Assembly: GCF_003334405.1 (NCBI RefSeq) | Contig: NZ_QOWM01000012.1 | Length of the DNA: 64,000 bases | DNA from: Escherichia coli | Lineage (GTDB): Bacteria > Pseudomonadota > Gammaproteobacteria > Enterobacterales > Enterobacteriaceae | Strand: one strand, 5' to 3' | Part shown: positions 1 through 64,000 of the stretch, piece by piece | How positions within the stretch are numbered: position 1 is the stretch's first letter | Layout: every line of letters begins with the position of its first letter | Notes under the pieces: model-generated | Database searches by the model: none | What the model was told of the DNA's origin: nothing | Seen by the model: the letters and a program-made list of their open reading frames with translations, nothing else | Made by a program: the position numbers and the translations under genes

Positions 1-2534
1 GTGTTTTTCGTCCCCAAATCCGTACTGGATGCGCTGGCGCTGTGGGTGTGCGATTTAATGCCGTCCTGTTCCTGAGACAATACGGCACGACCACTGGCGG
101 GTTTGCCCTTAATCGTCCAGCCACGCATATCAGGGATCACGCCTGACGGATAAGCGGCTGCAAGTTTCGGGTATGCAGATTTGTCAAAAGTCTGTCCCTG
201 CATCAGGGCATAGCCAGACGGAACGGTATCTGATGGCCACGGGATTGGTGCGCCAGGCGGATAAAACTGCTCTGATGGCGTATAGAGTGAATAAACTGTA
301 CCGTCCGTTAACCCTTCCGGCTTATTAGCAGAATATGCTGGTGACGTATGAATCGTCACGCTGGCATTACTGGTATAATCCCATTGAATATTTACACCAG
401 TCGCATAATTTCCGATTGCAACGTAAATATCGTAAGTATCACCAGATGTATTGACCCAGGCAAAATTTGTAAACCCTGTCGATGTGCGCTGCCATAAAGC
501 ACCAGTAATCCCCTTCGGATTACCATTACCTGCACGCAAAACAAGTTCAGATATACCTGCCTGTTGAGGTGACCCCACGTTAAATCCCGCGCCACCAATC
601 AACGTAATTGAAACAACAGAACTCGCCTGTGGCATGGTTACCGTTGCTAATTTGAACCAACCAGCACCACCGCTGAATGACATTGTTGTTGAGTTAAGCG
701 TACCAATATCTTTCGGCGTCAGTGTTATATCCGCTGAAAGCGCCTTACCATTCACCTTACGGGCAGAAGGTACCCGACCATTCGCATTATCATTAGCTGC
801 TTTCACTGCTTTCGGTGTCGCGGCAAGCGTTTCAGATGCGCTGTTGGTTGCACTACTGAGCTGGACAATTCCTTTTTGTGCTGTCGTAGCGTCCTGAGCA
901 GTATATTTCCCGTTAGCAAGGTCATAGGCTGCCTTTACCGACTTTGGCGTTGCCGCCAGCATTTCAGATGTGCTGTTGGTCGCGTTGCTAAGCTGAACTA
1001 TCCCTTTCTGTGCTGTCGTTGCATCCTGTGCGGTGTATTTCCCGTTAGCCAGCTCATACGCGGCCTTAACGGCTTTTGGCGTTGCCGCCAGTGACTCGGA
1101 AGTGCTGTTAGTCGCACTGCTGAGCTGTACTATCCCCTTTTTCGTCGTGCTCGCATCCTCAAGCGCCACGGCGGATGCAATATCCTCTGCCCGTTTTGCC
1201 GCTGTCTCGGCGCGCGTTGCCGCGGATTCCGCCGTACTTTTGCTCTGAGCTGCCGCCGTCGCACTGCCAGCTGCCTCTGTCGCCTTCGTGGATGCCGTCG
1301 TGGCGCTGCCCTTTGCTGCTGACGCCTGTCTGGTCGCCTCATCTTTTGAAGCAGACGCAGATGATGCCGATGACGCCGCCGAACTGGCGGACGATGCGGC
1401 AGCCGTTTTTGAGGATTCTGCGCTGGTTTCCGACGCTTTCGCGTTCGTCTCGGATGTCTTCGCTGCGGAAGCAGACCTCGCTGCTGCGCTGGCCTGTACA
1501 GCGGCTTCGCCAGCCTTCGTTGTGGCTGTTGAAGCAGACGATGCAGCACTTTCTGCCGATTTTCCGGCGGCGGTGGCACTGGCTGAGGCCTGCCCGGCAC
1601 TTGTTGACGCGGCACTGGCAGATAATGCAGCCGCTGTTTTTGAGCCTGCCGCAGCTGAGGCGCTCTGTCCCGCTGCCGTTTCAGAAGACCTGGCGTTCGT
1701 CTCGGACGTTTTTGCCGCCTTCGCAGAATTTGCTGCCGCCGTTGCCGAGGAAGCTGCGCTGCTGGCGCTCGAGGCTGCGTTCGTTTCTGATGATTTTGCC
1801 GCCTCTTTTGAAGCCGACGCATCCCGTGCTGAAGTGGCTGCTTCTGACGCTTTCGTGGTCGCGGTGGATGCAGAAGTGGCTGCTGATTGTTGTGACGCTG
1901 CCGCATTCGTTTCTGACGTTTTCGCCGCACCGGCACTGGTAGCCGCCGCGCTTTTTGAGGACTCTGCAGCGGCAGCACTTTTTGATGCCTCAGAGGCTTT
2001 TGCTGATGCCGTTCCTGCGCTGGAAAAAGCCTCCTGAGCCGACGTCGCGGCCTGTCCGGCTGACGTGCTGGCTGCACGTGCTGAGCCTGCAGCATCAGTC
2101 GCATGGGTTGCCGCCTCACTGGCAGATGTGCTGGCATCACTGGCTGACTTCTTCGCGGCTGCCGTGTTCTGTGCCACTGCGGACGCGTTACGCACCACCT
2201 CTTCCACCATCAGTTCAAAACGTCGCAATGCCTCCGGACGGGCATCATCCTCCGTCATGGCACCGAGAAAATCATTCAGCGTACCGGGTTGAGAATCTTC
2301 ATACACGGTGATGGTCCCGGCATGTGACGGCGGGAATCCTTCCACCAACAGAATAACGCTGTACTGACCGTACTCAACGTCCATGCTGTAACGCCCGGCT
2401 TCATCCGGATTTTCTGAGGCCAGCGTGTTCACCACCACCGTGGTGCTGTTACGTTTTGCTTTCAGCTGGATTGTGCAGTTCTGTACCGGTTTTCCTGTGC
2501 CGTCTTTCAGTACACCTGAAATCTTTACTGCCAT
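1..2534 (-). CDS. stf: Side tail fiber protein Stf, partial (C-terminal end lies beyond the window start)
   Basis: Minus-strand ATG at 2534 gives [30 protein letters not shown]..., matching the lambda Stf N-terminus; a fragment at 1141-1200 translates [19 protein letters not shown] in the same frame; my manual scan of that frame from 1140 to 1 found no stop. Absent from the ORF track because it has no stop inside the window. Confidence 0.8.
780..1150. repeat. About 2.5 tandem copies of a ~132-bp unit inside stf (44-aa peptide repeat)
   Basis: Recurring blocks gctgttggt...tttcccgttagc...ggcgttgccgccag at ~132-bp spacing. Confidence 0.6.
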
Positions 2535-2545
2535 ATTCACCCCAC

Positions 2546-2576
2546 AAAAAAGCCCGCCTGAACCGGCGGGCTGTCA
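2546..2576 (-). terminator. Putative rho-independent terminator between lom and stf
   Basis: Minus-strand hairpin gcccgccggttcaggcgggc followed by a T-run. Confidence 0.5.
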
Positions 2577-2598
2577 TAACACTGTGTTACCTGGCTAA

Positions 2599-3198
2599 TC
2601 AGAATTTATAACCGACACCCATGATGAAACCGTCAGTGCGCCAGTCGCCACTGCCGGAGCCTTCATAAGCAATATCAATGGCCACGGATTCGGTCGGGTT
2701 AAACTGCACGCCAGCTCCCCACGCCAGAGACGTGTTGCTGTGGCGACCGTCATCACTTCCGGTCAGCACGTCGTGCGTTTTCCCCTTGTTGTCAGTTACG
2801 CGGAGATAATCCCCGGAGAAAGTCGACACACGGCTGTAAGCCACACCCGCCATCGCATACGCGCTGAACCATTCATTCACGCGCACAGACGGCCCCGCCA
2901 TCACGCTGAACCAGCGGTTACGAACGGAATCTTCATGCCAGCGGGTATCGCTGTAATGGGTCAGCTGGCGATTCTTGTCTCCTGCATAGCTGAATGACGT
3001 CACCATCCCCAGTGTGTCCGTAAACTCATAACGGTATTTCACGTTAATCCCGTTCAGATCATCGCTGCCGGGAACGTTCGTCGAGGCATGAAGATACCCC
3101 GCGCTCAGCGTGGACTGATGTTCAGATGCCCATGCAGGCGCACCGGATACGGCCAGACAAATGGCTGCGGAAAAAATGGCGGCATAAAGTTTACGCAT
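2599..3198 (-). CDS. lom: Lom/Ail-family outer membrane beta-barrel protein
   Basis: 199-aa ORF with signal peptide MRKLYAAIFSAAICLAVSGAPAWA and C-terminal GVGYKF; sits between J and stf as in lambda. Confidence 0.85.
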   Translation of the reverse strand: MRKLYAAIFSAAICLAVSGAPAWASEHQSTLSAGYLHASTNVPGSDDLNGINVKYRYEFTDTLGMVTSFSYAGDKNRQLTHYSDTRWHEDSVRNRWFSVMAGPSVRVNEWFSAYAMAGVAYSRVSTFSGDYLRVTDNKGKTHDVLTGSDDGRHSNTSLAWGAGVQFNPTESVAIDIAYEGSGSGDWRTDGFIMGVGYKF

Positions 3199-3220
3199 AA
3201 TTACCTCTCGCTTTTCTGCA

Positions 3221-3250
3221 ATAAAAAAGGCACCATTTCTGGTGCCCTTA
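3221..3250 (-). terminator. Putative rho-independent terminator downstream of the J remnant
   Basis: Minus-strand hairpin ggcaccagaaatggtgcc followed by ttttttatt. Confidence 0.45.
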
Positions 3251-3267
3251 TATGGGTTATAACAATT

Positions 3268-5294
3268 TCAACGAATACTGATGCCGGAAGCGGCTTTTTT
3301 GGTCACAATCACCGTACAGTCGGTGATATTACCTGCCCGCTGATTGCCTTTATGGAAAACCTTAAACTCCAGAGTGACGCTTCCCCTGCCACTCGGCATA
3401 TCAATAACCGCACTGTAGCTACCGGGAATGGCCCCTTTAGTTTCTCTGGATGCGATTAATACACCGTTTTTGCGAACTTCAAAACCATAACCCGTGTATC
3501 TTGTACCTCCCGGGTTATTACCACTTCCCGGATCGCTATACGCTATTCCGTTAAAGATAATGGGCGGAATAATAATCTGACGGTCAAAGTTATGATCATC
3601 GCTGATGGTGACTGTAACCGTCCCGTTTGGTGTTTCCGTGTTACCCCACGTACCAGCCTGTTTCGGAAATGATTTGGATACAGCTTTAACGAAGTCACCT
3701 CTGACCTGAGTCGCCTCCAGCATGCCCTTAATCGTACAGTTTTCATTTACCGTGACATTGTTGAGCGTCCCGGCGTTCGCATTCACACTGCCACTGATAT
3801 CCGCATTTTTAGCGGTCAGCTTTCCGTCCGGTGTCAGGGAAAATGCCGGTGGATTTCCACCGCTGGTAATGGTGGGGGCCGTCAGGCGTTTCAGGAACAC
3901 GTCGTTCATGAATATCTGATCGCCCTGACCAACAAACATCGGTTTTGTGTTGCCATTCGCAGGATTAACCATCGCAATCCTGTCCGCCGCCAGCAGCACC
4001 TGACTCTGCATGCCGTCAGGGGTGTTCTCAATACCGGCACCAATACCCGCGATATAAAGGCGTCCGTCCTGCATCTGCTGCAGCTTCACAGCCCACATGC
4101 TGTTCAGGTTATTATTTGTATCAACCTGAACCTTCTGTATCTGCTGAATTGCCGCACTCTGGTCTTCCAGTTTCTTATTGACGGTCTGCGTGATTTCATT
4201 GCTGACATCCGTAATGGACGTCCTGATTTCAGCCAGGTCAGGCGCAAGCTGACCGTTATCAATCTGCGTCCACAGCTCCTGAGCCAGATGGGTTTTCCCT
4301 ATCTCGCCTTTGAAAAAATCCAGATAGCCGGATGCATCATCACTCGGCCGACCAACAGCCTCCACGAATGCCGATTTGCCAACGGTGTTCACACTGCGAA
4401 CGTAAAAATAATAATCATGGCCCGGTTTGATATTGATACTGGCGGCTATCCAGTACAGCGCCGTACCAAGATAACGCGCGCTGGTTTCAACCTGCCTGAT
4501 ATCAGCAATCCGTTTTTCCGAGAACCAGAACTCAAACTGTACCGTCGGATCATAAACCGCAAGATGCGGCGTGGCGGTTATCTGAAAATAGCCCGGCGTC
4601 AGCTCAATCCGCGACGGCGCTGCCGGTGCGGCAACAGGCGCTGGCGCAACGTCGGCAGCTTCAGCCCCCATACGCTGTATTCAGCAACGCCGTCAGGAAC
4701 ACGGCTCACTTTCACCTTCACGCCGCCGGTGACGGACTGAACCTCCACGCTGACCGGACTCCCCTGCCCGTCAACCAGGCTTATCAGCGTGGTACCGGAG
4801 GATGGCAGCGTGATTTCACGGTCGAGCGTCAGCGTCCGGGTCTGGCTGTTTACCGCCAGCACGCGCCCGCCGGTGCGGATACCGGCATAGTCATCATCGC
4901 AGATTTCAATGACATCGCCCGGTACATGGCGAAGCCCTTCGGCACCCACGCTGAAGTCCACGGTCTGCGTTTCCAGCAGTTCTGTTTTAATCAGCCACAG
5001 CCCGGCGCGGTGTGCCTGCCCCCGGCTGGTACAGCCAAAGGCATCCATCTTCGTGACGTTACGACCGTAACGGGCAATGGCCTGCGTGTCCTCCACAAGC
5101 TCTGTTGCCGTCTCCCAGCCGTTGTCCGGGTCAATCCAGTTCACCTCAACGGCATTATGGCGGTCCTTCAGGGCGCTGAAGCTGTAGCGGAACGGCGCGT
5201 CATCATCCGGCATCACCACATTACTGCGGTTATAGGTCCACACCTTATCCCGAAGAAAACACCACCAGAGAGACCGCAGGTCCGGACAGAGCAT
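3268..5294 (-). pseudogene. J: Tail tip host-specificity protein J remnant: N-terminally truncated, with an internal out-of-frame deletion near 4640-4680
   Basis: ORF 4599..5294 matches the central region of lambda J (FRYSFSALKDRHNAVEVNWIDP...[14 protein letters not shown]); ORF 3268..4671 matches the J C-terminus ([36 protein letters not shown]...); the two frames overlap at 4599-4671. Confidence 0.8.
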
Positions 5295-5413
5295 TCAGCT
5301 CTGCCAGTGTTTCTCCCGGGATCACAGTCATATCGACATCATTAATCGAGGCTGTCTTTCCCATCTTTCTGACCGTGATAGCATCCATACGCGCTGCCAG
5401 CCGGGAAAAGGGA

Positions 5414-5782
5414 TCAGACATTGAGTTTTACCGGCACTTCTTCTGCACTGGTTCCGGCATCTGCCCAGACAACCCCGACCAGCGGATCAGAGCCGCTGTT
5501 AGTCAGCTGAATTTTTCCGGACTTCAGATAAACCTTCTTACCCGTTTTCATGTCATCCGTTTTCAGCTTAGGCAGCATAAACACACCTTCGGTCATGCCG
5601 TCGCCTGTTTCACCCTGTGGAATATCGGTCAGCGCCACCGCAAAAACATCGCCCACCTGCACCAGATCTCCGCTGCTGATGGCTGCACTGGCAACAATCG
5701 CCACCGTTTTTCCTTCTTCTACAAAATTCTTTGCCATAACTGTCTCCGCACAGCCCCGTTCAGGGGCTGATTTCAGGTACAA
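5414..5782 (-). CDS. Small head decoration/cement-like protein (DUF2190-like)
   Basis: 122-aa ORF MAKNFVEEGKTVAIVASAAISSGDLVQVGD..., directly downstream of the capsid gene. Confidence 0.6.
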   Translation of the reverse strand: MYLKSAPERGCAETVMAKNFVEEGKTVAIVASAAISSGDLVQVGDVFAVALTDIPQGETGDGMTEGVFMLPKLKTDDMKTGKKVYLKSGKIQLTNSGSDPLVGVVWADAGTSAEEVPVKLNV

Positions 5783-5823
5783 AAAAAGCCCTTACGGGCC
5801 ATCAGAGTTGTTGTCTGCGACGT

Positions 5824-7782
5824 TTACGCCGTACATTTCACCAGACCGCGGTGATCAACTGGCGCGACACCGGCGTCAATACGCACTTTCGTTGTCACGC
5901 CATCCACACTGAAGCCCTCCATCTGATCAATATATGGCGTATCCACACCGTTGAGATAAGCCACTTCAATCGTATCGGAGCCTTTTGACGCAGCCAGGTA
6001 GAAGGTGGTCTGGCTGTTATCATCAAGACGAGGCTCTGCAATAACGGTCGCAAAATCTTTCACCGGGTTAATAATACCGGCGTTAATGTCAGCCCCCTTG
6101 ACACTTGAGGAGCGAATGACCTGGTTAGCAACAGACTCCATCGCCGTCGGTACCAGTACGAACGCAGGACGAATATTCAGATGACGCTCCCCCTCTTTCT
6201 GAACGCGCATCAACTGGCGGGCTTTATCCAGCGATGCCACGTCCATTGCAGCGCTCTCCAGTACGTTTGCATGTTTCGCTTTATCGAACAGACTTACATT
6301 ATCTGTGGAGATTTTCGGGTTAGACGTCAGAATGGCATAAACCAGATCGGCAATAGTGGATTTCGCCGCACGGCCCAGTTTCATCGGGACATCGGTCAGC
6401 ATATTCAGATCATCATTGATAATGGCCTGACGGGTGATACTGAACAGCTCGCCATAGGTCGCCAGTGCAATAGTGGCCTGTTTATCTCCGGTGGTGACGT
6501 ATTTATATTCCGCCCCTTCACGCACCTGACGCAGAGCACTGAAGCCCCCCATACCCACACGATGGGCAATTTTAAAATCAGACAACTGACCTTTCCGCGT
6601 CCACTGTTCATAGGTTTCAGGGGCATCTTCCCAGCCCTGCAGAATGGCTTTGTTCGCAACATCCAGCAGAATATTACCGAAGTCAGACGTACTGTGTGTG
6701 AACGCCGCACCGACCATCTGCATCGGGTTATAACCGGAAACCCCAATACCCCGTTCAGTTAGTGACATACGGGCATATTCACGCAGGGTCATCCCGTTGT
6801 AGACATTATCACGTTCGGTTTTTTCAAATCCGGCACGCGCCATCAGCGCCTGGCGAATCCCGTCCCCCACAAAATTACCGTTACCGGCATAAATATGAGC
6901 CGGGGTATTTTTATTGGATGGCGTGGACTCGCGCCCCATCTCGTTCAACAGCTTTTCACGGGCCTGCTCCAGCGAACATTCAGGATCGGCAAGACACTGA
7001 GCCTGCAGCGTCTGATAACGCCCGCCAAACATGGCAAACAGATCATTAATACCGTTTACACGCGCTTTTTGCTCTGCCAGTACCTGCGCACGGATGCTGT
7101 TTTCATCCACCACGGGTGCTGCTGCCTGCACTGGCGTCCGGGAGGCTTCAGATTCATTATCCTGTACGCGTGGAGCACTGTTGCGTGGCGGAGTAATCAT
7201 GTTTCGAATGGATTCCGGCATCTTTTTAAATTCCTCTGTACGTTTTGACTGAATACATGCCATTGCCTTAACGGCTGGCGTTACCTGATCAGCAAATCCA
7301 TGTGCCAGACATTCGGCACCGGACATCCAGGTCTCATCCGCCAGCATGGCAGCAATTTCATCGGTGGTTTTCCCGGTTTTCTGTGCATAAGCGGGTAACA
7401 GAACCGCCTCAACTTTATCGAGCAGGTCGGCATAGGTGCGCATGTCCTCCGCATCACCGCCCGTAAAGCCAAATGGTTTATGAATCATCATGAAGGTGTT
7501 TTCCGGCATAATGACCGGGTTTCCTACCATCGCAATGACCGACGCCATTGACGCCGCCACACCGTCGACATAAACGGTAATGGACGCACCATGTGTTTTC
7601 AGCGCATTAAAAATGGCGATGCCTTCAAAGACATCGCCACCCGGTGAATTAATATGGAGATTAATGTGGGTGATATCGCCCAGTGCATTCAGATCACTGA
7701 TAAACTGCTTCGCTGTAACACCCCAGAAACCAATCTCGTCATAAATATAAATATCCGCGTCACTCTGGTGACCAGCCTGCAT
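5824..7782 (-). CDS. ClpP-like prohead protease fused to an HK97-fold major capsid protein
   Basis: ORF track gives 5824..8043 (739 aa); the first ~87 codons overlap the terminase ORF, so the likely start is the ATG at 7782 (MQAGHQSDADIYIYDEIGFW). ClpP-like block NSPGGDVFEGIAIFNALK...ASMASVIAMVG, then a capsid-like C-terminal half. Confidence 0.8.
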   Translation of the reverse strand: MQAGHQSDADIYIYDEIGFWGVTAKQFISDLNALGDITHINLHINSPGGDVFEGIAIFNALKTHGASITVYVDGVAASMASVIAMVGNPVIMPENTFMMIHKPFGFTGGDAEDMRTYADLLDKVEAVLLPAYAQKTGKTTDEIAAMLADETWMSGAECLAHGFADQVTPAVKAMACIQSKRTEEFKKMPESIRNMITPPRNSAPRVQDNESEASRTPVQAAAPVVDENSIRAQVLAEQKARVNGINDLFAMFGGRYQTLQAQCLADPECSLEQAREKLLNEMGRESTPSNKNTPAHIYAGNGNFVGDGIRQALMARAGFEKTERDNVYNGMTLREYARMSLTERGIGVSGYNPMQMVGAAFTHSTSDFGNILLDVANKAILQGWEDAPETYEQWTRKGQLSDFKIAHRVGMGGFSALRQVREGAEYKYVTTGDKQATIALATYGELFSITRQAIINDDLNMLTDVPMKLGRAAKSTIADLVYAILTSNPKISTDNVSLFDKAKHANVLESAAMDVASLDKARQLMRVQKEGERHLNIRPAFVLVPTAMESVANQVIRSSSVKGADINAGIINPVKDFATVIAEPRLDDNSQTTFYLAASKGSDTIEVAYLNGVDTPYIDQMEGFSVDGVTTKVRIDAGVAPVDHRGLVKCTA

Positions 7783-7795
7783 CCTGAACCAGGAA

Positions 7796-9592
7796 TTATT
7801 CTTCGGACTGGTCGTCGGTGTGCTGCGGCTCCTGTCGTTTCGTTGCGGCACTACTGCCTCCTTTATCACTGGCCGGATCGGTATCAAATACCAGATCCAG
7901 CTTGCGGTTTTCATCAATTTCGGCCTTGCGCCGACGTTTGACATCATCCGGATTACGACCACCAGCACGTACCCAGTCTGATTCTGTCGCCGCTCCACCA
8001 CGAATCTGGATTTTCCAGGCCTCAGCCTCCTTAACAGGGTCAATCCACGGCATCACTGGTCCGGAATACACCGCGGTATACAGTGAAGAACGGTCAAGAT
8101 CGCGGGGTAGCCTGATAACACCGGATGCCACAGCCTGTTTCAGCCACGCACGATACATCGGGCGGGTGACGGCACCAATAAACCAGTCCTGCAGGATCAG
8201 GTAGCTGGCCGGATCAATTCGCTGGCTCTCCCCGTCGCTGTCACCGCGCAATGACTGCGTGATGTTGTAACGATCAATAATCCAGCGTTCGCCACGGCTG
8301 CCATAGCCCGTTACCTGAACCACAAAACGGCGATGACGTCCCGCCTGCACATCCACTGTCGCCACAAGGAAATTAACGCCATCCGGCACACTGCGGGAAG
8401 GAACTGGCTCTGCCCGCTGCTCAAGCAGTTCACTTTTTCGTTGCTCCATGCTGGCGCGGGGAAGATAAGGTAATCCCCAGTCGGTATTGATAACCGTCTT
8501 GAGTGTTTCTTCACTTCCGGTTGTCTCGTATTCCTGTTCTGCAGTAAGCAGTTTGTAAACGAGTTGCGAGAGTGTCTGGTAAGCAGCTGCCGGACCCTCC
8601 ATCCAGAATGACGCAATACGTGAGCGTCGGGGATCACCATAACGACTGCCATCCGCATTGATGGATTCACCATCCCGCAACCAGACCCCACGTCCGTTCA
8701 GCTCACGTTTGTGTTCAGGCATAATCCGTCCTGAACAGGAAGGACACTGAATATAAGCCGCCTCACTTGCCAGCACGGGATCGGCAATATCACGGAAACC
8801 AGCAACCACATCGCCGCAGGGCTGAAAATACTCACCACAGTGTGGACAGGGCCAGTACCAGCGACGGCGATCGCCACGGTTATAGAGCGACAGTATCCCC
8901 GTGGTTGGTGGAGCCTCATGCGGTGAAGTCCGTCGCCATTTCACATCCTTCACATCCCTGCCGGGGGAACTCTCCACAAGCGTCATACCACTGGACATAA
9001 ATGTTGTGGTACGTTTTGAGGCAAGAGAGAAAGCATCCCCCTCGCCATCAATATCTTCCGGAAAACGGTCATAATCCGTCAGCGCGACGCATTTATAATC
9101 TGATGAGGACATGATATTGACTGACGGCCAGCCGATTTTCAGGTAGTTACCAGCAAGGAATGTTCTGTCATAAACGTTGTTGTCATTTTTGTTCGGACTC
9201 AGGCGACTGACCACTTCCGGGCTGACGCGAAACGTTCTGGCGAGTCGTTTTTTGGAGTGTTCGCGGGCTTTTTCCTCCGTCATCTGAATGATCAGCATAT
9301 CAGCAGGATCGCAAATCACGTTGTAAATCACCCAGCCGTCAATCAGGCCGATAGTCTTGCCGGTTCGTGCCGGGCCAACAAATATCACTGCGTCGTATTC
9401 ACGCGAGGCCAGGCAGTTCATCGGCTCAATAACATACGGTGCCACCAGCGGATCCCACGGGACTGAGTTCCCTGCCCCCATGGGCACCCGCATATACTGA
9501 GCAACGGCATCAGCAACCCGCATTCGTCTCGGTGCGCGAAGGATATAACCTGAATCGGTTCGTGCTGCCTTTGCGGTTTCCTGATTCAGCAT
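7796..9592 (-). CDS. Terminase large subunit, lambda GpA family (the C-terminal ~90 aa may be a fused remnant, see findings)
   Basis: 598-aa ORF with Walker A VGPARTGKT and zinc-finger-like WPCPHCGEYF...CPSCSG, typical of GpA-type terminases. Confidence 0.85.
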   Translation of the reverse strand: MLNQETAKAARTDSGYILRAPRRMRVADAVAQYMRVPMGAGNSVPWDPLVAPYVIEPMNCLASREYDAVIFVGPARTGKTIGLIDGWVIYNVICDPADMLIIQMTEEKAREHSKKRLARTFRVSPEVVSRLSPNKNDNNVYDRTFLAGNYLKIGWPSVNIMSSSDYKCVALTDYDRFPEDIDGEGDAFSLASKRTTTFMSSGMTLVESSPGRDVKDVKWRRTSPHEAPPTTGILSLYNRGDRRRWYWPCPHCGEYFQPCGDVVAGFRDIADPVLASEAAYIQCPSCSGRIMPEHKRELNGRGVWLRDGESINADGSRYGDPRRSRIASFWMEGPAAAYQTLSQLVYKLLTAEQEYETTGSEETLKTVINTDWGLPYLPRASMEQRKSELLEQRAEPVPSRSVPDGVNFLVATVDVQAGRHRRFVVQVTGYGSRGERWIIDRYNITQSLRGDSDGESQRIDPASYLILQDWFIGAVTRPMYRAWLKQAVASGVIRLPRDLDRSSLYTAVYSGPVMPWIDPVKEAEAWKIQIRGGAATESDWVRAGGRNPDDVKRRRKAEIDENRKLDLVFDTDPASDKGGSSAATKRQEPQHTDDQSEE

Positions 9593-10086
9593 TACTCCTC
9601 CTGCTGTAATTCCTCCTCATCATCCGCACCTGCTTCAGTCACCCGCAGGGCTATCTGATCGCGCAGATCATCAATAATGGACTGAACACGGCTCACAGCG
9701 GCAGGCTGCAGACCGCAGTCACGTTCAAGAATATCCGGTAATGTCTCCAGCACCTGCACGACCGCTTTTGCCCAGATGGCAAACTCCCGTCTGACATCAC
9801 TGGCCGGAATGAGTTGTGCCGTTTCCTGTTCGAACTTAAGACGCTCACGTTCAGACTGATACCAAGCTTTGCGCTCATGCGCGTCCATTTCGCCTTCTGC
9901 AACCGGCGGTGGTAATGCCAGAAATGCCGACACAATATCAACCACCCGATAAAGCTTGAGGTTGCTTTCATGCCCCCCTGCAACGGGTAGATTTTGCAGC
10001 CTTGCCGCAGCAGTCTGGCGATGTACACCTGACAGTGCCGCCAGTTGACTGATATTCAGCGTCAGATTTTTCAACTCTCGATCCAT
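9592..10086 (-). CDS. Terminase small subunit (Nu1-like)
   Basis: 164-aa ORF directly upstream of and overlapping the terminase large subunit start; N-terminal HTH-like LTLNISQLAALSGVHRQTAAARL; acidic C-terminus. Confidence 0.75.
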   Translation of the reverse strand: MDRELKNLTLNISQLAALSGVHRQTAAARLQNLPVAGGHESNLKLYRVVDIVSAFLALPPPVAEGEMDAHERKAWYQSERERLKFEQETAQLIPASDVRREFAIWAKAVVQVLETLPDILERDCGLQPAAVSRVQSIIDDLRDQIALRVTEAGADDEEELQQEE

Positions 10087-10249
10087 ACCCGCTCCAGAAT
10101 GTTTTAAACATGCATCTTGCGAACAACTTTAGGCAAACGGTGTTAGCGATGAACAAAAAACAATCAAAATCGACACCGTAAAAATAAAAACACTGTAATA
10201 TCAATATATTACAGTAGTGGTGATGACGAATAAAATTTCAAAAACTAGC

Positions 10250-10290
10250 CTTTTTCCGCGACGCTCCCGCCCCGTGGCAGGCCACCCCAC
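10250..10290. other. Candidate cos site
   Basis: Minus-strand CACGGGGCGGGAGCGTCGCGG followed downstream by TTCGTCAT, resembling lambda cosN GGGGCGGCGACCTCGCGG...CTTCGTCAT; lies just upstream of the Nu1-like gene. Confidence 0.4.
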
Positions 10291-10539
10291 CGGAAGGACC
10301 CGCCAAAATGAGAGTGATTATCACCATTGCTGATGAATAAATTGATGAAAATCATTGAAACGCCTTTCAGCAAGATAACGGCGACGGTCGTTGTTGAACT
10401 CCGTAGCTCTGCTACTAAGGTTAAAAGCATGGCCATCTTTTGCCACCGGCAAATCTTCAATGGATTTCCCCTGCCGGTTTTTTATTCCTCACATTATCGC
10501 AGCCCCTCAGTGAAGGGCTGCTGTAATGCCTGCTCTTAC

Positions 10540-10902
10540 TCAGTAACGACCGCGCCTTCCGGTAATTTCATACCGGCAAATACCGGACAGCCCGGGGATC
10601 GTTATCTGCAGCTGGTTAGCCAGGGAGTTAATCTCAGCGACCAACACTGGCTTCGTATAGCGCCATGCCGCCAGCCCTTGTCCACAGAAGCTCGCCATAT
10701 CTTTTTTCTGATCAAACTCATGACACTTCATATTGAGCTGCGCACTTAAGCTGTTGCGATGCTGAAGTTCTCCGGTGAAGTAGTCATCCAGGACTTTATA
10801 GGCTGCATATTTAAATCCGGGGTTTAGCCATGCTGCATAATCATAAGCAACAAACTTCCCGCCATATGTTCCACCGTGTACACCGCGCTCAGTAAAAACC
10901 AC
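10540..10902 (-). CDS. Hypothetical phage protein with a KilA-N-like motif
   Basis: 120-aa ORF; GGTYGGKFVAYDYAAWLNPGF resembles the conserved KilA-N core also seen in the 265-aa ORF at 16986..17783. Confidence 0.45.
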   Translation of the reverse strand: MVFTERGVHGGTYGGKFVAYDYAAWLNPGFKYAAYKVLDDYFTGELQHRNSLSAQLNMKCHEFDQKKDMASFCGQGLAAWRYTKPVLVAEINSLANQLQITIPGLSGICRYEITGRRGRY

Positions 10903-10923
10903 AGATTCGTGTTTTTTCTCCAG

Positions 10924-11391
10924 CTACTTAATGCGCTGGGTGCGGATATATTCCTGCGCCCCTTCCAGTTGCTTCTGCATCGTCATCAACCGTTCTCTGA
11001 GGGTGAAATAATCCCGTTCAGCGGTGTCTGCCAGTCGGGGGCTGGTTGCATTATCCATGCTGGTGGGTCCGGTGGCTTCACGCACGGCTGCGGAGCAACT
11101 GGCATTGACCCGCAGGCGCTTACGACCAGCGGCAACATCAGCGCGCAGAGTTTCATTTTCAGTTTTCGCATCGGCTAACTCCTTCGTGTATTTTGCATCG
11201 ATCGCAGCAACATCACGCTGACGCTGCTGCATGTCAGCGATGGTGGCGGTCGCCTGCTTCAGCTCACTGACTTTTTTATCACGCTGTTCTTTGTAGGCGA
11301 TGGCGTTATCACGGTAATGATTGACCGCCCACGACAGGCAGACGATGATGCAGATAACCAGAGCGGAGATAATCGCGGTTACTCTGCTCAT
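10924..11391 (-). CDS. Rz: Spanin inner-membrane subunit Rz
   Basis: Strongly similar to lambda Rz ([31 protein letters not shown]...); ORF track start is 11403, likely start is MSRV at ~11391. Confidence 0.85.
10986..11171 (-). CDS. Rz1: Spanin outer-membrane lipoprotein Rz1, embedded in Rz in another frame
   Basis: 61-aa ORF with lipobox LVVSAC and proline-rich [29 protein letters not shown], as in lambda Rz1. Confidence 0.8.
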
Positions 11392-11885
11392 TGTTGCCCC
11401 CACAAACAGACTTCACGCTCAATCTCACGACGAGTCATCAGGCCTTTCCATTGCTTACCGCCAGCGTATGTCCAGCGACGTAGCTGGTCACATGCGCCTT
11501 TGATATCGCCCTGGTTGATTTTGCGAAGAAGCGTCGATGTTCTGAAATTGCCAGCACCCACGTTGTAGACGAACGAGTAAAGAGCGCCGCGCGTTGTTTC
11601 CGGTATATCGACTTTGATGTACGGGTTAATTTGTCTGGCGACCGTGGCAAGGTCTTTATTCAGGAGGGCTTTGCATTCTGCTTCGGTATACGTTTTACCT
11701 AGCATGATGTCTTTTCCGGTGTGTCCGTGACATACAGTCCATACGCCAACGATATCTTTGTATGGTATGTAGCTGACACCTTCCAGGCCATCGTCACCAC
11801 TCGGACCAGTGATGAGCACAGACGCTATGGCAACAGCCCCACCACCAATAGCAGCAGCAACAGCCTTGCGTAATGATGGCGACAT
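11388..11885 (-). CDS. R: SAR endolysin (phage lysozyme, phage 21 R-like)
   Basis: 165-aa ORF with an N-terminal weakly hydrophobic signal-anchor-release segment [18 protein letters not shown], then a lysozyme-like domain. Confidence 0.9.
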
Positions 11886-12100
11886 TATTCACCTCTCGCA
11901 GCCTTACGCTTATCTTCTTTAATCTTGAAATAAAGGTTTGTCAGATACGTCAGCAAGCCAAATACCAGACTACCTAGCACACCTATTGCCGCCCACTGTG
12001 AGGGCGTGACTTTATCGAGCAACTGTAAAAACCAGTACCCGGCACTACCTGCTGAGGTGCCATAGGCGACACCCGTTGTTAACTTATCCATGGATTTCAT
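11885..12100 (-). CDS. S: Pinholin (phage 21 S-like)
   Basis: 71-aa [29 protein letters not shown]... with the dual-start MKSM motif and two transmembrane segments, paired with the SAR endolysin. Confidence 0.9.
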
Positions 12101-12166
12101 AACCCCACCTCGCAGATGCGGGTGCTGTGTAATGGAAATAAAAAGGCCACCTACGTGGCCACCAGA

Positions 12167-13219
12167 TTATTTCCCCACCAGCTCGTTTATCTCTTTCACT
12201 GTCTGGTTAAACCGCTCTGACTCAAGCTCAACACCTAAGGCCCGACGCCCCAGCGCCATTGCTGCTTTTATTGTGGAACCGGATCCCATAAAAAAATCAG
12301 CAACCAGATCACCAGGTCGACTACTGGCATTGATTATTTGCCGGAGCATATCCGCAGGTTTCTCACACGGATGTTTACCCGGGTAGAACTGAACGGGTTT
12401 ATGCATCCAGACATCGGTATAAGGCACGGAGACTGATACGGAGAAATAGCGCCGGAGAGATTTAAACTCATCCAGCAATTCAGAATATTTGCGATTCAGT
12501 GAATCATAAGATGCCACCAGCTGGTGGTGTGGTTGTTCCAGTTGTTGTTCCTGAAACTTCTCTGCCGCTATACGGGAAAACAGTGCCTGTAACTTCCGAT
12601 AGTCAGCCTCATTCGGCAACTGCCACTGACTGGCACCAAACCAGTGGGAAACCATATTTTTCTTACCTGTGGCTTCGGCAATTTGTTTTGCCGTTATACC
12701 CAGTTCGGCACGAGCATCCCTGAAATACGATATCAGCGGTGCCATTATGTGCTGTTTGAGTTCCCTTTCTTTTGCCGCATAGCCGTCACTTTTGCCGCGA
12801 TATGGCCCCTGGTAATGTTCAGCAAACAGAACGCGCTCTGTGGCAGGAAAATATGCGCGCAGACTTTCTTTATTACACCCATTCCAACGTCCGGACGGCT
12901 TCGCCCAGATGATATGGTTAAGCACGTTGAAACGTTCACGCATCATGATCTCAATATCAGATGCCAGGCGATGCCCACAGAACAGGTAAAGGCTTCCGGC
13001 AGGTTTCAACACCCGCCAGAACTGGGCCAGACAGTGGTCCAGCCACTTAAGGTAATCTTCGTCCCCTTTCCACTGATTGTCCCAACCGTTGGGTTTCACC
13101 TTGAAGTAAGGCGGATCGGTAACAATCAGGTCAATGGAATCATCAGGCAGGGACTGAATAAAATGCAGGCAATCAGCGTTGATTAAATCAACACTGTTTA
13201 TTTTTACAGTATTTTTCAT
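12167..13219 (-). CDS. Orphan DNA methyltransferase (N6-adenine/N4-cytosine beta class)
   Basis: 350-aa ORF with motif IV DPPY near the N-terminus (LIVTDPPYF) and motif I FFMGSGST near the C-terminus. Confidence 0.85.
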   Translation of the reverse strand: MKNTVKINSVDLINADCLHFIQSLPDDSIDLIVTDPPYFKVKPNGWDNQWKGDEDYLKWLDHCLAQFWRVLKPAGSLYLFCGHRLASDIEIMMRERFNVLNHIIWAKPSGRWNGCNKESLRAYFPATERVLFAEHYQGPYRGKSDGYAAKERELKQHIMAPLISYFRDARAELGITAKQIAEATGKKNMVSHWFGASQWQLPNEADYRKLQALFSRIAAEKFQEQQLEQPHHQLVASYDSLNRKYSELLDEFKSLRRYFSVSVSVPYTDVWMHKPVQFYPGKHPCEKPADMLRQIINASSRPGDLVADFFMGSGSTIKAAMALGRRALGVELESERFNQTVKEINELVGK

Positions 13220-13368
13220 GGATCAGTAAGCGTAACTCTGGTAGGCTCACTCTGCTTTTGCGCTAAAGCAGTGGGCCGTGGTTCGCTTGTGACCAGTAAG
13301 CATGAGCGAATGGCTGGCAGGTGCTACCAACACCCACCAGCCGCCCATTTTCACAAATTAAAAGTCCT

Positions 13369-13587
13369 TCATTGCTGAAGGCGTCTGTAACAGCCGAACT
13401 GGTAATCTGCCAGCCCCGCCATAACCAACTGGGTCAGTATTAACTGACAGCGTTCGCGTGAAAGATATGTGTTTTGTGCAATCTCCCCGACTGTTGCCGG
13501 TTCGATGCTTAATTCATTAAAAACAACTTTCGCCGTTTCTGTCATATCTTGCTGTTTTAGCATGTCTTTTTTCCTTCTGGTTAACAT
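13369..13587 (-). CDS. Small hypothetical protein, possible winged-helix DNA binder
   Basis: 72-aa ORF; segment TVGEIAQNTYLSRERCQLILTQLVMAGL looks HTH-like. Confidence 0.4.
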   Translation of the reverse strand: MLTRRKKDMLKQQDMTETAKVVFNELSIEPATVGEIAQNTYLSRERCQLILTQLVMAGLADYQFGCYRRLQQ

Positions 13588-13662
13588 GACATACCAATAA
13601 CTCTTGTCTAAAAAGCCAGCAAGATAAAAAGTCAGTATTCACGACCACCAGCGTGTTTACCG

Positions 13663-13697
13663 TACTGCACCAGGTTTACAGGTACAAAAAAACCCGC
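13663..13697. terminator. Strong intrinsic terminator hairpin, candidate tR'-type element on the minus strand
   Basis: aaaaaaacccgctcgacggcgggttt; the minus-strand reading has the stem followed by seven T. Confidence 0.45.
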
Positions 13698-13975
13698 TCG
13701 ACGGCGGGTTTAAGTTGTGTGGCGAAGTAACCACTCTTGAGAGCATATCTGATTATTTACGATTGTAAATAATATATTCCCCCCAATAATTAGATTGAGA
13801 AAACATTACCATATTGATAATAAGGCAATTGACATAATTATAAAAATCATTCTTGGTTGATTTTAAAACAACAAATGCACGATATTTACCCAATCATTGA
13901 TGAATACATCTCTAAATGTTATAAATTTATTGTTTTTCTAAAGATAACTCTCATTCATATCAGGAAAGATAAAAA

Positions 13976-15427
13976 ATGTCAGACATAAAAAATATACTAA
14001 AATGCATGTACTTTGATAAAAATAGATACTCAAACTTTGGCTCCGTAATTAAAAGTCTAGAGATAAATGGATTTCGAGGAATAAAAAAACTAACATTAAA
14101 TATAAATTTTCCGGTAACTGCAATATCAGGGCTAAACGGCGCTGGGAAAAGCACTCTTGGGCAGTTAGCAATATGCGCATATAAAAAACCAGTTACAGCC
14201 CGTGAATATAAGAGATTATATATTAAAGATTTTTTCCCTGTATCTAAAGCCGATCCAGCCCCTTTCGATAATGACGCCAGTGTCATTTATAAATATGAAA
14301 CAAATGATTCAACGAAAACACAAGATGTGACTGTCACTCGCATAAAGTCTTCTTGGTCTGGATATAAAAGACAACCAGAAAGACACTGTTTTTACATTGG
14401 TTTTACTGTCTATATTCCAAAAGTAGAACGTAGAGATATAAGTGTTTATGGCGGTAAAGACTTTGATTTAACAGAGAGAAGAAGCGTCGACCATTCAGTA
14501 ATATTGAAGATGGCAAAAATAATAGGTCATCCATATGATGATATCGCATTCCAAGGAATTTCTCATAGAGCACGTCGTTCAGAAATTGGTATTGTTGAAA
14601 GACTTGGGTATTCTTATTCTGAAAATAACATGGGGTTTGGCGAAGGAAGAGTTCTTTATACGGTTGATATGCTTGAAACAGCTCCAGAGCAAAGTCTTTT
14701 CGTACTAGAAGAACCAGAAACATCTCTTCATGAAAGCGCACAGTATGAATTTGCAAAATATTTAATGGAAGTATGTCAACGTAGAAAACATCAAATAATA
14801 TTATCAACACACTCAAGTGTGATATTAAATGCTTTACCTCCTGATGCACGAAAATTACTTATTAGAGATCAGACTGGTGTCTATATCAAAGATGGAATTT
14901 CAACAACTCATGTGAGATCAATACTGTCTGATGGGCAGTTTAAAGGGCTGCATATTTGCGTAGAAGACCAGTTTGCAAAAGTTTTACTTAGTGAAGTAAT
15001 TAGAGCAAAGCGGAGAGACATTCTTAAATCCATTCAAATCACTGATATTGGAGATAAAGATGCAGTCCGACAAGCAGTCGAGGTATTCAAGAAAGCAGGC
15101 CTTAATGTTATTGCCGTAAGAGATGCAGATGTTGGAGAAAACATTAAAGATGATTTATTTTCTTTCCCTGGCAATAGGCCACCAGAAGTAGAAGTATTTC
15201 AACATGAGGAAGTAAAAAAATTCCTCTACAAGGAGTATCATATTGATTTTGATTGGTTAATAAAAAAGGAAGGGATTAGTGATCATCACAATTACACTCA
15301 AGCAATTGCTAAAGAAGCAGAATGTGAGGAGGAAGTAATTAGAACTTTAGCAATAAAAAAATATATTGAAATTATTGATGAGAAATTTGACCCACTTATT
15401 ACAAATATAGTAAGCAAAATAAAATAA
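13976..15427 (+). CDS. OLD-family-like ABC ATPase with C-terminal TOPRIM-like nuclease motifs; candidate single-gene anti-phage defence moron
   Basis: 483-aa ORF on the opposite strand to the phage operons, in an AT-rich island; Walker A GLNGAGKST, Walker B/D-loop LFVLEEPETSLH, H-loop LSTHSS, then ICVEDQ and IAVRDADVG (Toprim-like E and DxD); SD aggaaag upstream. Confidence 0.8.
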   Translation: MSDIKNILKCMYFDKNRYSNFGSVIKSLEINGFRGIKKLTLNINFPVTAISGLNGAGKSTLGQLAICAYKKPVTAREYKRLYIKDFFPVSKADPAPFDNDASVIYKYETNDSTKTQDVTVTRIKSSWSGYKRQPERHCFYIGFTVYIPKVERRDISVYGGKDFDLTERRSVDHSVILKMAKIIGHPYDDIAFQGISHRARRSEIGIVERLGYSYSENNMGFGEGRVLYTVDMLETAPEQSLFVLEEPETSLHESAQYEFAKYLMEVCQRRKHQIILSTHSSVILNALPPDARKLLIRDQTGVYIKDGISTTHVRSILSDGQFKGLHICVEDQFAKVLLSEVIRAKRRDILKSIQITDIGDKDAVRQAVEVFKKAGLNVIAVRDADVGENIKDDLFSFPGNRPPEVEVFQHEEVKKFLYKEYHIDFDWLIKKEGISDHHNYTQAIAKEAECEEEVIRTLAIKKYIEIIDEKFDPLITNIVSKIK

Positions 15428-15599
15428 CAAACCAGCAGGCGCTAATTACTAAAAACCTTGTACATTAGCGCCACCCTCAAATAAATTAGTGGTTATTAAA
15501 TCCCCACAAAAACATTAATATAAAGCACAAACAGTCCACCCTCCTTAATTTCATGCTAACAATACAAATTAAAAATCCAGATACTCATAAAATATCTTT

Positions 15600-15986
15600 C
15601 TAGATATTTGAGTCCATTTCCAATTCTATTTCTAACATTATCAACATACCTTCAATGATGCCTTCTGCCTTTTGCAATAAGCGCCCAACCCAGCAATCAG
15701 AACGCCCATGTTTACGGGCAAGCGCCATAAACGTCATACCACCTACATAATAATCTACTAATAAATCGTGCAAATCGCTGTTGTTCTTTTTCAGACGGGC
15801 CATGCACCCGCAAATGATCATCGCGTCATCGTCACAACATTGCGGACGGGATTTTACTTTTGAAGGAAGTAATCCCTTAAAACCGGCAGCAATGGACGAC
15901 CAGGTCACATCCTCATGATTATTAGCCGCCCATGCCCCCCAACGTTCAAGAACCATTTGAATATCACGCATCAACTTCCTCCACAA
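15600..15986 (-). CDS. Q: Late-gene antitermination protein Q
   Basis: 128-aa ORF with Cys-rich zinc-binding block [14 protein letters not shown]; sits upstream of the lysis and packaging genes. Confidence 0.8.
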
Positions 15987-15988
15987 AA

Positions 15989-16984
15989 TCAGGCCAGCAC
16001 GCCTATTGCCAGCGCACGATCGATAAAACGAAATATCAGCTCCAGCTGGGAACCATACTTCTCTTCAAATGCCACGGTATCCGCATGCAGCTCGTCGTGA
16101 TGCTTTCTGCACAAAGGCAACACAAAGAGGTCATGCGCTTTTGTAGCCATTCCACCCTGACCGTGGCCTATCAGGTGGTGGGGATCATCAGCAGGCTTTC
16201 CACAACATGCACACGGCTGTGTCTTAACCCAGCGTGTGTACTTTTCATTAACCCAGCGGCGACGTTTTGGGCGTAACATAAAAGACTCCGGCGACTCCGG
16301 ATCCACTTTCAGCGCCAGCACCTTTTTCGCCTTATCCTGGATGATGCTGGTGGCAGGAACCGAAGGCACAAGGTCACTTTCCCGGGTGACAGACGGCACA
16401 ACAGGCTTCGGTAATCTCAGTGCCTTACGGGCTGCACTTTCCGGTAAGGCATCCGCCAGGTCATTACGAATCAGCCACCAGCACAGTTCCGGCATTGTCA
16501 CAACGTGACTGTCATCAAAACCGAGATCCCGACGCACAACAGACAACACCCAGCGGGCACAGTTATCCGTTGCCATTGATTCCAGCCGTTCCGTGAACTG
16601 ATCACGCAGCTGGTTATCGCAGTGCCAGCACAGACGGATTGCGCCCGGCGCGTGTCGCATTGTTGTCATGTTCTCGCTGTGCCAGTCGGAATGAGGCCAC
16701 TGGCAGCCTTTTTCACGAAGTAACCAGCTTTCAAGACATTCCACGCCACCAGCACGACGGATCACTGCCTCATTGCGGAACACGGCCCGAACGGCAGGAT
16801 CATCCGCCAGCGGTTGTGATGCCGCCGGAACGGCACCACTGGCGAAAGATGAATAACGTTCCGGCTCAGGCTCCAGCAGGACACGCCCCTGCATAAACAG
16901 GGGCATCAGCTCTGAACCTGGTCTGAACAATACGATCCCCATACGCGGGGCAATTTCAGGGGTCAGTAGTGCTCTCACGGTCAC
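15989..16984 (-). CDS. Phage protein (DUF968-like) with a C-terminal Cys/His zinc-binding motif
   Basis: 331-aa ORF; C-terminal [14 protein letters not shown]...CRKHHDELH. Confidence 0.65.
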
Positions 16985-16985
16985 C

Positions 16986-17783
16986 TCAATGAACGGTATC
17001 GAGCAGCTTTAACAGCTCAGGGAATCGGGATTCGAAGAAATGCGGCTGCGTCTCGCGCGGATTTGCGGGACTGGTGATGTTCTTGCCGAACATGCAACCT
17101 TTCGCTGTCAGCGACCAGAATTTTTTGATGTTGTTAATCGCGGTACGGCTGTATCGTTCGCGTTGTTCCACGATCCCCAGCTTCGCCATCTGGTGATATG
17201 CCTGATTAGCCGTCAGGCAGATACCATACTGTTTCAGCAGTGCACTCAGTGACAGTGTCGGGCGACTTGAGCCATCAGGCGCGTCAGCAGGAGCATCAAT
17301 GGCATAGCGTGGTGCCAGATTCGGTAAGCCAACAGCCTCCTGGAGTTTCTGACAGGCCCCAAGCACAGATGAGTTAGACAGGTTTAACTCCCGGCGCATA
17401 AAGTCCAGCAGAATCACGCCAGCCTGCATCTTGTCAGCAGCCTGCCCGGATAATTTTTCCGGTGCGCTGGTTACCATATCGAAAGTACGGATCACCTTCA
17501 GATGGAATGACGGGCTGATCCACATTGCATAGGCATACACCAGTTCTTTGCAGACATACGTCCCCTGGTTATTTCCGCCACGACTAACGTTAACTGGCTC
17601 TATATTGACCGAGTTGCAAATCTGCAACTCGCTTATTAAACGTTCGGTTTGCTCATTGCGGAGCCAGAATGCAGGCTTATGCTTATCCTGAGAACCGGCA
17701 GCCCTGTGCAGATCGTTCAGGCTGTAACGCCCATAAGCATCACGACGAACTTCAATACCATCAATGACCATCAGATTATTCAT
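16986..17783 (-). CDS. KilA-N domain protein (antirepressor-like)
   Basis: 265-aa ORF; N-terminal MVIDGIEVRRDAYGRYSLNDLHRAAG and GTYVCKELVYAYAMWISPSF are typical of KilA-N. Confidence 0.7.
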   Translation of the reverse strand: MNNLMVIDGIEVRRDAYGRYSLNDLHRAAGSQDKHKPAFWLRNEQTERLISELQICNSVNIEPVNVSRGGNNQGTYVCKELVYAYAMWISPSFHLKVIRTFDMVTSAPEKLSGQAADKMQAGVILLDFMRRELNLSNSSVLGACQKLQEAVGLPNLAPRYAIDAPADAPDGSSRPTLSLSALLKQYGICLTANQAYHQMAKLGIVEQRERYSRTAINNIKKFWSLTAKGCMFGKNITSPANPRETQPHFFESRFPELLKLLDTVH

Positions 17784-17802
17784 ACTTCGTTTCTCCTCTT
17801 AA

Positions 17803-18192
17803 TCAGGCGGCTGCACCCGCCGTTTTCTCGTACTTACTGATAGTGATCTCGACCTTCCCTTCCGGGATAACCGGCCCCCACTCCACCAGCATTCTTTTCA
17901 CCTGGCTGTCGTCTTCCCACACCCCCGCGTGGGTCAGGGCGTCAAACAGCGCCTTGTTATAGTTGTCCAGATCGCGGATCCGGTTATCCGGAGGAAACAA
18001 CACGATCTCCACTGAAGCAGGTGCCGACGTTGGTTTCGGCAGACGACGTAACTGCTCAACTATTGCTGCGCACGCCGCGCTCTGGAATTTTCGCCCCGCC
18101 TCGCTTATCAGGCTTTTACCTACAAACGCCCCTTTGTTGGGGTGTCGCCAGTACGTGTTCACGCTGGGCGGGAAAGGCAAGATCAGCTTCAT
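17803..18192 (-). CDS. rusA: RusA-family Holliday junction resolvase
   Basis: 129-aa ORF LILPFPPSVNTYWR...DLDNYNKALFDALT. Confidence 0.85.
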   Translation of the reverse strand: MKLILPFPPSVNTYWRHPNKGAFVGKSLISEAGRKFQSAACAAIVEQLRRLPKPTSAPASVEIVLFPPDNRIRDLDNYNKALFDALTHAGVWEDDSQVKRMLVEWGPVIPEGKVEITISKYEKTAGAAA

Positions 18193-18515
18193 ACTTTCAG
18201 GCCTCTCTCATGTAACCAGTGGGCTGCACGCAGCCTGGCTTTTTCCTCACCGGCAAGCAGTGCGCGGATAATCCCGACCGCCTCGCTGTCGTCGTCCTTC
18301 ACCGCGGTATGAAGCGTTATCCCCCGGGCCACGCCACGCTTTATCGTGATGACGCCTTTTTTCTCCAGTGCACGAAGATGCTCTACCGCTGCATTCACTG
18401 AACGGTATCCCAGCATGGTTGCCACCTCCTGATTGGTTGGCGGAAAGCCACGCTCTTTCTGGTAAGAAATCAGCATATCCAGCACCTGCTGCTGGCATTG
18501 AGTTAACGTCGTCAT
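18189..18515 (-). CDS. Phage regulator with a LexA-like N-terminal DNA-binding domain
   Basis: LTQCQQQVLDMLISYQKERGFPPTNQEVATMLGYRSVNAAVEHLRALEKKGVI resembles the LexA winged-helix domain; ORF track start is 18548, probable start is MTTLTQ at 18515. Confidence 0.55.
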   Translation of the reverse strand: MTTLTQCQQQVLDMLISYQKERGFPPTNQEVATMLGYRSVNAAVEHLRALEKKGVITIKRGVARGITLHTAVKDDDSEAVGIIRALLAGEEKARLRAAHWLHERGLKV

Positions 18516-19009
18516 TACGCCCCCACGTAATTCCCTGACAGATACCACTCATCACTCGATACAGCGCGCTTGCTGCTTTTCCGTAAACACTGCTCACGAC
18601 GCGCCAGAAAATTGTTTCGTTCTGGCTGGGAGTGGCTTTCACGGAATGCCACCATCCACACCGTTGCAGCACGACGGTATAAGCCCCTGGACTCCAGTTC
18701 TTCAGCCTGGCGGGTCAGGCACAAAATCTCCCGCTGGTCGTTAGTGCCGACATAGAAATTGCGCACAGGTCTGGTTTCACGAACTGGTTGCGGTTCCGCC
18801 TCCTGCGCTCTCTCAGTCAGGCGCGGGAAATGTCTGCGTGTATCCCCTTCACAACGGTGAGCCACACGACCACTCTGACGTAACTTGCTTGCTGACTGCA
18901 GAACGCGCTGCCGTGAGTAACCTGCAAAAGCATCCGCAATGTCTCCGGAAGTACACCCCGGATGGGCTTCAATGAATTTCTGAACGTCATTCAAAAGACT
19001 CATAATCAC
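18515..19009 (-). CDS. PerC/Pch-like regulator homolog
   Basis: 164-aa ORF; LESRGLYRRAATVWMVAFRESHSQPERNNFLARREQCL resembles the PerC-family core. Confidence 0.5.
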   Translation of the reverse strand: MIMSLLNDVQKFIEAHPGCTSGDIADAFAGYSRQRVLQSASKLRQSGRVAHRCEGDTRRHFPRLTERAQEAEPQPVRETRPVRNFYVGTNDQREILCLTRQAEELESRGLYRRAATVWMVAFRESHSQPERNNFLARREQCLRKSSKRAVSSDEWYLSGNYVGA

Positions 19010-19947
19010 CCCCTGAATCCTGCCGGGATCTGGCTGTAGTCCACGTTGTCGTAACTGGCTTTGAAGTACGGGTCTTCGCGTTTTTCGGTGTACGTGCTGA
19101 CGGACGGCGTTAAGCGCAGGGAAAGCTCATCCCATTTTTCCCGCAGCTTCGACGGGCTGAGCACGTTACGGCACCAGAACGGATCGCGACTGACGCGGCT
19201 GTACATCTCGCAGATTTGTTTATGAGTACGACCATCCTGCACACACATCAGGCGAATTTCGTTTGCCCAGGCTGTCCAGTTCGGTTCTTTGGGACGAACC
19301 ACCTCGCCGTCACATTCGGCGGCATGCTCGTACAGGGCGATGATTTTTTTCCAGAGCCACTGTGCGCAGGTCAAATCATCCTGCGTTCCCCACTGGCGCT
19401 TTTTAGGGCTGAATACAACCGCATCAGGATGGCGAGTTAAAAACTCCTGTTCAGCCGTCTGCGTGTCCGGTTGCGAAGCGTCCGGACGAGAAGTTTTTTT
19501 ATCTGACGGATCATGTTTTGATTTTACTGACGGATCCCCGCCAGATTCTGACGGGTGAAAACCCGCTTTTTTGCCAGATTTCGACGCATCAAATTTTGAC
19601 GGGTCAGATTTTGATGCGTCAGATTTTGACGGGTCAGAATCTGACAGTTGAGAAAATGCCGCTGCCTGAAGCTTCGCAACGTTAAGCTGATAAACATTCG
19701 ACGCATTGCGGTTACCCTGGCGACGCGCCTTACGCGTTAACCAACCTTCTGCTTCCAGCCGTGCGATAGCCGTCCTGACGGTACTCATCCCCGCGCCAAT
19801 CTGACGGGCAATGGTTTCAATTGATGGCCAGCACACACCTTCGTCATTACTGAAATCAGCCAGGCGGGCCATAATTGCCACGCTGGATAATTTCATGCCT
19901 GACGCTGCGCAACCATCCCATACATAGCCGGTTAATTTAGTGCTCAT
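19006..19947 (-). CDS. Replication initiation protein (O-like replisome organiser) containing the ori iterons
   Basis: 313-aa ORF; N-terminal HTH region; internal peptide repeat SDPSKSDASKSDPSKFDASKSG encoded by DNA direct repeats. Confidence 0.7.
   Translation of the reverse strand: MSTKLTGYVWDGCAASGMKLSSVAIMARLADFSNDEGVCWPSIETIARQIGAGMSTVRTAIARLEAEGWLTRKARRQGNRNASNVYQLNVAKLQAAAFSQLSDSDPSKSDASKSDPSKFDASKSGKKAGFHPSESGGDPSVKSKHDPSDKKTSRPDASQPDTQTAEQEFLTRHPDAVVFSPKKRQWGTQDDLTCAQWLWKKIIALYEHAAECDGEVVRPKEPNWTAWANEIRLMCVQDGRTHKQICEMYSRVSRDPFWCRNVLSPSKLREKWDELSLRLTPSVSTYTEKREDPYFKASYDNVDYSQIPAGFRG
19520..19660. repeat. Iteron-like direct repeats (putative phage ori) inside the replication gene
   Basis: Repeated units tttgacgggtcagattttgatgcgtcagattttgacgggtcagaatctgac and variants. 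Confidence 0.5.
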
Positions 19948-19956
19948 GACCGACCT

Positions 19957-20295
19957 CTATTTCCCTGAATTTACGACGAAACTGTTCGAGCGGACTGAAG
20001 CACTCATGCTCATAGCCTTCGCGGAGGTAGATAACCCGTTGTGTTTCCGGTTCCCAACGAATGACTCTGACGGGCACTCCGTAGTGATCTTTGAACCAGC
20101 GGTTAACTTGTCGCAAAGGACTGTCTCCTTCTGCCGGTTGAAATCCCCCACAGCCCACTCTGCAAAGCTGTGGGTTACAATTTCCCTGTCACCTGGTACA
20201 TTCACTGCATAGCAATACTCCACCTTCGCTTTTCCACCCGGTACAGGAAGCGCAATCAGTTGCGAGCGACGGTAGTGTGTTGTTAAACTGTTCAT
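19957..20295 (-). CDS. Hypothetical phage protein
   Basis: 112-aa ORF whose ATG overlaps the upstream stop as ATGA; an alternative 73-aa ORF at 19937..20158 in another frame cannot be excluded. Confidence 0.35.
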
Positions 20296-20855
20296 GCGTT
20301 AGTTTCTCCACAGTCACGACACGCCACGGCGCCCGGAGCTGCACACTCGCGGGCGTCACTACTTTCTGAAACGCAAAAGATTTTGTAGACCAGTGCTGCA
20401 TGCTCCTGCAGCTTCGAAATTGAGAGGTACAGCTCGTCGTTAATTGCTGTCTTCTCATGCGGTTCCACTACACCGTCTTCAATTGCTGAACGAATCTGTT
20501 TTGAATAACTGCCGATCTGTTCAATGACCTCCAGCAGGCGTTGGTTGATATCGGCGTTGTCCACATCCTCGACATCAGGAAGAGACACAAAAACGCCATT
20601 TGCAGACTGCGCCACAGCGTCAGCAATGAAGTGAGTTCCACCAGCACGTTGCAAAATCATTGCCCATCCCAGCGGGAAAATCTGATCGCCATCGGCACGA
20701 AGGCGGTTAAATAATGCGTTCTCTGTTACATCCAGCCAGTCAGCCGCTTCAGCGTAACCACCCGGCAACGCCGCGATAGTTTTTCTGACAGCTTTCACGT
20801 ACCACTCAGGCTGTTTTTCTATTTTCCAGTGATGCTTACCCACGATTAGCCTCAT
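20292..20855 (-). CDS. YdaT-like phage protein
   Basis: 187-aa ORF immediately downstream of the Cro-like gene, the same arrangement as racR-ydaS-ydaT in the Rac prophage. Confidence 0.55.
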
Positions 20856-20886
20856 CGTTCTGTGGTTAAAAATTGAAAGTGTTCTG

Positions 20887-21087
20887 CTAATCTTTCGGAT
20901 AGATATCCGGTCTTAAGTCAGATTTCGTAATTGCACCTGACGTGCATTGCTCAAGTTTTTTAGCCAGCACAAAACTGGCTTTTTTATAGCCATTGAAAAC
21001 CAGCCGTAAGTAGCCAGGTGTTGAGCCAACTTTTCCGGCCAACTCGCCCTGCTGTTCTTTGGTTAAAGAGTCCCAATACGCTTTCAT
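20887..21087 (-). CDS. Cro/YdaS-like small HTH regulator
   Basis: The ORF track extends this to 21390 (167 aa), overlapping the cI start; the plausible gene is the last 66 aa (MKAYWDSLTKEQQGELAGKVGSTPGYLRLV...), divergent from cI. Confidence 0.6.
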   Translation of the reverse strand: MKAYWDSLTKEQQGELAGKVGSTPGYLRLVFNGYKKASFVLAKKLEQCTSGAITKSDLRPDIYPKD

Positions 21088-21177
21088 ACAATATGTACCT
21101 CCGGTATACATATTACATGATTGAAATGAACCTTCAAGATACTTGTACCTTAACGGTACAAGGGTTTTAATTTCGTT
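21088..21177. promoter_or_regulatory. Divergent cI/cro promoter-operator region with palindromic operators
   Basis: CTTGTACC-ttaac-GGTACAAG perfect inverted repeat and ATATGTACC-tcc-GGTATACATAT; more TGTACC half-sites at 21890-21925. Confidence 0.5.
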
Positions 21178-21852
21178 ATGAAAACAATCCATGACATCCG
21201 GCGGTCTAACGCCAGAAAACTGAGAGATGGTGTTGGCGGGAATTCTTCCTTTGCCACTATGATTGATCGCGAGCCAACCCAAACCAGCAGGTTTATGGGA
21301 GATGGTGCTACTAAAAATATCGGTGACAGCATGGCACGACACATCGAAAAATGTTTCGACCTGCCTGTCGGATGGCTCGATCAAGAACACCAGACAACGA
21401 ACATCACAAAAAAACCTGATGTTTCAATCACTAATAAACAAATCACATTAGTCCCTGTCATATCATGGGTACAGGCCGGAGCATGGAAAGAAGTTGGATA
21501 TTCTGAGGTTGATTTGAGCACAGCAGAAACGTATCCCTGCCCTGTACCCTGTGGGGAAATGACTTATATCTTGCGGGTGATAGGTGATTCAATGATTGAT
21601 GAGTACCGCCCGGGAGACATGATTTTTGTCGATCCTGAAGTACCTGCCTGCCACGGTGACGACGTTATTGCATTGATGCACGATACAGGTGAAACCACCT
21701 TCAAAAGGTTGATAGAAGATGGGACACAGCGTTATCTCAAAGCGTTAAACCCAAACTGGCCTGAGCCTTACATTAAGATCAACGGTAATTGCTCTATAAT
21801 TGGTACTGTGATTTTCTCAGGAAAACCAAGAAGATACAAAATCAAAGCTTAA
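21178..21852 (+). CDS. CI-like prophage repressor with LexA-type S24 autopeptidase domain
   Basis: 224-aa ORF; C-terminal half has the S24 Ser/Lys dyad context (VIGDSMIDEY ... TFKRL). Confidence 0.8.
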   Translation: MKTIHDIRRSNARKLRDGVGGNSSFATMIDREPTQTSRFMGDGATKNIGDSMARHIEKCFDLPVGWLDQEHQTTNITKKPDVSITNKQITLVPVISWVQAGAWKEVGYSEVDLSTAETYPCPVPCGEMTYILRVIGDSMIDEYRPGDMIFVDPEVPACHGDDVIALMHDTGETTFKRLIEDGTQRYLKALNPNWPEPYIKINGNCSIIGTVIFSGKPRRYKIKA

Positions 21853-21855
21853 TCA

Positions 21856-21882
21856 ATGTTTATGAACCTGCTTCGGCAGGTT
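21856..21882 (+). terminator. Rho-independent terminator after the repressor gene
   Basis: gaacctgcttcggcaggttttttta. Confidence 0.5.
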
Positions 21883-22086
21883 TTTTTATACTTGACAATG
21901 TACCTTTGAGATACATAATGTACCCAAGAGAAACAACAAACAGGCAGGACGCTCACGAAGTAGCCGCCTGGGGCATATGAAGTCCAGGATGATTCGTTAG
22001 CAACAAAAAAGCGCCCTACAGGACGCTTAGCTCTTTAACAATCTGGTCCCCATCAACAAGTAACTGATAACTTGAGGAGGTGTGAA

Positions 22087-22293
22087 ATGCACAAAACAGA
22101 ACCCAAAATCGTTGCGCCTGGCTACACAGATGAGGAAATTTATGAGTGGATGACAAAGAAGCTGGCAGCTATAAACCAGCTTCGTGAAGTGCTGTCTTAT
22201 CGACAGGAAACAATAGACTCCTTAAAAAAACTGGATCAGGAAATCACGGTTTTATCACAGGATGTTACTTTAGATATTGTGCAGACAAATTAG
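22087..22293 (+). CDS. Hypothetical small protein
   Basis: ATG preceded by gaggagg; MHKTEPKIVAPGYTDEEIYEWMTKKLAAINQLREV...; AT-rich island. Confidence 0.4.
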   Translation: MHKTEPKIVAPGYTDEEIYEWMTKKLAAINQLREVLSYRQETIDSLKKLDQEITVLSQDVTLDIVQTN

Positions 22294-22699
22294 GATCCCA
22301 TTCATTTTCGTCAAAATCATCAAAGTGATGAATTTGTGATCTCCAGTCTCGATAATCTAAAAATTTCTGGGCGGTTACGCTTATTTTATCAAGTGTGAGT
22401 TCATCCTGAATTGAAAGAAGAAGTTCATCAAATTTCATCTCATTAATCTGTTTTGGCATCCAGTGATGCTTCATCAGAATAAGGTGAACCAGTGCCTTTT
22501 TCCCATTCAACTGATTATAGGGAGTGCCGAATTTCTTCCGGTGCTCATGTAAGACAAGGTCCAGAAGAGTAAGTAATGTTGCCCTTGATTCCACTTTGCT
22601 TATTTCGACTGATGACACTACCCCACTGATTTCAATGCCCCGATACTTTCCAACATTTTCACAGTGGGATTTGTACAGCGTGTAGATATTACCGGACAT
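22265..22699 (-). CDS. Hypothetical protein, candidate moron
   Basis: 144-aa ORF in an AT-rich island, convergent with the previous ORF; no recognisable motif. Confidence 0.45.
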   Translation of the reverse strand: MSGNIYTLYKSHCENVGKYRGIEISGVVSSVEISKVESRATLLTLLDLVLHEHRKKFGTPYNQLNGKKALVHLILMKHHWMPKQINEMKFDELLLSIQDELTLDKISVTAQKFLDYRDWRSQIHHFDDFDENEWDPNLSAQYLK

Positions 22700-22739
22700 T
22701 TCTTTTCCTTTTGCGTTGTTGGGGATAACCAGATTAACC

Positions 22740-23200
22740 GAATCCTTGTTGTTGGGGAATAACCAGGTCCACCTCGCCTGATGTGGCTAAAAGCAGGCAC
22801 ATAACAGCTAAGTATTTTTAACCAGAGAGAATCCTTAGCGTTGTGGTGAATGCGGCTCAGCGCACGCGGGTTAAGGTTGAGGCTGACAGTCGACCTTCTG
22901 TGGATACCCACCCGTCTGGTGTGCAACCTTCGCCAGGCACCGGGAGGCACCCGGCACCACAACTTTATGCTGTGTGTAGTCCTGGAGGTACCAGTTTGTA
23001 CCCTTGCTTCCGGCTGGTACCGTCCTTTTTACAAAACAGAGAAGAGCATCACCGGACGACGGGCTCATAACCCAATCCATCCGGGCGGCTGCCACCGCAG
23101 GTGTTCTTCTCTGTTTTGTGGAGAAACTAACCGCCCCTACGGGGGCATTCATGGAAATGTAATTGACTCAATAATCGCCGGACGGTGAGGGCTTCCTTTT
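22740..23200. other. GC-rich ORF-free segment, candidate structured non-coding RNA or decayed gene
   Basis: All overlapping ORFs are Arg/Pro-rich and look non-coding; long-range complementarity GTTGTGGTG...CACCACAAC and local stem GGTACCAG...CTGGTACC. Confidence 0.3.
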
Positions 23201-23216
23201 ACCCGAATTCAGCGCG

Positions 23217-23780
23217 GTGCAGCGCATATACGTGGAGAGCAAAATGTCATTTATTAAAACTTTTTCCGGGAAGCATTTTTATTATGACAGGATAAATAAA
23301 GACGACATCGATATTAACGATATCGCGGTTTCCCTTTCAAATATCTGTCGCTTTGCCGGTCATCTTTCGCACTTCTACAGCGTCGCCCAACATGCGGTTC
23401 TTTGCAGCCAGCTGGTGCCGCAGGAATTTGCTTTTGAAGCGTTAATGCATGATGCAACAGAAGCGTATTGCCAGGACATTCCCGCACCACTGAAACGCCT
23501 TCTTCCTGACTATAAACAAATGGAAGAAAAAATAGACGCCGTAATCCGTGAGAAATACGGGTTACCCCCAGTTATGAGTACGCCCGTGAAATATGCCGAT
23601 CTCATCATGCTGGCAACCGAACGCCGCGATCTCGGGCTTGATGATGGCTCTTTCTGGCCTGTACTGGAAGGTATCCCGGCAACAGAGATGTTCAACGTGA
23701 TTCCACTGGCACCGGGCCATGCCTACGGGATGTTTATGGAACGCTTTAACGAGTTATCGGAGTTACGCAAATGCGCATGA
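23217..23780 (+). CDS. HD-domain phosphohydrolase (YfdR-like 5'-nucleotidase)
   Basis: 187-aa ORF with HD signature FAGHLSHFYSVAQHAVL...MHDATEAY; probable start MSFIKTF at 23244. Confidence 0.7.
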   Translation: MQRIYVESKMSFIKTFSGKHFYYDRINKDDIDINDIAVSLSNICRFAGHLSHFYSVAQHAVLCSQLVPQEFAFEALMHDATEAYCQDIPAPLKRLLPDYKQMEEKIDAVIREKYGLPPVMSTPVKYADLIMLATERRDLGLDDGSFWPVLEGIPATEMFNVIPLAPGHAYGMFMERFNELSELRKCA

Positions 23781-24133
23781 ATGTTTTCGAAATGGAAGGG
23801 TTTCTTCGTGGGAGATGTGTACCGCGAGATCTGAAAGTAAATGAAACAGATGCTGAATACCTGGTGCGTAAATTCGATGAGCTTGAAGCTAAATGTGCAG
23901 CACAGGAAAACAAAGTAATACCAGTGTCAACTGAACTGCCACCAGCAAATGAAAGTGTTTTGTTATTCGATGCTAACGGAGAAGGCTGGCTAATTGGCTG
24001 GCGTTCTCTCTGGTACACCTGGGGACAAAAAGAAACCGGAGAATGGCAGTGGACATTTCAGGTCGGGGACCTTGAAAACGTCAATATCACTCACTGGGCA
24101 GTAATGCCAAAAGCACCGGAGGCTGGAGCATAA
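23771..24133 (+). CDS. Hypothetical phage protein (DUF551-like)
   Basis: 120-aa ORF with Trp-rich C-terminus WLIGWRSLWYTWGQKETGEWQW. Confidence 0.5.
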   Translation: MRMNVFEMEGFLRGRCVPRDLKVNETDAEYLVRKFDELEAKCAAQENKVIPVSTELPPANESVLLFDANGEGWLIGWRSLWYTWGQKETGEWQWTFQVGDLENVNITHWAVMPKAPEAGA

Positions 24134-24438
24134 TGACCACTTTTACCGACAAAGAACTGATTAAAGAAATTAAAGAGCGTATCAGCAGCCTTGACGTGCG
24201 AGACGATATTGAGCGCCGTGCTTATGAAATCGCACTCCTATCTCTGGAAGTAGAACCAGATGAACGCGAAGCTTATGAATTATTCATGGAAAAGCGTTTC
24301 GGTGACTTAGTAGATCGTCGGAGAGCAAAAAACGGCGATAACGAATACATGGCATGGGATATGACTCTCGGTTGGATCGTCTGGCAGCAACGAGCTGGTA
24401 TCCATTTTTCAACAATGTCACAGCAAGAGGTGAAATAA
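24133..24438 (+). CDS. Hypothetical phage protein
   Basis: 101-aa ORF, translationally coupled to its neighbours. Confidence 0.5.
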   Translation: MTTFTDKELIKEIKERISSLDVRDDIERRAYEIALLSLEVEPDEREAYELFMEKRFGDLVDRRRAKNGDNEYMAWDMTLGWIVWQQRAGIHFSTMSQQEVK

Positions 24439-24788
24439 TGGAGCCATACAGCCTCACACTCGATGAGGCCTGTCATTTTCTCAAGATATCCAGACCGACT
24501 GCCATTAACTGGATACGCACAGGGCGTCTTCAGGCAACACGCAAAGATCCCACTAAGAATAAATCTCCTTACCTCACAACACGACAAGCCTGCATTGCGG
24601 CTCTTCAGTCTCCGCTGCATACTGTCCAGGTGAGCGCGGGTGATGGCATAACAGAGGAAAGAAAATGTCACTCTTCCGCAGAGGTGAAATATGGTACGCC
24701 AGTTTCACATTGCCGAACGGTAAAAGATTTAAACAGTCTCTTGGAACAAAGGACAAAAGGCAGGCGACAGAACTCCATGACAAGCTAA
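24438..24788 (+). CDS. xis: Excisionase (P22 Xis-like, long form)
   Basis: Starts [37 protein letters not shown] (HTH); ~117 aa, overlapping the int start as in P22. Confidence 0.6.
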
Positions 24789-25828
24789 AGGCTGAAGCAT
24801 GGCGGGTCAGCAAACTTGGTGAAATACCTGATATAACGTTCGAGGAAGCGTGTGTCAGGTGGCTTGAAGAGAAAGCATATAAAAAATCACTGGACGATGA
24901 CAAAAGCCGGATCGGATTCTGGCTTCAACATTTCGCAGGAATGCAACTAAGAGACATTACTGAATCAAAAATTTATTCAGCAATGCAGAAAATGACGAAC
25001 CGGCGTCATGAGGAAAACTGGAAACTCAGGGCAGAAGCATGCAGAAAAAAAGGGAAACCTGTTCCAGAATACACGCCAAAACCAGCGTCCGTTGCAACGA
25101 AGGCTACGCATCTTTCATTTATAAAGGCCCTACTAAGAGCCGCAGAGCGTGAATGGAAAATGCTGGATAAGGCACCAATTATTAAAGTGCCTCAACCAAA
25201 GAATAAACGGATCCGCTGGCTGGAGCCCCATGAAGCACAAAGGCTGATTGATGAATGTCCGGAGCCATTAAAGTCTGTTGTTGAATTTGCACTGGCAACA
25301 GGCTTAAGACGCTCGAACATCATCAACCTTGAATGGCAACAAATAGATATGCAGCGCCGGGTGGCATGGATAAACCCGGAAGAGAGTAAATCAAACCGCG
25401 CAATCGGCGTTGCGCTGAATGATACTGCATGTCGCGTTTTGAAAAAACAAATCGGGAATCATCACCGTTGGGTATTTGTGTACAAGGAAAGCTGTACCAA
25501 ACCAGACGGAACGAAAGCGCCAACAGTAAGGAAGATGCGGTATGACGCAAACACAGCCTGGAAAGCGGCGCTGAGACGGGCTGGTATTGATGATTTCAGA
25601 TTTCACGACTTGAGACACACCTGGGCAAGTTGGCTGGTTCAAGCCGGAGTCCCGTTGTCAGTGTTACAGGAAATGGGAGGCTGGGAGTCTATCGAAATGG
25701 TTCGTCGATATGCTCACCTTGCACCTAATCACCTTACCGAACACGCACGGCAAATAGACTCGATCCTGAACCCATCGGTCCCAAATTCGTCCCAGTCAAA
25801 AAATAAGGAAGGTACTAATGATGTGTAA
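24665..25828 (+). CDS. int: Tyrosine integrase (P22 Int-like), thrW-specific
   Basis: 387-aa [37 protein letters not shown]...; catalytic region [39 protein letters not shown]; adjacent to the tRNA-Thr 3' end. Confidence 0.9.
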
Positions 25829-25841
25829 CTTATTGATTTAA

Positions 25842-25917
25842 ATGGTGCCGATAATAGGAGTCGAACCTACGACCTTCGCATTACGAATGCGCTGCTCTAC
25901 CAACTGAGCTATATCGG
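25842..25917 (-). tRNA. thrW: tRNA-Thr (anticodon CGU)
   Basis: Minus-strand read GCCGATATAGCTCAGTTGGTAGAGCAGCGCATTCGTAATGCGAAGGTCGTAGGTTCGACTCCTATTATCGGCACCA; coordinates +/-1. Confidence 0.9.
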
Positions 25918-26032
25918 CCCTGAAAGGACATGTTCACGAACGTGAATCACGGTGGACAAGGTTAAAACTAACCGGGCGATGCGTCAATGGCCTTGTGAAT
26001 CAAATGGCTACTTTTGCATCACCCGGTTTTAT

Positions 26033-27286
26033 TTACGCACGAATGGTGTAATCACCAATGCCGATCCACTTGTAAGTGGTCAGTGCTTCCAGCCCCATTG
26101 GGCCACGCGCGTGGAGTTTTTGTGTGCTTACCGCCACTTCCGCACCCAGACCAAACTGGCCGCCGTCGGTAAAACGCGTAGAGGCGTTAACGTAAACAGC
26201 GGACGAATCCACTTCGTTAACAAAACGCTGGGCGTTGCGCATATCGCGGGTCAGGATCGCATCGGAGTGTTGTGTGCCGTGTTCACGAATATGGGCGATG
26301 GCATCGTCAAGATCGCTGACGATTTTGACGTTCAAATCTAATGACAGAAACTCATCGTCATACTCTTCGGCTTTAACAGCAACCACCTTCGCAGGGCCTG
26401 CCTGCAACTGCGCCAGTGCAGCTGCATCTGCGTGTAATGTCACGCCGCTTTCCGCCATTTGTTTGCTTAATGCGGGCAGGAAGCTATCGGCGATGTTTTT
26501 ATTCACCAGCAACGTTTCAACCGTATTACATGTGCTCGGACGCTGAGTTTTCGCGTTGACGATCACTTTTAATGCTTCAGCGATCTCTACACTTTCATCA
26601 ACGTAAATATGGCATACGCCTATACCACCTGTGATCACCGGGATTGTCGACTGTTCACGGCACAGTTTATGCAAACCAGCGCCACCACGCGGGATCAGCA
26701 TGTCGATGTATTTATCCATACGCAGCATTTCACTGACCAGCGCACGGTCAGGATTATCAATCGCCTGCACGGCACCCGCCGGTAAGCCGCAGGATTTCAG
26801 GGCGTCCTGAATCACCGCCACCGTTGCAGCGTTAGTGCGACACGTTTCTTTGCCACCGCGCAGGATCACCGCATTACCGGTTTTCAGGCACAGCGAAGCG
26901 ACATCAACCGTCACGTTCGGGCGCGCTTCATAAATCACGCCAATAACCCCCAGCGGTACGCGACGACGCTCAAGACGCAGGCCGCTGTCCAGTACGCCGC
27001 CATCGATTACCTGCCCCACCGGATCGGCGAGGTTGCACACCTGACGTACATCGTCGGCAATGCCTTTCAGCCGTGCGGGCGTCAGTGCCAGACGGTCAAG
27101 CATCGCTTCGCTAAGGCCATTGGCTCGCGCGTCAGCAACATCCTGGGCGTTAGCGTTGAGGATGATTTCGCTTTGTGCTTCCAGTTCATCGGCGATTTTT
27201 TCCAGCACGCGATTTTTTTCGCGGCTGGAGAGTTGCGCTAATTTATACGAGGCTTGCTTCGCGGCAATGCCCATTTGTTCCAGCAT
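26033..27286 (-). CDS. proA: Gamma-glutamyl phosphate reductase
   Basis: 417-aa ORF with the conserved ProA sequence. Confidence 0.95.
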
Positions 27287-27297
27287 CAGCCTGCTCC

Positions 27298-28401
27298 TTA
27301 ACGGGTAATCATGTCATCACGGTGAACGGCAACCGGGCCGTATTCATATCCCAGTATTGCATCAATTTCTTGCGAGTGGTGTCCGGCAATACGGCGTAAT
27401 GCATCGCTGTTGTAACGACTGACGCCGTGGGCGATATCGCGGCCTTCGAGGTTGCAAATGCGGATGACTTCACCACGCGAGAAATTGCCAGTCACGCTTT
27501 TAATGCCTTTCGGCAACAGGGAGCTGCCGCGTTCCAGAATGGCGGCAGTTGCCCCTTCATCTACCGTGATTTCACCCGCCGGCGGCGCACCGAAAATCCA
27601 GCGTTTACGGTTTTCAAGCGGAGTCGCCTGGGCATGGAACAGCGTACCGACGGAAATGCCTTCCATCACATCACCAATAACGCCCGGCTTGCTGCCCGCG
27701 GCAATAATGGTGTCGATACCCGCACGGCAAGCCACGTCAGCGGCCTGCAATTTGGTACTCATGCCGCCAGTTCCGAGGCCTGAAACGCTGTCACCGGCAA
27801 TCGCGCGCAGTGCGTCATCAATGCCGTAAACATCTTTAATCAGTTCTGCCTGCGGATTGCTGCGCGGGTCAGCGGTATACAAACCTTTTTGATCGGTCAG
27901 CAGCAACAGTTTATCGGCACCCGCAAGAATCGCCGCCAGCGCAGAAAGGTTATCGTTATCGCCGACCTTAATCTCTGCCGTAGCGACAGCATCGTTCTCA
28001 TTGATTACCGGAACGATATTGTTATCGAGCAACGCTCGCAGGGTGTCGCGGGCGTTCAGGAAGCGTTCACGGTCTTCCATATCAGCACGGGTCAGCAGCA
28101 TTTGCCCGACGTGAATGCCATAAATCGAAAACAGCTGTTCCCACAGTTGAATCAGTCGACTCTGCCCTACCGCCGCCAGCAGTTGTTTCGAGGCGATGGT
28201 CGCTGGCAGTTCCGGGTAACCCAGGTGCTCACGTCCGGCGGCGATCGCGCCCGACGTCACAATAACAATCCGATGCCCGGCGGCATGTAACTGCGCGCAC
28301 TGGCGAACAAGTTCAACGATATGGGCACGGTTCAGACGGCGCGATCCGCCTGTTAGCACACTGGTGCCGAGTTTTACCACCAGCGTCTGGCTGTCACTCA
28401 T
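27298..28401 (-). CDS. proB: Glutamate 5-kinase
   Basis: ORF track gives a 396-aa form from 28488; the conserved ProB start is [12 protein letters not shown] at ~28401. Confidence 0.9.
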
Positions 28402-28589
28402 GATTCTCTGCCATTCAATTTTAGGAAAAATGATATCAAACGAACGTTTTAGCAGGACTGTCGTCGGTTGCCAACCATCTGCGAGCAAAGCATGGCGTTT
28501 TGTTGCGCGGGATCAGCAAGCCTAGCGGCAGTTGTTTACGCTTTTATTACAGATTTAATAAATTACCACATTTTAAGAATATTATTAAT

Positions 28590-28615
28590 CTGTAATATAT
28601 CTTTAACAATCTCAG
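28590..28615 (+). promoter_or_regulatory. Pho box (PhoB binding site) of the phoE promoter
   Basis: ctgtaatatatctttaacaatctcag upstream of phoE. Confidence 0.5.
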
Positions 28616-28688
28616 GTTAAAAACTTTCCTGTTTTCAACGGGACTCTCCCGCTGAATATTCGCGCGTTAATTAAAATCAGGAATGAAA

Positions 28689-29744
28689 ATGAAAAAGAGC
28701 ACTCTGGCATTAGTGGTGATGGGCATTGTGGCATCTGCATCTGTACAGGCTGCAGAAATATATAATAAAGACGGTAATAAACTGGATGTCTATGGCAAAG
28801 TTAAAGCCATGCATTATATGAGTGATAACGCCAGTAAAGATGGCGACCAGAGTTATATCCGTTTTGGTTTTAAAGGCGAAACACAAATTAACGATCAACT
28901 GACTGGTTATGGTCGTTGGGAAGCAGAGTTTGCCGGTAATAAAGCAGAGAGTGATACTGCACAGCAAAAAACGCGTCTCGCTTTTGCCGGGTTGAAATAT
29001 AAAGATTTGGGTTCTTTCGATTATGGTCGTAACCTGGGGGCGTTGTATGACGTGGAAGCCTGGACCGATATGTTCCCGGAATTTGGTGGCGATTCCTCGG
29101 CGCAGACCGACAACTTTATGACCAAACGCGCCAGCGGTCTGGCGACGTATCGGAACACCGACTTCTTCGGCGTTATCGATGGCCTGAACTTAACCCTGCA
29201 ATATCAAGGGAAAAACGAAAACCGCGACGTTAAAAAGCAAAACGGCGATGGCTTCGGCACGTCATTGACATATGACTTTGGCGGCAGCGATTTCGCCATT
29301 AGTGGGGCCTATACCAACTCAGATCGCACCAACGAGCAGAACCTGCAAAGCCGTGGCACAGGCAAGCGTGCAGAAGCATGGGCAACAGGTCTGAAATACG
29401 ATGCCAATAATATTTATCTGGCAACTTTCTATTCTGAAACACGCAAAATGACGCCAATAACTGGCGGCTTTGCCAATAAGACACAGAACTTTGAAGCGGT
29501 CGCTCAATACCAGTTTGACTTTGGTCTGCGTCCATCGCTGGGTTATGTCTTATCGAAAGGGAAAGATATTGAAGGTATCGGTGATGAAGATCTGGTCAAT
29601 TATATCGACGTCGGTGCTACGTATTATTTCAACAAAAATATGTCAGCGTTTGTTGATTATAAAATCAACCAACTGGATAGCGATAACAAATTGAATATTA
29701 ATAATGATGATATTGTCGCGGTTGGCATGACGTATCAGTTTTAA
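28689..29744 (+). CDS. phoE: Outer membrane phosphoporin PhoE
   Basis: Signal peptide [21 protein letters not shown], porin body and C-terminal F; the ORF track begins two codons earlier at 28683. Confidence 0.9.
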
Positions 29745-29749
29745 TGAAT

Positions 29750-29776
29750 ATTGCCGGATGTGATGCATCCGGCACA
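29750..29776. terminator. Bidirectional hairpin terminator between phoE and crl
   Basis: gccggatgtgatgcatccggc palindrome. Confidence 0.5.
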
Positions 29777-29782
29777 TTTCAC

Positions 29783-30241
<459 letters not shown>

Positions 30242-31486
30242 TTAACACAAGCGTTTTTCGATCCAGTCGGTGATTTCCTGAAGACCTTTGTCAAAATTCC
30301 GATACACCGGGTTAAATGGGATCTCTAATAATTTACCGTCAGCAGATGATGAGGTGATTAAGCGTGAGTCCTCTTCCGGGCTGAACGGATCGTTCTTCCA
30401 GTAGCCTGATAACATTGGCGTTGGGCAGCGACGTCCCAGCAATCCTTGCACTTTTAATGAATAGCGATTCAGCTCCACGCGCAACGCTTCATCGGAAGCA
30501 TCATGCATCCCCAAACGACTGGCCAGAACGTCAAGATACATTTCCGGCACCTGTTGCTGGCACTTAAAATCACTCAACAGGGTATGAACTACCGGACCAA
30601 GACAGGCAACCGCTTTCAGACGCGGCGATTCAAGGTATGCCAGACGCACGGCAACGTTAGCGCCGAAACGGAAACCAAAGGCCGCGACGCGAGTGTGATC
30701 CACCCACGGTACGTTAGGCAGCGCCTTTAAGACGTGCTGATGCAACAGGCTGGAGTCCTGGGTGAGCTTCCATTTTGAAGAAAAGCCCACCGACGGCATA
30801 TCAATAGTCAGCATCGCAATGCCGCGCGGCGCAAAATAACGTTCATACAGGCTGTAATAGTCCGTCTGCATCGCATCCAGACCACCACACATTAATACCG
30901 TCGGGAACGGGCCATCGCCTTTCGGCATATGCAAAAAGCCGGTGATGGGCGCACCGCCGGGTACGGTAAACTCCATCTGCCGCATCGTGCCCGGTAGACG
31001 CTGAGCGGCCTCTTCATAGGCGCGGTTTGACAAAGCCTGCGCTTGCTCGGCCAGGTCATCTCCTTTCAGATGAGGATAGGCGGCAATGTTGTACAACGTA
31101 GCCGCATGCAGCCAGTGACGACCACTGAGTTGCGGATCGTCTTCCGCACAGGCTTTTTGTTGCCACACCATCGCCTGGGTGGCCCACTCATAAATCCAGT
31201 TGCCGCCACGGTAGCCAATCACCGTATCGTATAAATCATCGTCGGTACGTTCGGCATCGCTCATCACAATACGTGCCTGGACGTCGAGGATTTCGCGTGG
31301 GTCAATGCCGCGCCAGATCCACATCAGACGGTTAATCATGCGATACCAGTGAGGGATGGTTTTACCATCAAGGGCCGACTGCACAGGCGGTTGTGCGCCG
31401 TGATTAAAGCGGCGGACTAGCGTCGAGGTTTCAGGATGTTTAAAGCGGGGTTTGAACAGGGTTTCGCTCAGGTTTGCCTGTGTCAT
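30242..31486 (-). CDS. frsA: Esterase FrsA
   Basis: 414-aa alpha/beta hydrolase ORF matching FrsA. Confidence 0.9.
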
Positions 31487-31577
31487 GGATGCAGCCTCCA
31501 GAATACTTACTGGAAACTATTGTAACCCGCCTGAAGTTAAAAAGAACAACGCCCGGCAGTGCCAGGCGTTGAAAAGA

Positions 31578-32036
31578 TTAGCGACCGGAGATTGGCGGGA
31601 CGAATACGACGCCCATATCCCACGGCTGTTCAATCCAGGTATCTTGCGGGATATCAACAACATAGTCATCAACCAGCGGACGACCAGCCGGTTTTGCGAA
31701 GATGGTGACAAAGTGCGCTTTTGGATACATTTCACGAATCGCAACCGCAGTACCACCGGTATCCACCAGGTCATCAATAACGATGAAGCCTTCGCCATCG
31801 CCTTCTGCGCGTTTCAGCACTTTAAGCTCGCGCTGGTTGTCGTGATCGTAGCTGGAAATACAAACGGTATCGACATGACGAATACCCAGTTCACGCGCCA
31901 GTAACGCACCCGGTACCAGACCGCCACGGCTTACGGCAATAATGCCTTTCCATTGTTCAGAAGGCATCAGTCGGCTTGCGAGTTTACGTGCATGGATCTG
32001 CAACATGTCCCAGGTGACGATGTATTTTTCGCTCAT
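31578..32036 (-). CDS. gpt: Xanthine-guanine phosphoribosyltransferase
   Basis: 152-aa [26 protein letters not shown]... Confidence 0.95.
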
Positions 32037-32296
32037 GTGAAGTGTCCCAGCCTGTTTATCTACGGCTTAAAAAGTGTTCGAGGGGAAAATAGGTTGCGCG
32101 AGATTATAGAGATCTGGCGCACTAAAAACCAGTATTTCACATGAGTCCGCGTCTTTTTACGCACTGCCTCTCCCTGACGCGGGATAAAGTGGTATTCTCA
32201 AACATATCTCGCAAGCCTGTCTTGTGTTGACAACATTTTCTGCTAACCCTGTGACCTGCAATACTGTTTTGCGGGTGATCGACAAGGAGACTTAAC

Positions 32297-33754
32297 GTGT
32301 CTGAACTGTCTCAATTATCTCCACAGCCGCTGTGGGATATTTTTGCCAAAATCTGTTCTATTCCTCACCCGTCCTATCATGAAGAGCAACTCGCTGAATA
32401 CATTGTTGGTTGGGCAAAAGAGAAAGGTTTCCATGTCGAACGCGATCAGGTAGGTAATATCCTGATTCGTAAACCTGCTACCGCAGGTATGGAAAATCGT
32501 AAACCGGTCGTCTTACAGGCCCACCTCGATATGGTGCCGCAGAAAAATAACGACACCGTGCATGACTTCACGAAAGATCCTATCCAGCCTTATATTGATG
32601 GCGAATGGGTTAAAGCGCGCGGCACCACGCTGGGTGCGGATAACGGCATTGGTATGGCCTCTGCGCTGGCGGTTCTGGCTGACGAAAACGTGGTTCACGG
32701 CCCGCTGGAAGTGCTGCTGACCATGACCGAAGAAGCCGGTATGGACGGTGCGTTCGGCTTACAGGGCAACTGGTTGCAGGCTGATATTCTGATTAACACC
32801 GACTCCGAAGAAGAAGGTGAAATCTACATGGGTTGTGCGGGGGGTATCGACTTCACCTCCAACCTGCATTTAGATCGTGAAGCGGTTCCAGCTGGTTTTG
32901 AAACCTTCAAGTTAACCTTAAAAGGTCTGAAAGGCGGTCACTCCGGCGGGGAAATCCACGTTGGGCTGGGTAATGCCAACAAACTGCTGGTGCGCTTCCT
33001 GGCGGGTCATGCGGAAGAACTGGATCTGCGCCTTATCGATTTCAACGGCGGCACACTGCGTAACGCCATCCCGCGTGAAGCCTTTGCGACCATTGCTGTC
33101 GCAGCTGATAAAGTCGACGTCCTGAAATCTCTGGTGAATACCTATCAGGAGATCCTGAAAAACGAGCTGGCAGAAAAAGAGAAAAATCTGGCCTTATTGC
33201 TGGACTCTGTAGCGAACGATAAAGCTGCCCTGATTGCGAAATCTCGCGATACCTTTATTCGTCTGCTGAACGCCACCCCGAACGGTGTGATTCGTAACTC
33301 CGATGTAGCCAAAGGTGTGGTTGAAACCTCCCTGAACGTCGGTGTGGTGACCATGACTGACAATAACGTAGAAATTCACTGCCTGATCCGTTCACTGATC
33401 GACAGCGGTAAAGACTACGTGGTGAGCATGCTGGATTCGCTGGGTAAACTGGCTGGCGCGAAAACCGAAGCGAAAGGCGCATATCCTGGCTGGCAGCCGG
33501 ACGCTAATTCTCCGGTGATGCATCTGGTACGTGAAACCTATCAGCGCCTGTTCAACAAGACGCCGAACATCCAGATTATCCACGCGGGCCTGGAATGTGG
33601 TCTGTTCAAAAAACCGTATCCGGAAATGGACATGGTTTCTATCGGGCCAACTATCACCGGTCCACACTCTCCGGATGAGCAAGTTCACATCGAAAGCGTA
33701 GGTCATTACTGGACACTGCTGACTGAACTGCTGAAAGAAATTCCGGCGAAGTAA
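32297..33754 (+). CDS. pepD: Cytosol nonspecific dipeptidase
   Basis: 485-aa M20-family ORF matching PepD. Confidence 0.95.
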   Translation: MSELSQLSPQPLWDIFAKICSIPHPSYHEEQLAEYIVGWAKEKGFHVERDQVGNILIRKPATAGMENRKPVVLQAHLDMVPQKNNDTVHDFTKDPIQPYIDGEWVKARGTTLGADNGIGMASALAVLADENVVHGPLEVLLTMTEEAGMDGAFGLQGNWLQADILINTDSEEEGEIYMGCAGGIDFTSNLHLDREAVPAGFETFKLTLKGLKGGHSGGEIHVGLGNANKLLVRFLAGHAEELDLRLIDFNGGTLRNAIPREAFATIAVAADKVDVLKSLVNTYQEILKNELAEKEKNLALLLDSVANDKAALIAKSRDTFIRLLNATPNGVIRNSDVAKGVVETSLNVGVVTMTDNNVEIHCLIRSLIDSGKDYVVSMLDSLGKLAGAKTEAKGAYPGWQPDANSPVMHLVRETYQRLFNKTPNIQIIHAGLECGLFKKPYPEMDMVSIGPTITGPHSPDEQVHIESVGHYWTLLTELLKEIPAK

Positions 33755-33810
33755 TTATTTGATTTGCTGCCGGATGGCGTTTAATCGCCTTCCGGCAGTT
33801 TCATCCTTCA

Positions 33811-34368
33811 TTATCCTTCGATAAAAGCCATCCCTGTAAATGTCCGTCGCGGGTTGCCACGTTCAATCTGGTGATGGAACATTCGCCGCTGCGATTTCAG
33901 CGCCGCGCTATTTTCCTGTTGCTGTTGCTCCAGCTTCCAGGCAATCAGCAATCGTGCCAGCCGCTTGTTAGCATGCTGACTACGCTCTGACTGAACCTTC
34001 ACGCTAATACCGGATGCCAAATGCGTGGCGCGTACCGCCGAGTCGGTTTTATTGACATGTTGACCGCCCGGCCCCGACGAACGCAGCGTCTCATAACGGA
34101 TTGCATCCGATTGTTCCTGCTCATCAGCGGTAAAACGCCCAATGCCCAGAAACCAGTTTTTGCGCCCATGATGAGGCCGATACGGACTCGGACAAATCCA
34201 CTGAATAGTGCCACACCAGCTTTCGCTTAATGCCCATGCGTTATCGCCATCGAGAGAAACCAGCGCCGAACGCAGTGTGTCAGAGTAGCGGCCCGTTTCT
34301 GTTTCCAGCACCGTTACCGCGACGTCTTGCCGGGTAAAAACGACCAACAGAGAAGAACGCTGCGCCAA
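33811..34368 (-). pseudogene. prfH: Release factor homolog PrfH, 5'-truncated
   Basis: Retains GGQ motif [16 protein letters not shown] but lacks the native N-terminus; abuts the rtcB fragment. Confidence 0.7.
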
Positions 34369-34546
34369 TCGGGTAGCCGCGTCCGGGGTGTAAATCTGGC
34401 ATCCCCACTACGCGCTGCATGTTGGGTAAATTTGCCGTGGTGTGTAATTGTTGGATCGCTAAACTCTCGATCCACAGGTCATCAGATGCGATGGTAAATA
34501 CCGCATCGGATAAGGGACGAATATATTTGCCCATGTACCATTCCAT
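34280..34546 (-). pseudogene. RtcB-family RNA ligase N-terminal fragment (ykfJ-like)
   Basis: 88-aa ORF with [18 protein letters not shown], the RtcB N-terminal motif, then loss of frame into prfH. Confidence 0.55.
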
Positions 34547-34851
34547 TTATACTCGTCATACTTCAAGTTGCATGTACTGCGACTGCGTTCGTTCACCCCA
34601 GTCACTTACTTATGTAAGCTCCTGGCGATTCACTCGCTTGTCGCCTTCCTGCAACTCGAATTATTTAGAGTATATAAATATAAAAATCAGGAAATGGCAG
34701 ACGAATCCAGGGCAAGAAAAAAAGAATTAATCCTGGAAAGGTCTGCAAAGAGTCATTGATAAAGGATTTGTCATGATTTACCTCCTTGCAGTTTGTGGAA
34801 TCAGAAAACGCGCACATACCAGGCGGGCGTTATTTTCATTGCAAGCTGGAT

Positions 34852-35304
34852 TTAATGTTGCGGTTTATATCGCATATAAAAATTAGTAAACCACGCTCCC
34901 CGGCATTCAACGCGCTGCTGCTTAACTGTCTGAAAACCATAACGTTCAAAAAAGGGTTTTGCGGTTATGCTTGCGTCCACCGTAAGTTCGGATTCAGACT
35001 TAATCAAAGGTTTTAACAAAGCGCTGGCAACCCCACGGCGGGTGTATTCAGGGTCAACAAATAACATATCGATATAATGTTCAATGCGGGAAATAAAACC
35101 AACCGGTTGTGCATTAATGATCGCAACCCACACTTGTGATTTCGCGAGTTTCTCCTTCCAGCGAGATTCGTCAATCTGCGCCCAGGCGGAAATTTGTTGT
35201 GGTGAATAATGCTGACTGGCGGTCATCGTAACCGCTCTAATGAAAATAGCGCATAGTTGCTGAAAATCGCCAGGCTGATAGTTTCTTATTTGTATGTTAT
35301 TCAT
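34852..35304 (-). CDS. yafP: GNAT acetyltransferase YafP
   Basis: 150-aa ORF, last gene of the dinB-yafNOP operon. Confidence 0.85.
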   Translation of the reverse strand: MNNIQIRNYQPGDFQQLCAIFIRAVTMTASQHYSPQQISAWAQIDESRWKEKLAKSQVWVAIINAQPVGFISRIEHYIDMLFVDPEYTRRGVASALLKPLIKSESELTVDASITAKPFFERYGFQTVKQQRVECRGAWFTNFYMRYKPQH

Positions 35305-35313
35305 AATATAAAT

Positions 35314-35712
35314 TCAAAAACGCATGCGAAACGCTTCTGCCATTTTCCCAATTTTATGCATTTGGTTGTTATCTCGAGCCAGTTTATGAGGTTCAGGTTT
35401 CAGAATGGCAATGAGCAACCATGCTTGCTCATCAAACGCCCCCTGACAATATACCAAATGCGCTTCGTCATTCGTTCTGCTGAATTGGCGCAACTGTGGC
35501 GGAAATGGATTATTCTCATTTGCCAGATGAATATGAGCAACTCGCTCAAATTTGATTAATGGCCAGGTAAAGGAGTCGTCGTAGAGTGCATCGCGACCAA
35601 ATATATCTGGCAAAACACCGTCACGCTTATAGGAAATAAAATCCGCCGTTAACGCATCAAGTTCCTCTGCTGTAAGTTGCAGGCGAATAAGTTTTGTTTT
35701 GAATACCCGCAT
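35314..35712 (-). CDS. yafO: Toxin YafO
   Basis: 132-aa ORF in the conserved position. Confidence 0.85.
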   Translation of the reverse strand: MRVFKTKLIRLQLTAEELDALTADFISYKRDGVLPDIFGRDALYDDSFTWPLIKFERVAHIHLANENNPFPPQLRQFSRTNDEAHLVYCQGAFDEQAWLLIAILKPEPHKLARDNNQMHKIGKMAEAFRMRF

Positions 35713-35714
35713 CC

Positions 35715-36008
35715 TTATTCCTTAAAGTCATTGAAATCATCATCCGTCATATCATTAAGATATTGTTCAGCGCGGCGTGTAATTTCCTCTAATCTTGCAG
35801 CACTTGGACGGAAGCGCGCCTTTATGGGCTTTTTCTCCTCTTGTTCAGCAAGCATGTCCATTAACGCTTCGAATGCGCTGGCACTTAAGAGATATCCTGC
35901 GGGGCGATTATTAGAAAGAACCGCAACCGGTTGATCAATAAAGTATTTAGCTGGGTTTTTACGTAACTCAGTGATATTGACCGATTTTTCAGCGAGAATT
36001 CGATGCAT
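35715..36008 (-). CDS. yafN: Antitoxin YafN
   Basis: 97-aa ORF upstream of yafO. Confidence 0.85.
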   Translation of the reverse strand: MHRILAEKSVNITELRKNPAKYFIDQPVAVLSNNRPAGYLLSASAFEALMDMLAEQEEKKPIKARFRPSAARLEEITRRAEQYLNDMTDDDFNDFKE

Positions 36009-36059
36009 ACAGTGATACCCTCATAATAATGCACACCAGAATATACATAATAGTATACA

Positions 36060-37115
36060 TCATAATCCCAGCACCAGTTGTCTTTCCATTTGCGGGTCAA
36101 GCAACGTCACATGCAGCCCCACCAGACGCACACCGCGCCCGCCGCGGCGTTCATCCCAGGTTTTACGCGCGGTGGCGATTAGATCAGCTTTATTCAGCCG
36201 CGGCCAGACGTGCTCCTGGGTGGTTTGCTGAAAATCGTCGAACTTTAATTTCACCCCCTGGCGAGCAATCAGTAAATCAGGTTTTACCTTTGCCAGACGG
36301 CGTTCAAGTTCCGGATACAGCCGCTCGATAATCGCTTCACATTCAGACCAGTGATGAATATCTTCCGCCATCGTGCGTTCCACGCCGACGGATTTTCGCA
36401 ACCGTTCGCTGTTAACATCGCGTTCGTCAATCCCCTGACTACGCTCCCACAAAATGCGGCCAAATTTGCCAAAGCGTTTAAGCAGCATCACCAGATCACA
36501 CTTTTGTACATCACCGCAGGTCCGCAGCCCCATCGCTTCCAGTTTTGCCGCTGAGACTTTGCCGACGCCGGGGATTTTTGCCAGCGGTAAGGTTTGTAAA
36601 AATGCCGGAACTTCTGCCGGCGTAATCACAAACTGGCCGTTGGGTTTATTCATGTCGGAGGCGATTTTGGCGAGAAACTTTACTGGTGCCACGCCCGCAG
36701 ACGCCGTCAGTTGCAGCTCGTTGAAGATTGTCTGGCGGATTTCCTGGGCGATGAGGGTCGCAGAACCGTGGCAATGGACGCTATCGGTGACATCGAGATA
36801 AGCCTCATCCAGTGACAACGGTTCAATGCGCGAGGTGTAGCGCGAGAAGATTTCACGGATATGATTTGAGGCTTCTTTGTAGGCGTCAAAGCGCCCCGGA
36901 AGCAAGGTGAGATGTGGGCATAATTTGAGCGCCATCCCTGTCGGCATAGCGCTACGTACGCCAAATTTACGCGCGGGATAATTGGCGGTGCTGATCACCC
37001 CCCGACGTTCGCGGCTGCCGCCAATAGCAATAGGGATATCGCGCAGGGCGGGATTGTCGCGCATCTCCACTGCGGCGAAAAAGCAGTCCATATCCACATG
37101 AATGATTTTACGCAT
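36060..37115 (-). CDS. dinB: DNA polymerase IV
   Basis: 351-aa Y-family polymerase [29 protein letters not shown]... Confidence 0.95.
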
Positions 37116-37129
37116 TGCTCACCTCTCAA

Positions 37130-37149
37130 CACTGGTAAAGTATACAGTG
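37130..37149. promoter_or_regulatory. LexA (SOS) box of dinB
   Basis: cactggtaaagtatacagtg, i.e. CTGT-N8-ACAG, just upstream of the dinB start. Confidence 0.7.
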
Positions 37150-37185
37150 ATTTCAGGGTTTGAGAAATGCGTAAAGATTCAGCAT

Positions 37186-38109
37186 TTAACGCGTTCGCTG
37201 CGAAAGCACCTGCTGCTTATCCAGCTTTTGCACCAGCGGCTGCACCACTTTATCCCCATGCTGACCAAAGTATTGATACAGCGTATCGGACGCACTTTTG
37301 GTCAGCACCATAATCTCAATGCGCCGGTTGCCCGCGCTTTGCGGATTTTTGGAATCCAGCAGCATCTGGTCCGCCATTGCGCTTACCTGCATCACTTTAT
37401 CTTCCGGCATTCCGGCCTCTTCCAGCACCCGACGAGCCGAAAGCGCGCGGTCACCCGAAAGGTTCCAGTTGTTGTAGATATTGTTTTTGTAGGCCATCGC
37501 ATCGGTATGCCCGGTAATAATAATTTTATTATCGAGCGAGTCGAACACTGGCGCGAGCTCCACCAGCAGCGTTTTAAAGAACGGCATAATCTTCGCGCTG
37601 CCGCGTTCAAACATATTGCGGTTCTGGTCGTCTTTAATCAGCACGCGTAATCCCTGGGGAACAATCTCCATCTCCAGATTCGCTTCCATATGCGCATCAC
37701 GGGCAATGGTGTTGATACTGGTTGCCAGCTCACCAAGCTCGGTGGCGGATTTCTTCTTCAGCAGCGCCGTTTTCTCATTCACATCACGCGCTTTTTTCTC
37801 CGTCTCTTCCGGCACCGCCACGGTGGCAGGTTTTGGCGGATGAGACGGGCTGATTTTATTTAACGGCGACAGCCCACCACCGTTAAAAATCGACTGCCCG
37901 TGCAGCGCGGCGATAATGCTTTCACGCTCGGATTTACTGACGCTGTTGACAATCCACAGCGTCATAAACAGCGCCATCATTGCCAAAGTAAAGTCGGCGA
38001 ACGCCACCTTCCACGCCCCGCCGTGGTGCCCGGCATGATTCTTTTTGATCTGCCGCCGGACGATGGTGGTTTTTGCCCCACGATCGCGGCGGTTACCCGT
38101 CTTTCTCAT
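37186..38109 (-). CDS. lafU: Lateral flagellar stator protein, MotB-like
   Basis: OmpA-like C-terminal domain (NRRIEIMV); the ORF track extends to 38142, probable start MRKTGN at ~38109. Confidence 0.8.
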   Translation of the reverse strand: MRKTGNRRDRGAKTTIVRRQIKKNHAGHHGGAWKVAFADFTLAMMALFMTLWIVNSVSKSERESIIAALHGQSIFNGGGLSPLNKISPSHPPKPATVAVPEETEKKARDVNEKTALLKKKSATELGELATSINTIARDAHMEANLEMEIVPQGLRVLIKDDQNRNMFERGSAKIMPFFKTLLVELAPVFDSLDNKIIITGHTDAMAYKNNIYNNWNLSGDRALSARRVLEEAGMPEDKVMQVSAMADQMLLDSKNPQSAGNRRIEIMVLTKSASDTLYQYFGQHGDKVVQPLVQKLDKQQVLSQRTR

Positions 38110-38111
38110 GC

Positions 38112-38975
38112 TTATTCTTGCTCCAGCATCGCATTCACCCACGCGTCGAGGTTGGCGAAGGTCGGTTTGGACGCCAGATGCAGTAGCTTACGCCCGGCGT
38201 CCACCGCCAGCAGCGTCGGTTTGCCGCCTGCCTGCGCCACCAGCACGGTACGCACGCATTCCAGCAAAGAATGTTCTGCCCGCGCCTGTTGTTCCATGGC
38301 GTTGGCGAGTGGGTCCATCAGGCAGTAGCAGATAAAGACGCCTAAAAATGTCCCCACCAGCGCTGCCGCCACTTTCAGGCCAATCAGGGCGATAGAGCCG
38401 TCAATCGACTGCATGGTGATGATGATGCCCAACACCGCCGCACAAATGCCAAACCCCGGCATCGCTTCGGCGGTACGTTGCAGCGAGCGCGACGGCGTTA
38501 GCAGCGACTCTTCCGCGGTGTCCAGTTCCTGATCGAGAATGCCTTCCAGTTCATGGGCGTCGATTTTACCCATCGCCATCAGGCGAAAGTTATCGGCAAT
38601 AAAGGTCACCAGCCGCTTCTGGGTTAACACCAGCGGGTATTTCTGGAAAATGGTGCTCTCTTCCGGTTGCTCAATATGTTGATCCAGCATGCGCAGACCA
38701 CCGTTTTGCACCATTTCGAGTAACTCATACAGGCACATTAATAGCTGGCGCTGAAACTCCGGCCCGAGCTGTTTTTTACTGATTACGCCTTTAATTTGAT
38801 GGGCAATCTCTTTCAGCACATGTTTCGGGTTACCAATAATCATCGCCCCGAAACCGGCACCCAAAATAATGATCATTTCCGCCGGTTGCCAGATAGCCAC
38901 TAATTGCCCGCCCGCTTCAAAATAACCGCCAAATACGCAGCCGAGCACCACCAGTAAACCTAATATTTTTTGCAT
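38112..38975 (-). CDS. lafT: Lateral flagellar stator protein, MotA-like
   Basis: 287-aa polytopic membrane ORF with MotA/TolQ/ExbB-like sequence. Confidence 0.85.
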   Translation of the reverse strand: MQKILGLLVVLGCVFGGYFEAGGQLVAIWQPAEMIIILGAGFGAMIIGNPKHVLKEIAHQIKGVISKKQLGPEFQRQLLMCLYELLEMVQNGGLRMLDQHIEQPEESTIFQKYPLVLTQKRLVTFIADNFRLMAMGKIDAHELEGILDQELDTAEESLLTPSRSLQRTAEAMPGFGICAAVLGIIITMQSIDGSIALIGLKVAAALVGTFLGVFICYCLMDPLANAMEQQARAEHSLLECVRTVLVAQAGGKPTLLAVDAGRKLLHLASKPTFANLDAWVNAMLEQE

Positions 38976-38987
38976 GATTTCTTCACT

Positions 38988-39704
38988 TTAATTCGGATAG
39001 ACAAAATCACGAATTTTCTGCGCGATCTGTTTATTCAGTTGACAAATTCGGGCCTCGGTTAGCCCTAATACCAGCGCAATCTCTTTGAGATTCATCTCAT
39101 GCTGGTAATACATGGAGAGGATCAGTTGCTCTTTTTCGCTTAATTGTGAAAGCGCCTGTTGCAGCATTTGCTGGGTGACAAACTGATCTTCCAGCTCCCT
39201 GCCAGCAAGCAGAATGCCAGGCCCTTCGCCGTTCAGCAGTTCGTCCAGGCTGGCGAGCGTTTCCGCCCCTTCCAGTTGCTGATATTCGAGATAATCTTCA
39301 TGCGAGATCCCTTCCACGGCCAGTTCTGACCACTCCGGTTCGTGCCCCAGTTTTTTGCGCGTTTCGCGAATCAGATCTTTCATCTGATGATATTTCTGTC
39401 GCAGCTGGCGCGGTCGCCAGTCGAGAGCGCGCAGCTCATCCAGGATCGCGCCGCGAATACGGTGCACGGCATAGCCCGCAAAACCTTCGTCCGGCAGCCC
39501 GTAGCGACGGATGGCATTAAGCAGCCCCATTAACGCCGTTTGTTCCATATCCTGACGATCAATAATGCAATTACACTGCGGGGCAAGTTGCCGCACCACT
39601 TTACGCACCAACGGTAAATAGGCCTGCAAGTAGTGGCTCTCCTGCTGCGGGGTTAATACCGGCGCGGCAGCAAATTCTTCCGACTCGAATACATCCTGTA
39701 GCAT
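38988..39704 (-). CDS. lafS: Lateral flagellar sigma factor (FliA/sigma-28 family)
   Basis: 238-aa ORF with sigma-70 regions 2 and 4 (LVRKVVRQL..., LSEKEQLILSMYYQHEMNLKEIALVLGLTEARICQL). Confidence 0.85.
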   Translation of the reverse strand: MLQDVFESEEFAAAPVLTPQQESHYLQAYLPLVRKVVRQLAPQCNCIIDRQDMEQTALMGLLNAIRRYGLPDEGFAGYAVHRIRGAILDELRALDWRPRQLRQKYHQMKDLIRETRKKLGHEPEWSELAVEGISHEDYLEYQQLEGAETLASLDELLNGEGPGILLAGRELEDQFVTQQMLQQALSQLSEKEQLILSMYYQHEMNLKEIALVLGLTEARICQLNKQIAQKIRDFVYPN

Positions 39705-39723
39705 ATTTATATCCGCCTGGTGA

Positions 39724-40191
39724 TTACTGGAAGACCACTTTTTTCACCAGCAAATCCTTATACGGTGCGCTCATTTTGCGACGCTGAAGATCTTTCTTTA
39801 ACGCGTCAGAAATGAGTTTGCGGATGGCGGATATTTTCATGCCACGCAAATCTTCAAATTTCATTTCCGTCAGGCATTCAACCGCAATACTTTGATACAG
39901 CGGCTCCTGATGTTTTATTTTTTCCGCTTCTTTGTCACTGGCGACCACCATCACTAATTCCGCCGACAAATAATGGTCCGCGCCGTTGTTGTCATGCAGC
40001 GTGACAATGGTTTCCGGCAACGTCACAAACACGCTTTTGCTTTCATCCAGGGTTTCCACCGTTTCCGTCTGCGCGGCGGCAGTCGGTTTTCCTTTTCCGG
40101 CATAATGATGCCAGACACCCCATCCAGCTCCGGCCCCCACCACCAACGCCAGAACGGCGCTGACCACGCCCGCCACCACGATTTTCTTCAT
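39724..40191 (-). CDS. lafF: FliL-like basal-body-associated protein
   Basis: 155-aa ORF with one N-terminal TM helix, FliL-like. Confidence 0.7.
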   Translation of the reverse strand: MKKIVVAGVVSAVLALVVGAGAGWGVWHHYAGKGKPTAAAQTETVETLDESKSVFVTLPETIVTLHDNNGADHYLSAELVMVVASDKEAEKIKHQEPLYQSIAVECLTEMKFEDLRGMKISAIRKLISDALKKDLQRRKMSAPYKDLLVKKVVFQ

Positions 40192-40198
40192 ATTGCCT

Positions 40199-41260
40199 TT
40201 ACACTTTGATCAAAACGGATTCGTTCTGTTGAAATTGAGGCGCATCATCAAGCTGTAAGGCGGCACTCACCTCTTCCTGCTGATGGCCCGACTGTTGTTG
40301 TTGCTGCGACTGCCCTTCGGAGGAGACCTGTACGTTCACCTCCATAAAATTTTGCGCCGTCAGATGCTGGCGGAGATCGTCGCTAAACTGCTGTAACGCG
40401 CGGCAAACTTCACTTTGGTTCGCGCCGATGTGCACCATCAGTTTGCCGTTGTCGAGTTGTACGGCGATCTCGAGCTTGCCAAGCGACGGTGGATCGAGAC
40501 GGATGGTGGAGATCTGCTGTTGTTTGTTGAGCTGAAAGTGGATCTGATCTTTCAAAAGCGTCGTCAGTTTTTCGCCCAGTTCGTCCATCGAAAGCGTGGC
40601 TGGTTTGGCGACAATCTCCTGATGCTCGCTGAGCAGCTCCGGCGTCTTAACCTGCAACACCGCACGCGCAATAACCGGTTCGCTGTCCGGCACTTTTTCC
40701 GTTTTACGCTCGACCTGCGGGCGCGCGGTCACACGGGTTAGTTCAGGTTTTGGGCGAGCTGGCTGTGTTGAAACGCGCGGCTGCGTCGGCGCAATGGCAT
40801 GTAAATCTTCACTGGCGTAAGTCGCCAGTCTGGCCTGCTGTTCGGGCTTCGCCTGTGGCAACTGACTGATCAGTTCCTGCAACTGCGGCGGCAACGGCGT
40901 GAGTTCCTGCTGTTGCGTCTGGCGTTGCGGCGCGTTTTGCACCACCGCTTTCGTCAATTGCTGGATAACCGGCGATGTTGCGACGTTTCGCGGCTGCGGC
41001 GTGTGCTGATGCGGCGCGGCAGGTTGTGGAAGTAACAGCGCCATTAGCGCCTGCATCGCCACCGGATCGTTCTCCTGCGGGCGCGTCGCCTGTTGCTGAC
41101 TGGTTTTAGCGCTATGAACGCGCTCCGCCACCGCCGCGACCGCCATTTTCGGCAGGGTAAACGCGGGCGCGTTTTCACCGCTCACCGGCGGTAAAATATC
41201 CGCCTTCAACGAAGCGGTTTCCGCAAGCGTTCCGAGCGTGGCAAGCAATGCCGGATTCAT
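40199..41260 (-). CDS. lafE: Hook-length control protein, FliK-like
   Basis: 353-aa Pro/Gln-rich ORF with a FliK-like C-terminal domain. Confidence 0.7.
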   Translation of the reverse strand: MNPALLATLGTLAETASLKADILPPVSGENAPAFTLPKMAVAAVAERVHSAKTSQQQATRPQENDPVAMQALMALLLPQPAAPHQHTPQPRNVATSPVIQQLTKAVVQNAPQRQTQQQELTPLPPQLQELISQLPQAKPEQQARLATYASEDLHAIAPTQPRVSTQPARPKPELTRVTARPQVERKTEKVPDSEPVIARAVLQVKTPELLSEHQEIVAKPATLSMDELGEKLTTLLKDQIHFQLNKQQQISTIRLDPPSLGKLEIAVQLDNGKLMVHIGANQSEVCRALQQFSDDLRQHLTAQNFMEVNVQVSSEGQSQQQQQSGHQQEEVSAALQLDDAPQFQQNESVLIKV

Positions 41261-41568
41261 GACTTCTCCGAAAGTAAATTAACAATTGAGTAGGCGAGCA
41301 CACCTTCCTGATGCCGCTGATGCTGTTCCATACGCGCCTTCAACACTTCTGCGCGCTGCTCGCGCCGTTTAATCAGGGCATTAAACGCGCCGTACAAATG
41401 CGCCTTTACCGCACAGAACTGCGCCGCGTCGGTTTCCGCCGCCGCGTAATCGTGAAACTGGCGCATCAACTGCTGATGCAGTGCCGGAAGGCGTCGCCAG
41501 CGTTGCTTGTCGAGGGCTTCATTCATCGCCTCGACCAGTGCGAAAAGTTGCCTGCGTTGTTTTTCCAT
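41257..41568 (-). CDS. lafD: FliT-like export chaperone
   Basis: 103-aa helical ORF downstream of the fliS homolog. Confidence 0.55.
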   Translation of the reverse strand: MEKQRRQLFALVEAMNEALDKQRWRRLPALHQQLMRQFHDYAAAETDAAQFCAVKAHLYGAFNALIKRREQRAEVLKARMEQHQRHQEGVLAYSIVNLLSEKS

Positions 41569-41572
41569 CGTC

Positions 41573-41965
41573 TTAACCCAGCTTGCCCGAAAGCCCTTCC
41601 CAGCCTTCGCGCAGGTTGCTTAAGATCAGCATCACTTCATCGATTTTCTCTGCCGATAATTCGCCGCTGGCCTCATACAATCGGTAAACGCAGTGGTCAT
41701 AGAGTCGCGAAAGGTTGACCACCAGCTCACCGCCGGTTTCAAACTCCAGCGAACTGGTAAGCGCATTGAGAATGTCGATGCATTTATTGATGCTCTGGGC
41801 TTTCTTCTCGAAACGCCGCCCTTCAATATGGCTTTTGGCGCGTTCCAGCTCGTCCATCAGGCCAGAAAACAGCACCAGCACCAGTTCCAGAGGCGATGCC
41901 GCCGCAGTACGCGCCGCGAGATCGATCTCTTTATATTGTGAATAGCCGTCCTGTACTTGGTACAT
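41573..41965 (-). CDS. lafC: Flagellin chaperone, FliS-like
   Basis: 130-aa ORF with FliS-like sequence. Confidence 0.8.
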   Translation of the reverse strand: MYQVQDGYSQYKEIDLAARTAAASPLELVLVLFSGLMDELERAKSHIEGRRFEKKAQSINKCIDILNALTSSLEFETGGELVVNLSRLYDHCVYRLYEASGELSAEKIDEVMLILSNLREGWEGLSGKLG

Positions 41966-41987
41966 CTTTAGGGATATTCCTTCTGAG

Positions 41988-43304
41988 TTACGCGAATGCC
42001 GCCATGCTGGCTTTCATGGTGTACACCTCGACCAGCGTGTTGGTGTACTCCTCGAGATAACGGTCGTAGTTGGCGTTATAGGTATCGGTAAGCTGATCGC
42101 CTTCGTCCTGAATTTTGCTCATCTGATCGTCAATGTTCTGCTGGCGCAGGGTGATGATGCCGTTGCTGGAGTCCGTGTAGGTGTTAATCAGGTCGTCCAT
42201 CTGCGCCACCATGCTGTTGTCGCCAACGAAAATAGAGGTCAGACCGTCAGGATTTTTCGCCATTTCGTCGTTGAACTGGTCGGAGTCAATCTGTAAGTGG
42301 CCGTGAGAATCAAGCGTGATGCCATAGTCAACAATCGACACGCCGTTGTAGTTGGCATGGGCGATGTCATCGAGCTGGTTCGCCAGTGAATTGAGTCCGG
42401 CGTCGCCTGCAAATACCCCGGCGCTGGTACTGTCATCACCATGAGTAGTCAGTGAATCAACCGTATCAATCAAGGTGTTATAGGCATCGACAAAGGTCTG
42501 TACTTTCTCCTGACTGGCGCTGGAATCTTCGCTGATGTTAAAGGTAGTGAGATCGCTGTCAGAATCGCTGACTTCGGTGAAAGTCATGGTGACGCCGGGG
42601 ATCACATCATCAAATGTATTGCTGCTGTTGGTGATCTCAGGCCCTGTGGCGCTACCGAGATGAATAATCGCGTCCTGAGCGGAGGAAACATCCGTGGCAA
42701 CGGGCGCGCTGGCGCTATCGTTGCTGGCATCATGCCCCGTTACGCTCACCGAAAACGCGCTCTGCGCCCCGGTGCTATCCGAGGTGAGCATAATCGTGGT
42801 GGTGCCGTCGGTTTTTACCAGCGCAGCCGACACGCCCGGATTGTCATCGGAGTCGTTAATCGCATTCACCAGTTCACTGGCGTCGATAAAACCGTCGCCG
42901 TCACCGTTCTGATCCGCCGCCGCCAGATCAATATCCATGGTGCTGTCGCCCATGGTCATTTCGAACGTCCCCGTCGCAGAAAAGGTGTCATCACCCATAC
43001 TGAACGTGGTCTGCTGCCCCTGCGCCAGTTGTTCAACGAAAAACGAGTAGCTTCCCGCCTGCGCCTGCGAGTTAGCGGAAACGGTCGCCGAGTCATTATT
43101 GCTGGTGGCAGCGAAGGTCACCGGGCCGTCGGTATCGCTGTTTAGCGCATCCACGGCGCTCTGGAAATCGCTCAACGCCGAGCTGAGCGAGTCCAGGCCG
43201 CTGCTTTCGGCATCCAGCTCCGTTTGCTTCTCCTGCAAGTTTGCCGCCTGAGTGGCGACATCTGCATAAGCGATTTCTTGCGCAATGGTTCTTGGGTTGA
43301 TCAT
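41988..43304 (-). CDS. lafB: Filament cap protein, FliD-like
   Basis: 438-aa ORF with FliD-like N- and C-terminal coiled-coil regions. Confidence 0.8.
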   Translation of the reverse strand: MINPRTIAQEIAYADVATQAANLQEKQTELDAESSGLDSLSSALSDFQSAVDALNSDTDGPVTFAATSNNDSATVSANSQAQAGSYSFFVEQLAQGQQTTFSMGDDTFSATGTFEMTMGDSTMDIDLAAADQNGDGDGFIDASELVNAINDSDDNPGVSAALVKTDGTTTIMLTSDSTGAQSAFSVSVTGHDASNDSASAPVATDVSSAQDAIIHLGSATGPEITNSSNTFDDVIPGVTMTFTEVSDSDSDLTTFNISEDSSASQEKVQTFVDAYNTLIDTVDSLTTHGDDSTSAGVFAGDAGLNSLANQLDDIAHANYNGVSIVDYGITLDSHGHLQIDSDQFNDEMAKNPDGLTSIFVGDNSMVAQMDDLINTYTDSSNGIITLRQQNIDDQMSKIQDEGDQLTDTYNANYDRYLEEYTNTLVEVYTMKASMAAFA

Positions 43305-43484
43305 TGATGACTCCGGATAACGATGTCAGGTTATTGGCAAAAGGCGTGCCAATAATTTTTATGTGAATAATCAATAGATTGAAAAATGGGCGGAAAGGCC
43401 ATTTCCGGTCTGGTGGAAATACGCCTGCCGCAGAAAGAACAACACCGCCCGCAGGCGGTGTTGAGACTGATGACAAACGCAACA

Positions 43485-43590
43485 CTGCCTGATGCGCTGC
43501 GCTTATCAGGCCTACAAGGTTTCTGCAATATATTGAATTTGCAATATTTTGTAGGCCGGATAAGGCGTTCACGCCGCATCCGGCAAGTCC
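43485..43590. repeat. REP elements between lafB and lafA
   Basis: cctgatgcgctgcgcttatcaggcctac ... gtaggccggataaggcgttcacgccgcatccggcaag. Confidence 0.7.
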
Positions 43591-43594
43591 GCCA

Positions 43595-44509
43595 TTACTG
43601 CAGCAGGCTGGAAACCATGCTGGACATGCTGTTGGACTGTTTCAGCATGGTGATGCCGGTCTGCATCAGCACCTGCTGTTTGGTCATATTGGACGCTTCC
43701 GTAGCGTAGTCGGTATCCATGATGTTACCGATAGCAACTTCGGTGTTGTCCTGCATACTGGTCAGGTTATTAGCCGTGTCGTTCAGACGGTTGATAGACG
43801 CACCCAGCTTGGACTGGATCTGCGAAACATCATCCATCGCGGTAGAAATGCTGGTGATCATCTGGTTAGCCGAGCCAGACGCAGTCAGTTCAGTACCGCC
43901 AGAAACGCCTGCGGTGCCTGTGGTGTCTGCCTGATCCGCACTGAAGGAGTTGCTGATAGCAGAAAGGTCAGTCACCAGCGTGTTCAGTTGGCTAGAGATG
44001 TTCACGGTCATGGTGTCGGAAGATTCCGCGCCCACCTGGAAAGTTACCGCGCTCTGGAACAGGCCGTCAGTACCGGTGTTGCTGGTGCCGGAAACACCGA
44101 ACAGGTTGGTGCCGCCGTAGGTGGTGTTTTGCAGCATGTCAGACATCTGCTGGCCCAGTTCGTCGTATTCGTCCTGCATCGCCTGCAGATCGTCGTCGCT
44201 GTAGGTGCCGTTCGCTGCCTGAGTTGACAGGTCTTTCATACGACCCAGCACGTCAGACATTTCGTCGAACATGCTGTCGGCGGTTTGCAGCATCGCGGTG
44301 GCATCATTGATGTTGCTCAGCGCAACATCCATACCGCTGGACTGTGCTGTCAGACGGTTAGCAATTTGTTTGCCTGCGGCGTCATCGGCAGAAGAGTTAA
44401 TCCGGTTACCTGTCGCCAGGCGTTCCATAGATGTAGACAGAGAAGAGCTGCTTTTGCTGATTGCATTAACGGCGGCCATTGAGGCGTTATTGGTGTTAAT
44501 AGATAACAT
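43595..44509 (-). CDS. lafA: Lateral flagellin
   Basis: The ORF track starts at 44575; the conserved flagellin N-terminus MLSINTNNASMAAVNAISK begins at ~44509; conserved C-terminal D0 region. Confidence 0.85.
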   Translation of the reverse strand: MLSINTNNASMAAVNAISKSSSSLSTSMERLATGNRINSSADDAAGKQIANRLTAQSSGMDVALSNINDATAMLQTADSMFDEMSDVLGRMKDLSTQAANGTYSDDDLQAMQDEYDELGQQMSDMLQNTTYGGTNLFGVSGTSNTGTDGLFQSAVTFQVGAESSDTMTVNISSQLNTLVTDLSAISNSFSADQADTTGTAGVSGGTELTASGSANQMITSISTAMDDVSQIQSKLGASINRLNDTANNLTSMQDNTEVAIGNIMDTDYATEASNMTKQQVLMQTGITMLKQSNSMSSMVSSLLQ

Positions 44510-44943
44510 GATACTGCTCCTTGGGATTAATCGTTTTCGTTTCGATACCCTGTAAAAACGACACCTCGGGAGCAAACTTAAAACCGCCGTTAAAAAAATT
44601 TCACTGCGGTTTATCTGATGCCACTTTTAGCTAAAAAAAGCAGAGTTTAAATTCAGATAAAAAGATTATTAGCAATATCTGCCACATGGCCAGGTATCAA
44701 AATATGTCTTTATCAAACGCTTGATATAGTTAAGATTACCATCAATTAACGCGTTTTCTTCTCAATGTACTGATGCCAAAATTTACATTGCGTTGCAAAT
44801 AGTACACATTTGGCTATTGTACCTGTCCTGTCATTTCGTTACATTTCCACGCCATATAGTGATTAAGAATAATCCTATTACCATAAAATATTAATTATCA
44901 CGCAGAAAAATCATCTTCTCAGGGACGTATAAGACTGTGCTTT

Positions 44944-45837
44944 ATGCAAAGCACTATCAGGAAACATTTATCCCTTGCTAAGGTAAACTCAACTATGAGT
45001 ATTATTATCAACAACTGGCGGATGGACCCGTCGCTTAATGCCTTAATACATTGCGAAACGGGTGAAACACGTCGTCTCGGCGAATACCATTTTATTTTGC
45101 TGGAAACATTAGCAAAAAATGCCGATGTGGTTTTATCGCGATCTTATTTATGTGCCGAAGTATGGAAGAACCGCATTGTCGGCGGTAACAGCCTGCCGAC
45201 GGCGATACATGCATTACGCGTTGCTATCGACGATGATGGCAAACAACAGAACATTATTAAAACCATCCCGAAAAAAGGTTACCTGTGCAATAAAGAGTAT
45301 GTGTCTTTGCCGGAGTCATCGCCTGCGGAAGCGCTGATTATTACCAACCAGGTACAGGAAACTGTGCCAGGAGAGATATCTTCGACAACCCTGCCTGTGC
45401 CTGTTAGAAAAAAACATAAAGGACTGATGGGGTTAGCGTTGACCGCGGCTGTTATATTTATTGGCTCGACCGTGGGGTATTCACACTTGAAAAGTACACC
45501 TGACGCCCCGCAACTGGTAAAAGAGTCAATTAACAGCCCAAGAATAAAAATATTTCACCTTAGTTCTGGAAAAGAAAATAATTCCGCACCGTTACTGTCA
45601 CAAACCCTCGCACCAGGAAAAGACAAACTCGATAATTTATTGTCAGCGCATAATATGACAATGACAACCTATTATAAATATGTTCGTAACCGACTGGAGA
45701 GTGATATTGTTCTGCGCAACCAGTGCAACGGTAGCTGGCAATTAACCTTTAATGTGGATGAGTGGCAGAATAGCGATATTAATAGCGCGATGTATCAGAA
45801 TTTAGAGAAGTTGTTAAATACTGTGCAGAAGTGCTGA
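44944..45837 (+). CDS. lafZ: ToxR/CadC-like membrane-anchored transcriptional regulator
   Basis: N-terminal OmpR/PhoB-type winged helix, single TM helix GLMGLALTAAVIFIGSTVGY, periplasmic C-terminal domain; start may be MSIIINN at 44995. Confidence 0.7.
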   Translation: MQSTIRKHLSLAKVNSTMSIIINNWRMDPSLNALIHCETGETRRLGEYHFILLETLAKNADVVLSRSYLCAEVWKNRIVGGNSLPTAIHALRVAIDDDGKQQNIIKTIPKKGYLCNKEYVSLPESSPAEALIITNQVQETVPGEISSTTLPVPVRKKHKGLMGLALTAAVIFIGSTVGYSHLKSTPDAPQLVKESINSPRIKIFHLSSGKENNSAPLLSQTLAPGKDKLDNLLSAHNMTMTTYYKYVRNRLESDIVLRNQCNGSWQLTFNVDEWQNSDINSAMYQNLEKLLNTVQKC

Positions 45838-45844
45838 TGAGTGC

Positions 45845-45892
45845 CAATATATGCCGGATGCGACGCTAAACGCGTCTTATCCGGCCTACCGA
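45845..45892. repeat. REP element
   Basis: gccggatgcgacgctaaacgcgtcttatccggcctac. Confidence 0.6.
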
Positions 45893-45895
45893 TAA

Positions 45896-46873
45896 TTATC
45901 CCAATAAACTCCTCACCGTCTGGCTGGAAATTCGCGCCTGACCATTCACCGCCTGCAATAACACCTGATAGTTATGATTCGCGCTATCCAACACGCCGCC
46001 GAGATTTTCCGACGCCTGCACGGCGTTTTCCGTTTGCGGGAAGCGGGACATGCCGTCGATCAACTGGCGGGCTTTTTCCTGCTGCACCGCCATTTGCGCG
46101 CGCTGCTGATTAATGTTTTCTAACATCTGGGAAATCCCTGCCCCGCCCTGTTGCAGGCTTTGCGCTAAACGCTCGGCCTGCGACGGTTCGGCAAAGGTTT
46201 TTAGCGGCATAAACGCCGACTTATCACCATCGGTGCGCACGCTTAAGGTGCTTTCAATGTTGGGCCACTGCTTTTCGGTGGTGGAGAAGCTGATGCCGTC
46301 CGCTTGCTGATGCAGTTGCACACCCACGCGGCGCAGGGCGTTGGTCAGCCGCGTCTGATACTGCGCGGCGCTGTCATCCTCAGACAGCATCACCGCCGAA
46401 AGCTGAGTCTGCCGCCCGTCAGAGACGCTGAACATGCGCGTTCCCGGCGTGGGGTTGTGTACGAGATTCGCCAGATCCGGCGAGTGAAAAGTCACCCGCG
46501 CCTCGCCCTGCAACACTGGCTGCAACTGGCGGTCTACCGCACCGCCGGAAAGCGCGGTGCGTTTGTCCAGCATCTGCATCAGCGCCGTACTCTGCGCCTG
46601 CCCGCCCTTACGCTGGCTGTGACGATAATCGAGCAACTGCTGCTCCAGTTGCCCGAGGTAGTGATCCGCCTGCTGCAACGTGGTGAGCTGGTCGTTAAGC
46701 TGCACGCTGTAACGCTGCGGGCGAGTGGTAATCAGCGGCGAGGCCGGATATTCACTCGCCGTCGCCGGGAGTTTTTGCCGCACCGCCTGAGTGGGCGCAA
46801 CGGTTGACGACGATACCGCAGCGCTATGCGCGCTGCCGGTGGCGAGTGACGAAGAAGTAAGTCCGACCTGCAT
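45896..46873 (-). CDS. lafW: Lateral-flagella-specific protein of unknown function
   Basis: 325-aa Gln-rich ORF at the conserved position between lafZ and the flgL homolog. Confidence 0.6.
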   Translation of the reverse strand: MQVGLTSSSLATGSAHSAAVSSSTVAPTQAVRQKLPATASEYPASPLITTRPQRYSVQLNDQLTTLQQADHYLGQLEQQLLDYRHSQRKGGQAQSTALMQMLDKRTALSGGAVDRQLQPVLQGEARVTFHSPDLANLVHNPTPGTRMFSVSDGRQTQLSAVMLSEDDSAAQYQTRLTNALRRVGVQLHQQADGISFSTTEKQWPNIESTLSVRTDGDKSAFMPLKTFAEPSQAERLAQSLQQGGAGISQMLENINQQRAQMAVQQEKARQLIDGMSRFPQTENAVQASENLGGVLDSANHNYQVLLQAVNGQARISSQTVRSLLG

Positions 46874-46889
46874 ACGGTTCCTGAAAGAG

Positions 46890-47819
46890 TTAGAGAACGC
46901 TGAACAAATTCAACTCACTCACTTTCGAGTAAGTCTTGAGAGTAGCTTCCATTGCCACTTCCAGTCCGGTAAAGGTGATCGACGCCGGGCCGTAATCGAG
47001 ATCCTGTAAAGAACCAATCAACTCATCATTAGAGGTAGAAATATCGGTCTGCGCATCGCTCAGCATCGACATGGTGTTCTGCGTCTCGCCAAGCGACGCA
47101 ATTGAGGCGTTGAGATCGTCCGAAGCGGTATCCACCACATCAACGGCGTTCTGAATATCGCTCTGCACCTGCGGATCTGCCGGGTCAACGTTGGGGGCTT
47201 GCAACTCCTGAGAGAGCGAATTGAGCGTGTTGAGCACATCTAAATTGCTACCGAAGAAATCGCTCGCCGCCACGTTGGTATCCACTTCCACGCCGTTCGA
47301 AACGGTGGTCTGGCGGTGGTCGCTGTTGCCCTGATAGCTGTAGCTATCGGTCACGCCGTCGCCGTCATCGTCCACCGCCACAATCGGCGGCTGATCGTTG
47401 ATAGTGCCGCCAAACACGTAGTGCCCGTCTTCGTCCTGATAGTTCAGCGCCGCGACCATTGATTCGGTGAGCGACTCAATATCCTGCCCGAGACTTGCGA
47501 GCGAATCGGCGGTATTGGTGCCGTTCGCTGCTTCCAGCAGGTCGTCACGCACCGCCAGCAGGCTGTTGTTGACGCCATCGAGAATTGATTCCTGCTGGCT
47601 TAACCCCGCCGACGCGGAGTCGATATTGCTCTGATACTGCTCAATCGCCGACTGCTGGCGGTTTAACTGGGTAATGCGCGTGGCGGCGATCGGGTCATCG
47701 GACGGCTGCAAAATCTGCTTGCCGGTTGCCATCTGCTCGACCACATGCGCCAGATCGCCGGAGAGATCATTAAAACTTTGCGTCATCGAGACGTAGGTTT
47801 GTTGGGTGGTTACTCGCAT
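46890..47819 (-). CDS. lfgL: Hook-filament junction protein, FlgL-like
   Basis: Flagellin-like N- and C-terminal helices; ORF track start is 47843, likely start MRVTTQQ. Confidence 0.8.
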   Translation of the reverse strand: MRVTTQQTYVSMTQSFNDLSGDLAHVVEQMATGKQILQPSDDPIAATRITQLNRQQSAIEQYQSNIDSASAGLSQQESILDGVNNSLLAVRDDLLEAANGTNTADSLASLGQDIESLTESMVAALNYQDEDGHYVFGGTINDQPPIVAVDDDGDGVTDSYSYQGNSDHRQTTVSNGVEVDTNVAASDFFGSNLDVLNTLNSLSQELQAPNVDPADPQVQSDIQNAVDVVDTASDDLNASIASLGETQNTMSMLSDAQTDISTSNDELIGSLQDLDYGPASITFTGLEVAMEATLKTYSKVSELNLFSVL

Positions 47820-47833
47820 TTTCGCGCTCCCGC

Positions 47834-49210
47834 TTAGCTGCACATTTCCAGCACCGAATCGAAAATCTCGGCCCCGGCGGAAATGACTTTCAGATTGGCT
47901 TCATAAATTTGTTGATAGGTGATCAGGTTAACCGCCTCTTCGTCCATGCTGACGCCGCTGACGCTGCTCTGCTGGTTTTGCGCTGCGGAATAGACATTGG
48001 ACGCGGCATCGACTTCCGTCTGGTTTTGCTGGCTGTAAATGCCGATATTGCTGATGATTGACGAGCACGCCTGCCCGACCGTCACACTGCCAAGATTGGC
48101 AATTTCCAGCGGTTCGGTGGAGATGTTGATCAGCGCCTGCAGGTTGTCGCTGTTACCGCTTTCGTCCGGCGAACTGGAAAACGCCAGCTCATCGGCGGTG
48201 ATATCCGGGTTAACGGTCAGTGGGCCATCGGCATTGCTGGCGTCATAAATAAACAGCGGCTCGCCGGGGTTACCGTTGAGATCGTAGCCCTGCGCCAGCT
48301 GGTTGTTGACCGCATCGGCAAACTGCGAGGCCATGCTGTTGATGGTGTCGGTCAACGGCGTCAGCACATCGTTTTGATAATCAAACAGTGCGCCTAATGA
48401 ACCTCCAGTGTCGGTGGTCATCGTCGAGGTGGTGCCAGCGAAGGTCAGCGACATGGTCGGCGTGCCGTCGGCGTTGGTTTCCAGCGCGATGGTCGAGCTT
48501 TGTTGCCCGCTCACCAGCGGCTGACCGTTTTTCAGGGTGACGTTGTAGTTGCCCTGGTCGTCGATATTGACCTGCACTTCCATCATCCCGCTCAGTTCTT
48601 CCACCATCTGATCGCGGGCGTCGTACAGCGCAGAGGCGTTATCACCGTTGGCTTCGGCCTGAGCAATTTGCTGGTTATAGCTGGCGATACCGCTGGTGAG
48701 CGTGTTGATTTGCGACACCATCGCCTGCTGCTGGCTGATGATTTCCGTGCTTTGCGAGTCGACGTAATCGAGCGTGTTATCAATACGCAACGACAGCGCC
48801 CCGGCTTCGCTGATCACCTGCTCGCGCAGGGCGGAATCATCGGGGCTGGTGGTCGCTTCGTTAAGGGCGGCGAAGAAGTTATCGAAGCCGCCGCTCAGGC
48901 TGCTGTTATCGTCGCTTAGTACCGCTTCCAGTTGGCTGAGATACCCCTGCTGGGTGCTGTAATAGCCGTAATCGCTGGCGGCATACCACACCTGATTCAC
49001 CTGATACTGGTTGGAGACGCGGCGAATGCTGTCCACCTGTACGCCGTTACCGGCGCTGTTCGGCGAACCGCCGCTGGCACCGATGGTGCTGATCTCCGCC
49101 ACCTGGCGAGTGTAGCCAGTGATCATGGCGTTAGCGGTGTTTTGCGCCGTGACGTTCAGCTCCACCTGCGCGGTTGATGCGCCGCTGTAGCCGATGTTAA
49201 TCATGTCCAT
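47834..49210 (-). CDS. lfgK: Hook-associated protein, FlgK-like
   Basis: 458-aa ORF with FlgK-like termini. Confidence 0.85.
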   Translation of the reverse strand: MDMINIGYSGASTAQVELNVTAQNTANAMITGYTRQVAEISTIGASGGSPNSAGNGVQVDSIRRVSNQYQVNQVWYAASDYGYYSTQQGYLSQLEAVLSDDNSSLSGGFDNFFAALNEATTSPDDSALREQVISEAGALSLRIDNTLDYVDSQSTEIISQQQAMVSQINTLTSGIASYNQQIAQAEANGDNASALYDARDQMVEELSGMMEVQVNIDDQGNYNVTLKNGQPLVSGQQSSTIALETNADGTPTMSLTFAGTTSTMTTDTGGSLGALFDYQNDVLTPLTDTINSMASQFADAVNNQLAQGYDLNGNPGEPLFIYDASNADGPLTVNPDITADELAFSSSPDESGNSDNLQALINISTEPLEIANLGSVTVGQACSSIISNIGIYSQQNQTEVDAASNVYSAAQNQQSSVSGVSMDEEAVNLITYQQIYEANLKVISAGAEIFDSVLEMCS

Positions 49211-49274
49211 GTTGGATCCTTACCGGTAAATCGTGCCGGTTAAAAGCGGCGTGAAGATGGGGATTCTTAAATTC

Positions 49275-49500
<226 letters not shown>

Positions 49501-49513
49501 GAACGTCGGAGCC

Positions 49514-49813
49514 TCACCTATGCTTCGGCGACAACTGCTTCACAATCATCGCCGCAATCCCAATCCCGTGCTGCTGCGCCAGGGTGTTACACAACTCATC
49601 GTCATAAAATCCCTGCATCATGCGCACCGAATCGCTGTTAAATGGGTTATCTTTCGAATCAAACAACTCGTTGGTTTTACGCATCTCTTTCAGCATGTTG
49701 CGTAAAAAAATCGCCTCAAACTGTTCGGCGGCCTGCCTGATATCATTGGCCTGAACCTTCGGCCCCATTAACGCATCGCTGCCGTCAATCCCGCCGCTGC
49801 CGTTAACTTTCAT
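49514..49813 (-). CDS. lfgJ: Rod-binding protein, FlgJ N-terminal-domain-only homolog
   Basis: 99-aa ORF carrying only the rod-binding region; no muramidase domain. Confidence 0.75.
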   Translation of the reverse strand: MKVNGSGGIDGSDALMGPKVQANDIRQAAEQFEAIFLRNMLKEMRKTNELFDSKDNPFNSDSVRMMQGFYDDELCNTLAQQHGIGIAAMIVKQLSPKHR

Positions 49814-50928
49814 CAGATCACCTCCAGGTCGGCATCCAGCGCGCCCGCTTCATGCAGCGCCTGCAAAATTGACATAATGTCATCCGGCGTCGCACCTAAA
49901 CTGTTCAACGCATTGACCAGCGTTTTCAGGCTGCTCGACTCCGGCAAACTCACCACGCCCGGACGGGCATGATTCACCGCGATATTGCTCTGCGGCGTTA
50001 CCGCTGTGCGCCCGCCCGCAAAGGCATTCGGCTGGCTGACGTTGCTGGTTTCGTTAATCGAAACGGTCAAACTGCCGTGCGACACCGCCGCCGCGTGCAG
50101 CGCAACGCCATCGCCCATCACCACCGTGCCGGTACGCGAGTTAAACACCACGCGAGCGCGGATTTTCTCTGCCTGCACCTGCACATCGTCCAGTTGCGAC
50201 ATAAACGCCACCCGCGCACCGGGGCTGGTAGGCGCACGCACGGTAACGTTGGTGGAACTCTGTGCGGTGGCAATGCCACCAAACGAGGCGTTAATCGCCG
50301 CCGCAATGTTGTTAGCGTCTTTAAACGACGGACGTTTCAGGTTGAGGGTGATAGTGTCGCCCATCTGAAAATCGCTGGGGATCTCGCGCTCCACCGTTGC
50401 GCCGTTAGGAATTAACCCGGCGGTTGGAGTATTAACCGTTACGCTGGAGCCACTAGCCCCGGTGGCGTTCATCCCGCCGACCACCACGCTGCCCTGCGCC
50501 AGGGCATACACTTCACCATCTGCGCCGTGCAACTGCGTCAACAGCAAGGTGCCGCCGCGAATACTTTTCGCATCGCCAATCGACGAGACGGTGACATCAA
50601 TGGTCTGCCCGCGCGAGTACATCGGCGGCAACGTGGCGCTCACCGCCACTGCGGCGACGTTTTTCACCTTCGGGTCGATTTTATTCGGCAACTGCACGCC
50701 AAACTGGCGCAGCATATTGGTGATGGTCTGGTTGGTGAATTTGACCTGGTTTTTATCACCGGTACCGTCGAGGCCGACCACCAGGCTGTAGCCGACCAGT
50801 TGGTTTTCACGCACGCCCTGTACGTTAACCAGTGACTCCAGCGATTGCGCCAGCACCACGCCGGGTAGCGCCAGGCTTACGGCTACGACCACTGTTTTTA
50901 TCCAGTTTTGCATTGCACTCTCCGGCAT
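49813..50928 (-). CDS. lfgI: P-ring protein, FlgI-like
   Basis: 371-aa ORF with signal peptide and FlgI-like sequence. Confidence 0.9.
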
Positions 50929-51593
50929 TAAATCGGGAACAGAGGATGGTTAAACAACCGCGTCAGCCAGCCTGCGGCATTGGCGTCGCTTAACGCGCCA
51001 CGTCCGGCATAGGAGATACGGGCGTCGGCGATCCGCTGGGAGGAAACCGAGTTGTCGTTCTGGATGTCGTCGGCGCGCACCAGGCCGCTTAAGCGGATGT
51101 ACTCATCGCCCTGGTTGAGGGTGAGCCATTTCTCGCCGCGAATTTCCAGGATGCCGTTGGGCTGCACCGCATGGACGGAAACGGTGATCTCCCCGCGCAG
51201 GCTGTTCTGCTGCTGGGAAGTGGCGCTGCCGTCAAAGTCGCGGTTGGCGTCGATAGAGCCGGAAAGCTTATCTTTAGTGTGACCAAAAATGGTCGGTGCG
51301 CCGATATCGACGGTGTTGCTTTTGCCGAAGTTGGTTTTCGCCTGTTTGCTCGACTGGGTGGATTCTTCGAGGATCACCGTCAGGATATCGCCCACGCGAT
51401 AAGCCCGCCGATCGGCGGTCAGCGACCAGTTGTAGCCAGTTTCAAATACACCGCCAGCACGCCCGTCTGCCGGAGGCGGTGCTTCGGTTTTCGGTGGCGC
51501 AAAGTATGCGTCGTCTTTTTTGACCAGAATGGCCTGCGATTCACACCCGCTAAGCAGGGGAAGCAGTGCCACCAGCCAGAGATAATTTTTCAC
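50928..51593 (-). CDS. lfgH: L-ring lipoprotein, FlgH-like
   Basis: 221-aa ORF with lipobox LLSGC. Confidence 0.85.
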
Positions 51594-51631
51594 GTTCTGC
51601 CTGTTTTAAATACAGTGAGTTATGTGCTCTT

Positions 51632-51795
51632 GTAGGTCGGATAAGACGCGTCAGCGTCGCATCCGACAACAAGCGTGTGCACATTGCCCGATGCGCGTGT
51701 GGACGGTTTATAAACGGTTAATCAACCAAACTATGTGCACCGTCCACTCGCTTATCGTGCCTACAAGGGCGTCAGCGTCGCATCCGACATTTCGC
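51632..51795. repeat. REP-like palindromic elements
   Basis: gtaggtcggataagacgcgtcagcgtcgcatccgac and an inverted copy. Confidence 0.6.
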
Positions 51796-51796
51796 C

Positions 51797-52582
51797 TTAC
51801 AGCGTCTGGCTGATGTACTGCAACATATCGTCCGCCGCCGACACCATTTTGGCGTTCATCTCGTACGCGCGTTGCACCGTAATCATCGCCACCATTTCGT
51901 TGACGATATCCACGTTCGAGCCTTCCAGTGCGTTGTCCTGCAAAGTGCCAAGCCCATCTTCGCCCGGCACACCTTCTGTCGGCTGACCGCTGGCGGCGGT
52001 TTCCAGATACAGGTTGTCGCCCTCGGCGGAAAGCCCCGCCGGGTTGGCGAAGTTAACCAGCGTCAGTTGCCCTAACTCGGTCGCGTCGCTGTCGCCGGGT
52101 AAGATCGCCGTCACTGTGCCATCCTCACCAAACGCGACGTTGGTGGCCCCTGCCGGAACGTCGATTTCCGGCTGCAACGGCAAGCCCTGCGAGTTGGTCA
52201 GCACGCCGTCGGCGTTCACCTGCAAGTTGCCATCGCGGATATAGGCGATATCGCCGTTAGCCTTTTGCACCTGCAAAAATCCCTGCCCCATAATGGCGAC
52301 ATTCATCGCGTTGTCGGTGGTTTCGACGTTGCCTTCGGTGAAGGTTTTCTGGGTACCGACAATGCGCACGCCGCTACCGAATTGCAGCCCGGTCGGCATG
52401 ATGTTGTTCTGGTCGAGCATCGCGCCCGGCGCTTCCTGGGTCTGGTAGAACAGATCCTGAAACATCACCCGGTCGCGCTTGAAGCCGGTGGTATTAACGT
52501 TGGCGATGTTGTTGGCAATCGCGCTCATTTCAGCATCCTGCGCCGAGAGGCCGGTTTTGCTGATCCATAATGCTGCGTTCAT
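51797..52582 (-). CDS. lfgG: Distal rod protein, FlgG-like
   Basis: 261-aa ORF with conserved rod-protein termini. Confidence 0.9.
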   Translation of the reverse strand: MNAALWISKTGLSAQDAEMSAIANNIANVNTTGFKRDRVMFQDLFYQTQEAPGAMLDQNNIMPTGLQFGSGVRIVGTQKTFTEGNVETTDNAMNVAIMGQGFLQVQKANGDIAYIRDGNLQVNADGVLTNSQGLPLQPEIDVPAGATNVAFGEDGTVTAILPGDSDATELGQLTLVNFANPAGLSAEGDNLYLETAASGQPTEGVPGEDGLGTLQDNALEGSNVDIVNEMVAMITVQRAYEMNAKMVSAADDMLQYISQTL

Positions 52583-52606
52583 GGTGGTAAATTCCGTGTT
52601 ATTTTT

Positions 52607-52650
52607 GGGCCGCGGTTGCCGGATGCGGCGTGAACGCCTTATCCGGCCTA
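52607..52650. repeat. REP element
   Basis: gccggatgcggcgtgaacgccttatccggcctac. Confidence 0.6.
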
Positions 52651-52660
52651 CGATGTGCGG

Positions 52661-53398
52661 TTACGAGCCGCGCAATAAGCGGTTGCCCGCGTCGCTGATA
52701 TCTTCGGCGGTTTTCATCATCTTGATCTGCGCTTCGAACTGGCGGTTCATGGCGATGGACGACATCATTTCGCTCACCGCCGAGACGTTGCTGCCCTCGA
52801 GAAAACCGCCGCTGACTTTGATATTTTCATCGCGCTGGGCCGGAACGCCGTCCGCCGTTATCAACATCCCTTCAGGATTTTTCGCCAGGTTAGCGACCGG
52901 GATATCCACCAGCTTCAGGCGGTCGATATCCATCGTCGCGGTCACGTCGCCGTCATCGGGCGTCACCGACAGCGTGCCGTCGCTGCCAAACGAAGCAATG
53001 GCATTCGGCGGCAGAATGATCGGGCCGTTATCCCCCAGCACCAGATTGCCGTCGATGGCCAGTTGCCCCTGGTCGTCCTGCTGAATGTTGCCGTTGCGGG
53101 TATACACTTCGTTGCCGTTTTTATCCTGCACCGCAATGTAACCCGCGCCCTGAATCGCCACGTCCAGCGGGCGTTCGGTTTTCTCCGCTACACCCGTGCT
53201 GTCGTTCACGCCGCTGGCCCCTTCCTGCGCCATATAGCGCGTGTCGAAGCCGCCGCCTTTCACCTTGTCGTTGGTTGCCATTGCCATATCGGCGCGAAAA
53301 CCGTTGGTGTTGACGTTCGCCAGGTTGTTGGCGCTAATCTGCTGCTCGTACAGGGTCTGAGAAGCACCGCTCAGGGCGGTATAAATCAGGCGGTCCAT
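52661..53398 (-). CDS. lfgF: Proximal rod protein, FlgF-like
   Basis: 245-aa ORF with rod-protein termini. Confidence 0.85.
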   Translation of the reverse strand: MDRLIYTALSGASQTLYEQQISANNLANVNTNGFRADMAMATNDKVKGGGFDTRYMAQEGASGVNDSTGVAEKTERPLDVAIQGAGYIAVQDKNGNEVYTRNGNIQQDDQGQLAIDGNLVLGDNGPIILPPNAIASFGSDGTLSVTPDDGDVTATMDIDRLKLVDIPVANLAKNPEGMLITADGVPAQRDENIKVSGGFLEGSNVSAVSEMMSSIAMNRQFEAQIKMMKTAEDISDAGNRLLRGS

Positions 53399-54600
53399 TA
53401 CATTGCCTGGAACAGCGCGTCATCGAGCTGCGTGCTGGTAGCGATAACTTTGGTGTTGGCCTGATAGTTACGCTGGGCGGTCATCAGGTTGACCAGTTCG
53501 CTGGTGATATCGACGTTAGAGCTTTCGAGCACGCCGGACGACAGCGTACCGCAGGTACCGGAGCCGGGAACGCCAATCAGCGGGGTACCGGATTCCCCGG
53601 TTTGTACCCACGCGGTGCCGCTTACCGCTTCGAGTCCGTTTTCATTCGGGAAAGTCGCCAGCACCACCTGGCCCTGCAACATGCGCTCGCCGTTGCTGTA
53701 GGTAGCGTAAACTTTGCCATCGTCATCGACCTGCACACCGTTCTGAGTCGCGGAAGCGTAGCCGTTGGCGGCGTTGGTGGTGACCGAGAAGTCCGAGCCG
53801 TATTGCGTACAGGTCGAGTAATCGACGGTTAAGTCGATGGGTGCGGCGGCGTCGGTTTGAAATTCAATGGTCTGCGGCGTGGTTGGCGAGGTCAGCTTCC
53901 CGGTGTTCGGGTCGAAGGTTAACGTCGTCGCCGGAACACCAGTCTGCTGCTGACCGTCGAAGGTGTACTGCACTTCCCAGGTGTTATCGCTGGTTTTGGT
54001 GAAGTACTGGCATACCGAATGTTCGTTGCCTAATGAGTCATATACCGTGGTGGTGTAGCTGTCGGTGTACGAGCTGCTGTTGGTCGCATCAAACGGTACG
54101 GTTGTACGGTCGATAGCATCGTCGCTGGCATCGAAGTTGGCGGTAAAAGTCAGGCTGCTGCTGGCCTGCGCCGGGATATTGCCGGTTTTGATCTGGATAT
54201 CGGTGACCGTACCGGTTTGCAGAGTGCCAGTGTCATCGACCGGATAGCCCTGCAAATAAGCGCCCGAGGCGTTGACGATATAGCCGTTTTTGTCGGTTTC
54301 AAACGATCCGGCGCGGGTGTAGGAAATGTTGCCCGCGCTGTCGCAGGTAACAAAAAAGCCGTCGTCGTTAATCGCCAGATCCAGCGCGTTACCGGTGGAG
54401 ACCAGCGAACCGCCGCGCGAAATGCTCTGCGCCGTACCCGCCACGCTGACGCCCATCGCCTGACTTCCGGCATACATAGCTGAAAACTGAGTGGTCATCG
54501 ACTTATAGCCCACCGTTCCGGCGTTGGCGATGTTGTTACTGATCCCGTCCAGTTGTTCGTTAACGGCATTCAGCCCCGTCGCGGCAATTTCATAACTCAT
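53398..54600 (-). CDS. lfgE: Hook protein, FlgE-like
   Basis: 400-aa ORF with hook-protein termini. Confidence 0.85.
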   Translation of the reverse strand: MSYEIAATGLNAVNEQLDGISNNIANAGTVGYKSMTTQFSAMYAGSQAMGVSVAGTAQSISRGGSLVSTGNALDLAINDDGFFVTCDSAGNISYTRAGSFETDKNGYIVNASGAYLQGYPVDDTGTLQTGTVTDIQIKTGNIPAQASSSLTFTANFDASDDAIDRTTVPFDATNSSSYTDSYTTTVYDSLGNEHSVCQYFTKTSDNTWEVQYTFDGQQQTGVPATTLTFDPNTGKLTSPTTPQTIEFQTDAAAPIDLTVDYSTCTQYGSDFSVTTNAANGYASATQNGVQVDDDGKVYATYSNGERMLQGQVVLATFPNENGLEAVSGTAWVQTGESGTPLIGVPGSGTCGTLSSGVLESSNVDITSELVNLMTAQRNYQANTKVIATSTQLDDALFQAM

Positions 54601-54643
54601 TGTGTCTTCCTGTTAATTCAAATTTTGACAGCGTGCCCGTTGT

Positions 54644-54725
54644 TTTGCCGGATGCGGCGTGAACACCTTATCCGGCCTACAAAACAATGCAGTTTCATGT
54701 AGGCCTGATAAGCGAAGCGCATCAG
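54644..54725. repeat. REP elements
   Basis: gccggatgcggcgtgaacaccttatccggcctac ... gtaggcctgataagcgaagcgcatcaggc. Confidence 0.6.
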
Positions 54726-54743
54726 GCAATTTGGCACCGGACA

Positions 54744-55457
54744 TCACGCCACATCACTGTCGGCATCGGGTACGCCAAACTGGCTAATCATGGTGAACGG
54801 CACTTCGCCCACGCCTGCAACGTTGAGCACCGGAGAGCTGCCGTCGAGCGGGATGCGCACATCTTCTACTTCGCCGGAGACTTCAATCGGCACCTCTTCT
54901 TCGCCGGTGTTGGTCACCACCGAAACGTCGTAATCGCCCGGCGGGATGCCGTAATCGGCGGGATCCACCGAGAAATCCACCTGGCCTGGCCCGACGGACG
55001 AACTACCTTGCGGGATCAGCGAGACGGTGTAGTCATCGCCTGCGGCATCGGTAAAGTGGAGATCGGCGGTGGTACAGGCGTCGTCCAGCGTGGCGCGACC
55101 GTTAATGGTCTGGTCGCTGACCTGCAAGGCGGTGGTCTGCACCATAATGTCGTCGCCCACCAGGTTGCCGAGCGCCATCACCTGAATGTTGCTCATCAGC
55201 ACCGCGTTGGTGTTGGCCTGCACGCTCATCTCTTCCATCATCGCCACCTGCGCCATCGACGAAAGCTGGTCGATATATTCGGTGGCGTCGGTTGGGTCGG
55301 TCGGGTCCTGGTTTTGGATCTCGGCGACAAACAGCGTCAGGAAGGTATCGACGGGCGAGCTATCGCTGCTGCTTGTCGTGTCGCTGGCCGCCACATTATT
55401 GCTTTCCGCCGTGGCGGTCGGCTGCGGCGATTGCGCATTCAGCGCCAGGGTATTCAT
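54744..55457 (-). CDS. lfgD: Hook capping protein, FlgD-like
   Basis: 237-aa ORF at the conserved position between flgC and flgE homologs. Confidence 0.8.
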   Translation of the reverse strand: MNTLALNAQSPQPTATAESNNVAASDTTSSSDSSPVDTFLTLFVAEIQNQDPTDPTDATEYIDQLSSMAQVAMMEEMSVQANTNAVLMSNIQVMALGNLVGDDIMVQTTALQVSDQTINGRATLDDACTTADLHFTDAAGDDYTVSLIPQGSSSVGPGQVDFSVDPADYGIPPGDYDVSVVTNTGEEEVPIEVSGEVEDVRIPLDGSSPVLNVAGVGEVPFTMISQFGVPDADSDVA

Positions 55458-55888
55458 CAGGCTTCTCCCAGTTTCAGCAAACTTTGCTGCATACTTTTCA
55501 CGTTGTTGAGCACATCGACATTGGTTTCGAAATCGCGCGAAGCCGACATCATGTCCGCCATCTGTTCCACCACGTTGACGTCGGGATACCAGACATCCCC
55601 GTTAGCATCCGCCAGAGGTGAATGCGGTTCATAGCGTTTCACCGCCCCGCCGGTTTGCAGCACGTCCTGCACCTGCACGCTGGCAGCGTCAATGGCATGA
55701 CGATGTGTACCCGCCAGCAAGCTGTGGTGATACACCGCCGCAAACACCGGGCTGCGCGCTTTATACGCCTGCGCCTCGCTACCGGCAGGCGCCTCGGCGT
55801 TCGCCAGGTTACTGGCGACGGTATTCAGGCGAATGGTCTGTGCCGTCATCGCCGAGCCGGAAATCTGATAGATATCAGTAAATGACAT
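55457..55888 (-). CDS. lfgC: Rod protein, FlgC-like
   Basis: 143-aa ORF with FlgC-like sequence. Confidence 0.9.
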   Translation of the reverse strand: MSFTDIYQISGSAMTAQTIRLNTVASNLANAEAPAGSEAQAYKARSPVFAAVYHHSLLAGTHRHAIDAASVQVQDVLQTGGAVKRYEPHSPLADANGDVWYPDVNVVEQMADMMSASRDFETNVDVLNNVKSMQQSLLKLGEA

Positions 55889-55890
55889 GC

Positions 55891-56226
55891 TTATTTCCCT
55901 TCAATGGCCTCTCTGATGCCGCTGATTTGCAGATTCAGAAAGGTCAGACTGCTTTGATAATCCATACTATTTTGTGAAAACCGCGCCTGTTCGCTGTTCA
56001 GCTCCACGGTGTTGCCATCTTCCGACGGCTGCATCGGCACGCGGTACTGGACATCCACCGCCGCGTTATTTGCCCGTTGCATCTCCCTGGCAAAATCAAT
56101 ATCTTTAGCCTTGAAATTTGGCGTATCGACGTTCGCCAGATTCGCAGTCAGTAGCTCGGTCCTCTCAAGACGTAACTTCACTGCCTGCGGATGTACTCCC
56201 AATGCCTGTTGAAAACTGATCCCCAT
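55891..56226 (-). CDS. lfgB: Rod protein, FlgB-like
   Basis: The ORF track starts at 56256; an internal start MGISFQQALG at 56226 leaves room for a divergent promoter with lfgA. Confidence 0.8.
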   Translation of the reverse strand: MGISFQQALGVHPQAVKLRLERTELLTANLANVDTPNFKAKDIDFAREMQRANNAAVDVQYRVPMQPSEDGNTVELNSEQARFSQNSMDYQSSLTFLNLQISGIREAIEGK

Positions 56227-56307
56227 TTCCTGCGTCACTCCTGCTTCAATCCGCATACGCTAAGCAATCGCCGTGCCATTTTTTAAGTGACTGATGAGAA
56301 AGGGTTT

Positions 56308-57045
56308 ATGAGTTTTCAATTTTGCAGGCGGAAGTTTTATTTCCTCCTGGCGCTGGCCTTACCGGGCTACGCCGCCGTCCACCCCGTGCAGCACAGCGCG
56401 CGGGAACAAGTCAACGCCCAGGTGCTGAATGCCGCGAGCCAAAAAATTGAATCGCTGGCGCAACAGCGGCAGTGGCATGACTATCACTACACCTTTAAGG
56501 TCTACATTCCCTCGCAGATTGCGACCGCCGCGCCCTGTGCGACTACACCCGGCGTTACGCTCACTTCGCCTGCGGAAATCGCCCTCAACCGGATGAACTT
56601 CACCGTCAGTTGCCCGCAAAGCTGGCAGATGAACGTGGCGGTGCGCCCGGATGTGCTGGTGCCGGTGGTGATGACAAAGTCACTGGTTGCCCGCGATACG
56701 CCGCTCACGGCAAATGATGTGGAGTTGAAGCCCTACAACGTCAGCGCCCAGCGCAGGGAGGTGTTGATGGAACTCGATGACGCGATTGGTTTCAGCAGTA
56801 AACACGCGCTGCAACCAGGCAGGCCAATCACCAAAGAAGAGCTGGTGTCTCCGGTGCTGGTCGGGCGCGATCAGCCGGTGATGATTGTTTACCAGAGCGC
56901 GGGGATCACCGCCTCGATGCCCGGCGTGGCGCTGAAAAATGGTCGCAAAGGCGAGATGGTGAAAGTGCGTAACGCCAGCAGCCAGCGGGTCATCAGCGCG
57001 ATGGTGGCGGAAAGCGGCGTGGTGACAACGGTAAGCGCGGAGTAA
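56308..57045 (+). CDS. lfgA: P-ring assembly chaperone, FlgA-like
   Basis: The ORF track starts at a GTG at 56287; the ATG at 56308 has SD gagaaaggg and begins a signal peptide MSFQFCRRKFYFLLALALPGYAA. Confidence 0.75.
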   Translation: MSFQFCRRKFYFLLALALPGYAAVHPVQHSAREQVNAQVLNAASQKIESLAQQRQWHDYHYTFKVYIPSQIATAAPCATTPGVTLTSPAEIALNRMNFTVSCPQSWQMNVAVRPDVLVPVVMTKSLVARDTPLTANDVELKPYNVSAQRREVLMELDDAIGFSSKHALQPGRPITKEELVSPVLVGRDQPVMIVYQSAGITASMPGVALKNGRKGEMVKVRNASSQRVISAMVAESGVVTTVSAE

Positions 57046-57125
57046 TTTGCGCTGGCGATTAAAGTTTTGCCGCCTGTTAACCGCTTTACCGGAGTAACCC
57101 ACCCAAATACCGAGACGAGGTTGCG

Positions 57126-57404
57126 ATGAAAATCACCCCGACTATGCCAGGCAATCGCCCAACAACCACAACGGCAGGCTCCAGCCAGCCGCGCAAAACC
57201 ACGGCGACCACCACCACGACGCTGAGCGCCGACGACATTACTCAGGCGGGATTGCAGTCTGCCCAGCAAACGCTGAACGACCAGCAAGAGAGCGATATCG
57301 ACAGCAACAAAGTGGCGCAAGTGCAGGCGATGCTGGCGTCCGGCAGCCCGCAAGTGGACACTGAACAGTTAGCCAGCGACATGCTGAGTTTTTTCCAGAA
57401 CTAA
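57126..57404 (+). CDS. lfgM: Anti-sigma-28 factor, FlgM-like
   Basis: 92-aa ORF with Thr-rich disordered N-terminus and a conserved C-terminal region. Confidence 0.7.
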   Translation: MKITPTMPGNRPTTTTAGSSQPRKTTATTTTTLSADDITQAGLQSAQQTLNDQQESDIDSNKVAQVQAMLASGSPQVDTEQLASDMLSFFQN

Positions 57405-57416
57405 GAGGCCGATGAA

Positions 57417-57845
57417 GTGAGTATCCGGTTACAACAGGTGAAGGCGTTGTTGCAGGGAATTCGTGACGACGACGCGCTGTATGATTCCCTGCGCGAACGT
57501 CTCCAGCGCCAGCGGATCTGCATGATTCGCCGCGCCAGCGAGGAGTTGCTGGCGGTAAACGATGAGATTACGCATCACTATGAGCAGTTACACAGCCATA
57601 GCCATCAGCGGCATAGCCTGCTGAAAATGCTCGGTGTTAGCGTAAATCGTGACGGTCTGGCGCAGGTGTTTGCCTGGCTTCCGGCGGTACAAAAAGCGGC
57701 AGCACAACAATTGTGGCAACACCTTGAGCAAAAAGCGGAACGCTGCAAAGCCTACAACGATAAAAACGGCGAGTTGTTGATTCGCCAGTATGAATTTATT
57801 CAGTCGTTTTTAGGCAGCGAAGCAGATTTTCTGTATCAGGAATAA
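57417..57845 (+). CDS. lfgN: Export chaperone, FlgN-like
   Basis: 142-aa helical ORF immediately after the flgM homolog. Confidence 0.65.
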   Translation: MSIRLQQVKALLQGIRDDDALYDSLRERLQRQRICMIRRASEELLAVNDEITHHYEQLHSHSHQRHSLLKMLGVSVNRDGLAQVFAWLPAVQKAAAQQLWQHLEQKAERCKAYNDKNGELLIRQYEFIQSFLGSEADFLYQE

Positions 57846-57933
57846 CGACAATACCTTCCCCCATCGCGGAAACGGATTTTCCGCCTGATTGCCAATCCCT
57901 TGTTTTTGACTACAAAAAATCCCGGCACGCTTA

Positions 57934-58902
57934 TTGCACATCCTGCACAGCATTAAAGACTGGAAGCCACCTATGAGTTTTATTGAATGTTACGAACCGG
58001 AATACGTGCGCAATTTTATGACGCAATACCCCGGTTCGCCTTTATACGTCCGCAAGGTGTGGAAAAACGAGATTCGCCTGAGCCTGATGCTGACAGAGCC
58101 AGAAAGCTGCGAAGCGATGCTCAACGATGTCAGGGCCTTTGATTTACAGCTCACCTACCGTCCTGTGGAAGAAAATGCCGCAGAGCTTTCCGCGCGCGAT
58201 GCGATAGTAAACCAGGTGATTTTGAGTACCCTCACGCTCCGTGATTTAACACCAGAACTGTCATTGTATGCCGTCGGTATCCTGCTCTCCCGCGCCAGTA
58301 AAATGCCGGGCAGAGACGGAGATATTCTTGCCCGTTTGACGACGCTGCCGCAGGCGCTGGCCGATCATGCGAAAAAAGGCATCCTACAGGCACAGTTCGC
58401 CCAGCTGCCGCCCGTGCCACAGCTGGTGCGTCACCTGGCCACGTTACTCGGGAGTTTTACGTTTGACTGGTCGATTTTGCCGGAAAGCCCGCGCAAAACT
58501 TCGCTGCCGTTGCAGATGCCTTTGCTGACGCTGCATGACGCTAACAGCGAAGCCCTGTTACAACAGCAGCTTCAGACGCAGTGGCAAACCACCTGGCAAC
58601 AGCATTTTGCCACCGCGCCCTGGATGATGCGTAACTGGCTGATTTACCGCGTTTACCACGATGTGATTGGGCAGACTGACGGGGCGGATTATTTCCCGCT
58701 GGTGTGCGATTTTTATCTCCTCCGCACGTTAATCAGTTTATGGACGCTGGATGGTTCTTCGCTGCGGCAGGAGGATATTTTCGCCCTCTTTGCCATGTTT
58801 GAACGCTGGCGAGCCAGTGAAAATGCGCTGTTGGTTCGCCAGCAAATTCAGTCGTTATGTGCCGCCGACCCGCTGCTTTCAGCGTTTTCGCTGCTAACGT
58901 GA
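57934..58902 (+). CDS. Hypothetical protein embedded in Flag-2
   Basis: 322-aa ORF with no recognised motif; precedes the glycosyltransferase. Confidence 0.5.
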   Translation: MHILHSIKDWKPPMSFIECYEPEYVRNFMTQYPGSPLYVRKVWKNEIRLSLMLTEPESCEAMLNDVRAFDLQLTYRPVEENAAELSARDAIVNQVILSTLTLRDLTPELSLYAVGILLSRASKMPGRDGDILARLTTLPQALADHAKKGILQAQFAQLPPVPQLVRHLATLLGSFTFDWSILPESPRKTSLPLQMPLLTLHDANSEALLQQQLQTQWQTTWQQHFATAPWMMRNWLIYRVYHDVIGQTDGADYFPLVCDFYLLRTLISLWTLDGSSLRQEDIFALFAMFERWRASENALLVRQQIQSLCAADPLLSAFSLLT

Positions 58903-58904
58903 GT

Positions 58905-59045
58905 CGCTCTGTGCGCGCTTTGCCCCTCACCCTAACCCTCTCCCCAAAGGGGCGAGGGGACCGATCGAGCACAGTGTTAAAATCGGCGCTGATTTTCTCC
59001 CTCTCCCTGTGGGAGAGGGTTGGGGTGAGGGCATCAGCGCGCACA
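58905..59045. repeat. Long imperfect palindromic repeat element, distinct from REP
   Basis: gcccctcaccctaaccctctccccaaaggggcgagggg ... ctccctctccctgtgggagagggttggggtgagggc. Confidence 0.5.
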
Positions 59046-61525
59046 TTCATCACATTCACCCATTAACTCACCCAAACACCATGCCAACACCAACCATCAT
59101 CAAAACACTCAACACCCACCGCGAAAAACCGTTTGTCAGCGTCGTCACGCCAACCTGGAACCGCGGCGCATTCCTGCCGTACCTGCTCTATATGTACCGC
59201 TATCAGGATTACCCGGCAGACCGCCGCGAACTCATCATCCTCGACGATTCCCCACAAAGCCATCAACACATCATCGACCGCCTGACCAATGGCACGCCGG
59301 AAGCCTTTAACATCCGCTACATCCATCACCCGGAAAAACTGCCGCTGGGCAAAAAACGCAACATGCTCAACGAACTGGCGCGCGGCGAATACATCCTCTG
59401 CATGGACGATGACGACTACTACCCGGCAGATAAAATCTCTTACACCATCGCCATGATGCAAAAACACCGGGCGCTCATCTCCGGCTCCGATCAGATCCCC
59501 ATCTGGTACAGCCACATCAACCGCATCTTTCAAAGCCGCAGCTTTGGCCCGCATAACATCCTCAACGGCACCTTTTGCTATCACCGTAACTACCTGAAAA
59601 AGCACCGTTACGACGATGATTGCAATTTAGGCGAAGAGAAACGTTTCACCGACAATTTCAGCGTAAACCCGCTGCAACTGCCCGGCGAGCGCACGATTCT
59701 GTGTATCTCGCATAGTCAAAACACCTTTGATAAAGATTTTATTCTCGGGGCCAGCACGCCAGTAAACGCGGCGCTTACGGATATCGTCCGCGATCCGCTG
59801 CTGCGCAATGCTTATCTGAGTCTGCATAACGCCACTCATCACCAGGCGATCAACCATCAGGCGATCGATCAGATCGTTCTGCTGAATCTGGATAAACGCC
59901 CGGATCGCTTACAACAGATCCGTGAAGAACTGGCATTGCTGCATATTCCACCTGAGAAGATCACCCGCCTTGCCGCCAGTGAAGATGAAAACGGTCAACG
60001 GGGCCGCCGTCAGTCGCACTTACAGGCGCTGCGCCTGGCGCAACAGCACGGCTGGCAAAACTACCTGCTGCTGGAAGATGACGCGGTTATTCTCAAGCAG
60101 GAGAAACATATTCAGGTACTGAACACGCTGCTGGCGAGCCTGGCGAAAATTCCCTGGCAGGTGATGATCCTCGGTGGCGAAATTTCGCAGGGAACGATGC
60201 TAAAAAGTTTGCCGGGGCTGGTGCACGCGCGGGACTGCCGCAAAGTGTGCGCGTATCTGGTGAACAGCCGCTACTACCCGCAACTGGCGCAGCAGATGAG
60301 CAACGATGAGCACTCGCTGGAAGCCTGCTGGCAGCCGCTGCTACGCGCCGACAAATGGCTGGCCTGTTACCCGAGCCTTTGCTACCAGCGACCGGGTTTT
60401 AGTGATATCGAGAAAAAAACGACTGATAATATTGCTCACTATTTCAATAAGTTACCCGTAGCCACCAAGCCATCTACATTACCCATCGCCGATACCATCG
60501 GCTTTTTTATGGAAACCTCATTCCACTACACGCTGTACCGCCCAATCATCACCGCTCTACAGGCGCAGGGGCAGAGCTGCACACTAGTGATCAATGACCG
60601 CGTGTTTAAACCGTTTCTTGATGAGATGCTGGAAACACTGAAAAACATCGACGATCCGCAGCTTAAAGGTATGCGTCTGTCAGAAATGCAGACACATGGT
60701 CAGCGGGTGAAATGCCTGGTCAGCCCCTACCACACGCCTGCGCTCAATGGCCTGGCGGCGGTGAACATCCGCGCTATGTACGGCTTAGCCAAAGAGACGT
60801 GGAACCACGCCGACTGGAATCGTTTTTACCAAAGCATTTTGTGTTATAGCCACTACAGTCAGCAGGCGCTGGCGCATTTCGGCAGCGCAAAAGTGGTCGG
60901 CAACCCGCGCTTCGACGCCTGGCATAACGGCACGTTCGATCGCGCGTTGCCGGAAAACATCCAATCAGATTACCGTAAACCTACGGTGCTCTATGCCCCA
61001 ACGTTTAGCGCATTAAGCTCCCTGCCCCACTGGGCTGAAAAATTGGGCCGCTTGAGCGGTGATGTGAACCTGATTTGCAAACTGCACCATGGCACCTGCT
61101 CACGCCCGGAAGAAGCAGCATCGCTGGCCCTGGTGCGCAGGCATTTAAAACAGCGCACCGACTCCGCCCGCCACACGCTGGCGCTGCTGGCAAAAGCCGA
61201 TTACGTGCTGACCGATAACAGCGGGTTTATTTTCGATGCTATCCACGTTGATAAGCGGGTGATCCTGCTCGACTTTCCGGGCATGAATGATTTGCTCGAC
61301 GGTGAGAAAAGTTATTCCACGGCAGAGAGCGCCGACCAGCGAATCCGCGAAATATTGCCGGTTGCTCATGATGTTGCAGAACTGCGTTATTTGTTGTCAG
61401 AGGCGTTTGACTGGGGGTCGGTGCAGGCGCGGCTTACGGAGATTCGCCATCACTATTGCGATGCGTTTATGGATGGCAAGGCGGGAGAACGGGCGGCGAT
61501 TGTGATTGTGGAGGCGCTGGGGTAA
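59009..61525 (+). CDS. Multidomain glycosyltransferase: N-terminal GT2-like, central GT25-like, C-terminal TagF-like CDP-glycerol glycerophosphotransferase
   Basis: 838-aa ORF; VSVVTPTWNR...ILDDS and CMDDDDYY (GT-A DxD motifs); LLNLDKRPDR (GT25-like); VLYAPTF and YVLTDNSGFIFDAIH (TagF-like). Likely start MPTPTII at ~59081. Confidence 0.75.
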   Translation: MGEGWGEGISAHIHHIHPLTHPNTMPTPTIIKTLNTHREKPFVSVVTPTWNRGAFLPYLLYMYRYQDYPADRRELIILDDSPQSHQHIIDRLTNGTPEAFNIRYIHHPEKLPLGKKRNMLNELARGEYILCMDDDDYYPADKISYTIAMMQKHRALISGSDQIPIWYSHINRIFQSRSFGPHNILNGTFCYHRNYLKKHRYDDDCNLGEEKRFTDNFSVNPLQLPGERTILCISHSQNTFDKDFILGASTPVNAALTDIVRDPLLRNAYLSLHNATHHQAINHQAIDQIVLLNLDKRPDRLQQIREELALLHIPPEKITRLAASEDENGQRGRRQSHLQALRLAQQHGWQNYLLLEDDAVILKQEKHIQVLNTLLASLAKIPWQVMILGGEISQGTMLKSLPGLVHARDCRKVCAYLVNSRYYPQLAQQMSNDEHSLEACWQPLLRADKWLACYPSLCYQRPGFSDIEKKTTDNIAHYFNKLPVATKPSTLPIADTIGFFMETSFHYTLYRPIITALQAQGQSCTLVINDRVFKPFLDEMLETLKNIDDPQLKGMRLSEMQTHGQRVKCLVSPYHTPALNGLAAVNIRAMYGLAKETWNHADWNRFYQSILCYSHYSQQALAHFGSAKVVGNPRFDAWHNGTFDRALPENIQSDYRKPTVLYAPTFSALSSLPHWAEKLGRLSGDVNLICKLHHGTCSRPEEAASLALVRRHLKQRTDSARHTLALLAKADYVLTDNSGFIFDAIHVDKRVILLDFPGMNDLLDGEKSYSTAESADQRIREILPVAHDVAELRYLLSEAFDWGSVQARLTEIRHHYCDAFMDGKAGERAAIVIVEALG

Positions 61526-61534
61526 ACCGCGCAA

Positions 61535-61620
<86 letters not shown>

Positions 61621-61642
61621 AATACATCTCTGTTTTAGTACT

Positions 61643-62038
61643 TTATAAAAGCCCTCTAATCACCTCAATAATCCCCGTCGTCGACACCGACGGCGTGCGG
61701 GGGAAATAGACCACCTCACAAATATACGCAAAGCTGTCAAACTTCCCTGCCCAGTCATCCCCCATCACTAAAATATCCGCACTGTACCCGCGCAAATACT
61801 CCGCTTTTTGCTCCAGCGACTCTTCCAGAAATACGCCATCCACGCACGCCAGCCCGGCGATGATCGCCATGCGGTCATCCTGATGGTAAACCGGTGCCCT
61901 GCCCTTTTTGGCGATGTTCAGGGCGTCGGACGATACGCCGACCAGCAGCCGCTCGCCCAATGCGCGGGCGCGTTGTAAAAGGCGCAGATGACCGACATGA
62001 AACACATCGAAGGTGCCGAAGGTGATGACCGTTTTCAT
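61643..62038 (-). CDS. Glycerol-3-phosphate cytidylyltransferase (TagD-like)
   Basis: MKTVITFGTFDVFHVGHLRLL (HxGH motif) and VMGDDWAGKF...VVYFPRTPSVSTTGII match TagD; the ORF track extends to 62176, which would overlap lfiJ. Confidence 0.8.
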   Translation of the reverse strand: MKTVITFGTFDVFHVGHLRLLQRARALGERLLVGVSSDALNIAKKGRAPVYHQDDRMAIIAGLACVDGVFLEESLEQKAEYLRGYSADILVMGDDWAGKFDSFAYICEVVYFPRTPSVSTTGIIEVIRGLL

Positions 62039-62040
62039 GG

Positions 62041-62502
62041 CTACTCCGCTAATTTGTGCCGCAGCCAGCACTGCACGGCGATGTCGTCCACCGCTTTTTG
62101 CGCTTTCGCCGTGGCGCTTTCTTGTTGCTCGCGGCGTTTGTCGTCCAGCGTCAGGGCGACTACTTTCTCTTCGCACGCCGCCGCCGTGAGGTTTTTCTGC
62201 ATTCGCGTGGCTTTGATATTGGCCAGCGTTTTTTCCTGCTCCTGCCAGGCGATTACCTTGCGCAGGGTGCCTTTGTAGCCGCTGACGTTTTTCAGCGATT
62301 CCACCGACACCGCCGCACCCGCAGATGTTTTCTCGACAAGGTAGCCTAACGCCTTGATATTGTTGTCATAACCCGCGCAAATCTGTTTTTGCTTTGCCAG
62401 CTCGACGGTTTTGTCTTTGACCGATTTATCCCGCAGGCGCTGCAACTGCGCCAGGGTGTCGATGATTTGTCGCATAGTTACTGTTCTGCCTTTTTGGCAC
62501 AA
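62041..62502 (-). CDS. lfiJ: Export apparatus protein, FliJ-like
   Basis: Coiled-coil ORF directly downstream of the fliI homolog; start may be the internal M at ~62475. Confidence 0.7.
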   Translation of the reverse strand: MCQKGRTVTMRQIIDTLAQLQRLRDKSVKDKTVELAKQKQICAGYDNNIKALGYLVEKTSAGAAVSVESLKNVSGYKGTLRKVIAWQEQEKTLANIKATRMQKNLTAAACEEKVVALTLDDKRREQQESATAKAQKAVDDIAVQCWLRHKLAE

Positions 62503-63815
62503 GGAAAGAGGATTTGCAGGCGGCTTTGCACCAGTTCGAGGGAGGCGGGTTCGCGCATCTCCTGGCGCAAAAATCGCTCAATGGCCGGAAACATTTTCAC
62601 CGCTTTGTCGACGCTGGCGTCGGCACCTGCCACATAGCCGCCGAGCGGGATCAGAGGTTTGATCTCCATATAGGCGGCATAGTTTTGCTTTAACGCGCGG
62701 GCGGATTGCTGATGTTCCAGGCTGGTGACCTGGTTCATGCAGCGGCTGATCGACTGGCCGATATCAATGGCCGGATAGTGCCCCGCTTCCGCCAGTTTGC
62801 GGGTTAATACGATATGCCCGTCCAGCACCGCGCGCGCGCAGTCGACAATCGGATCTTGCTGGTCGTCACCTTCCGCCAGCACGGTGTAGATGGCGGTCAT
62901 CGATCCCGCGCTTTCGCTGTTGCCTGCGCTTTCGACCAGTTTGGGGATCATGCCGAATGCCGATGGCGGATAACCTTTGGTGGCGGGCGGTTCGCCGAGC
63001 GAGAGGGCGATTTCCCGCTGCGCCATCGCGTAGCGGGTCAGGGAATCCACCAGCAGTAAGACGTGATGCCCGCGGTCGCGAAACCAGGCGGCGATGGAGT
63101 GGCACAGTTCGGTGGCTTTCAGACGCATCAGCGGCGATTCATCGGCAGGCGCGACGACGACGATAGACTTTGCCAGCCCGTCCGCGCCCAGCGAGTGGTC
63201 GATAAACTCTTTCACTTCGCGCCCGCGTTCCCCAATCAGCCCAACCACCACGATATCGGCTTTGGTCTGGCGGGTGATCATCCCCAGCAGCACGCTTTTC
63301 CCGACGCCGCTGCCTGCCATTAGTCCGACGCGCTGGCCTTTGCCGATGGTCAGCAGGCCGTTGATCGCTTTCACGCCCACGTCCAGCGGTTCGTCTACCG
63401 AACGACGAGTTAAGGGATTAACCGAGGGCGGCAACGGCGGCAGAAGGTCGTTGCCGTTCAGGCGGCCTTTGCCATCCAGCGGTTCGCCGAGGCCATTCAC
63501 CACGCGGCCTAACCAGCTTTCGCCTATCAGGATGTCGTGGGCTTTTTCTTCCGGGAAGACGCGTGCGCCTGCCATCAGGCCGACCGGCTGTTTAAACGGC
63601 ATTAAATAGGTGATGTCGCGATTAAAGCCCACGGCCTGCGCGTCGATCAGCGTGTGATTGGCACTTTCGATGCGGCACAGCTGCCCGGTCATTAGCGGGC
63701 AGCCGACACTCTCCAGCAGGATGCCGTTAAGGCGCACCAGCCGCCCGGCGACGCGGGCCAGCGGGATCGACTCCAGCGAGCGCAGGGCGTTATCGAACGC
63801 AGAAAAATCACTCAC
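62478..63815 (-). CDS. lfiI: Flagellar export ATPase, FliI-like
   Basis: 445-aa ORF with Walker A GSGVGKS and F1-ATPase-like fold; GTG start. Confidence 0.9.
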   Translation of the reverse strand: MSDFSAFDNALRSLESIPLARVAGRLVRLNGILLESVGCPLMTGQLCRIESANHTLIDAQAVGFNRDITYLMPFKQPVGLMAGARVFPEEKAHDILIGESWLGRVVNGLGEPLDGKGRLNGNDLLPPLPPSVNPLTRRSVDEPLDVGVKAINGLLTIGKGQRVGLMAGSGVGKSVLLGMITRQTKADIVVVGLIGERGREVKEFIDHSLGADGLAKSIVVVAPADESPLMRLKATELCHSIAAWFRDRGHHVLLLVDSLTRYAMAQREIALSLGEPPATKGYPPSAFGMIPKLVESAGNSESAGSMTAIYTVLAEGDDQQDPIVDCARAVLDGHIVLTRKLAEAGHYPAIDIGQSISRCMNQVTSLEHQQSARALKQNYAAYMEIKPLIPLGGYVAGADASVDKAVKMFPAIERFLRQEMREPASLELVQSRLQILFPCAKKAEQ

Positions 63816-64000
63816 CCTGCGACTCCGGCGTGAGTGTTTCTTTCAGCGCGGTCATGCATTGTTCAAGGCGATGCTCGCAGCCGATATCCAGTTCGGATTT
63901 GTCGGTGATCACCCGGCATTCGCCCGGTGGCAGATCCGGCGAAGGCGTCAGCCCCCATTCGCTGACCTTTTCCGGCACCGCGTCGCGCAGGCGGTTAAAC
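63809..64000 (-). CDS. lfiH: FliH-like export component, partial (N-terminus beyond the window end)
   Basis: Open minus-strand frame ending ...LEQCMTALKETLTPESQGE with its stop overlapping the fliI homolog start. Confidence 0.5.

Follow-up and report, generated by a model that had tools for sequence, protein, structure and literature searches.

A probable replication origin within the initiator gene of an SfIV-type lambdoid prophage, and a DnaT-like tail on initiators of phages without a helicase loader

Positions 19465-19644 of the stretch of Escherichia coli DNA analyzed here (64 kb, hereafter the window) probably form the vegetative replication origin of a lambdoid prophage of the SfIV/SfII/e14/CPS-53 type. 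The origin would lie within the part of the initiator gene that encodes a linker between two folded domains, and the C-terminal tail of the initiator would connect it to the host primosome. The initial annotation had already suggested that repeats in this gene were the prophage origin, and comparison with relatives now supports this reading well, through selection at the DNA level and a position corresponding to that of ori-lambda. Such a location would provide a defined 180-bp fragment for ori plasmids, for prophage incompatibility typing and for testing replication-dependent expression of toxin and O-antigen genes. In the literature that we searched, the origin of this initiator group was not described, and the SfIV genome paper did not discuss an origin. 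Predicted origins of SfV-type modules may, however, already be included in 'Bacteriophage replication modules' (Weigel and Seitz, 2006).

The initiator gene, its iterons and flanking elements

The features of the module are collected in Table 1. The initiator is named only 'helix-turn-helix domain-containing protein' in RefSeq, and its designation as O-like in the initial annotation was borne out by a match to phrog_391 ('replication initiation O-like', 1.7e-134) and by the similarity of its C-terminal domain to lambda and 434 O. It shares 99.4% identity with the replication protein of SfIV. The gene was found in 1576 of 5426 complete E. coli genomes (~29%) at a cover of at least 80%, and also occurs in Shigella serotype-converting phages and some Stx phages. 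Unlike lambda O, the protein begins with a winged helix of the HTH_36 type (Pfam match at aa 23-70, together with GntR/MarR-type matches); no Phage_rep_O match was found by Pfam in the N-terminal domain, and BLASTP alignment to lambda O left residues 1-69 unaligned, with no similarity before residue 70. The AlphaFold model of this domain has the order H-H-H-H-strand-strand (pLDDT 70-88), and its Foldseek matches were MarR/ArsR winged-helix proteins. In phiNP, YeP3 and phiP27, this domain and the linker have been swapped jointly, as a single mosaic module. The linker segment (aa 102-161), which includes the six sites, is predicted to be disordered (pLDDT<50) and separates the two folded domains. 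The C-terminal domain, modeled with a pLDDT of ~90, matched lambda/434 O by BLASTP (E=6e-26, 30% identity over 216 columns) and lambda/933W/434 O by tblastn (~35% identity), the homologous part of lambda O being residues about 180-270. Sequence and fold searches of PDB with the whole protein returned only generic winged-helix repressors, and the C-terminal domain was unmatched.

Table 1. Features of the replication module (window coordinates)
Feature	Position	Strand	Remarks
Replication initiator gene, O-like, 313 aa	19006..19947	-	Sole replication gene of the module; based on ORF and phrog_391
N-terminal winged-helix DNA-binding domain, aa 1-98 (predicted)	19654..19947	-	Presumed iteron reader
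Five tandem iterons	19573..19644	-	15-bp spacing; core TCARAWTYTGA, 11-bp near-palindrome; encode (SKSDx)n
Spacer GGCAAAAAAGCGGGTTTTCAC	19552..19572	-	A6 tract and T4 tract; bend possible
Sixth iteron TCAGAATCTGGC	19540..19551	-	33 bp from the fifth; best-conserved copy across relatives
A+T-rich candidate unwinding element	19489..19536	-	Two GATCCGTCAG repeats 24 bp apart
G+C-rich inverted repeat GTCCGG-N11-CCGGAC	19465..19487	-	Closes the conserved block
C-terminal helical domain, aa 162-278	19114..19464	-	Homologous to the C-terminal (P-binding) domain of lambda O
C-terminal tail REDPYFKASYDNVDYSQIPAGFRG, DnaT-like peptide	19009..19080	-	Shared tail of initiators with three different C-domains

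The motif TCARAATCTGAC was present six times at 19540-19644 (gene nt 304-408), with 15-bp spacing between five of the copies; the cores lie at 19633-19644, 19618-19629, 19603-19614, 19588-19599, 19573-19584 and 19540-19551. On the coding (minus) strand the 15-nt unit reads TCA-AAA-TCT-GAC-NNN and encodes the peptide repeat SKSDx; the ORF translation contains SDPSKSDASKSDPSKFDASKSG. The direct repeats that the initial annotation had placed at ~19520-19660 inside the O-like gene are thus there, with exactly the translation quoted, and its repeat string gattttgacgggtcaga is the reverse complement of two adjacent 15-nt units. Tandem Repeats Finder reported 19575-19638 with a period of 15 (4.3 copies, 81% matches; 88% for a 30-nt period), and a separate repeat search recovered the same 15-nt family and a further copy at 19539-19561. 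Allowing at most one mismatch, TCARAATCTGAC had five matches in the whole window, all within 19540-19645, against 0.31 expected; none of 100 shuffles reached five, and no second cluster of the motif was found in the 64 kb. TCAGA-W-TCTGA is an 11-bp palindrome, each repeat has dyad symmetry, and inverted repeats I3, I5 and I9 were detected. The copy number ranged from 4 to 7 among E. coli prophages and reached 8 in phage 733R5 and 9 in the gene of Klebsiella protein P0047.

With regard to the flanking elements, the A/T tracts of the spacer were kept in the alignment of relatives. A terminator-like hairpin at 19552-19565 on the plus strand, found by terminator scan, was rejected as a functional element because it is not conserved in relatives. 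In the candidate unwinding element, GATCCGTCAG occurs at 19527-19536 and 19503-19512, each followed by an A-rich run. The 40-mer of lowest stability in the gene (nt 420-459, -46.2 versus a mean of -57.1 kcal/mol, 3.4 SD) begins 12 nt past the last iteron and is only ~70% A+T, weaker than that of lambda. The candidate element holds two of the four GATC sites of the gene, and the codons GAT-CCG-TCA-GTA were invariant across N-terminal types A-D (described below). Conservation and the mosaic junction to other C-domains both stop just past the G+C-rich inverted repeat. Among the observations that count against an origin, the A+T-rich element is modest and short, and no DnaA box (TTWTNCACA) was found between 19 and 20 kb. 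A promoter scan detected no promoter within the repeats. No RNA family was found in the region by Rfam scan; thus, an RNA reading has no support from known families.

Constraint on the DNA and covariation with the initiator

Comparison of relatives shows that the whole block at 19465-19644 is constrained at the DNA level. Among seven diverged homologues (21 pairs), 50-68% of the codons for identical residues differed synonymously in the N-terminal domain, compared with 5-27% in the linker (aa 101-150). The direction was the same in all 21 pairs, and the synonymous conservation of the linker was 3-10 times that of the adjacent DNA-binding domain. Between the window and phiNP, synonymous differences were found in 43 of 81 codons of the N-terminal domain versus 2 of 42 in the linker (p=2e-8). 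The rare Ser codons TCA and TCT were fixed in the repeats, and the one position at which the peptide varies (P/A/T/G) is precisely that encoded by the non-conserved 3-nt spacer. In addition, phiP27 and KH16-043 carry one TCAGAATCTGRM copy in a different reading frame, where it encodes TLQNL, and thus it is the DNA rather than the peptide that has been kept.

Across the homologues, the iteron sequence also co-varied with the winged-helix type of the initiator N-terminus. Four N-terminal types were associated with four iteron variants, all with 15-bp spacing: TCAGAWTCTGA in type A and phiP27 (helix STVRTAI, wing GNRNxSN), TCAAC-N-GTTGA in type B (STVKSAI, GGRNVSN), CCAGAWTCTGG in type C (STVIxLI, GQRSTSN) and TCAGAATTTGA in type D. 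The type B protein P0035 has a C-terminal half that is near-identical to that of the window protein along its length (BLASTP), with an overall identity of 79%. Loss of the repeats from homologous genes, which had been named at the outset as evidence against an origin, was not observed: homologues of the same N-terminal type all have the repeats, and those of another type have a different repeat in the same place. The 80 viral-contig loci recovered by an N-terminal alignment scan were all 99-100% identical in the N-terminus and showed copy-number polymorphism; diversity among these near-identical sequences did not clearly drop at the putative origin. A further point against the origin reading is that Salmonella and Klebsiella prophages often carry in-frame variants with only 1-3 iterons (P0031 was found on 128 contigs); either a few sites are enough or those copies are defective.

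These data bear on two other explanations of the repeats. One is that they represent a low-complexity, slippage-prone linker of the protein and that the DNA repeat is a side effect with no role in cis. This would agree with the predicted disorder of the segment, with a copy number that moves in 15-nt steps from 4 to 9 as slippage would give, and with an SKSDx motif that is recognizable in several genera. However, synonymous positions far more conserved than those of the flanking folded domain, fixed rare Ser codons, the same motif in another frame with another peptide, a variable residue that matches the spacer, and palindromic units that a peptide repeat does not need make such an explanation highly improbable. 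The other is that the repeats are protein-binding sites for regulation (autorepression, handcuffing control of copy number or a roadblock to early-right transcription), the origin being elsewhere or replication being mainly recombination-dependent. We consider this unlikely, since the order of iterons, A+T-rich and G+C-rich elements and their position within the gene copy those of ori-lambda and 434, and since the 64 kb hold a single cluster of the motif. Plasmid iterons also have a control role and the A+T-rich element is weak, both of which are in favor of regulation, but the GATC/A-rich element beside the iterons is conserved independently of type, which fits an unwinding element and not an operator. 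It was also reported that growth of the O-only phage LLS is better in the presence of RecBCD and that this phage has many Chi sites, which indicates heavy reliance on recombination-dependent replication (PMC12315714). Even so, as is established for lambda, lambdoid phages with late recombination-dependent replication still need an early theta origin.

Under the preferred reading of the block as an origin, the N-terminal domain would bind the iterons, probably as one dimer per palindrome, and build up a nucleoprotein array. Transcription from the early-right promoter would run through the region, and the A+T-rich element beside the iterons would melt. The lambda-O-like C-terminal domain and the peptide shared with DnaT may then link the complex to the DnaT-dependent primosome step of the host, which would load host DnaB; candidate partners of the tail are DnaB-DnaC, PriA or DnaT itself. 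The SKSDx repeat would be a by-product, the disordered linker tolerating whatever the DNA sites dictate.

Comparison with ori-lambda and iteron plasmids

As in ori-lambda (lambda, 434 and 933W), the putative origin of the window is located in the linker-coding segment of the initiator gene, between the domains. In the annotated ori of phage 434, the iterons occupy gene nt 349-433 (304-408 in the window), with the same position and order. The two systems also have in common tandem sites with dyad symmetry, an unwinding region directly downstream in which the coding strand is A-rich, an initiator gene in the early-right operon after cro/cII-like genes, homologous C-terminal domains (30-35% identity), and an N-terminal domain and iterons that are exchanged as one specificity module. 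On the other hand, the sites of the window are 11-13 bp long at 15-bp spacing in 5+1 copies, whereas those of lambda are 18-19 bp at 20-24 bp in 4-6 copies. Thus, with 11-bp sites spaced at 15 bp (1.4 helical turns), the geometry of the nucleoprotein complex may differ. Other differences from lambda are the two conserved GATC repeats in the A+T-rich part, the absence of a P gene, and a tail ending in ...IPxGFRG instead of the ...NTDWIYGVDL of lambda O.

Plasmid Rep proteins such as pSC101 RepA, R6K pi and RK2 TrfA use host DnaB-DnaC directly, and iteron plasmids resemble the window in having a winged-helix initiator, tandem iterons beside an A+T-rich element and no loader of their own. However, iteron-plasmid origins are intergenic, usually contain DnaA boxes and need DnaA, whereas the proposed origin is intragenic and has no DnaA box nearby.

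The missing helicase loader and the DnaT-like tail

The initial annotation had found no P-type or DnaC-like gene after the initiator and had taken this as a possible sign of either decay or a different host-factor dependency. The observation itself holds: neither a P-type (PF06992) nor a DnaC-type loader gene lies directly downstream, nor does a DnaB-like gene, and the genes that follow are PerC-like, LexA-DNA-binding-domain, RusA, KilA-N and DUF968/HNH. The PerC-like gene was rejected as a hidden loader, because phiNP, Klebsiella phage 1 LV-2017, Eeyore, 733R5 and cdtI do not have it behind the rep gene. That the module is a decayed remnant, which has lost its loader and left the prophage unable to replicate, would account for an early region without a loader gene and finds a parallel in the truncated gene copies of K-12 (CPS-53 yfdO). 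This proposal has next to no probability and, as far as the module type is concerned, is refuted. The gene is not truncated and shares 99% identity with its counterpart in SfIV, a phage that is 98.6% identical to the window over 2.4 kb. Both SfIV and SfII are viable with the same single-gene module, and neither genome was found to encode a helicase, loader or primase anywhere. The same arrangement occurs in plaque-forming or inducible phages (SfIV, SfII, SfV, cdtI, mEp390, mEp460 and the PhiR phages), and the match of the window to viable complete phages covers its first 25 kb, including the structural genes for head and tail. Finally, an O-only type, with one O homologue and neither helicase nor loader as in the window, has been described for phage LLS and 34 of 314 Enterobacterales lambdoid phages (~11%), and its replication 'is not yet understood' (Genome Res 2025, PMC12315714). 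Phages mEp460_4F5, ST64B and phiNP, which are named in that paper, match the window or have the same tail; origin, iterons and a DnaT-like tail are not mentioned there ('iteron' and 'ori' have 0 occurrences). As for a different host-factor dependency, this part of the initial annotation is supported by comparison, and may be extended by the peptide shared with DnaT, which is mutually exclusive with phage loader genes.

The loader-less initiators examined, with the exception of YeP3, end in ...VDYSxIPxGFRG, which resembles the invariant C-terminal tail of host DnaT (for example, ...ISEPDTEIPPGFRG in P0104 and ...VDYSQIPAGFRG in the window). The peptide D-x-x-I-P-x-G-F-R-G, present in the window initiator, was invariant in the DnaT of 11 enterobacterial genera, and the P0104 tail was identical to residues 160-179 of E. 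coli DnaT at 14 of 20 positions (E=1e-7); the DnaT sequence was verified against PDB 9zbt_D. A loader or helicase gene accompanied none of the 16 tail-bearing initiators but six of the seven tail-less relatives (Fisher p=7e-5, for loci that are not phylogenetically independent). These tail-less relatives have a P, DnaC/DnaB or primase-helicase gene, and only YeP3 has neither tail nor loader. In Pantoea, relatives 74% identical to the window protein have a lambda-O-type tail (NTDWIYG), followed by a Phage_lambda_P gene. Tail and loader/helicase genes were mutually exclusive within two independent C-domain families. Moreover, PxGFR persists across synonymous codon changes (Arg AGG/CGC/AGA/CGG, Phe TTC/TTT, and variable Gly codons) and ahead of unrelated downstream genes.

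The similarity to DnaT (primosomal protein i) is limited to the extreme C-terminal peptide. The window initiator lacks the N-terminal domain of DnaT, and little or no similarity is seen upstream of its tail; DnaT also acts at PriA-recognized forks and not at a sequence-specific origin. No DnaT domain (PF17948 or NCBIfam DnaT) was detected in the initiator by Pfam and NCBIfam, hhalign of the initiator with DnaT aligned only the last 13 columns, and the profile match was weak beyond the last ~13-20 residues. Profile-profile comparison of the phage C-domains with the DnaT C-terminal domain was weak (probability 14-18%), and thus no domain homology is claimed between them. An exhaustive profile search with a 30-column tail alignment did not retrieve DnaT; it returned mostly fragments or chimeras of the same phage proteins and an unrelated eukaryote-like repeat protein. 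A related combination is found in DopC/DopE, a domesticated lambda O/P-like pair of Cellvibrionales and Oceanospirillales, in which an HTH_36-type O-like protein carries a DnaT C-terminal element (PMC5509034). However, DopC is chromosomal, is paired with the P-like DopE, contains more than the tail, namely the DnaT C-terminal domain (2ru8-like), and is not accompanied by any iterons that could be detected (PMC5509034).

The distribution of the tail suggests that it may join the origin-bound initiator to the host primosome. More specifically, and only tentatively, we propose that D-x-x-IP-x-GFRG is a portable docking signal for delivery of the host helicase (through DnaB-DnaC, PriA or the DnaT filament), which was captured from DnaT or vice versa and replaces the P/DnaC gene on at least three unrelated C-domains. 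If so, this would account for the replication of O-only lambdoid phages, and the DnaT C-terminal tail, and not the N-terminal domain only, would hand over to DnaB/DnaC. Somewhat doubtful, though worth serious consideration, is that the block is an origin as proposed but the tail is unrelated to helicase delivery, being a degradation tag, an oligomerization element, or codons retained because they provide the next gene with its ribosome-binding site. The last codons (GGA TTC AGG GGG TGA) indeed form the Shine-Dalgarno sequence of the overlapping PerC-like gene, and aa 154-179 of DnaT have so far been shown only to raise the cooperativity of ssDNA binding (PMC4132743). Against this are the persistence of PxGFR through synonymous changes and before unrelated genes, the exclusion of loader/helicase genes in two independent families, and the invariance of the same peptide in DnaT across the 11 genera. 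With regard to DnaT itself, a 2026 preprimosome paper favored its N-terminal domain for the recruitment of DnaB/DnaC (PMC13377028), and a 2026 structural paper stated that how DnaT recruits them 'remains unknown'. The presence of the tail on loader-less initiators, and of a lambda-O tail where a P gene is present, connects this question with that of O-only replication. Several annotation pipelines name such phage proteins 'primosomal protein I'.

Iterons within the replication gene of a lambdoid prophage

Read on the minus strand, the window at 16-24 kb was the early-right region of a lambdoid prophage. Over the 2.4 kb that surround the repeats, identity was 98.6% with Shigella phage SfIV, which is viable, and about 97% with SfII and with several E. 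coli phages. The replication protein matched PHROG 391 ('replication initiation O-like', 1.7e-134), and Pfam placed an HTH_36 winged helix at its residues 23-70. Just upstream of its gene, two same-strand ORFs overlapped, each with family support: one of 112 aa (phrog_1170), annotated in SfIV and SfII, and a DUF4222/phrog_1343 ORF (60 aa by PGAP); the choice of ORF differed between pipelines. A tRNA-Thr(CGT) gene, a few kb past the repressor/early-left side, is a likely integration target. Rfam matches to two small-RNA families lay outside the early region and had no relation to the iterons.

Positions of the features discussed, in window coordinates
Feature	Position	Strand	Remark
cI-like repressor	21178-21852	+	early-right region
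cro	about 20.9-21.1 kb		early-right region
YmfL/cII-like gene	20292-20855		early-right region
Small ORF region	19937-20295	-	between YmfL/cII-like gene and replication gene; two overlapping ORFs
Replication (initiator) gene	19006-19947	-	313 aa; PHROG 391, HTH_36
Five contiguous iterons, cores	19573-19644	-	
Terminator-like hairpin	19552-19565	+	between iterons 5 and 6
Sixth iteron	19540-19551	-	
Two GATC sites	19503-19536	-	A+T-rich part of putative origin
Least stable 40-mer of gene	19489-19528		directly after sixth iteron
DnaT-like tail	19009-19080	-	C-terminus of initiator
tRNA-Thr(CGT) gene	25843-25918	-	
naRNA4 (CssrE) match	49347-49424	-	Rfam
ES036 (CssrF) match	43508-43550	-	Rfam

The direct repeats that the initial annotation placed inside the O-like gene were present as claimed, and the peptide quoted for them was found in the ORF. 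The coding-strand unit was TCA AAA TCT GAC NNN (S-K-S-D-x), and each iteron core formed an 11-bp near-palindrome, TCAGA-W-TCTGA. With at most one mismatch, the core had five matches in 64 kb, all at the iteron site, versus 0.31 expected. Iteron copy number shifted by 15-nt steps: E. coli prophages had 4-7, phage 733R5 had 8 and one Klebsiella protein had 9. Natural variants with in-frame deletions that left about 1-3 iterons (the homologous initiators P0031, P0029 and P0064, from Salmonella and Klebsiella prophages) were common, P0031 occurring on 128 contigs; either these are defective origins or few sites suffice. The terminator-like hairpin (CGGGTGAAAACCCG, then a T run) was antisense to the replication gene and was not kept in relatives, in which the A and T tracts alone were kept. 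In K-12 MG1655, the CPS-53 pseudogene beside yfdN (locus L097, 3002-3710) was a 5'-truncated, frameshifted copy of the initiator gene; it covered query nt 234-942, with the iterons and A+T-rich block kept and most of the DNA-binding domain gone.

Constraint on the repeat DNA and layout of the putative origin

In an AlphaFold model of the initiator, residues 1-98 formed a winged helix and residues 162-278 a helical domain modelled with confidence; the disordered linker between them (102-161, pLDDT<50) contained the entire putative origin. We gathered homologues from Citrobacter (phiNP), Yersinia (YeP3), Klebsiella (1 LV-2017 and KpnBHU6) and E. coli (Eeyore, 733R5, phiP27 and Stx2_KH16-043), among others. 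Synonymous differences at same-residue codons reached 50-68% in the N-terminal domain versus 5-27% in the linker (21/21 pairs); between the window and phiNP, the counts were 43/81 and 2/42, respectively (p=2e-8). The two serines of the repeat were always encoded by TCA and TCT, which are minor Ser codons in E. coli. Moreover, phiP27 and KH16-043 had one TCAGAATCTGRM copy in another frame, coding TLQNL, and the sole freely varying peptide residue (P/A/T/G) corresponded to the 3-nt spacer between cores. The synonymous constraint on the linker, the out-of-frame copy and the confinement of variation to the spacer show that selection acts on the DNA of the repeats.

Full-length homologues sorted into N-terminal types by recognition helix and wing, each type with its own repeat and all sharing the 15-bp spacing: STVRTAI/GNRNxSN with TCAGAWTCTGA (type A and phiP27), STVKSAI/GGRNVSN with TCAAC-N-GTTGA (type B) and STVIxLI/GQRSTSN with CCAGAWTCTGG (type C), while type D had the iteron TCAGAATTTGA. 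The type B initiator P0035 (79% identity over the whole protein) joins a type B N-terminus and repeats to a C-terminal half that by eye is close to that of the window. By this and the co-variation across types, the N-terminal domain and repeats move as a single specificity module. The O proteins of lambda, 434, 21 and phi80 likewise exchange N-terminal domain and repeats as one module.

Within the gene, the 40-mer of lowest stability (nt 420-459, 3.4 SD) was part of a modest A+T-rich element, in which two GATCCGTCAG repeats lay 24 bp apart and an A-rich run came after each. The codons of these repeats, GAT CCG TCA GTA, were invariant in types A-D, so the element is independent of iteron type. 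A G+C-rich inverted repeat (GTCCGG-N11-CCGGAC) ended the conserved block, and relatives changed their C-terminal domain just past it. The C-terminal domain itself was homologous to that of lambda/434 O (E=6e-26). In the annotated 434 record, four O-binding sites (gene nt 349-433) precede a coding-strand A-rich stretch; order, polarity and position were all as in the window. The iteron spacing of lambda differs from the window's 15 bp. The initial reading of the repeats as the prophage ori was well supported by the intragenic, lambda-like layout, DNA constraint and co-variation; caveats are the modest A+T-rich element, the spacing unlike lambda and the frequency of variants with 1-3 iterons. 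The repeats and flanking block very probably form an intragenic origin that is a variant of the lambda type.

Both GATC sites were invariant. A Dam-type methylase gene lay 1-3 genes downstream of the initiator in SfII, phiNP, YeP3, Klebsiella phage 1 LV-2017, 733R5 and SfV, adjoining it in phiNP, 1 LV-2017 and 733R5, and SfIV and the window lacked it. These sites and genes suggest a possible link of methylation or SeqA to initiation.

Loader-less initiators and a DnaT-like C-terminal tail

As initially stated, no P-type or DnaC-like helicase-loader gene followed the initiator; the downstream genes were PerC-like, LexA-DNA-binding-domain, RusA, KilA-N and DUF968/HNH. The accompanying suggestion of decay, in which a remnant had lost its loader, was ruled out: the window's first 25 kb matched complete phages through the structural genes, and the entire genome of viable SfIV contained no helicase, loader or primase. 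The same one-gene module occurred in SfII, SfV, phiNP, Klebsiella phage 1 LV-2017, Eeyore, 733R5, cdtI, mEp390 and Stx2a_WGPS2. The loader-less design is a recognised class, so far unexplained, and the description of these O-only lambdoid phages mentions no origin (PMC12315714).

The other initial suggestion, a different host-factor dependency, gained a lead from the C-terminus of the initiators. Every loader-less initiator examined except YeP3 ended in [FY]xxxYxxVD[YT]x[IVL]PxGFR[GST]. The tail of the window protein recurred, in the form ...VDYSxIPxGFRG, at loci L003, L006, L088, L094, L098, L100, L102 and L105-L108, and the motif was found on C-terminal domains of three kinds (lambda-O-like, Phg_2220_C and an unassigned SfV type). 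Since the peptide survived synonymous codon changes, it is more than a by-product of the next gene's ribosome-binding site. Tails were absent from phiP27 and KH16-043, which have their own DnaC-like and DnaB-like genes, and from SI8 and Min27, which have their own primase-helicase. In two Pantoea prophages, a Phage_lambda_P gene came after initiators that were 74% identical to the window protein and had the ending DLDFDNTDWIYG..., as lambda/434 O does (...DLTNTDWIYGVDL). Lambda-type O proteins and these P-linked relatives end in NTDWIYG, whereas loader-less initiators carry the DnaT-like tail. The tail and phage P, DnaC/DnaB or primase-helicase genes were mutually exclusive among the loci compared: 16 had the tail only, six a loader only, none both and one (YeP3) neither (Fisher p=7e-5, with loci that are not independent). 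The YeP3 initiator (L004, 3076-4017), with no recognisable loader gene downstream, had type-A iterons and a ~90-aa C-terminal extension in place of the tail.

The tail matched the extreme C-terminus of E. coli DnaT (sequence checked against PDB 9zbt_D); that of the initiator P0104, QRCVNHISEPDTEIPPGFRG, was identical at 14/20 positions (E=1e-7), and the matching DnaT residues were invariant across 11 enterobacterial genera. Homology past the tail was unsupported, being weak in profile comparisons. The sole function given for the DnaT C-terminal segment is to raise ssDNA-binding cooperativity (PMC4132743), and how DnaT recruits DnaB/DnaC is described as unknown (PMC13377028). The domesticated pair DopC/DopE (PMC5509034) is an earlier example in which an O-like HTH_36 protein is linked to a DnaT C-terminal element; no report of the tail in O-only phages was found in the literature searched. 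In the mechanism we propose, the N-terminal domain would bind the iterons, the A+T/GATC element would melt, and the C-domain and tail would recruit host DnaB by a DnaT-dependent route. Docking of the initiator to the host helicase machinery by the tail is a tentative proposal, somewhat less probable than its alternatives taken together, and it offers a concrete, testable explanation for the loader-less design.

Follow-up and report, generated by a model that had tools for sequence, protein, structure and literature searches.

Putative operators of a lambda-type switch on both sides of the repressor gene in an e14/SfV/SfIV-type prophage of Escherichia coli

A 64-kb stretch of an Escherichia coli contig (NZ_QOWM01000012.1; hereafter the window) carries a prophage in which short palindromes containing the hexamer TGTACC lie on both sides of a cI-like repressor gene. 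Which protein reads these palindromes, and what do they control? A first-pass annotation had described them as an operator set of the OR/OL type with one common half-site, a description supported by the cI-like gene that they flank, by their overlap with promoters and by their conservation in 29 loci. We consider it very likely that they serve as operators in a lysis/lysogeny switch built like that of lambda and belonging to the e14/SfV/SfIV immunity type, and we treat them as putative binding sites. The evidence for this reading comes from the sequence itself, from motif statistics, from the pattern of conservation, from the domain content of the encoded proteins, and from the start of the repressor transcript mapped in strain K-12. 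The locus is an already catalogued e14/SfV/SfIV immunity region, and the element is of an ordinary, known kind. The analysis refines its map, now with three sites in OR, two in OL, and three promoters, and follows the conservation of this arrangement as far as Pseudomonas and the Halomonadaceae; it adds detail and no new principle.

The prophage in the window is a lambdoid element of the SfIV/SfV/e14 type. It is integrated at the tRNA-Thr(CGT) gene (thrW), adjoining proA, and the same site is occupied in the closest E. coli genome match. Its immunity region is 98.3-99.9% identical in DNA sequence to those of SfIV, SfV, and the e14 element of K-12, with which it shares repressor, Cro, and operator sequences. 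According to the RefSeq gene names, the two regulatory genes are ymfK (LexA family protein) and ymfT (YdaS family HTH protein). The repressor is identical, residue for residue, to YmfK/CohE of K-12 (100%), and the Cro-like protein has 100% identity with its SfV counterpart and 98.5% with that of e14. In alignments of OR and OL, the changes fall mostly in the spacers, apart from one base of an OR1 half-site. This is the single base by which the OR of e14 differs from that of the window, and it lies in the right half of OR1 (TATACA in the window, TGTACA in e14). The elements differ in their surroundings: the module of the window belongs to a full-length prophage at thrW, whereas e14 is a remnant integrated at icd, and the genes downstream of PL differ. 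Part of the map is already present in database records. The "putative operator region" of the SfV GenBank record corresponds exactly to positions 21093-21161 of the window (69 bp), which take in OR1 through OR3, and the record of phage Ayreon has a promoter annotated after the cI terminator, at the position of PL. We searched 5426 complete E. coli genomes with a 1251-bp query; 2067 contain a match, and 1323 of these hold at least 80% of the query. The larger count is too high an estimate for the immunity type alone, because the query includes a separately mobile element in the PL leader.

The domain content of the repressor is that expected of a protein inactivated by self-cleavage. Residues 93-212 correspond to Peptidase_S24 (Pfam, E = 4.6e-26), and the S24 part (residues 93-217) matches the C-terminal domains of lambda cI, UmuD, and LexA in the PDB. 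As read from the translation, Ala100-Gly101, Ser138 (IGDSM), and Lys176 (FKRL) lie in the expected motifs. The 70 N-terminal residues have no match in Pfam-A; the N-terminal domain matches phage-repressor PHROGs, and its nearest solved relative is Rep of Salmonella phage SPC32H (5d50), whose DNA-binding domain it matches weakly (E = 6e-4). This likeness is confined to the N-terminal domain, as the S24 part does not match 5d50. The Rep protein of SPC32H is inactivated by an antirepressor and is not known to cleave itself. The overall layout is that of an N-terminal DNA-binding domain followed by a C-terminal S24 domain with its Ala-Gly, Ser, and Lys residues. For YmfT, Pfam returns YdaS_toxin (1.9e-5) and HTH_3 (0.009), and the protein falls in PHROG 35, a transcriptional repressor. 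The genes are divergent and separated by a gap of exactly 90 bp (21088-21177).

The strings quoted in the first-pass annotation all occur where it had placed them. The palindrome CTTGTACC-ttaac-GGTACAAG occupies positions 21142-21162. The second one, ATATGTACC-tcc-GGTATACATAT, is found at 21091-21113; it is not the clean inverted repeat with a 3-bp spacer that had been proposed and reads, in the register of the family, TGTACC-TCCGG-TATACA, equivalent to ATATGTA-N9-TACATAT. The TGTACC motifs downstream of cI are also present (cttgacaatgtacc at 21891-21904 and ataatgtacc at 21915-21924), but they belong to full 17-bp sites and are more than half-sites. Finally, both palindromes recorded in the gap between cro and cI are real, but they do not make up the complete set: a third, degenerate OR site had been missed. 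The motif alignment suggested as a check brings together five sites on both sides of cI, which fit a 17-bp consensus TGTACC-N5-GGTACA at 9-12 of 12 positions (table 1).

Table 1. Positions of the genes, putative operators, promoters, and terminator of the immunity region, in window coordinates; fractions for operators are matches to the 12 defined positions of the consensus.
Feature	Position	Strand	Description
cro-like gene ymfT/croE	20887-21087	-	66 aa, YdaS-type helix-turn-helix; ORF, Pfam, PHROG, and RefSeq name
OR1	21094-21110		TGTACC-TCCGG-TATACA, 10/12; over the predicted PR start and the complement of the cro Shine-Dalgarno (GGAGG)
PR (predicted)	21137-21110	-	-35 TTGAAG at 21137-21132, 16-bp spacer, -10 TAATAT at 21115-21110
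OR2	21127-21143		TGAACC-TTCAA-GATACT, 9/12, degenerate; PR -35 in the spacer
PRM	21143-21178	+	-35 TTGTAC at 21143-21148, 17-bp spacer, -10 TTTAAT at 21166-21171, start 21178
OR3	21144-21160		TGTACC-TTAAC-GGTACA, 12/12, perfect palindrome; between PRM -35 and -10
cI-like repressor gene	21178-21852	+	224 aa; ORF; N-terminal DNA-binding domain and S24 autocleavage domain
Intrinsic terminator after cI	21864-21883	+	Terminator scan; annotated in the SfV and Ayreon records
PL	21892-21919	+	TTGACA, 16-bp spacer, CATAAT; 11/12 of the sigma-70 consensus; predicted start about 21926, towards xis/int
OL1	21899-21915		TGTACC-TTTGA-GATACA, 11/12; in the PL spacer, overlaps PL -10
OL2	21919-21935		TGTACC-CAAGA-GAAACA, 10/12; over the PL start; weaker, lineage-restricted

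Such a cluster might in principle arise from the chance grouping of a common hexamer, and TGTACC is indeed somewhat enriched throughout the window (34 copies against 17.9 expected). We scored every 17-mer of the window against TGTACC-N5-GGTACA and took as expectation the mean of 200 Markov-1 simulations. In the 64 kb, we observed eight matches at 10 or more of 12 positions (1.3 expected), two at 11 or more (0.075 expected), and one at all 12 (0 expected). Six of the 19 sites scoring at least 9/12 lie within the 850-bp immunity stretch. The shorter pattern TGTA-N9-TACA occurs three times against 0.47 expected, at 21094, 21144, and 21899, all in the immunity region, and this count was reached in none of 100 shuffles. 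Together with the positions conserved in 29 loci, described below, these statistics make a chance origin scarcely credible; the comparative data already refute it. Outside the proposed operators, four sites score 10/12 (5017, 45340, 53603, and 21543) against 1.3 expected for the whole window, which is not clearly above chance. The first three were rejected as operators, each having one good half only. The fourth lies inside cI and served as an internal control: at synonymous positions its letters are not kept in relatives, and it was likewise discarded.

The sites are also conserved among relatives. We compared 29 loci encoding a repressor N-terminal domain 59-100% identical to that of the window, among them SfV, Ayreon, Hafnia phage yong2, Edwardsiella phage EPP-1, and Pseudomonas phage BR133a. 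A further 23 of the 29 were taken from a scan of species-representative genomes and extend from Atlantibacter, Pantoea, Klebsiella, Proteus, and Morganella to Salinicola, Halomonas, and Pseudomonas. Three sites precede the ATG of the repressor gene in all 29 loci, with centres at -76 to -79, -42 to -45, and -26 to -29. As all three are found in every locus, OR is tripartite. The left half of OR2, degenerate in the window, is a perfect TGTACC in the relatives from Proteus, Morganella, Salinicola, Halomonas, and Pseudomonas. In 27 of the 29 loci, a homologue of the Cro-like gene lies in divergent orientation. The repressor domain, the Cro-like protein, and the sites co-occur and therefore travel together as one module. 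By analogy with the lambda paradigm, and given this co-inheritance, the sites would set the immunity specificity of the prophage, as the first-pass annotation had proposed.

The half-sites are almost constant across these loci, in contrast with diverging spacers and flanks. Among 25 distinct enterobacterial sequences, the information content of the left half, spacer, and right half is 2.00, 1.30, and 1.54 bits per column for OR1, 1.75, 1.35, and 1.56 for OR2, and 1.84, 0.37, and 1.87 for OR3, compared with 0.70 bits per column for the 17 bp that follow OR3. At OR3, 21 distinct spacers coexist with three versions of each half-site. The spacers of the other two sites are constrained because that of OR1 contains the complement of the cro Shine-Dalgarno sequence and that of OR2 the -35 hexamer of PR. 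On the other side of cI, the corresponding values in 25 relatives are 2.00, 0.42, and 1.73 for OL1 and 1.32, 0.67, and 0.68 for OL2, with 1.89 for the -35 hexamer of PL and a background of 0.26 bits per column further downstream. Most enterobacterial relatives have OL2, at a distance of 20 bp from OL1, but Proteus, Rosenbergiella, and Morganella lack it.

All three promoters of the region, PRM and the predicted PR and PL, are overlapped by the putative operators. PRM has experimental support. Its -10 hexamer lies 6 nt before the ATG of cI, and every relative has an xxxAAT hexamer 6-7 nt ahead of the ATG. In the differential RNA-seq start-site data given for K-12, ymfK appears as one of five leaderless E. 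coli mRNAs, with a leader length of 0 (PMC4681348). As the OR of e14 is only one base off that of the window and the PRM sequence is identical, the start of the cI transcript can be placed at 21178, the A of the ATG, and the mRNA is then leaderless here too. The mapped start puts OR3 at -26, inside PRM, and the centre of OR2 at -43. PR was not listed by the promoter scan because it has only 8 of 12 consensus matches, and its hexamers are conserved in position among relatives (TTGAAG, TTGCAG, or TTGACG at -35; TAATAT or CATAAT at -10). Its start is predicted at about 21102-21105 on the minus strand. In the part of the K-12 start-site list that was covered (PMC4681348), the PRM start is the sole entry for this region, with none for PR or PL; this fits repression of PR and PL in the e14 "lysogen" but is weak evidence.

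The palindromes could also act at the RNA level, as hairpins of a terminator or attenuator. The terminator scan does flag 21142-21162 as resembling a terminator, since an 8-bp stem precedes GGTTTTAATT there. In the relatives, however, the arms are invariant and do not covary, the loop is free to change, and there is no conservation of the T-run. The same motif also recurs in the PL spacer. Moreover, the OR3 palindrome is not transcribed from PRM because it lies upstream of the mapped start of the cI transcript. Both the non-covarying arms and this position led us to reject a terminator at OR3, and we judge the RNA reading as a whole to be highly improbable.

Returning to operators bound by protein, we propose a mechanism built mostly on the lambda paradigm, in which binding, the sequence in which the sites fill, activation, and the part played by the Cro-like protein are inferred. 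Repressor dimers would recognize the 17-bp TGTACC-N5-GGTACA sites, and YmfT presumably reads the same ones. In the lysogen, repressor bound to OR1, which covers the PR start together with the ribosome-binding site of cro, and to OR2, which covers the PR -35, would keep the cro-ymfL-ymfM-replication operon silent. Repressor on OL1 and OL2, covering the spacer, -10, and start of PL, would similarly silence the leftward-type operon that extends to xis and int. OR3, located inside PRM, is expected to mediate negative autoregulation of the leaderless cI transcript. Since OR2 is at -43 from the PRM start, as is OR2 of lambda, it may also activate PRM. After DNA damage, RecA-stimulated self-cleavage at Ala100-Gly101 by Ser138/Lys176 would free PR and PL. 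PR would then drive cro, ymfL, ymfM (the SfiC division inhibitor), and the replication genes, and transcription from PL would run to xis and int. This proposal agrees with the published view of the control of SfiC/ymfM in e14, which is SOS-inducible and independent of LexA, with cohE suggested as the regulator (bioRxiv 10.1101/2020.11.19.390815). It reveals no new kind of mechanism. Our search of the searchable literature returned no binding, footprint, EMSA, or ChIP data for YmfK or YmfT.

An alternative is that the cI-like repressor does not bind some of the sites, or any of them, and that these are read only by YmfT or a different phage regulator, for instance the CII-like YmfL. The frequent association of the sites with Cro-like genes would fit this alternative, as would the location of the perfect palindrome OR3 in PRM, where the analogy with lambda leads one to expect a Cro-preferred site. 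Two Morganella loci nevertheless keep the three sites and the repressor N-terminal domain with no detectable Cro homologue, which makes the alternative unlikely overall, although it may hold for individual sites. The sites are also found in PL, which a repressor must silence in the lysogen. As to YmfL, activators of the CII type use direct repeats, as in lambda CII, and this counts against it as the binder. We thus regard a set of sites read without the repressor as improbable.

A host regulator, LexA or another, is a further candidate reader, for the element is SOS-inducible and the TGTA...TACA sites superficially resemble an SOS box. Both are palindromes of TGTA/TACA flavour read, or putatively read, by a protein of the S24 family; they differ in spacing and flanks. 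The sites have the form TGTA-N9-TACA and not the N6 spacing of the SOS box (CTGT-N8-ACAG), and no match to CTGT-N8-ACAG, with one mismatch allowed, was found in 21088-21177 or 21890-21940. With no SOS box in OR or OL, membership of the LexA regulon was rejected. Induction of SfiC is LexA-independent (bioRxiv 10.1101/2020.11.19.390815), and the sites accompany the phage repressor into Pseudomonas and the Halomonadaceae. A role as LexA boxes, or as targets for some other regulator of the host, is accordingly very hard to sustain.

With the repressor as the likely reader, how far does the resemblance to lambda extend? Taking the lambda figures from established knowledge, without recomputing them, the two switches share divergent cI and cro genes, a tripartite OR, a second operator set in PL beyond cI, 17-bp pseudo-palindromic sites, a weak -35 of PRM, a leaderless cI mRNA, and a self-cleaving S24 C-terminal domain. 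The centre of OR2 is also at about -42/-43 from the PRM start in both. The differences concern the sites and their arrangement. The half-site is TGTACC and not TATCACC as in lambda, and the centres of the OR sites are 33 and 17 bp apart instead of 24 and 23. OR1 lies over the PR start, whereas in lambda it is between the -35 and -10, and the best palindrome is the PRM-proximal site, unlike in lambda. There are two OL sites against three in lambda, no rexAB between cI and OL, and a Cro protein of the YdaS type, unlike lambda Cro.

Two of these differences bear on the way the switch may operate. OR2 and OR3 adjoin each other; their centres are 16-17 bp apart and so lie on different faces of the helix, and pairwise cooperativity in the style of lambda is not to be assumed. 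Similarly, the best site, OR3, is inside PRM, the reverse of the affinity order of lambda cI, and the lambda order of occupancy is therefore not to be assumed either. The perfect palindrome in PRM, the abutting degenerate OR2, and OR1 33 bp further on might indicate a switch wired differently from that of lambda, a reading that we consider doubtful. The geometry, conserved from E. coli to Pseudomonas and the Halomonadaceae, could reflect a binding mode not used by lambda, for instance a tetramer spanning OR2 and OR3 or looping between OR and OL over the 0.8-kb cI gene; alternatively, it could reflect dominant negative autoregulation. If the wiring does differ from that of lambda, the operator code would be widely useful for understanding E. 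coli regulation, because this immunity type is found in roughly one quarter to one third of complete E. coli genomes, K-12 included.

On the reading that we favour, it is these sites that set the immunity group of a family of E. coli and Shigella prophages that is very common and to which e14 of K-12 belongs, and they are the likely control point of the SOS-inducible, LexA-independent division inhibitor SfiC/YmfM. The map of five sites and three promoters makes the binding of YmfK and YmfT, cross-immunity between e14 and phages of the SfV/SfIV type, and the induction of e14 directly testable.

Two minor observations concern the early genes. The conserved element in the PL leader has no match in Rfam, no similarity to the HK022 early region that we searched, which should contain the put sites of that phage, no obvious likeness by eye to the putL-like RNA of HK639, and no second copy in the 64-kb window. 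Phages of the SfIV type have been described as devoid of N, cII, and cIII (PMC3851460); against the reported absence of cII, YmfL scores as CII-like in PHROGs.

Downstream of the predicted promoter PL, which is directed to xis/int, lies a conserved non-coding element (Table). Forty-five phage records carry copies with 78–98% identity, unannotated in all of them. The element is also present in phages with differing immunity regions: SfII, ST64B, mEp237, mEp460, ZF40, SPN3UB, YeP1-3, and phiNP. Among eight diverged copies compared, four of the five pairs of its hairpin show compensatory double changes, and none of the pairs is broken. A search of Rfam gave no match to the element; neither the searched early region of HK022 nor, on inspection by eye, the putL-like RNA of HK639 showed similarity to it. 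The element may serve as a leader RNA acting in cis, in phages that reportedly lack N. In the related Hafnia phage yong2, the PL/OL region is followed, approximately 100 bp downstream, by a tRNA-Gly(CCC) gene (2282–2355 of locus L003).

Features of the window discussed in the text
Feature	Position	Strand	Remark
Conserved non-coding element	21940–21996	+	PL leader, downstream of PL
Hairpin in PL-leader element	21967–21971/21984–21988	+	Compensatory changes
Invariant CGAA/TTCG helix, enclosing the hairpin	21956–21959/21993–21996	+	Eight diverged copies
Repressor residues 1–71, DNA-binding domain	21178–21390	+	Repressor very common in E. coli
TGTACC copies	20195, 20240, 20426	−	Inside ymfL/ymfM-type genes
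LexA-box-like sequence, near-consensus	13190–13211		Gene on − strand, 12167–13219
119-aa ORF	18189–18548	−	Early rightward-type operon

We compared substitutions in the predicted operators OR and OL among relatives at least 95% identical overall (loci L001, L002, L006, and L029, the last being K-12 e14). The majority fall within the operator spacers. The OR3 spacer (21150–21154) occurs as TTAAC, CTATC, or TTATC, and that of OL1 (21905–21909) as TTTGA, CATGA, CTTGA, or CTACA; this variation may reflect either neutral drift or a tuning of affinity. The sole difference between the OR of the window and that of e14 lies in the right half of OR1, at position 21105, where the window reads TATACA and e14 TGTACA, the latter being nearer to the consensus. 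Over the whole window, TGTACC is about twofold enriched, with 34 copies for 17.9 expected, a number reached in one of 100 shuffles. For the three minus-strand copies inside ymfL/ymfM-type genes, a palindromic partner is not evident. As for the repressor itself, its first 71 residues gave no match in Pfam-A, and the closest solved structure to this DNA-binding domain is SPC32H Rep (5d50, E = 6e-4).

Two other features of the window show a resemblance to LexA or its box. The sequence TACTGTAAAAATAAACAGTG, the only perfect CTGT-N8-ACAG within the window, lies within a phage DNA methyltransferase-like ORF, immediately past its 5′ end. The 119-aa ORF overlaps a gene of 109 codons annotated by RefSeq in the closest genome as a "LexA family transcriptional regulator." As the protein has only about 110–120 residues, it leaves no room for an S24 self-cleavage domain; judging from its sequence, the product looks like a candidate LexA N-terminal DNA-binding domain.

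What the first reader, a model, noticed from the sequence alone, without database searches (positions are those of the whole stretch)
22072..22699. Convergent pair of small unknown ORFs in a low-GC island between the repressor and the integrase
A 68-aa ORF with a strong SD (gaggagg) and a 144-aa ORF on the opposite strand overlap at their 3' ends in an AT-rich patch downstream of cI. This position in lambdoid phages usually carries superinfection-exclusion or abortive-infection genes such as rexAB and sieB. Neither protein has a motif I recognise.
Basis: inference. Interest (0 to 1): 0.4.

Follow-up and report, generated by a model that had tools for sequence, protein, structure and literature searches.

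The report
Conserved antisense gene pair in prophages
The two small face-to-face genes are real and travel together in many enterobacterial prophages, arranged like recently described "phage defence plus self-antidote" pairs, but both proteins belong to uncharacterised families and no function has been tested.

Summary
ORF68 (22087-22293, +) and ORF144 (22265-22699, -) overlap by 29 nt in a 37-41% GC patch. They lie between the cI repressor and the integrase of an SfIV/SfV-like prophage at thrW.

Both are protein-coding (dN/dS 0.1-0.3). ORF144 belongs to NCBIfam NF033230 (ECs1072 family). This family has 76 cluster representatives, all about 145-157 aa, and AFDB matches across Enterobacterales. 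Its model is confident (pLDDT 93) but has no Pfam, PDB or PADLOC relative.

In 10 of 13 lineages examined, an ORF144 homologue is overlapped convergently by a small ORF carrying the N-terminal motif of ORF68. This holds in four different prophage positions, including an unannotated ORF beside ECs1072 itself. In 12 of 12 lineages with informative flanks, the large gene opposes the lytic operon and the small gene runs with it.

Here ORF68 follows an operator-covered PL-like promoter. ORF144's terminator lies beyond ORF68's start codon.

This matches the noncontiguous-operon defence/counter-defence layout of Tai/Ati, Tha/Ith and TERi, without homology to Tai/Ati. I read it as a candidate new system of that kind; the function is inferred. 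Caveat: ORF68-like genes also occur without ORF144 homologues.

The parts
21178..21852 (+). cI-type repressor (HTH plus S24 peptidase), 224 aa. It is context only: it defines the direction of the early-left operon.
   Evidence: phrog_4 transcriptional repressor, 1.7e-49. Annotated as cI in SfIV and SfV.
21864..21890 (+). Intrinsic terminator of cI.
   Evidence: Terminator scan. Annotated as a putative rho-independent terminator in SfV.
21892..21919 (+). PL-like sigma-70 promoter (TTGACA-16-CATAAT, 11 of 12). It is overlapped by the operator-like site TGTACCTTTGAGATACA (21899-21915). It belongs to the phage backbone, not the cassette, and is the inferred driver of ORF68 in lytic growth.
   Evidence: Promoter scan. 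The half-sites match the OR palindromes, for example TGTACCTTAACGGTACA at 21143-21159. Phages with other immunity regions share sequence only from 21935 onward.
22001..22028 (-). Intrinsic terminator on the ORF144 strand, 59-86 nt beyond the ORF68 start codon. An ORF144 transcript ending here would be antisense to all of ORF68, including its SD.
   Evidence: Terminator scan and my own hairpin scan. The element is conserved in L005 and L102. It is shared with other cassettes in the same slot.
22087..22293 (+). ORF68: a 68-aa acidic soluble protein (pI 4.8). Its conserved N-terminal motif is EPxIxAxGx(S/T)x(E/D)E(I/L)xxW, followed by a helical or coiled-coil-like tail. It is the candidate lytic-phase partner or antagonist of ORF144. 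SD GAGGAGG lies at 22074-22080.
   Evidence: phrog_1744, 6e-35. Homologues sit convergent to ORF144 homologues in L005, L008, L009, L011, L094, L096, L099, L103, L107 and L110. dN/dS is 0.14-0.27. It is intact in 77 of 78 cassettes.
22265..22699 (-). ORF144: a 144-aa soluble all-helical protein of the ECs1072 family. It is the candidate lysogen-expressed effector.
22265..22293 (.). 29-nt overlap of the two 3' coding ends.
   Evidence: Overlaps of 14 to about 317 nt occur in homologous pairs.
22700..22801 (-). Conserved leader or promoter region of ORF144. It holds the direct repeats GGGGATAACCAGATTAACC (22721-22739) and GGGAATAACCAGGTCCACC (22755-22773), and SD AAGGA. On the ORF144 sense strand it contains ACAAGGAU.
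   Evidence: The leader is much better conserved than the coding sequence among WIN, L004, L005 and L102. The same leader precedes other opposing ORFs in this slot. No consensus sigma-70 promoter was found.
22040..22060 (.). Left arm of the inverted repeats that bracket the gene pair. The right arms are at 22716-22735 and 22745-22758.
   Evidence: the repeat finder pairs I1 (20 nt, 75% complementary) and I3 (14 nt, 93%). Predicted 5'/3' RNA pairing beat shuffles only in the window, not in L005 or L102.

Best explanation
ORF144 and ORF68 form a portable two-gene antisense module of temperate enterobacterial phages, laid out as a 'noncontiguous operon'.

ORF144 sits on the strand opposite the lytic operon. 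It has its own leader and its own terminator, and that terminator lies beyond ORF68. It is inferred to be made in the lysogen and to act as an accessory effector, most likely an anti-phage (exclusion or abortive-infection type) protein.

ORF68 is the first ORF behind the repressor-controlled PL-like promoter, so it should be made only after induction or infection. It is inferred to neutralise ORF144 so that the prophage's own lytic cycle is not blocked. Convergent transcription from PL would at the same time run head-on into ORF144 transcription.

Shown: the anatomy, coding status, conservation, orientation rule and co-occurrence. Inferred: expression timing, anti-phage activity and a protein-protein antagonism.
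For: 1. Both ORFs are coding and conserved: dN/dS 0.1-0.3 and intact in 77 of 78 cassettes.

2. Of 13 ORF144-family lineages examined, 10 have a convergent, 3'-overlapping small ORF with the ORF68 N-terminal motif. A profile of that motif hit only those positions among 3481 six-frame ORFs. It also hit loci not used to build it: Sakai Sp4 at E 6e-11, L107 at 1.4e-8 and L110 at 1.9e-12.

3. The pair occurs on the PL side (window, L008, L097), on the PR side between cII and O (L009, L011, Sakai), between Q and holin (L094) and in P2-like early operons (L099). It therefore moves as a unit.

4. In 12 of 12 lineages with informative flanks, the large gene opposes the flanking lytic operon and the small gene runs with it (same calls).

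5. The two proteins diverge in step: 52%/52% identity for window versus L005, and 38%/41% for window versus L008.

6. The PL-like promoter carries an operator-like site matching OR. The ORF144-strand terminator lies beyond the ORF68 ATG and is conserved.

7. ECs1072 transcript was detected and growth-phase regulated in a Sakai lysogen (PMC2241611).

8. The same layout has been shown experimentally to couple defence to lysogeny and counter-defence to lysis: Tai/Ati of phi80 (PMC11364771), Tha/Ith of 80alpha (PMC11087260) and TERi of Listeria (bioRxiv 10.1101/2025.02.27.640495).

9. Neighbouring accessory genes in related loci include SieB, HicAB and a ParE-like gene.
Against: No anti-phage phenotype, toxicity or ORF68-ORF144 interaction has been tested.

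Neither protein matches any PADLOC model, and ORF144 has no informative fold relative.

No consensus promoter for ORF144 was found, so its expression in the lysogen is not established for this phage.

The association is not reciprocal. Of 6 ORF68-like genes found in species-representative genomes, only 1 faces an ORF144 homologue, 3 face an unrelated family of about 85-100 aa, and 2 face nothing.

Two ORF144 homologues (L003, L102) lack an intact partner.

Other cassettes in the same slot hold a single opposing ORF without a partner.
Confidence: 0.42

Rival explanations
1. The two genes are functionally independent. ORF68-like proteins are ordinary early-operon proteins with their own role. 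ORF144 is an unrelated lysogeny-expressed moron dropped into a pre-existing minus-strand 'expression socket' (leader plus terminator). The overlap then reflects a shared insertion hotspot and compact packing, not a functional partnership.
For: ORF68-like genes occur without any ORF144 homologue in 5 of 6 species-representative genomes. ORF144 homologues occur without a partner in L003 and L102. The leader (22715-22768) and terminator (22001-22048) are shared by cassettes that carry a different single opposing ORF and no partner. L008 and L112 share the backbone and the N-terminal part of the partner, but the opposing gene differs.
Against: The partner accompanies ORF144 homologues in four unrelated genomic positions, including P2-like phages and the Q-holin region. 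A backbone gene would not do that. Relative to SfV, both genes lie inside one 770-bp replaceable cassette. Their divergence is parallel. Where the opposing gene is swapped, the partner's C-terminal part is swapped with it.
Confidence: 0.22
2. It is a toxin-antitoxin or addiction-type module. ORF144 (or ORF68) is a growth-inhibiting toxin held in check by the other protein and by antisense RNA. Its role would be to stabilise the prophage, or to kill the cell on infection, rather than to time expression to the lysogeny/lysis switch.
For: It is a two-gene unit of one small acidic protein and one larger protein, with tight genetic linkage through the overlap. The transcripts would be fully complementary across ORF68. 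Other TA genes sit nearby in related loci: HicAB in L107 and a ParE-like gene in L011.
Against: The genes are convergent, not co-transcribed as in type II systems. Neither protein is a small hydrophobic type I toxin: GRAVY is about -0.5 and there is no membrane segment. There is no similarity to any toxin or antitoxin family in Pfam, NCBIfam or PADLOC. The strict orientation rule relative to lytic operons (12 of 12) is not expected for a free-standing TA pair.
Confidence: 0.15
3. It is a regulatory device of the phage's own life cycle. Transcription of ORF144 into the early operon, and perhaps the ORF144 protein, damps leaky early-lytic expression and stabilises lysogeny, much as lambda OOP RNA opposes cII. 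ORF68 would relieve this after induction. No superinfecting phage would be involved.
For: On the PR side the family gene occupies the cII-O interval, where lambda has oop (my own knowledge), and it points toward cII, cro and cI. The head-on arrangement with PL or PR is universal. In phi80, late-operon transcription lowers TaiEcA, which shows that such interference operates in phages (PMC11364771).
Against: The module is dispensable: SfV and many relatives lack it. It also sits in late and P2-type operons, where it cannot control the lysogeny decision. Strong protein-level conservation of a 145-aa fold is not needed for a purely transcriptional brake.
Confidence: 0.1

Closest known systems
Tai/Ati (tail assembly inhibition and its counter-defence) of E. 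coli phage phi80 and Salmonella prophages (He et al. 2024, PMC11364771)
   Same: The host range is the same (enterobacterial prophages) and both are moron loci. The defence gene is on the strand opposite a lytic operon that carries a small counter-defence gene, and the two genes overlap. In phi80 the defence protein is made in the lysogen, and a cognate Tai-Ati pair from Salmonella interacts.
   Different: There is no sequence relationship. TaiEcA (phi80 gp52, 204 aa) against the ORF144 family gives hhalign probability 0.8%, and AtiEcA shows no visible resemblance to ORF68 by eye (not searched formally). In phi80 the pair overlaps at the 5' ends (divergent), whereas here the 3' ends overlap (convergent). 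The activity of ORF144 is unknown.
Tha/Ith of Staphylococcus aureus phage 80alpha (Rostol et al. 2024, PMC11087260)
   Same: A noncontiguous operon makes the expression of effector and inhibitor mutually exclusive through head-on transcription. The small inhibitor protein is the main antidote.
TERi (TerI with anti-TerI1 and anti-TerI2) of Listeria comK prophages (bioRxiv 10.1101/2025.02.27.640495)
   Same: [quoted passage not shown]
   Different: TerI is 65 aa and targets the terminase small subunit. No sequence comparison with TerI was made. The host is Gram-positive.
BstA/aba of Salmonella phage BTP1 (Owen et al. 2021, PMC8585504)
   Same: Both are prophage-encoded systems next to the repressor, and both involve prophage self-immunity during the phage's own lytic cycle (abstract; discussion).
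   Different: The BstA self-immunity element is a DNA site, not a protein. No BstA model in PADLOC matched ORF144.
Lambda and P22 SieB, and lambda RexAB
   Same: The map position is the same, between the repressor and the early-left genes. From my own knowledge, lambda sieB also points against PL. A SieB gene lies beside an ORF144 homologue in L096.
   Different: There is no match to PF14163 or any other Pfam family. ORF144 is soluble, whereas SieB is a membrane protein (my own knowledge).

Membership tests
NCBIfam NF033230, ECs1072 family phage-associated protein (same as PHROG 5286) | Full-length HMM match above the curated cut-off of 70 bits. | tested here: met
   157.8 bits, E 1.7e-46, residues 4-144 on profile positions 2-142 of 142. 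phrog_5286 at 1.5e-90.
PHROG 1744 (ORF68) | Full-length profile match. | tested here: met
   6e-35, residues 1-68 of 68. Partners from L008, L009, L094 and L099 also hit phrog_1744 weakly.
Prophage defence/counter-defence noncontiguous operon (Tai/Ati, Tha/Ith, TERi type) | The candidate effector gene lies on the strand opposite a lytic operon and interrupts it. | tested here: met
   12 of 12 lineages with informative flanks.
Prophage defence/counter-defence noncontiguous operon (Tai/Ati, Tha/Ith, TERi type) | A cognate small gene lies in the lytic operon, adjacent to or overlapping the effector gene. | tested here: met
   A motif-bearing convergent partner is present in 10 of 13 lineages. The association is not reciprocal.
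Prophage defence/counter-defence noncontiguous operon (Tai/Ati, Tha/Ith, TERi type) | The effector is expressed in the lysogen from its own promoter, and the partner only in lytic growth. | tested here: inconclusive
   An operator-covered PL-like promoter lies upstream of ORF68. No consensus promoter was found for ORF144. The only expression evidence is a microarray signal for ECs1072 in Sakai.
Prophage defence/counter-defence noncontiguous operon (Tai/Ati, Tha/Ith, TERi type) | The effector blocks other phages, and loss of the partner causes autoimmunity on induction. | not testable with these tools
   This needs plaque and induction assays.
Prophage defence/counter-defence noncontiguous operon (Tai/Ati, Tha/Ith, TERi type) | The partner protein binds and inhibits the effector. 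| not tested
Tai family (TaiEcA homologues) | Sequence or profile homology to TaiEcA. | tested here: not met
   hhalign probability 0.8%.
SieB (PF14163) and RexA/RexB | A Pfam domain match, and membrane segments for SieB and RexB. | tested here: not met
   No Pfam hit even at E<=10. GRAVY is -0.47.
Known anti-phage defence proteins (PADLOC-DB 2.0) | A match to any defence-system model. | tested here: not met
   0 families for either protein at E<=1.
Type II toxin-antitoxin | A co-directional bicistronic operon and a recognisable toxin or antitoxin domain. | tested here: not met
   The genes are convergent. There are no TA domains in Pfam or NCBIfam.

The most novel reading that the evidence does not exclude
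The ECs1072-family protein is a new, structurally novel anti-phage effector carried by prophages across Enterobacterales. ORF68-like proteins are a modular class of lytic-phase antidotes: a conserved N-terminal docking motif plus a variable C-terminus encoded on the antisense strand of the effector they neutralise. The same antidote scaffold would serve at least two unrelated effector families, namely ORF144-like proteins and the 'MIQDSGQEK' family of Xenorhabdus and Morganella phages.
Probability: 0.3. Interest if true: 0.7.

Novelty: new member of a known kind. Interest (0 to 1): 0.55.

Why it matters
Prophage-encoded defences that must spare their own phage are a recent and fast-moving topic, covering BstA, Tha/Ith, Tai/Ati, Tab and TERi. 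This module is carried by about 7.5% of complete E. coli genomes. Relatives occur in Salmonella, Klebsiella, Serratia, Yersinia, Proteus, Xenorhabdus, Photorhabdus and Hamiltonella.

Neither protein is in Pfam or PADLOC. The small partner is not even annotated beside the family's founding gene in O157 Sakai.

If the inference holds, it adds a new effector fold and a new antidote type. It would also give a simple genomic rule for finding more such systems: an opposing gene whose 3' end overlaps a small lytic-operon ORF. If the inference fails, the pair is still a clean natural case of conserved convergent overlapping genes for studying transcriptional interference.

Tried and rejected

4. Tai/Ati homology. 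Rejected.

5. Long-range RNA pairing between the ORF144 5' leader and 3' UTR, as suggested by the inverted repeats. The duplex energy beat shuffles only in the window (5 of 300), not in L005 (154 of 300) or L102 (37 of 300), so it is unsupported. A simpler reading is that both genes carry a similar sense-strand motif in their leaders.

6. A promoter for ORF144. No consensus sigma-70 site was found. The best hand-found candidate, TTCCCC-17-TAATCT, is weak.

7. Locus retrieval. The search for related loci with the broad alignments failed because there was no conserved stretch. With A5 it returned only 80 identical copies. Scans with P0096 and P0077 found nothing in IMG/VR. tblastn of P0129 found no phage record.

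8. Alternative cassettes. Those of the same slot (L006, L007, SfV orf33) are neither family members nor known defence proteins.

9. The STnc100-like block. I considered that it might be a put-type antiterminator RNA. HK022 did not appear among the listed phage hits (40 of 65 records shown), and I did not pursue it.

Full report
**Setting.** The window carries a lambdoid prophage of the SfIV/SfV/SfII type integrated at thrW. tRNA-Thr lies at 25843-25918, with proA immediately beyond. The region 21850-23137 is 98.6% identical to Shigella phage SfIV. The early-right genes (cro, cII-like, replication) are on the - strand. On the + strand are cI (21178-21852), the HD phosphohydrolase yfdR homologue, xis and int. 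The + strand is therefore the early-left (PL) direction.

**Observation.**
- ORF68 runs from the ATG at 22087 to 22293 on the + strand, with GAGGAGG at 22074-22080.
- ORF144 is 22265-22699 on the - strand.
- The 3' ends overlap by 29 nt.
- GC falls to 0.37-0.41, against 0.45-0.58 in the flanks.

**Are they genes?** Yes.
- ORF144 matches NCBIfam NF033230 ('ECs1072 family phage-associated protein', 157.8 bits against a cut-off of 70) and phrog_5286. ORF68 matches phrog_1744 over its full length.
- Against diverged homologues, ORF144 gives dN/dS 0.09-0.38 and ORF68 gives 0.14-0.27, with synonymous sites near saturation.
- Among 78 full-length IMG/VR copies of the cassette (37 distinct nucleotide sequences), 77 keep both ORFs intact. 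ORF68 shows 12 intact amino-acid variants.
- RefSeq annotates both genes. The cassette is in 408 of 5426 complete E. coli genomes.

**The ORF144 family.** The word-indexed search saw only close relatives. An exhaustive profile search found 76 representatives at 50% clustering, all 145-157 aa and single-domain.
- Conserved positions in ORF144 numbering are R39, L46, D/E47, H/Y53-R54, L64, G66, A69-L70, H72, K77, W80 and W134-P136.
- With this alignment AlphaFold gives an all-helical model with pLDDT 93.4 and pTM 0.88.
- Foldseek against AFDB50 returns only 'uncharacterized protein' entries. They come from Escherichia, Proteus, Citrobacter, Enterobacter, Klebsiella, Serratia, Xenorhabdus, Photorhabdus, Yersinia, Salmonella, Hamiltonella, Pectobacterium and Morganella.
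- There is no hit in Pfam, PADLOC or PDB sequences.
- The protein is soluble (GRAVY -0.47, pI 6.4).

**The key finding: a conserved convergent pair.** I fetched the DNA around diverged family members. Most have a small ORF on the opposite strand that overlaps the 3' end of the family gene and begins with the ORF68 N-terminal motif. Examples:
- window: TEPKIVAPGYTDEEIYEWMTKKL
- L008: KEPVIIANGNTVEEVYQWMEKKL
- L009: SKPYIYAGNLSDSELIKWLEERV
- L096: REPYIYAGDLNAEELLAWLEHRF
- L099: REPRLFRGDYTDKQLIDWLNKLV
- Sakai: NSPHIWRGGLSDVELAEWLIHKA

A profile built from eight such N-termini was run against 3481 six-frame ORFs from 17 sources. It hit only the ORFs in that convergent position. It also hit three loci that were not used to build it: Sakai Sp4 (6e-11), L107 (1.4e-8) and L110 (1.9e-12).

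Counting lineages gives the following.
- Ten of 13 have a motif-bearing partner.
- One (L105) has a convergent overlapping ORF with only a faint resemblance.
- Two (L003, L102) have none, or a degenerate one.

Overlaps range from 14 to about 317 nt. In Sakai the partner is not annotated at all.

**Position and orientation.** The pair is found in four kinds of place.
- Downstream of cI on the PL side: window, L004, L008, L097/098.
- Between cro/cII and the replication genes on the PR side: L009, L011 and Sakai Sp4, where ECs1072 lies between the cII-like gene and O.
- Between Q and the holin: L094/095.
- Inside the early operon of P2-like prophages, between cox and the replication gene A: L099-101.

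In all 12 lineages with informative flanks the family gene points against the flanking lytic operon, and the small gene, where present, points with it. Under random orientation this has probability of about 2e-4. Relative to SfV, both genes lie in one replaceable segment (window 21999-22768), where SfV has orf33 plus a terminator. The two proteins diverge in step: 52%/52% for window versus L005 and 38%/41% for window versus L008.

**Expression signals in the window.** Right after the cI terminator there is a near-consensus promoter, TTGACA-16-CATAAT at 21892-21919.
- Its spacer and -10 region are covered by TGTACCTTTGAGATACA (21899-21915). This has the same half-sites as the palindromes between cI and cro, for example TGTACCTTAACGGTACA at 21143-21159.
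- Phages with other immunity regions share sequence with the window only from 21935 onward. That fits an immunity-specific PL.
- ORF68 is the first ORF behind this promoter. It should therefore be repressed in the lysogen and made early after induction. This is an inference.
- On the - strand a terminator at 22028..22009 lies 59-78 nt beyond the ORF68 ATG. It is conserved in L005 and L102. An ORF144 mRNA ending there would be antisense to all of ORF68.
- Comparable hairpins just beyond the partner's start occur in L094, L097 and L099, but not in every locus.
- The 60-100 nt upstream of ORF144 are far better conserved than the coding sequence among loci whose proteins are only 35-52% identical.
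- No consensus sigma-70 promoter was detected there. The ORF144 promoter is therefore a gap in the model.
- The same leader and terminator flank other cassettes that carry a different single opposing ORF. The slot thus behaves as a fixed minus-strand 'expression socket'.

**Comparison with what is known.** The layout has recent experimental precedents.
- In phi80 the defence gene taiEcA interrupts the Q-dependent operon in the opposite orientation and overlaps the small counter-defence gene atiEcA. TaiEcA is made in the lysogen. Deleting atiEcA causes autoimmunity, which is suppressed by insertions in taiEcA. A cognate Tai-Ati pair interacts (PMC11364771).
- In 80alpha, tha and ith form an antisense unit whose two expression states are mutually exclusive through polymerase collisions (PMC11087260).

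ORF144 is not a Tai homologue (hhalign probability 0.8%), and the phi80 pair overlaps at its 5' ends, not its 3' ends. So this module works like those systems on anatomical grounds, but it is not a member of any of their protein families.

The only expression datum I found is that ECs1072 was detected and changed 2.1-fold with growth phase in a Sakai microarray study (PMC2241611).

**Caveat from the reciprocal test.** I searched one genome per species for ORF68-like genes and found six loci.
- One (Serratia, L110) faces an ORF144 homologue.
- Three (Xenorhabdus L111 and L112, Morganella L113) are overlapped convergently by an unrelated family of about 85-100 aa ('MIQDSGQEK...IEIETAAFNRIIHSILK').
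- Two (E. albertii type, L108/L109) face nothing.

L008 and L112 share the backbone and the first 60 or so residues of the partner. The opposing gene and the partner's C-terminus are exchanged together. Two readings fit this. In the first, ORF68-like proteins are a modular antidote scaffold whose variable C-terminus goes with the effector. In the second, they are independent early proteins beside a hotspot. The second is a serious rival.

Best explanation (confidence about 0.4): a new protein family pair built as a prophage defence/counter-defence noncontiguous operon. Rivals are independent genes at a hotspot (0.22), a TA-like module (0.15) and a life-cycle regulator (0.1).

Novelty: a new member of a known kind. 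Interest: 0.55.

Noticed in passing
window 22769-23144 (Rfam hit at 22810-23032, + strand): A GC-rich, largely unannotated block gives a sub-threshold match to the prophage sRNA family STnc100 (38.4 bits against a gathering score of 47, E 8e-6). The block is conserved in 65 phage records, including SfIV, SfV, SfII, ST64B, mEp460, cdtI and Stx2c phages. A 2026 preprint links STnc100 with the PasD prophage sRNAs. SfIV annotates ORFs across the block (SfIV_34 and SfIV_35), which are probably spurious. It lies on the PL-transcript strand just after the cassette; I did not test whether it acts in cis on early-left transcription.
   Followed up: partly
L111 1178-1474 (-), L112 2763-3128 (-), L113 2673-2984 (-): A second, unrelated family of small proteins ('MIQDSGQEK..LKQIEIETAAFNRIIHSILK..EQR') overlaps ORF68-like genes convergently in Xenorhabdus and Morganella prophages. 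In the same backbone position, L008 carries an ORF144 homologue instead. The L112 member has no PADLOC or PHROG match.
   Followed up: partly
L103 (E. coli O157:H7 Sakai, NC_002695.2) 19117-19677, + strand: The ORF68-like partner of ECs1072 (now ECs_5703) in prophage Sp4 is not annotated in RefSeq. It overlaps the 3' part of ECs1072 by about 317 nt and scores E 6e-11 against the partner N-terminal profile.
   Followed up: yes
window 22001-22048 and 22715-22768; L006, L007, L114: The terminator and the leader that flank the minus-strand gene also bracket other cassettes at this slot in other E. coli prophages. Those cassettes hold a different single opposing ORF (171 aa phrog_1244, 167 aa phrog_3983, and one disrupted by IS2). 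The slot behaves as a fixed minus-strand 'expression socket' with exchangeable cargo.
   Followed up: partly
L008 2-187 (-), L111 1486-1746 (+), L112 3074-3334 (+); window 22700-22770: A phage-encoded CsrA homologue sits next to the module in three Xenorhabdus-type loci. The conserved ORF144 leader carries ACAAGGAU plus a GGA inside the SD, which resembles the two-site layout of CsrA-repressed mRNAs (my own knowledge). This may be coincidence; I did not test it.
   Followed up: no
window 22224-22230: A run of seven A inside ORF68. Frame-shifted versions of ORF68 that diverge at this point occur in E. albertii (L004, 80 aa) and in several database proteins (P0054, P0064, P0067). These could be sequencing errors or slippage.
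   Followed up: partly
window 22040-22060 versus 22716-22735 and 22745-22758; direct repeats at 22721-22739 and 22755-22773: Imperfect inverted repeats bracket the gene pair, and a direct repeat lies in the ORF144 leader. Because the genes converge, the inverted repeat may simply be one sense-strand motif (AATCTGG..TCCCCAxCAACAAG) present in both 5' leaders. Predicted RNA pairing was significant only in the window.
   Followed up: partly
L113 2242-2445 and 2465-2773 (+): Two tandem ORF68-like paralogues lie in a Morganella prophage. Only the second is overlapped by the opposing gene.
   Followed up: no
L109 (contig labelled 'MAG: Collinsella sp.'): The locus is near-identical in gene content to the E. 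albertii locus L108. This suggests an enterobacterial contig mis-binned into an actinobacterial MAG.
   Followed up: no

Follow-up and report, generated by a model that had tools for sequence, protein, structure and literature searches.

A folded, conserved non-coding RNA leader cassette in the early-left region of an Escherichia coli lambdoid prophage

The small RNA DicF of the Qin prophage is cut from the transcript of a DicA-repressed promoter, with a 190-nt form generated by RNase III and one of 53 nt by RNase E; read-through species of greater length were not detected for Qin dicF (bioRxiv 10.1101/2023.04.14.536235). PasD, a small RNA that depends on Hfq and was detected on Northern blots, was related to STnc100 by its authors (PMC8550237; bioRxiv 10.64898/2026.05.13.724894); its Northern and RIL-seq data come from EPEC copies only (PMC8550237). 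Copies of canonical STnc100 are found downstream of stx2, and the PasD locus is near Q. In HK022, the put RNAs act in cis, as nascent leaders that make RNA polymerase resist the terminators that follow. In lambda, the N leader contains an RNase III site in a long hairpin, and the C4 RNA of P1 and P7 and the CI RNA of P4 are regulatory RNAs derived from phage leaders and matured by RNase P. Here we analysed a segment of a 64,000-nt stretch of E. coli DNA (the window, to which all positions refer) and found that 22769-23146 is a folded, conserved non-coding RNA leader cassette of ~380 bases on the + strand. Its layout resembles that of the DicF/STnc100 region in other E. coli prophages, and it includes tRNA-like parts.

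Limits and prophage setting of the cassette

The first-pass annotation had marked 22700-23216 as a GC-rich structured segment. The composition was as described, with a G+C content of 0.48-0.585 over 22700-23199 against 0.35-0.445 in the flanks. The limits were too wide: the conserved unit starts with CCACC at 22769 and ends near 23146 on the + strand, and 22700-22768 and 23147-23216 fall outside it. The upstream stretch (22700-22768, - strand) is the 5' region of a minus-strand 144-aa gene of the ECs1072 family. It contains direct repeats, GTTGTTGGGGA(A)TAACCAG, at 22715-22735 and 22748-22768 (repeat families D4 and D13), which recur beside other inserted minus-strand genes, and homology with SfV, e14, phiES15 and LLS begins only at 22769. 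Beyond the 3' limit lies the region upstream of yfdR (23147-23243, + strand). From 5' to 3', the cassette consists of a 5' module, the hairpin P0, a multi-stem domain 1, a linker, an intrinsic terminator and a 23-bp hairpin with an initiator-tRNA-like tip. In relatives, hairpins with a GAAAG loop lie upstream of the cassette; with no N gene present, a boxB- or nut-like reading of these was set aside.

The host element is an e14/SfV-type lambdoid prophage, and the cassette is located at the entrance of its early-left operon. A cI-like repressor gene and a PL-like promoter close to consensus precede it, and yfdR...xis-int lie downstream. The order repressor gene, cassette, early-left genes (yfdP/Q/R; kil and gam in phiES15) was found in 10 annotated phages and prophages. 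The first gene 3' of the cassette is yfdR (5'-deoxynucleotidase; 23244-23780, + strand; PGAP annotation of an identical record, PHROG 318), followed by further genes, xis and int (24665-25828) and tRNA-Thr (25846-25918). From 23133 onwards the window matches the SfV region upstream of yfdR, so that the yfdP-yfdQ genes of SfV are missing from the window. The PL-like promoter, TTGACA-16-CATAAT (11 of 12 matches in a promoter scan, + strand), spans 21892-21919 and, with the two operator-like repeats that overlap it (21897-21915 and 21917-21935), occupies 21892-21935, next to the cI terminator (21864-21883). The TGTACC motif of the repeats recurs at three sites in the cro-like/cI-like intergenic region. 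This promoter, which is also present in SfV, is the probable source of the transcript crossing the cassette. Because ~880 nt and an opposed gene lie between PL and the cassette in the window, we only infer that transcription reaches it. A promoter pattern scan of the segment found no sigma-70 promoter inside the cassette, and just upstream there were weak -10-like strings and nothing stronger. In LLS, the 5' module lies directly 3' of a TTGACC-17-TAGATT promoter.

The cassette sits where lambda has PL-nutL-N and HK022 has PL-putL. As the phages that bear it have no N gene at the usual place, it could be a put-like element whose nascent RNA makes RNA polymerase resist the following and later terminators. 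We regard this as quite unlikely. Like putL and putR of HK022, the cassette is an RNA element that lies upstream of terminators, right at the start of an early-left operon in an N-less lambdoid phage, and a strong hairpin with a U-tract must be passed for xis and int to be expressed. For LLS, which bears the cassette, the authors found no N homologue and suggested a put-like mechanism (PMC12315714). In the phage collection, put phages and cassette phages form disjoint sets, and none of 21 phage records retrieved by blastn with putL carries the cassette. However, put RNAs are ~70 nt long with two stems, and the cassette resembles them neither in sequence nor in size. The same cassette type is also found in the Q-holin interval, in which antitermination is already provided by Q, and some early-left leaders (L172, L193, L170) lack domain 1 and P0. 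A second copy was found in neither the early-right nor the late operon of the window (Rfam E-value scan of the whole window), there are no further convincing + strand terminators within the operon, and the homologous terminator of Qin stops most transcripts. The cassette shares with the lambda nutL-N leader its position downstream of PL and a long hairpin upstream of the first gene, but the window prophage has no N gene at the usual place, and no boxB was recognised in its leader. A boxA-like 12-mer 740 nt upstream of the cassette occurs in this prophage type only. The 68-aa ORF after PL belongs to PHROG 1744, a family label without a function, and by reading is not arginine-rich. No PHROG 304-type Q protein was found in the window.

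Fold, covariation and coding potential

The 5' module, CCACCUCGCCUGAUGUGGCUAAAAGCAGGC (22769-22799, + strand), is the first conserved block of the cassette and is shared by the window, SfV, e14, phiES15, LLS, sal3 and the relatives L116, L132, L076, L143, L162, L172 and L193. It allows two overlapping helices, CCAC/GUGG and GCCUG/CAGGC, and may thus form a pseudoknot; in L076, CUAC/GUAG replaces CCAC/GUGG. In the predicted fold, the next segment (22800-22839, + strand) consists of CAUAAC (22800-22805) and the hairpin P0, with the strands GCUAAG (22807-22812) and CUUAGC (22834-22839). CAUAAC is able to pair with GUUGUG at 22840-22845 and so to lengthen P0. By reading, the variants CACAAC, UGCAAC, UACAAC and CGCAGC of relatives can all pair with GUUGUG, and the occurrence of CGCAGC among them fits RNA pairing better than a -10 element. 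In relatives, P0 holds inserts of 55-65 nt with T-arm-like hairpins or an initiator-tRNA-like motif.

Domain 1 (22840-22963, + strand) is a multi-stem, tRNA-shaped and STnc100-like domain according to Rfam STnc100, the predicted fold and a covariance model. Its closing helix P1 (22840-22848 with 22955-22963) is followed by AAU, and the inner stems are P2 (22852-22867), P3 (22873-22897), P3b (22900-22911), P4 (22914-22938) and P5 (22940-22954). The long-range complementarity between GUUGUGGUG and CACCACAAC noticed in the first pass corresponds to P1, in which GTTGTGGTG (22840-22848) pairs with CACCACAAC (22955-22963). P1 closes both the minimum-free-energy and the centroid fold of 22839-22964, which are identical, and it corresponds to the helix that closes the STnc100 consensus in Rfam. 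The same folding scaffold is shared by 47 distinct versions of domain 1, and the covariance model found 59 more copies. P1 was paired in 98.2% of cells among 39 distinct homologues found without fixing its sequence, with few two-sided changes. The centre of the domain is hypervariable and in some relatives absent. When an antisense target for this centre was sought in its own locus, the longest complementary runs were 8-12 nt, no longer than in unrelated loci. Domain 1 is followed by a conserved single-stranded linker, UUUAUGCUGUGUGUAGUCCU (22964-22983, + strand), in which UGCUGUGUGUAGUC is unchanged while the adjoining helices vary in sequence. The linker aligns with the 5' part of DicF from Qin and may, by this analogy, represent a small-RNA seed.

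The intrinsic terminator (+ strand) has a covarying stem formed by 22984-22994 and 23014-23025, a 19-nt loop and a U-tract at 23026-23030. A local stem proposed earlier between GGTACCAG (22987-22994) and CTGGTACC (23014-23021) proved to be the core of this stem, upstream of the UUUUU. The stem sequence varies among phages with pairing retained. In terminator helix 1, both sides have changed in 5 of 6 pairs (GGUACCAG, GGCGUC, GGCGCC and others), and the UUUUU is invariant. The terminator was missed by the pattern scan because its loop exceeds 8 nt, an unusually large size. It is followed by domain 2, a ~23-bp hairpin with a three-way top (23031-23119, + strand; inverted repeat I1), and the hairpin 23031-23120 has a fold z-score of -7.95. 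Domain 2 helices 2-4 are paired in 85-99% of cases, with 9 pairs changed on both sides, and their G.U pairs fit the + strand only. The initiator-tRNA-like tip, GGGCUCAUAACCC (23061-23073, + strand), is identical to the three G-C pairs and the loop of the anticodon arm of the E. coli initiator tRNA, whose sequence was verified against 5426 genomes. An invariant GGAGAAACUAACC (23120-23132, + strand) follows, in which GGAGAA is unchanged in 31 sequences and can pair with the terminator U-tract; these pairs (72-77 with 194-199) never vary and hence give no evidence for or against pairing. The cassette ends with a G+C hairpin, GCCCCUACGGGGGC (23133-23146, + strand), which covaries (helix 5).

The 401-nt fold had a z-score of -5.2 on the + strand and -3.3 on the - strand. 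In the covariation check, 95.3% of cells were paired, compared with 45-50% when the partners were slid, and 92 cells were changed on both sides, compared with 6-16 in the controls; none of 500 shuffles reached the observed covariation values. A structured phage non-coding RNA, as the first-pass annotation had suggested, is supported by the family matches described below (STnc100 below threshold in six independent relatives, and a dicF-like layout), by covariation and by the lack of a conserved reading frame. The suggestion of a ribozyme-like element fared differently. E-value scans against Rfam, run on the region and on the entire window, returned no ribozyme family, and relatives show a hypervariable or even missing centre in the main domain; nothing points to a ribozyme.

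The segment had also been called free of ORFs. ORFs of 75-114 aa do cross it, but none matches PHROG or NCBIfam and they look non-coding. Current annotation gives it no feature, a 'hypothetical protein' or the K-12 gene ymfH: PGAP labels 22843-23162 'hypothetical protein, frameshifted' and names the e14 copy of K-12 ymfH. Together with the open frames of 75-114 aa in the window, these labels would fit a decayed or frameshifted protein gene, the alternative raised in the first pass, which we consider very improbable. Only near-identical copies keep the 'ymfH' frame open; in ST64B, e14 and every more distant relative it is interrupted after 6-42 codons. K-12 YmfH has another start and frame. No protein family matches, an intrinsic terminator lies inside the supposed gene, length changes are not multiples of three, and the compensatory base-pair changes fit RNA and not protein. 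We rejected the decayed gene because the reading frame is not conserved among homologues, and K-12 ymfH is most likely a mis-called RNA. Long inverted repeats and a tRNA-derived 13-mer, as in attachment sites overlapping tRNA genes, could instead mark a site acting at the DNA level and lacking an RNA function, such as operators, a recombination site or a remnant attachment site with tRNA sequence. This can be given hardly any weight, as G.U pairs are tolerated on one strand only, the U-tract is oriented, the phages that carry the cassette differ in their integrases, it is also found in late operons, and the true operators lie elsewhere (21897-21935).

Comparison with STnc100, PasD and the dicF region of Qin

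The Rfam model STnc100 (RF02076) matched the window over the full model (1-206) with 38.4 bits, below the gathering threshold of 47 bits, and a scan at gathering scores gave no match in the segment. Full-model matches of 29.2-40.6 bits, all six below 47, were obtained in the window, SfV, e14, ST64B, 118970_sal3 and phiES15. The STnc100 consensus architecture is present, with a closing helix around several hairpins, the CACCGGGAGGCACCCGGCACCA hairpin, which is identical to the consensus in the window, and a 3' terminator hairpin with a U-run. Like STnc100 and PasD, the cassette is prophage-encoded, and late regions also contain relatives of it, situated between the Q and holin genes. In contrast, the window type is located in an early-left leader, has an extra 5' module, P0 and domain 2, and has an unrelated centre sequence.

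The DicF model (RF00039, gathering threshold 48 bits) gave no match in the window at E < 10. In e14 and L184 it matched the linker and terminator with 28.5 and 29.6 bits, respectively, against 76.7 bits for true DicF. The terminator shares its position and part of its sequence with that of DicF, to which it is homologous. In K-12, the Qin dicF region is colinear with the window: the dicA repressor gene is followed by small ORFs, a P0-like hairpin, a GUUGUGG-closed domain, which the covariance model hits at L212:2859-2987, the linker and DicF, and then by a second STnc100-like domain and dicB. In the window, too, a repressor-controlled early operon begins with a long hairpin, a GUUGUGG-closed domain and an intrinsic terminator. 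Both regions come after a CI-like repressor gene, dicA with small ORFs in Qin, and Qin continues with dicB and onwards to int. The Qin hairpin starts with UUGGCGGUAYCAGUUU and ends with CCGCCCUUUUU, as in the window type. Counting 190 nt back from the 3' end of DicF leads to the junction of P0 and GUUGUGG, and the equivalent span in the window, 22840-23030, is 191 nt by our count. The two regions differ in the linker, the candidate seed, and in the hairpin loop. After the terminator, the window has the initiator-tRNA-tipped hairpin, whereas Qin has the second STnc100-like domain. In a crude duplex test against ftsZ, the linker could not be told apart from shuffles; DicF itself was likewise not separated from shuffles.

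From these comparisons, we propose, with a probability of about 0.6, that the cassette serves the early-left operon as a repressor-controlled non-coding leader and shares the architecture of the Qin dicF region. Judging from its homologues dicF, STnc100 and PasD, transcription from PL would enter the cassette once the repressor is lifted, and many transcripts would stop at the terminator at 23030. RNase III would cut the long hairpins and RNase E the linker, releasing a ~190-nt species (22840-23030) and a DicF-like species of ~60-70 nt, with predicted RNA ends at ~22840, 22964-22984 and 23030. The released small RNAs may act in trans on host mRNAs, and the read-through fraction would express yfdR...xis-int. 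With termination, processing and read-through combined, the cassette would be both a small-RNA gene cluster and an operon gate. The invariant initiator-tRNA-like hairpin, the tRNA-like topology and the hypervariable centre of domain 1 are left unexplained by this leader model. Viewed as the counterpart of the dicF region, the cassette links DicF, STnc100/PasD and the early-left leaders of N-less lambdoid phages such as SfV, ST64B, e14 and LLS into a single modular family. The comparison with Qin predicts both the RNA ends and the RNases involved, and makes the cassette a candidate for the gating of xis and int expression in N-less phages.

Resemblances to tRNA and distribution

The resemblances to tRNA could themselves be the function. 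Domain 1 and the initiator anticodon look-alike would then engage host tRNA-handling factors, with RNase P, MetRS, IF3, the 30S P site, VapC-type initiator-tRNA nucleases and retron systems as candidates, and would regulate how the first gene is translated, or else detect or weaken host defence. Although we consider such mimicry unlikely, several features are consistent with it. GGGCUCAUAACCC is invariant in 96 distinct phage contexts while the flanking stems vary, and it lies ~45-120 nt before a start codon in the examined L139, L167, L184 and SfV. Domain 1 is shaped like the acceptor, D and T arms: P1 leads through a 3-nt joint to P2, a variable centre follows, and P5 abuts P1 on its 3' strand. 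A second scaffold type has complementary P2 and P5 loops that change in concert (GCUGAU/AUCAGC, GUCGAU/UUCGAC and GCCGAU/AUCGGC); for the P5 loop of the window scaffold type, we found no convincing complementary partner. The domain 1 slot of L184 has canonical D and T arms and scores 28.5 bits with the tRNA model (cut-off 29). In addition to the T-arm-like hairpins in P0 inserts, NCCA is found 3' of P1 in some copies, and some copies adjoin phage tRNA genes. Over-expressed 'ymfH' triggers a retron toxin (bioRxiv 10.1101/2020.06.22.160242).

On the other hand, the retron result came from an ORF clone and was not assigned to the RNA. The window copy has neither a D-loop nor a T-loop consensus and gave no Rfam tRNA (RF00005) hit on 22840-22963 in the E-value scans, and ARAGORN found no tRNA in cassette relatives. 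The lower anticodon stem is not copied, U33 is changed to C in the variant L040, the loop of e14 has diverged, and tRNA ancestry lacking a present function would explain the likeness equally well. As in tRNA and tRNA-like RNAs, domain 1 has a four-way-type topology with a 3' hairpin abutting the closing helix, but the window copy has no CCA, its closing helix is 9 bp long, and its centre is variable or absent among copies. Furthermore, the Qin 5' end that matches the cassette depends on RNase III. A literature search did not find the initiator-like 13-mer outside tRNA contexts, nor a paper combining tRNA-like, lambdoid and RNase P. The view that the whole cassette is a mosaic of tRNA mimics working via the host tRNA and translation machinery is decidedly unlikely. 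The initiator-like hairpin might bind the 30S P site, IF3 or MetRS and so set the translation of the first early-left or lysis gene, or might be a decoy or sensor for initiator-tRNA-cutting nucleases or retron systems. If functional, the look-alikes would represent an unusual phage route into host translation or defence.

Of 5426 complete E. coli genomes, 3003 contained sequence matching the segment, frequently at more than one place, and matches also occurred in phages of Shigella, Salmonella, Klebsiella, Cronobacter and Citrobacter.

A conserved, structured, non-coding cassette on the plus strand

The element is a conserved, structured, non-coding cassette of the plus strand that carries an internal terminator and heads the early-left operon of the prophage. 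The first-pass annotation had delimited it as an ORF-free, GC-rich segment at 22700-23216. The segment is real, with a G+C content of 0.54-0.585 against 0.35-0.445 in the flanks, but its start had to be corrected, since homology in alignments with the related SfV, e14, phiES15 and LLS begins exactly at CCACC, 22769. The first 69 bases (22700-22768), with two direct repeats inside, are the 5' region of the opposed gene. ORFs do cross the segment, but not one behaves as a gene. The repeats, GTTGTTGGGGA(A)TAACCAG at 22715-22735 and 22748-22768, lie a short way upstream of where the minus-strand ECs1072 gene starts and also precede other minus-strand genes inserted beside the cassette (comparison loci L143, L157, L164 and L193), so that they may serve the inserted gene as promoter or control region.

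From 5' to 3', the cassette comprises a conserved module with two overlapping helix options (22769-22799), CAUAAC with hairpin P0 (22800-22839), domain 1 (22840-22963), the conserved linker UGCUGUGUGUAGUC (22964-22983), a terminator hairpin of 11 pairs followed by UUUUU (22984-23030), domain 2, a hairpin of ~23 bp with a three-way top (23031-23119; z = -7.95), and the invariant GGAGAAACUAACC with a small G+C hairpin (23120-23146). Domain 1 contains five hairpins, and its minimum-free-energy fold is identical to its centroid fold; it is closed by helix P1, GUUGUGGUG/CACCACAAC, the long-range 9-mer complementarity noticed earlier (22840-22848 with 22955-22963). The local stem GGTACCAG/CTGGTACC (22987-22994 with 23014-23021) was likewise recovered. 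The region 22760-23160 folds better than dinucleotide shuffles by 5.2 SD on the plus strand and by 3.3 SD on the minus strand, and the plus strand is the folding strand because a number of U.G and G.U pairs, invariant or frequent, would be mismatches on the other.

Covariation was assessed in alignment A3, which spans terminator, domain 2 and G+C hairpin in 31 diverse copies and for which RNAalifold predicted 43 pairs; partners slid by 1-3 columns and 500 shuffles served as controls. A standard pair was found in 95.3% of cells (45-50% with slid partners), 92 cells were changed on both sides (6-16), and the covariation score was 0.245 (0.03-0.056); none of the 500 shuffles reached the observed cells paired, two-sided changes or covariation score. 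Together with the sub-threshold STnc100 matches, the dicF-like layout and the absence of a conserved reading frame, these compensatory changes support the earlier suggestion of a structured phage non-coding RNA.

A scan of viral contigs anchored on the two P1 strands gave 120 loci with 47 distinct domain-1 sequences, all folding to a common scaffold. Since P1 was fixed in that scan, a covariance model was built, which detected 59 full-length copies in 88 sources collected by other criteria, just one copy in the window and none in HK022. P1 is paired in 98.2% of cells in the 59 copies, with few two-sided changes and in a model-fitted alignment that favours pairing; compensation is visible by eye in L140 and L156 (GUUGUGAU or GUUGUGAC with GUCACAAC) and in the second unit of the K-12 prophage Qin (GAUGUGGUG with CACUGCAUC). 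The centre of domain 1 varies extremely between copies, at least 15 unrelated versions being present, or is missing altogether, and no complementary partner of it was found within its own locus. A 12-nt perfect complement to the P4 loop, AGGTTGCACACC, in host DNA past the attachment site (window ~27030) was dismissed as chance level; runs equally long also occur against unrelated loci.

The alternative of a decayed gene was rejected, because the frame is closed in distant homologues, protein families give no match and a terminator lies within the supposed gene. PGAP labels 22843-23162 as a frameshifted hypothetical protein, and the e14 copy is named ymfH. When ~110 distinct homologues were translated from the shared ATG, the frame was open only in near-identical SfV-type and window-type copies; it stops after 7 codons in ST64B, after 42 in e14 and after 6-58 in all copies of the second scaffold type, and K-12 YmfH has a GTG start and a different frame. 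No frame of the segment matched PHROGs or NCBIfam. In SfV-type leaders (L005 and others), no stop codon interrupts the ymfH-frame ORF across the terminator and domain 2, and it joins yfdP in frame, which probably misleads gene callers. Over-expressed ymfH (in K-12 e14, L003:2576-2887) is reported to trigger the retron-Sen2 toxin RcaT (bioRxiv 10.1101/2020.06.22.160242). Because the ymfH ORF is not conserved and the clone takes in both domains of the cassette and its terminator, the RcaT trigger could be the cassette RNA.

Prophage setting and kinship with STnc100 and DicF

The window is 100% identical to one E. coli chromosome record, in which an e14/SfV-type lambdoid prophage is integrated beside tRNA-Thr and proA. 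A minus-strand cro-like gene (ending at 21087), the plus-strand LexA/cI-like repressor gene ymfK (21178-21852) and the repressor terminator (21864-21883) precede a near-consensus promoter, TTGACA-16-CATAAT (21892-21919). Two TGTACC-type operator repeats overlap this promoter, three copies also lie between the cro-like and cI-like genes, and promoter and overlapping repeats are the PL/OL equivalent. A 68-aa ORF separates it from the opposed 144-aa ECs1072-family gene (22265-22699, minus strand), and the cassette is followed by yfdR (from 23244), three small genes, xis, int (to 25828) and tRNA-Thr. From 23133 on, the window aligns to the SfV region upstream of yfdR; the prophage therefore lacks yfdP-yfdQ, which lie 3' of the cassette in SfV.

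A boxA-like 12-mer, GCTCTTTAACAA, exact rrn-type, occurs at 22030-22041, ~105 nt downstream of the PL-like promoter, adjoining a hairpin (22028-22009) scanned as the terminator of the opposed gene; it was not found in ten other loci compared, and a scan allowing at most one mismatch gave a match in 25 of 100 shuffles. Above the Rfam gathering score, isrK was detected in mEp460, SfV, Stx2a_WGPS2 and ST64B (L004:323-511, L005:226-414, L006:263-451 and L002:21-97), beside the antirepressor gene in the early-right operon, and C4 antisense RNA in the first three. Several naRNA4 (REP-like) matches and one ES036 outside the prophage (window 43508-61625), and sub-threshold V_AS5-like (34552-34675) and isrG-like matches (1538-1786 and 1841-1955), are unrelated to the cassette.

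The sole Rfam match of the cassette is STnc100, over the whole model but below cut-off (38.4 versus 47 bits; E-value 4e-6 in a 3-kb scan and 8.5e-5 in the whole window). The closing helix of the model is P1, and its consensus hairpin CACCGGGAGGCACCCGGCACCA is identical in the cassette. Since five independent relatives give the same full-length sub-threshold match (phiES15 40.6, SfV 39.5, 118970_sal3 37.5, ST64B 35.1 and e14 29.2 bits), these copies form a consistent distant STnc100 subfamily rather than a chance match. A 2026 preprint relates STnc100, itself a prophage small RNA, to PasD (bioRxiv 10.64898/2026.05.13.724894), which depends on Hfq and was confirmed as a small RNA on Northern blots (PMC8550237).

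Sub-threshold DicF matches fall on the linker and terminator of e14 (28.5 bits) and of the relative L184 (29.6 bits). In K-12 Qin, a gap of 567 nt separates dicB from the dicA repressor and ydfABC and holds, in order, a P0-like hairpin, a GUUGUGGC-closed multi-stem domain, a linker, DicF (76.7 bits) and a second STnc100-like domain. The last (L212:2859-2987; 34.4 bits with Rfam, 42.1 bits with our own covariance model) fills the space from the DicF terminator to the dicB start codon and has compensating changes in its closing helix. Read against the window, the parts correspond, indicating that the cassette is the e14/SfV-type counterpart of the dicF region. The window linker differs from the DicF seed. 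Crude scoring of duplexes with the leader of ftsZ gave no sign of pairing for it, but did not tell DicF itself from shuffles either. Qin DicF is cut from a polycistronic RNA transcribed from the DicA-repressed promoter: cleavage by RNase III produces a form of 190 nt, and cleavage by RNase E the DicF of 53 nt; an internal promoter was not found, and transcript past DicF was not detected (bioRxiv 10.1101/2023.04.14.536235). By our own arithmetic, 190 nt back from the DicF U-tract is the P0/GUUGUGG junction (L212 ~2656), and the equivalent window span, 22840-23030, is 191 nt.

The cassette is of a kind already known, the prophage leader small RNAs of the DicF/STnc100 type. The literature consulted contains neither the assignment of ymfH and the SfV/ST64B/LLS leaders to this kind, nor the modular picture, nor the tRNA look-alikes. 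Of 5426 complete E. coli genomes, 3003 contain some part of the query 22650-23260, at a median of two places per genome, and so do 74 phage records that cover six host genera.

Proposed working of the leader

We put at roughly 0.6 the probability that the cassette is a repressor-controlled, terminator-gated leader processed to trans-acting small RNAs. By the precedent of Qin, STnc100 and PasD, PL derepression would cause the leader to be transcribed, largely as far as 23030; RNase III would process the long hairpins and RNase E the linker, yielding products of ~190 nt and 60-70 nt that would act in trans, and read-through would supply yfdR...xis-int. The leader might instead mediate antitermination as a device like the put RNAs of HK022: it occupies the position of nutL-N in lambda and putL in HK022, put phages and cassette phages are disjoint sets, and for LLS, where N is absent, a put-like device was suggested by its authors (PMC12315714). 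This is unlikely, however, as the cassette does not resemble put, related cassettes lie between a gene for a Q antiterminator (PHROG 304) and that for the holin, P0 and domain 1 are wholly absent from some early-left leaders (L172, L193 and L170), and no further convincing plus-strand terminators were seen in the operon.

tRNA look-alikes and the initiator motif

Domain 1 has the topology of a tRNA: P1 is followed by a joint of three bases, P2 and a variable centre, and P5 directly adjoins the 3' strand of P1. Copies of the second scaffold type have complementary P2 and P5 loops, which co-change in three versions (GCUGAU/AUCAGC, GUCGAU/UUCGAC and GCCGAU/AUCGGC), resembling the D-loop/T-loop contact of tRNA. 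In L184 (4893-5021), the domain-1 slot is occupied by canonical D and T arms plus a long insert, with P1 as acceptor stem, and scores 28.5 bits with the Rfam tRNA model against a cut-off of 29. The otherwise matching leader of L200 (7856-7978), with the usual scaffold, differs from it only in domain 1, which therefore behaves as a swappable cassette. P0 inserts of relatives include T-arm-like hairpins, NCCA follows P1 in some copies, and some relatives adjoin true phage tRNA genes. In late/structural regions, tRNA genes Ser-Arg-Met lie downstream of L021:729-979 and a tRNA-Arg gene upstream of L057:4895-4970. The D-loop/T-loop consensus is not present in domain 1 of the window, so tRNA-likeness there is one of topology.

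At the tip of domain 2, GGGCUCAUAACCC (23061-23073) is identical to the three G-C pairs and loop of the anticodon arm in E. coli initiator tRNA, whose sequence was confirmed against all 5426 genomes. The motif is invariant in 96 distinct phage contexts, framed as stem-AC-motif-AAYC-stem with varying flanking stems, and occurs in four settings: the domain-2 tip, P0 of leaders between Q and the holin gene, lone hairpins 5' of holin or other genes, and a stand-alone small RNA. No mention of it outside tRNA was found in the papers searched. A functional mimic of initiator tRNA, if true, would be new; tRNA ancestry alone could explain the motif. In L144 (minus strand, oriented position ~12097) and L145, a TTGACG-17-TATATT promoter, an initiator-like hairpin and a strong terminator sit between structural genes, a unit that looks like an independent small-RNA gene built on the motif.
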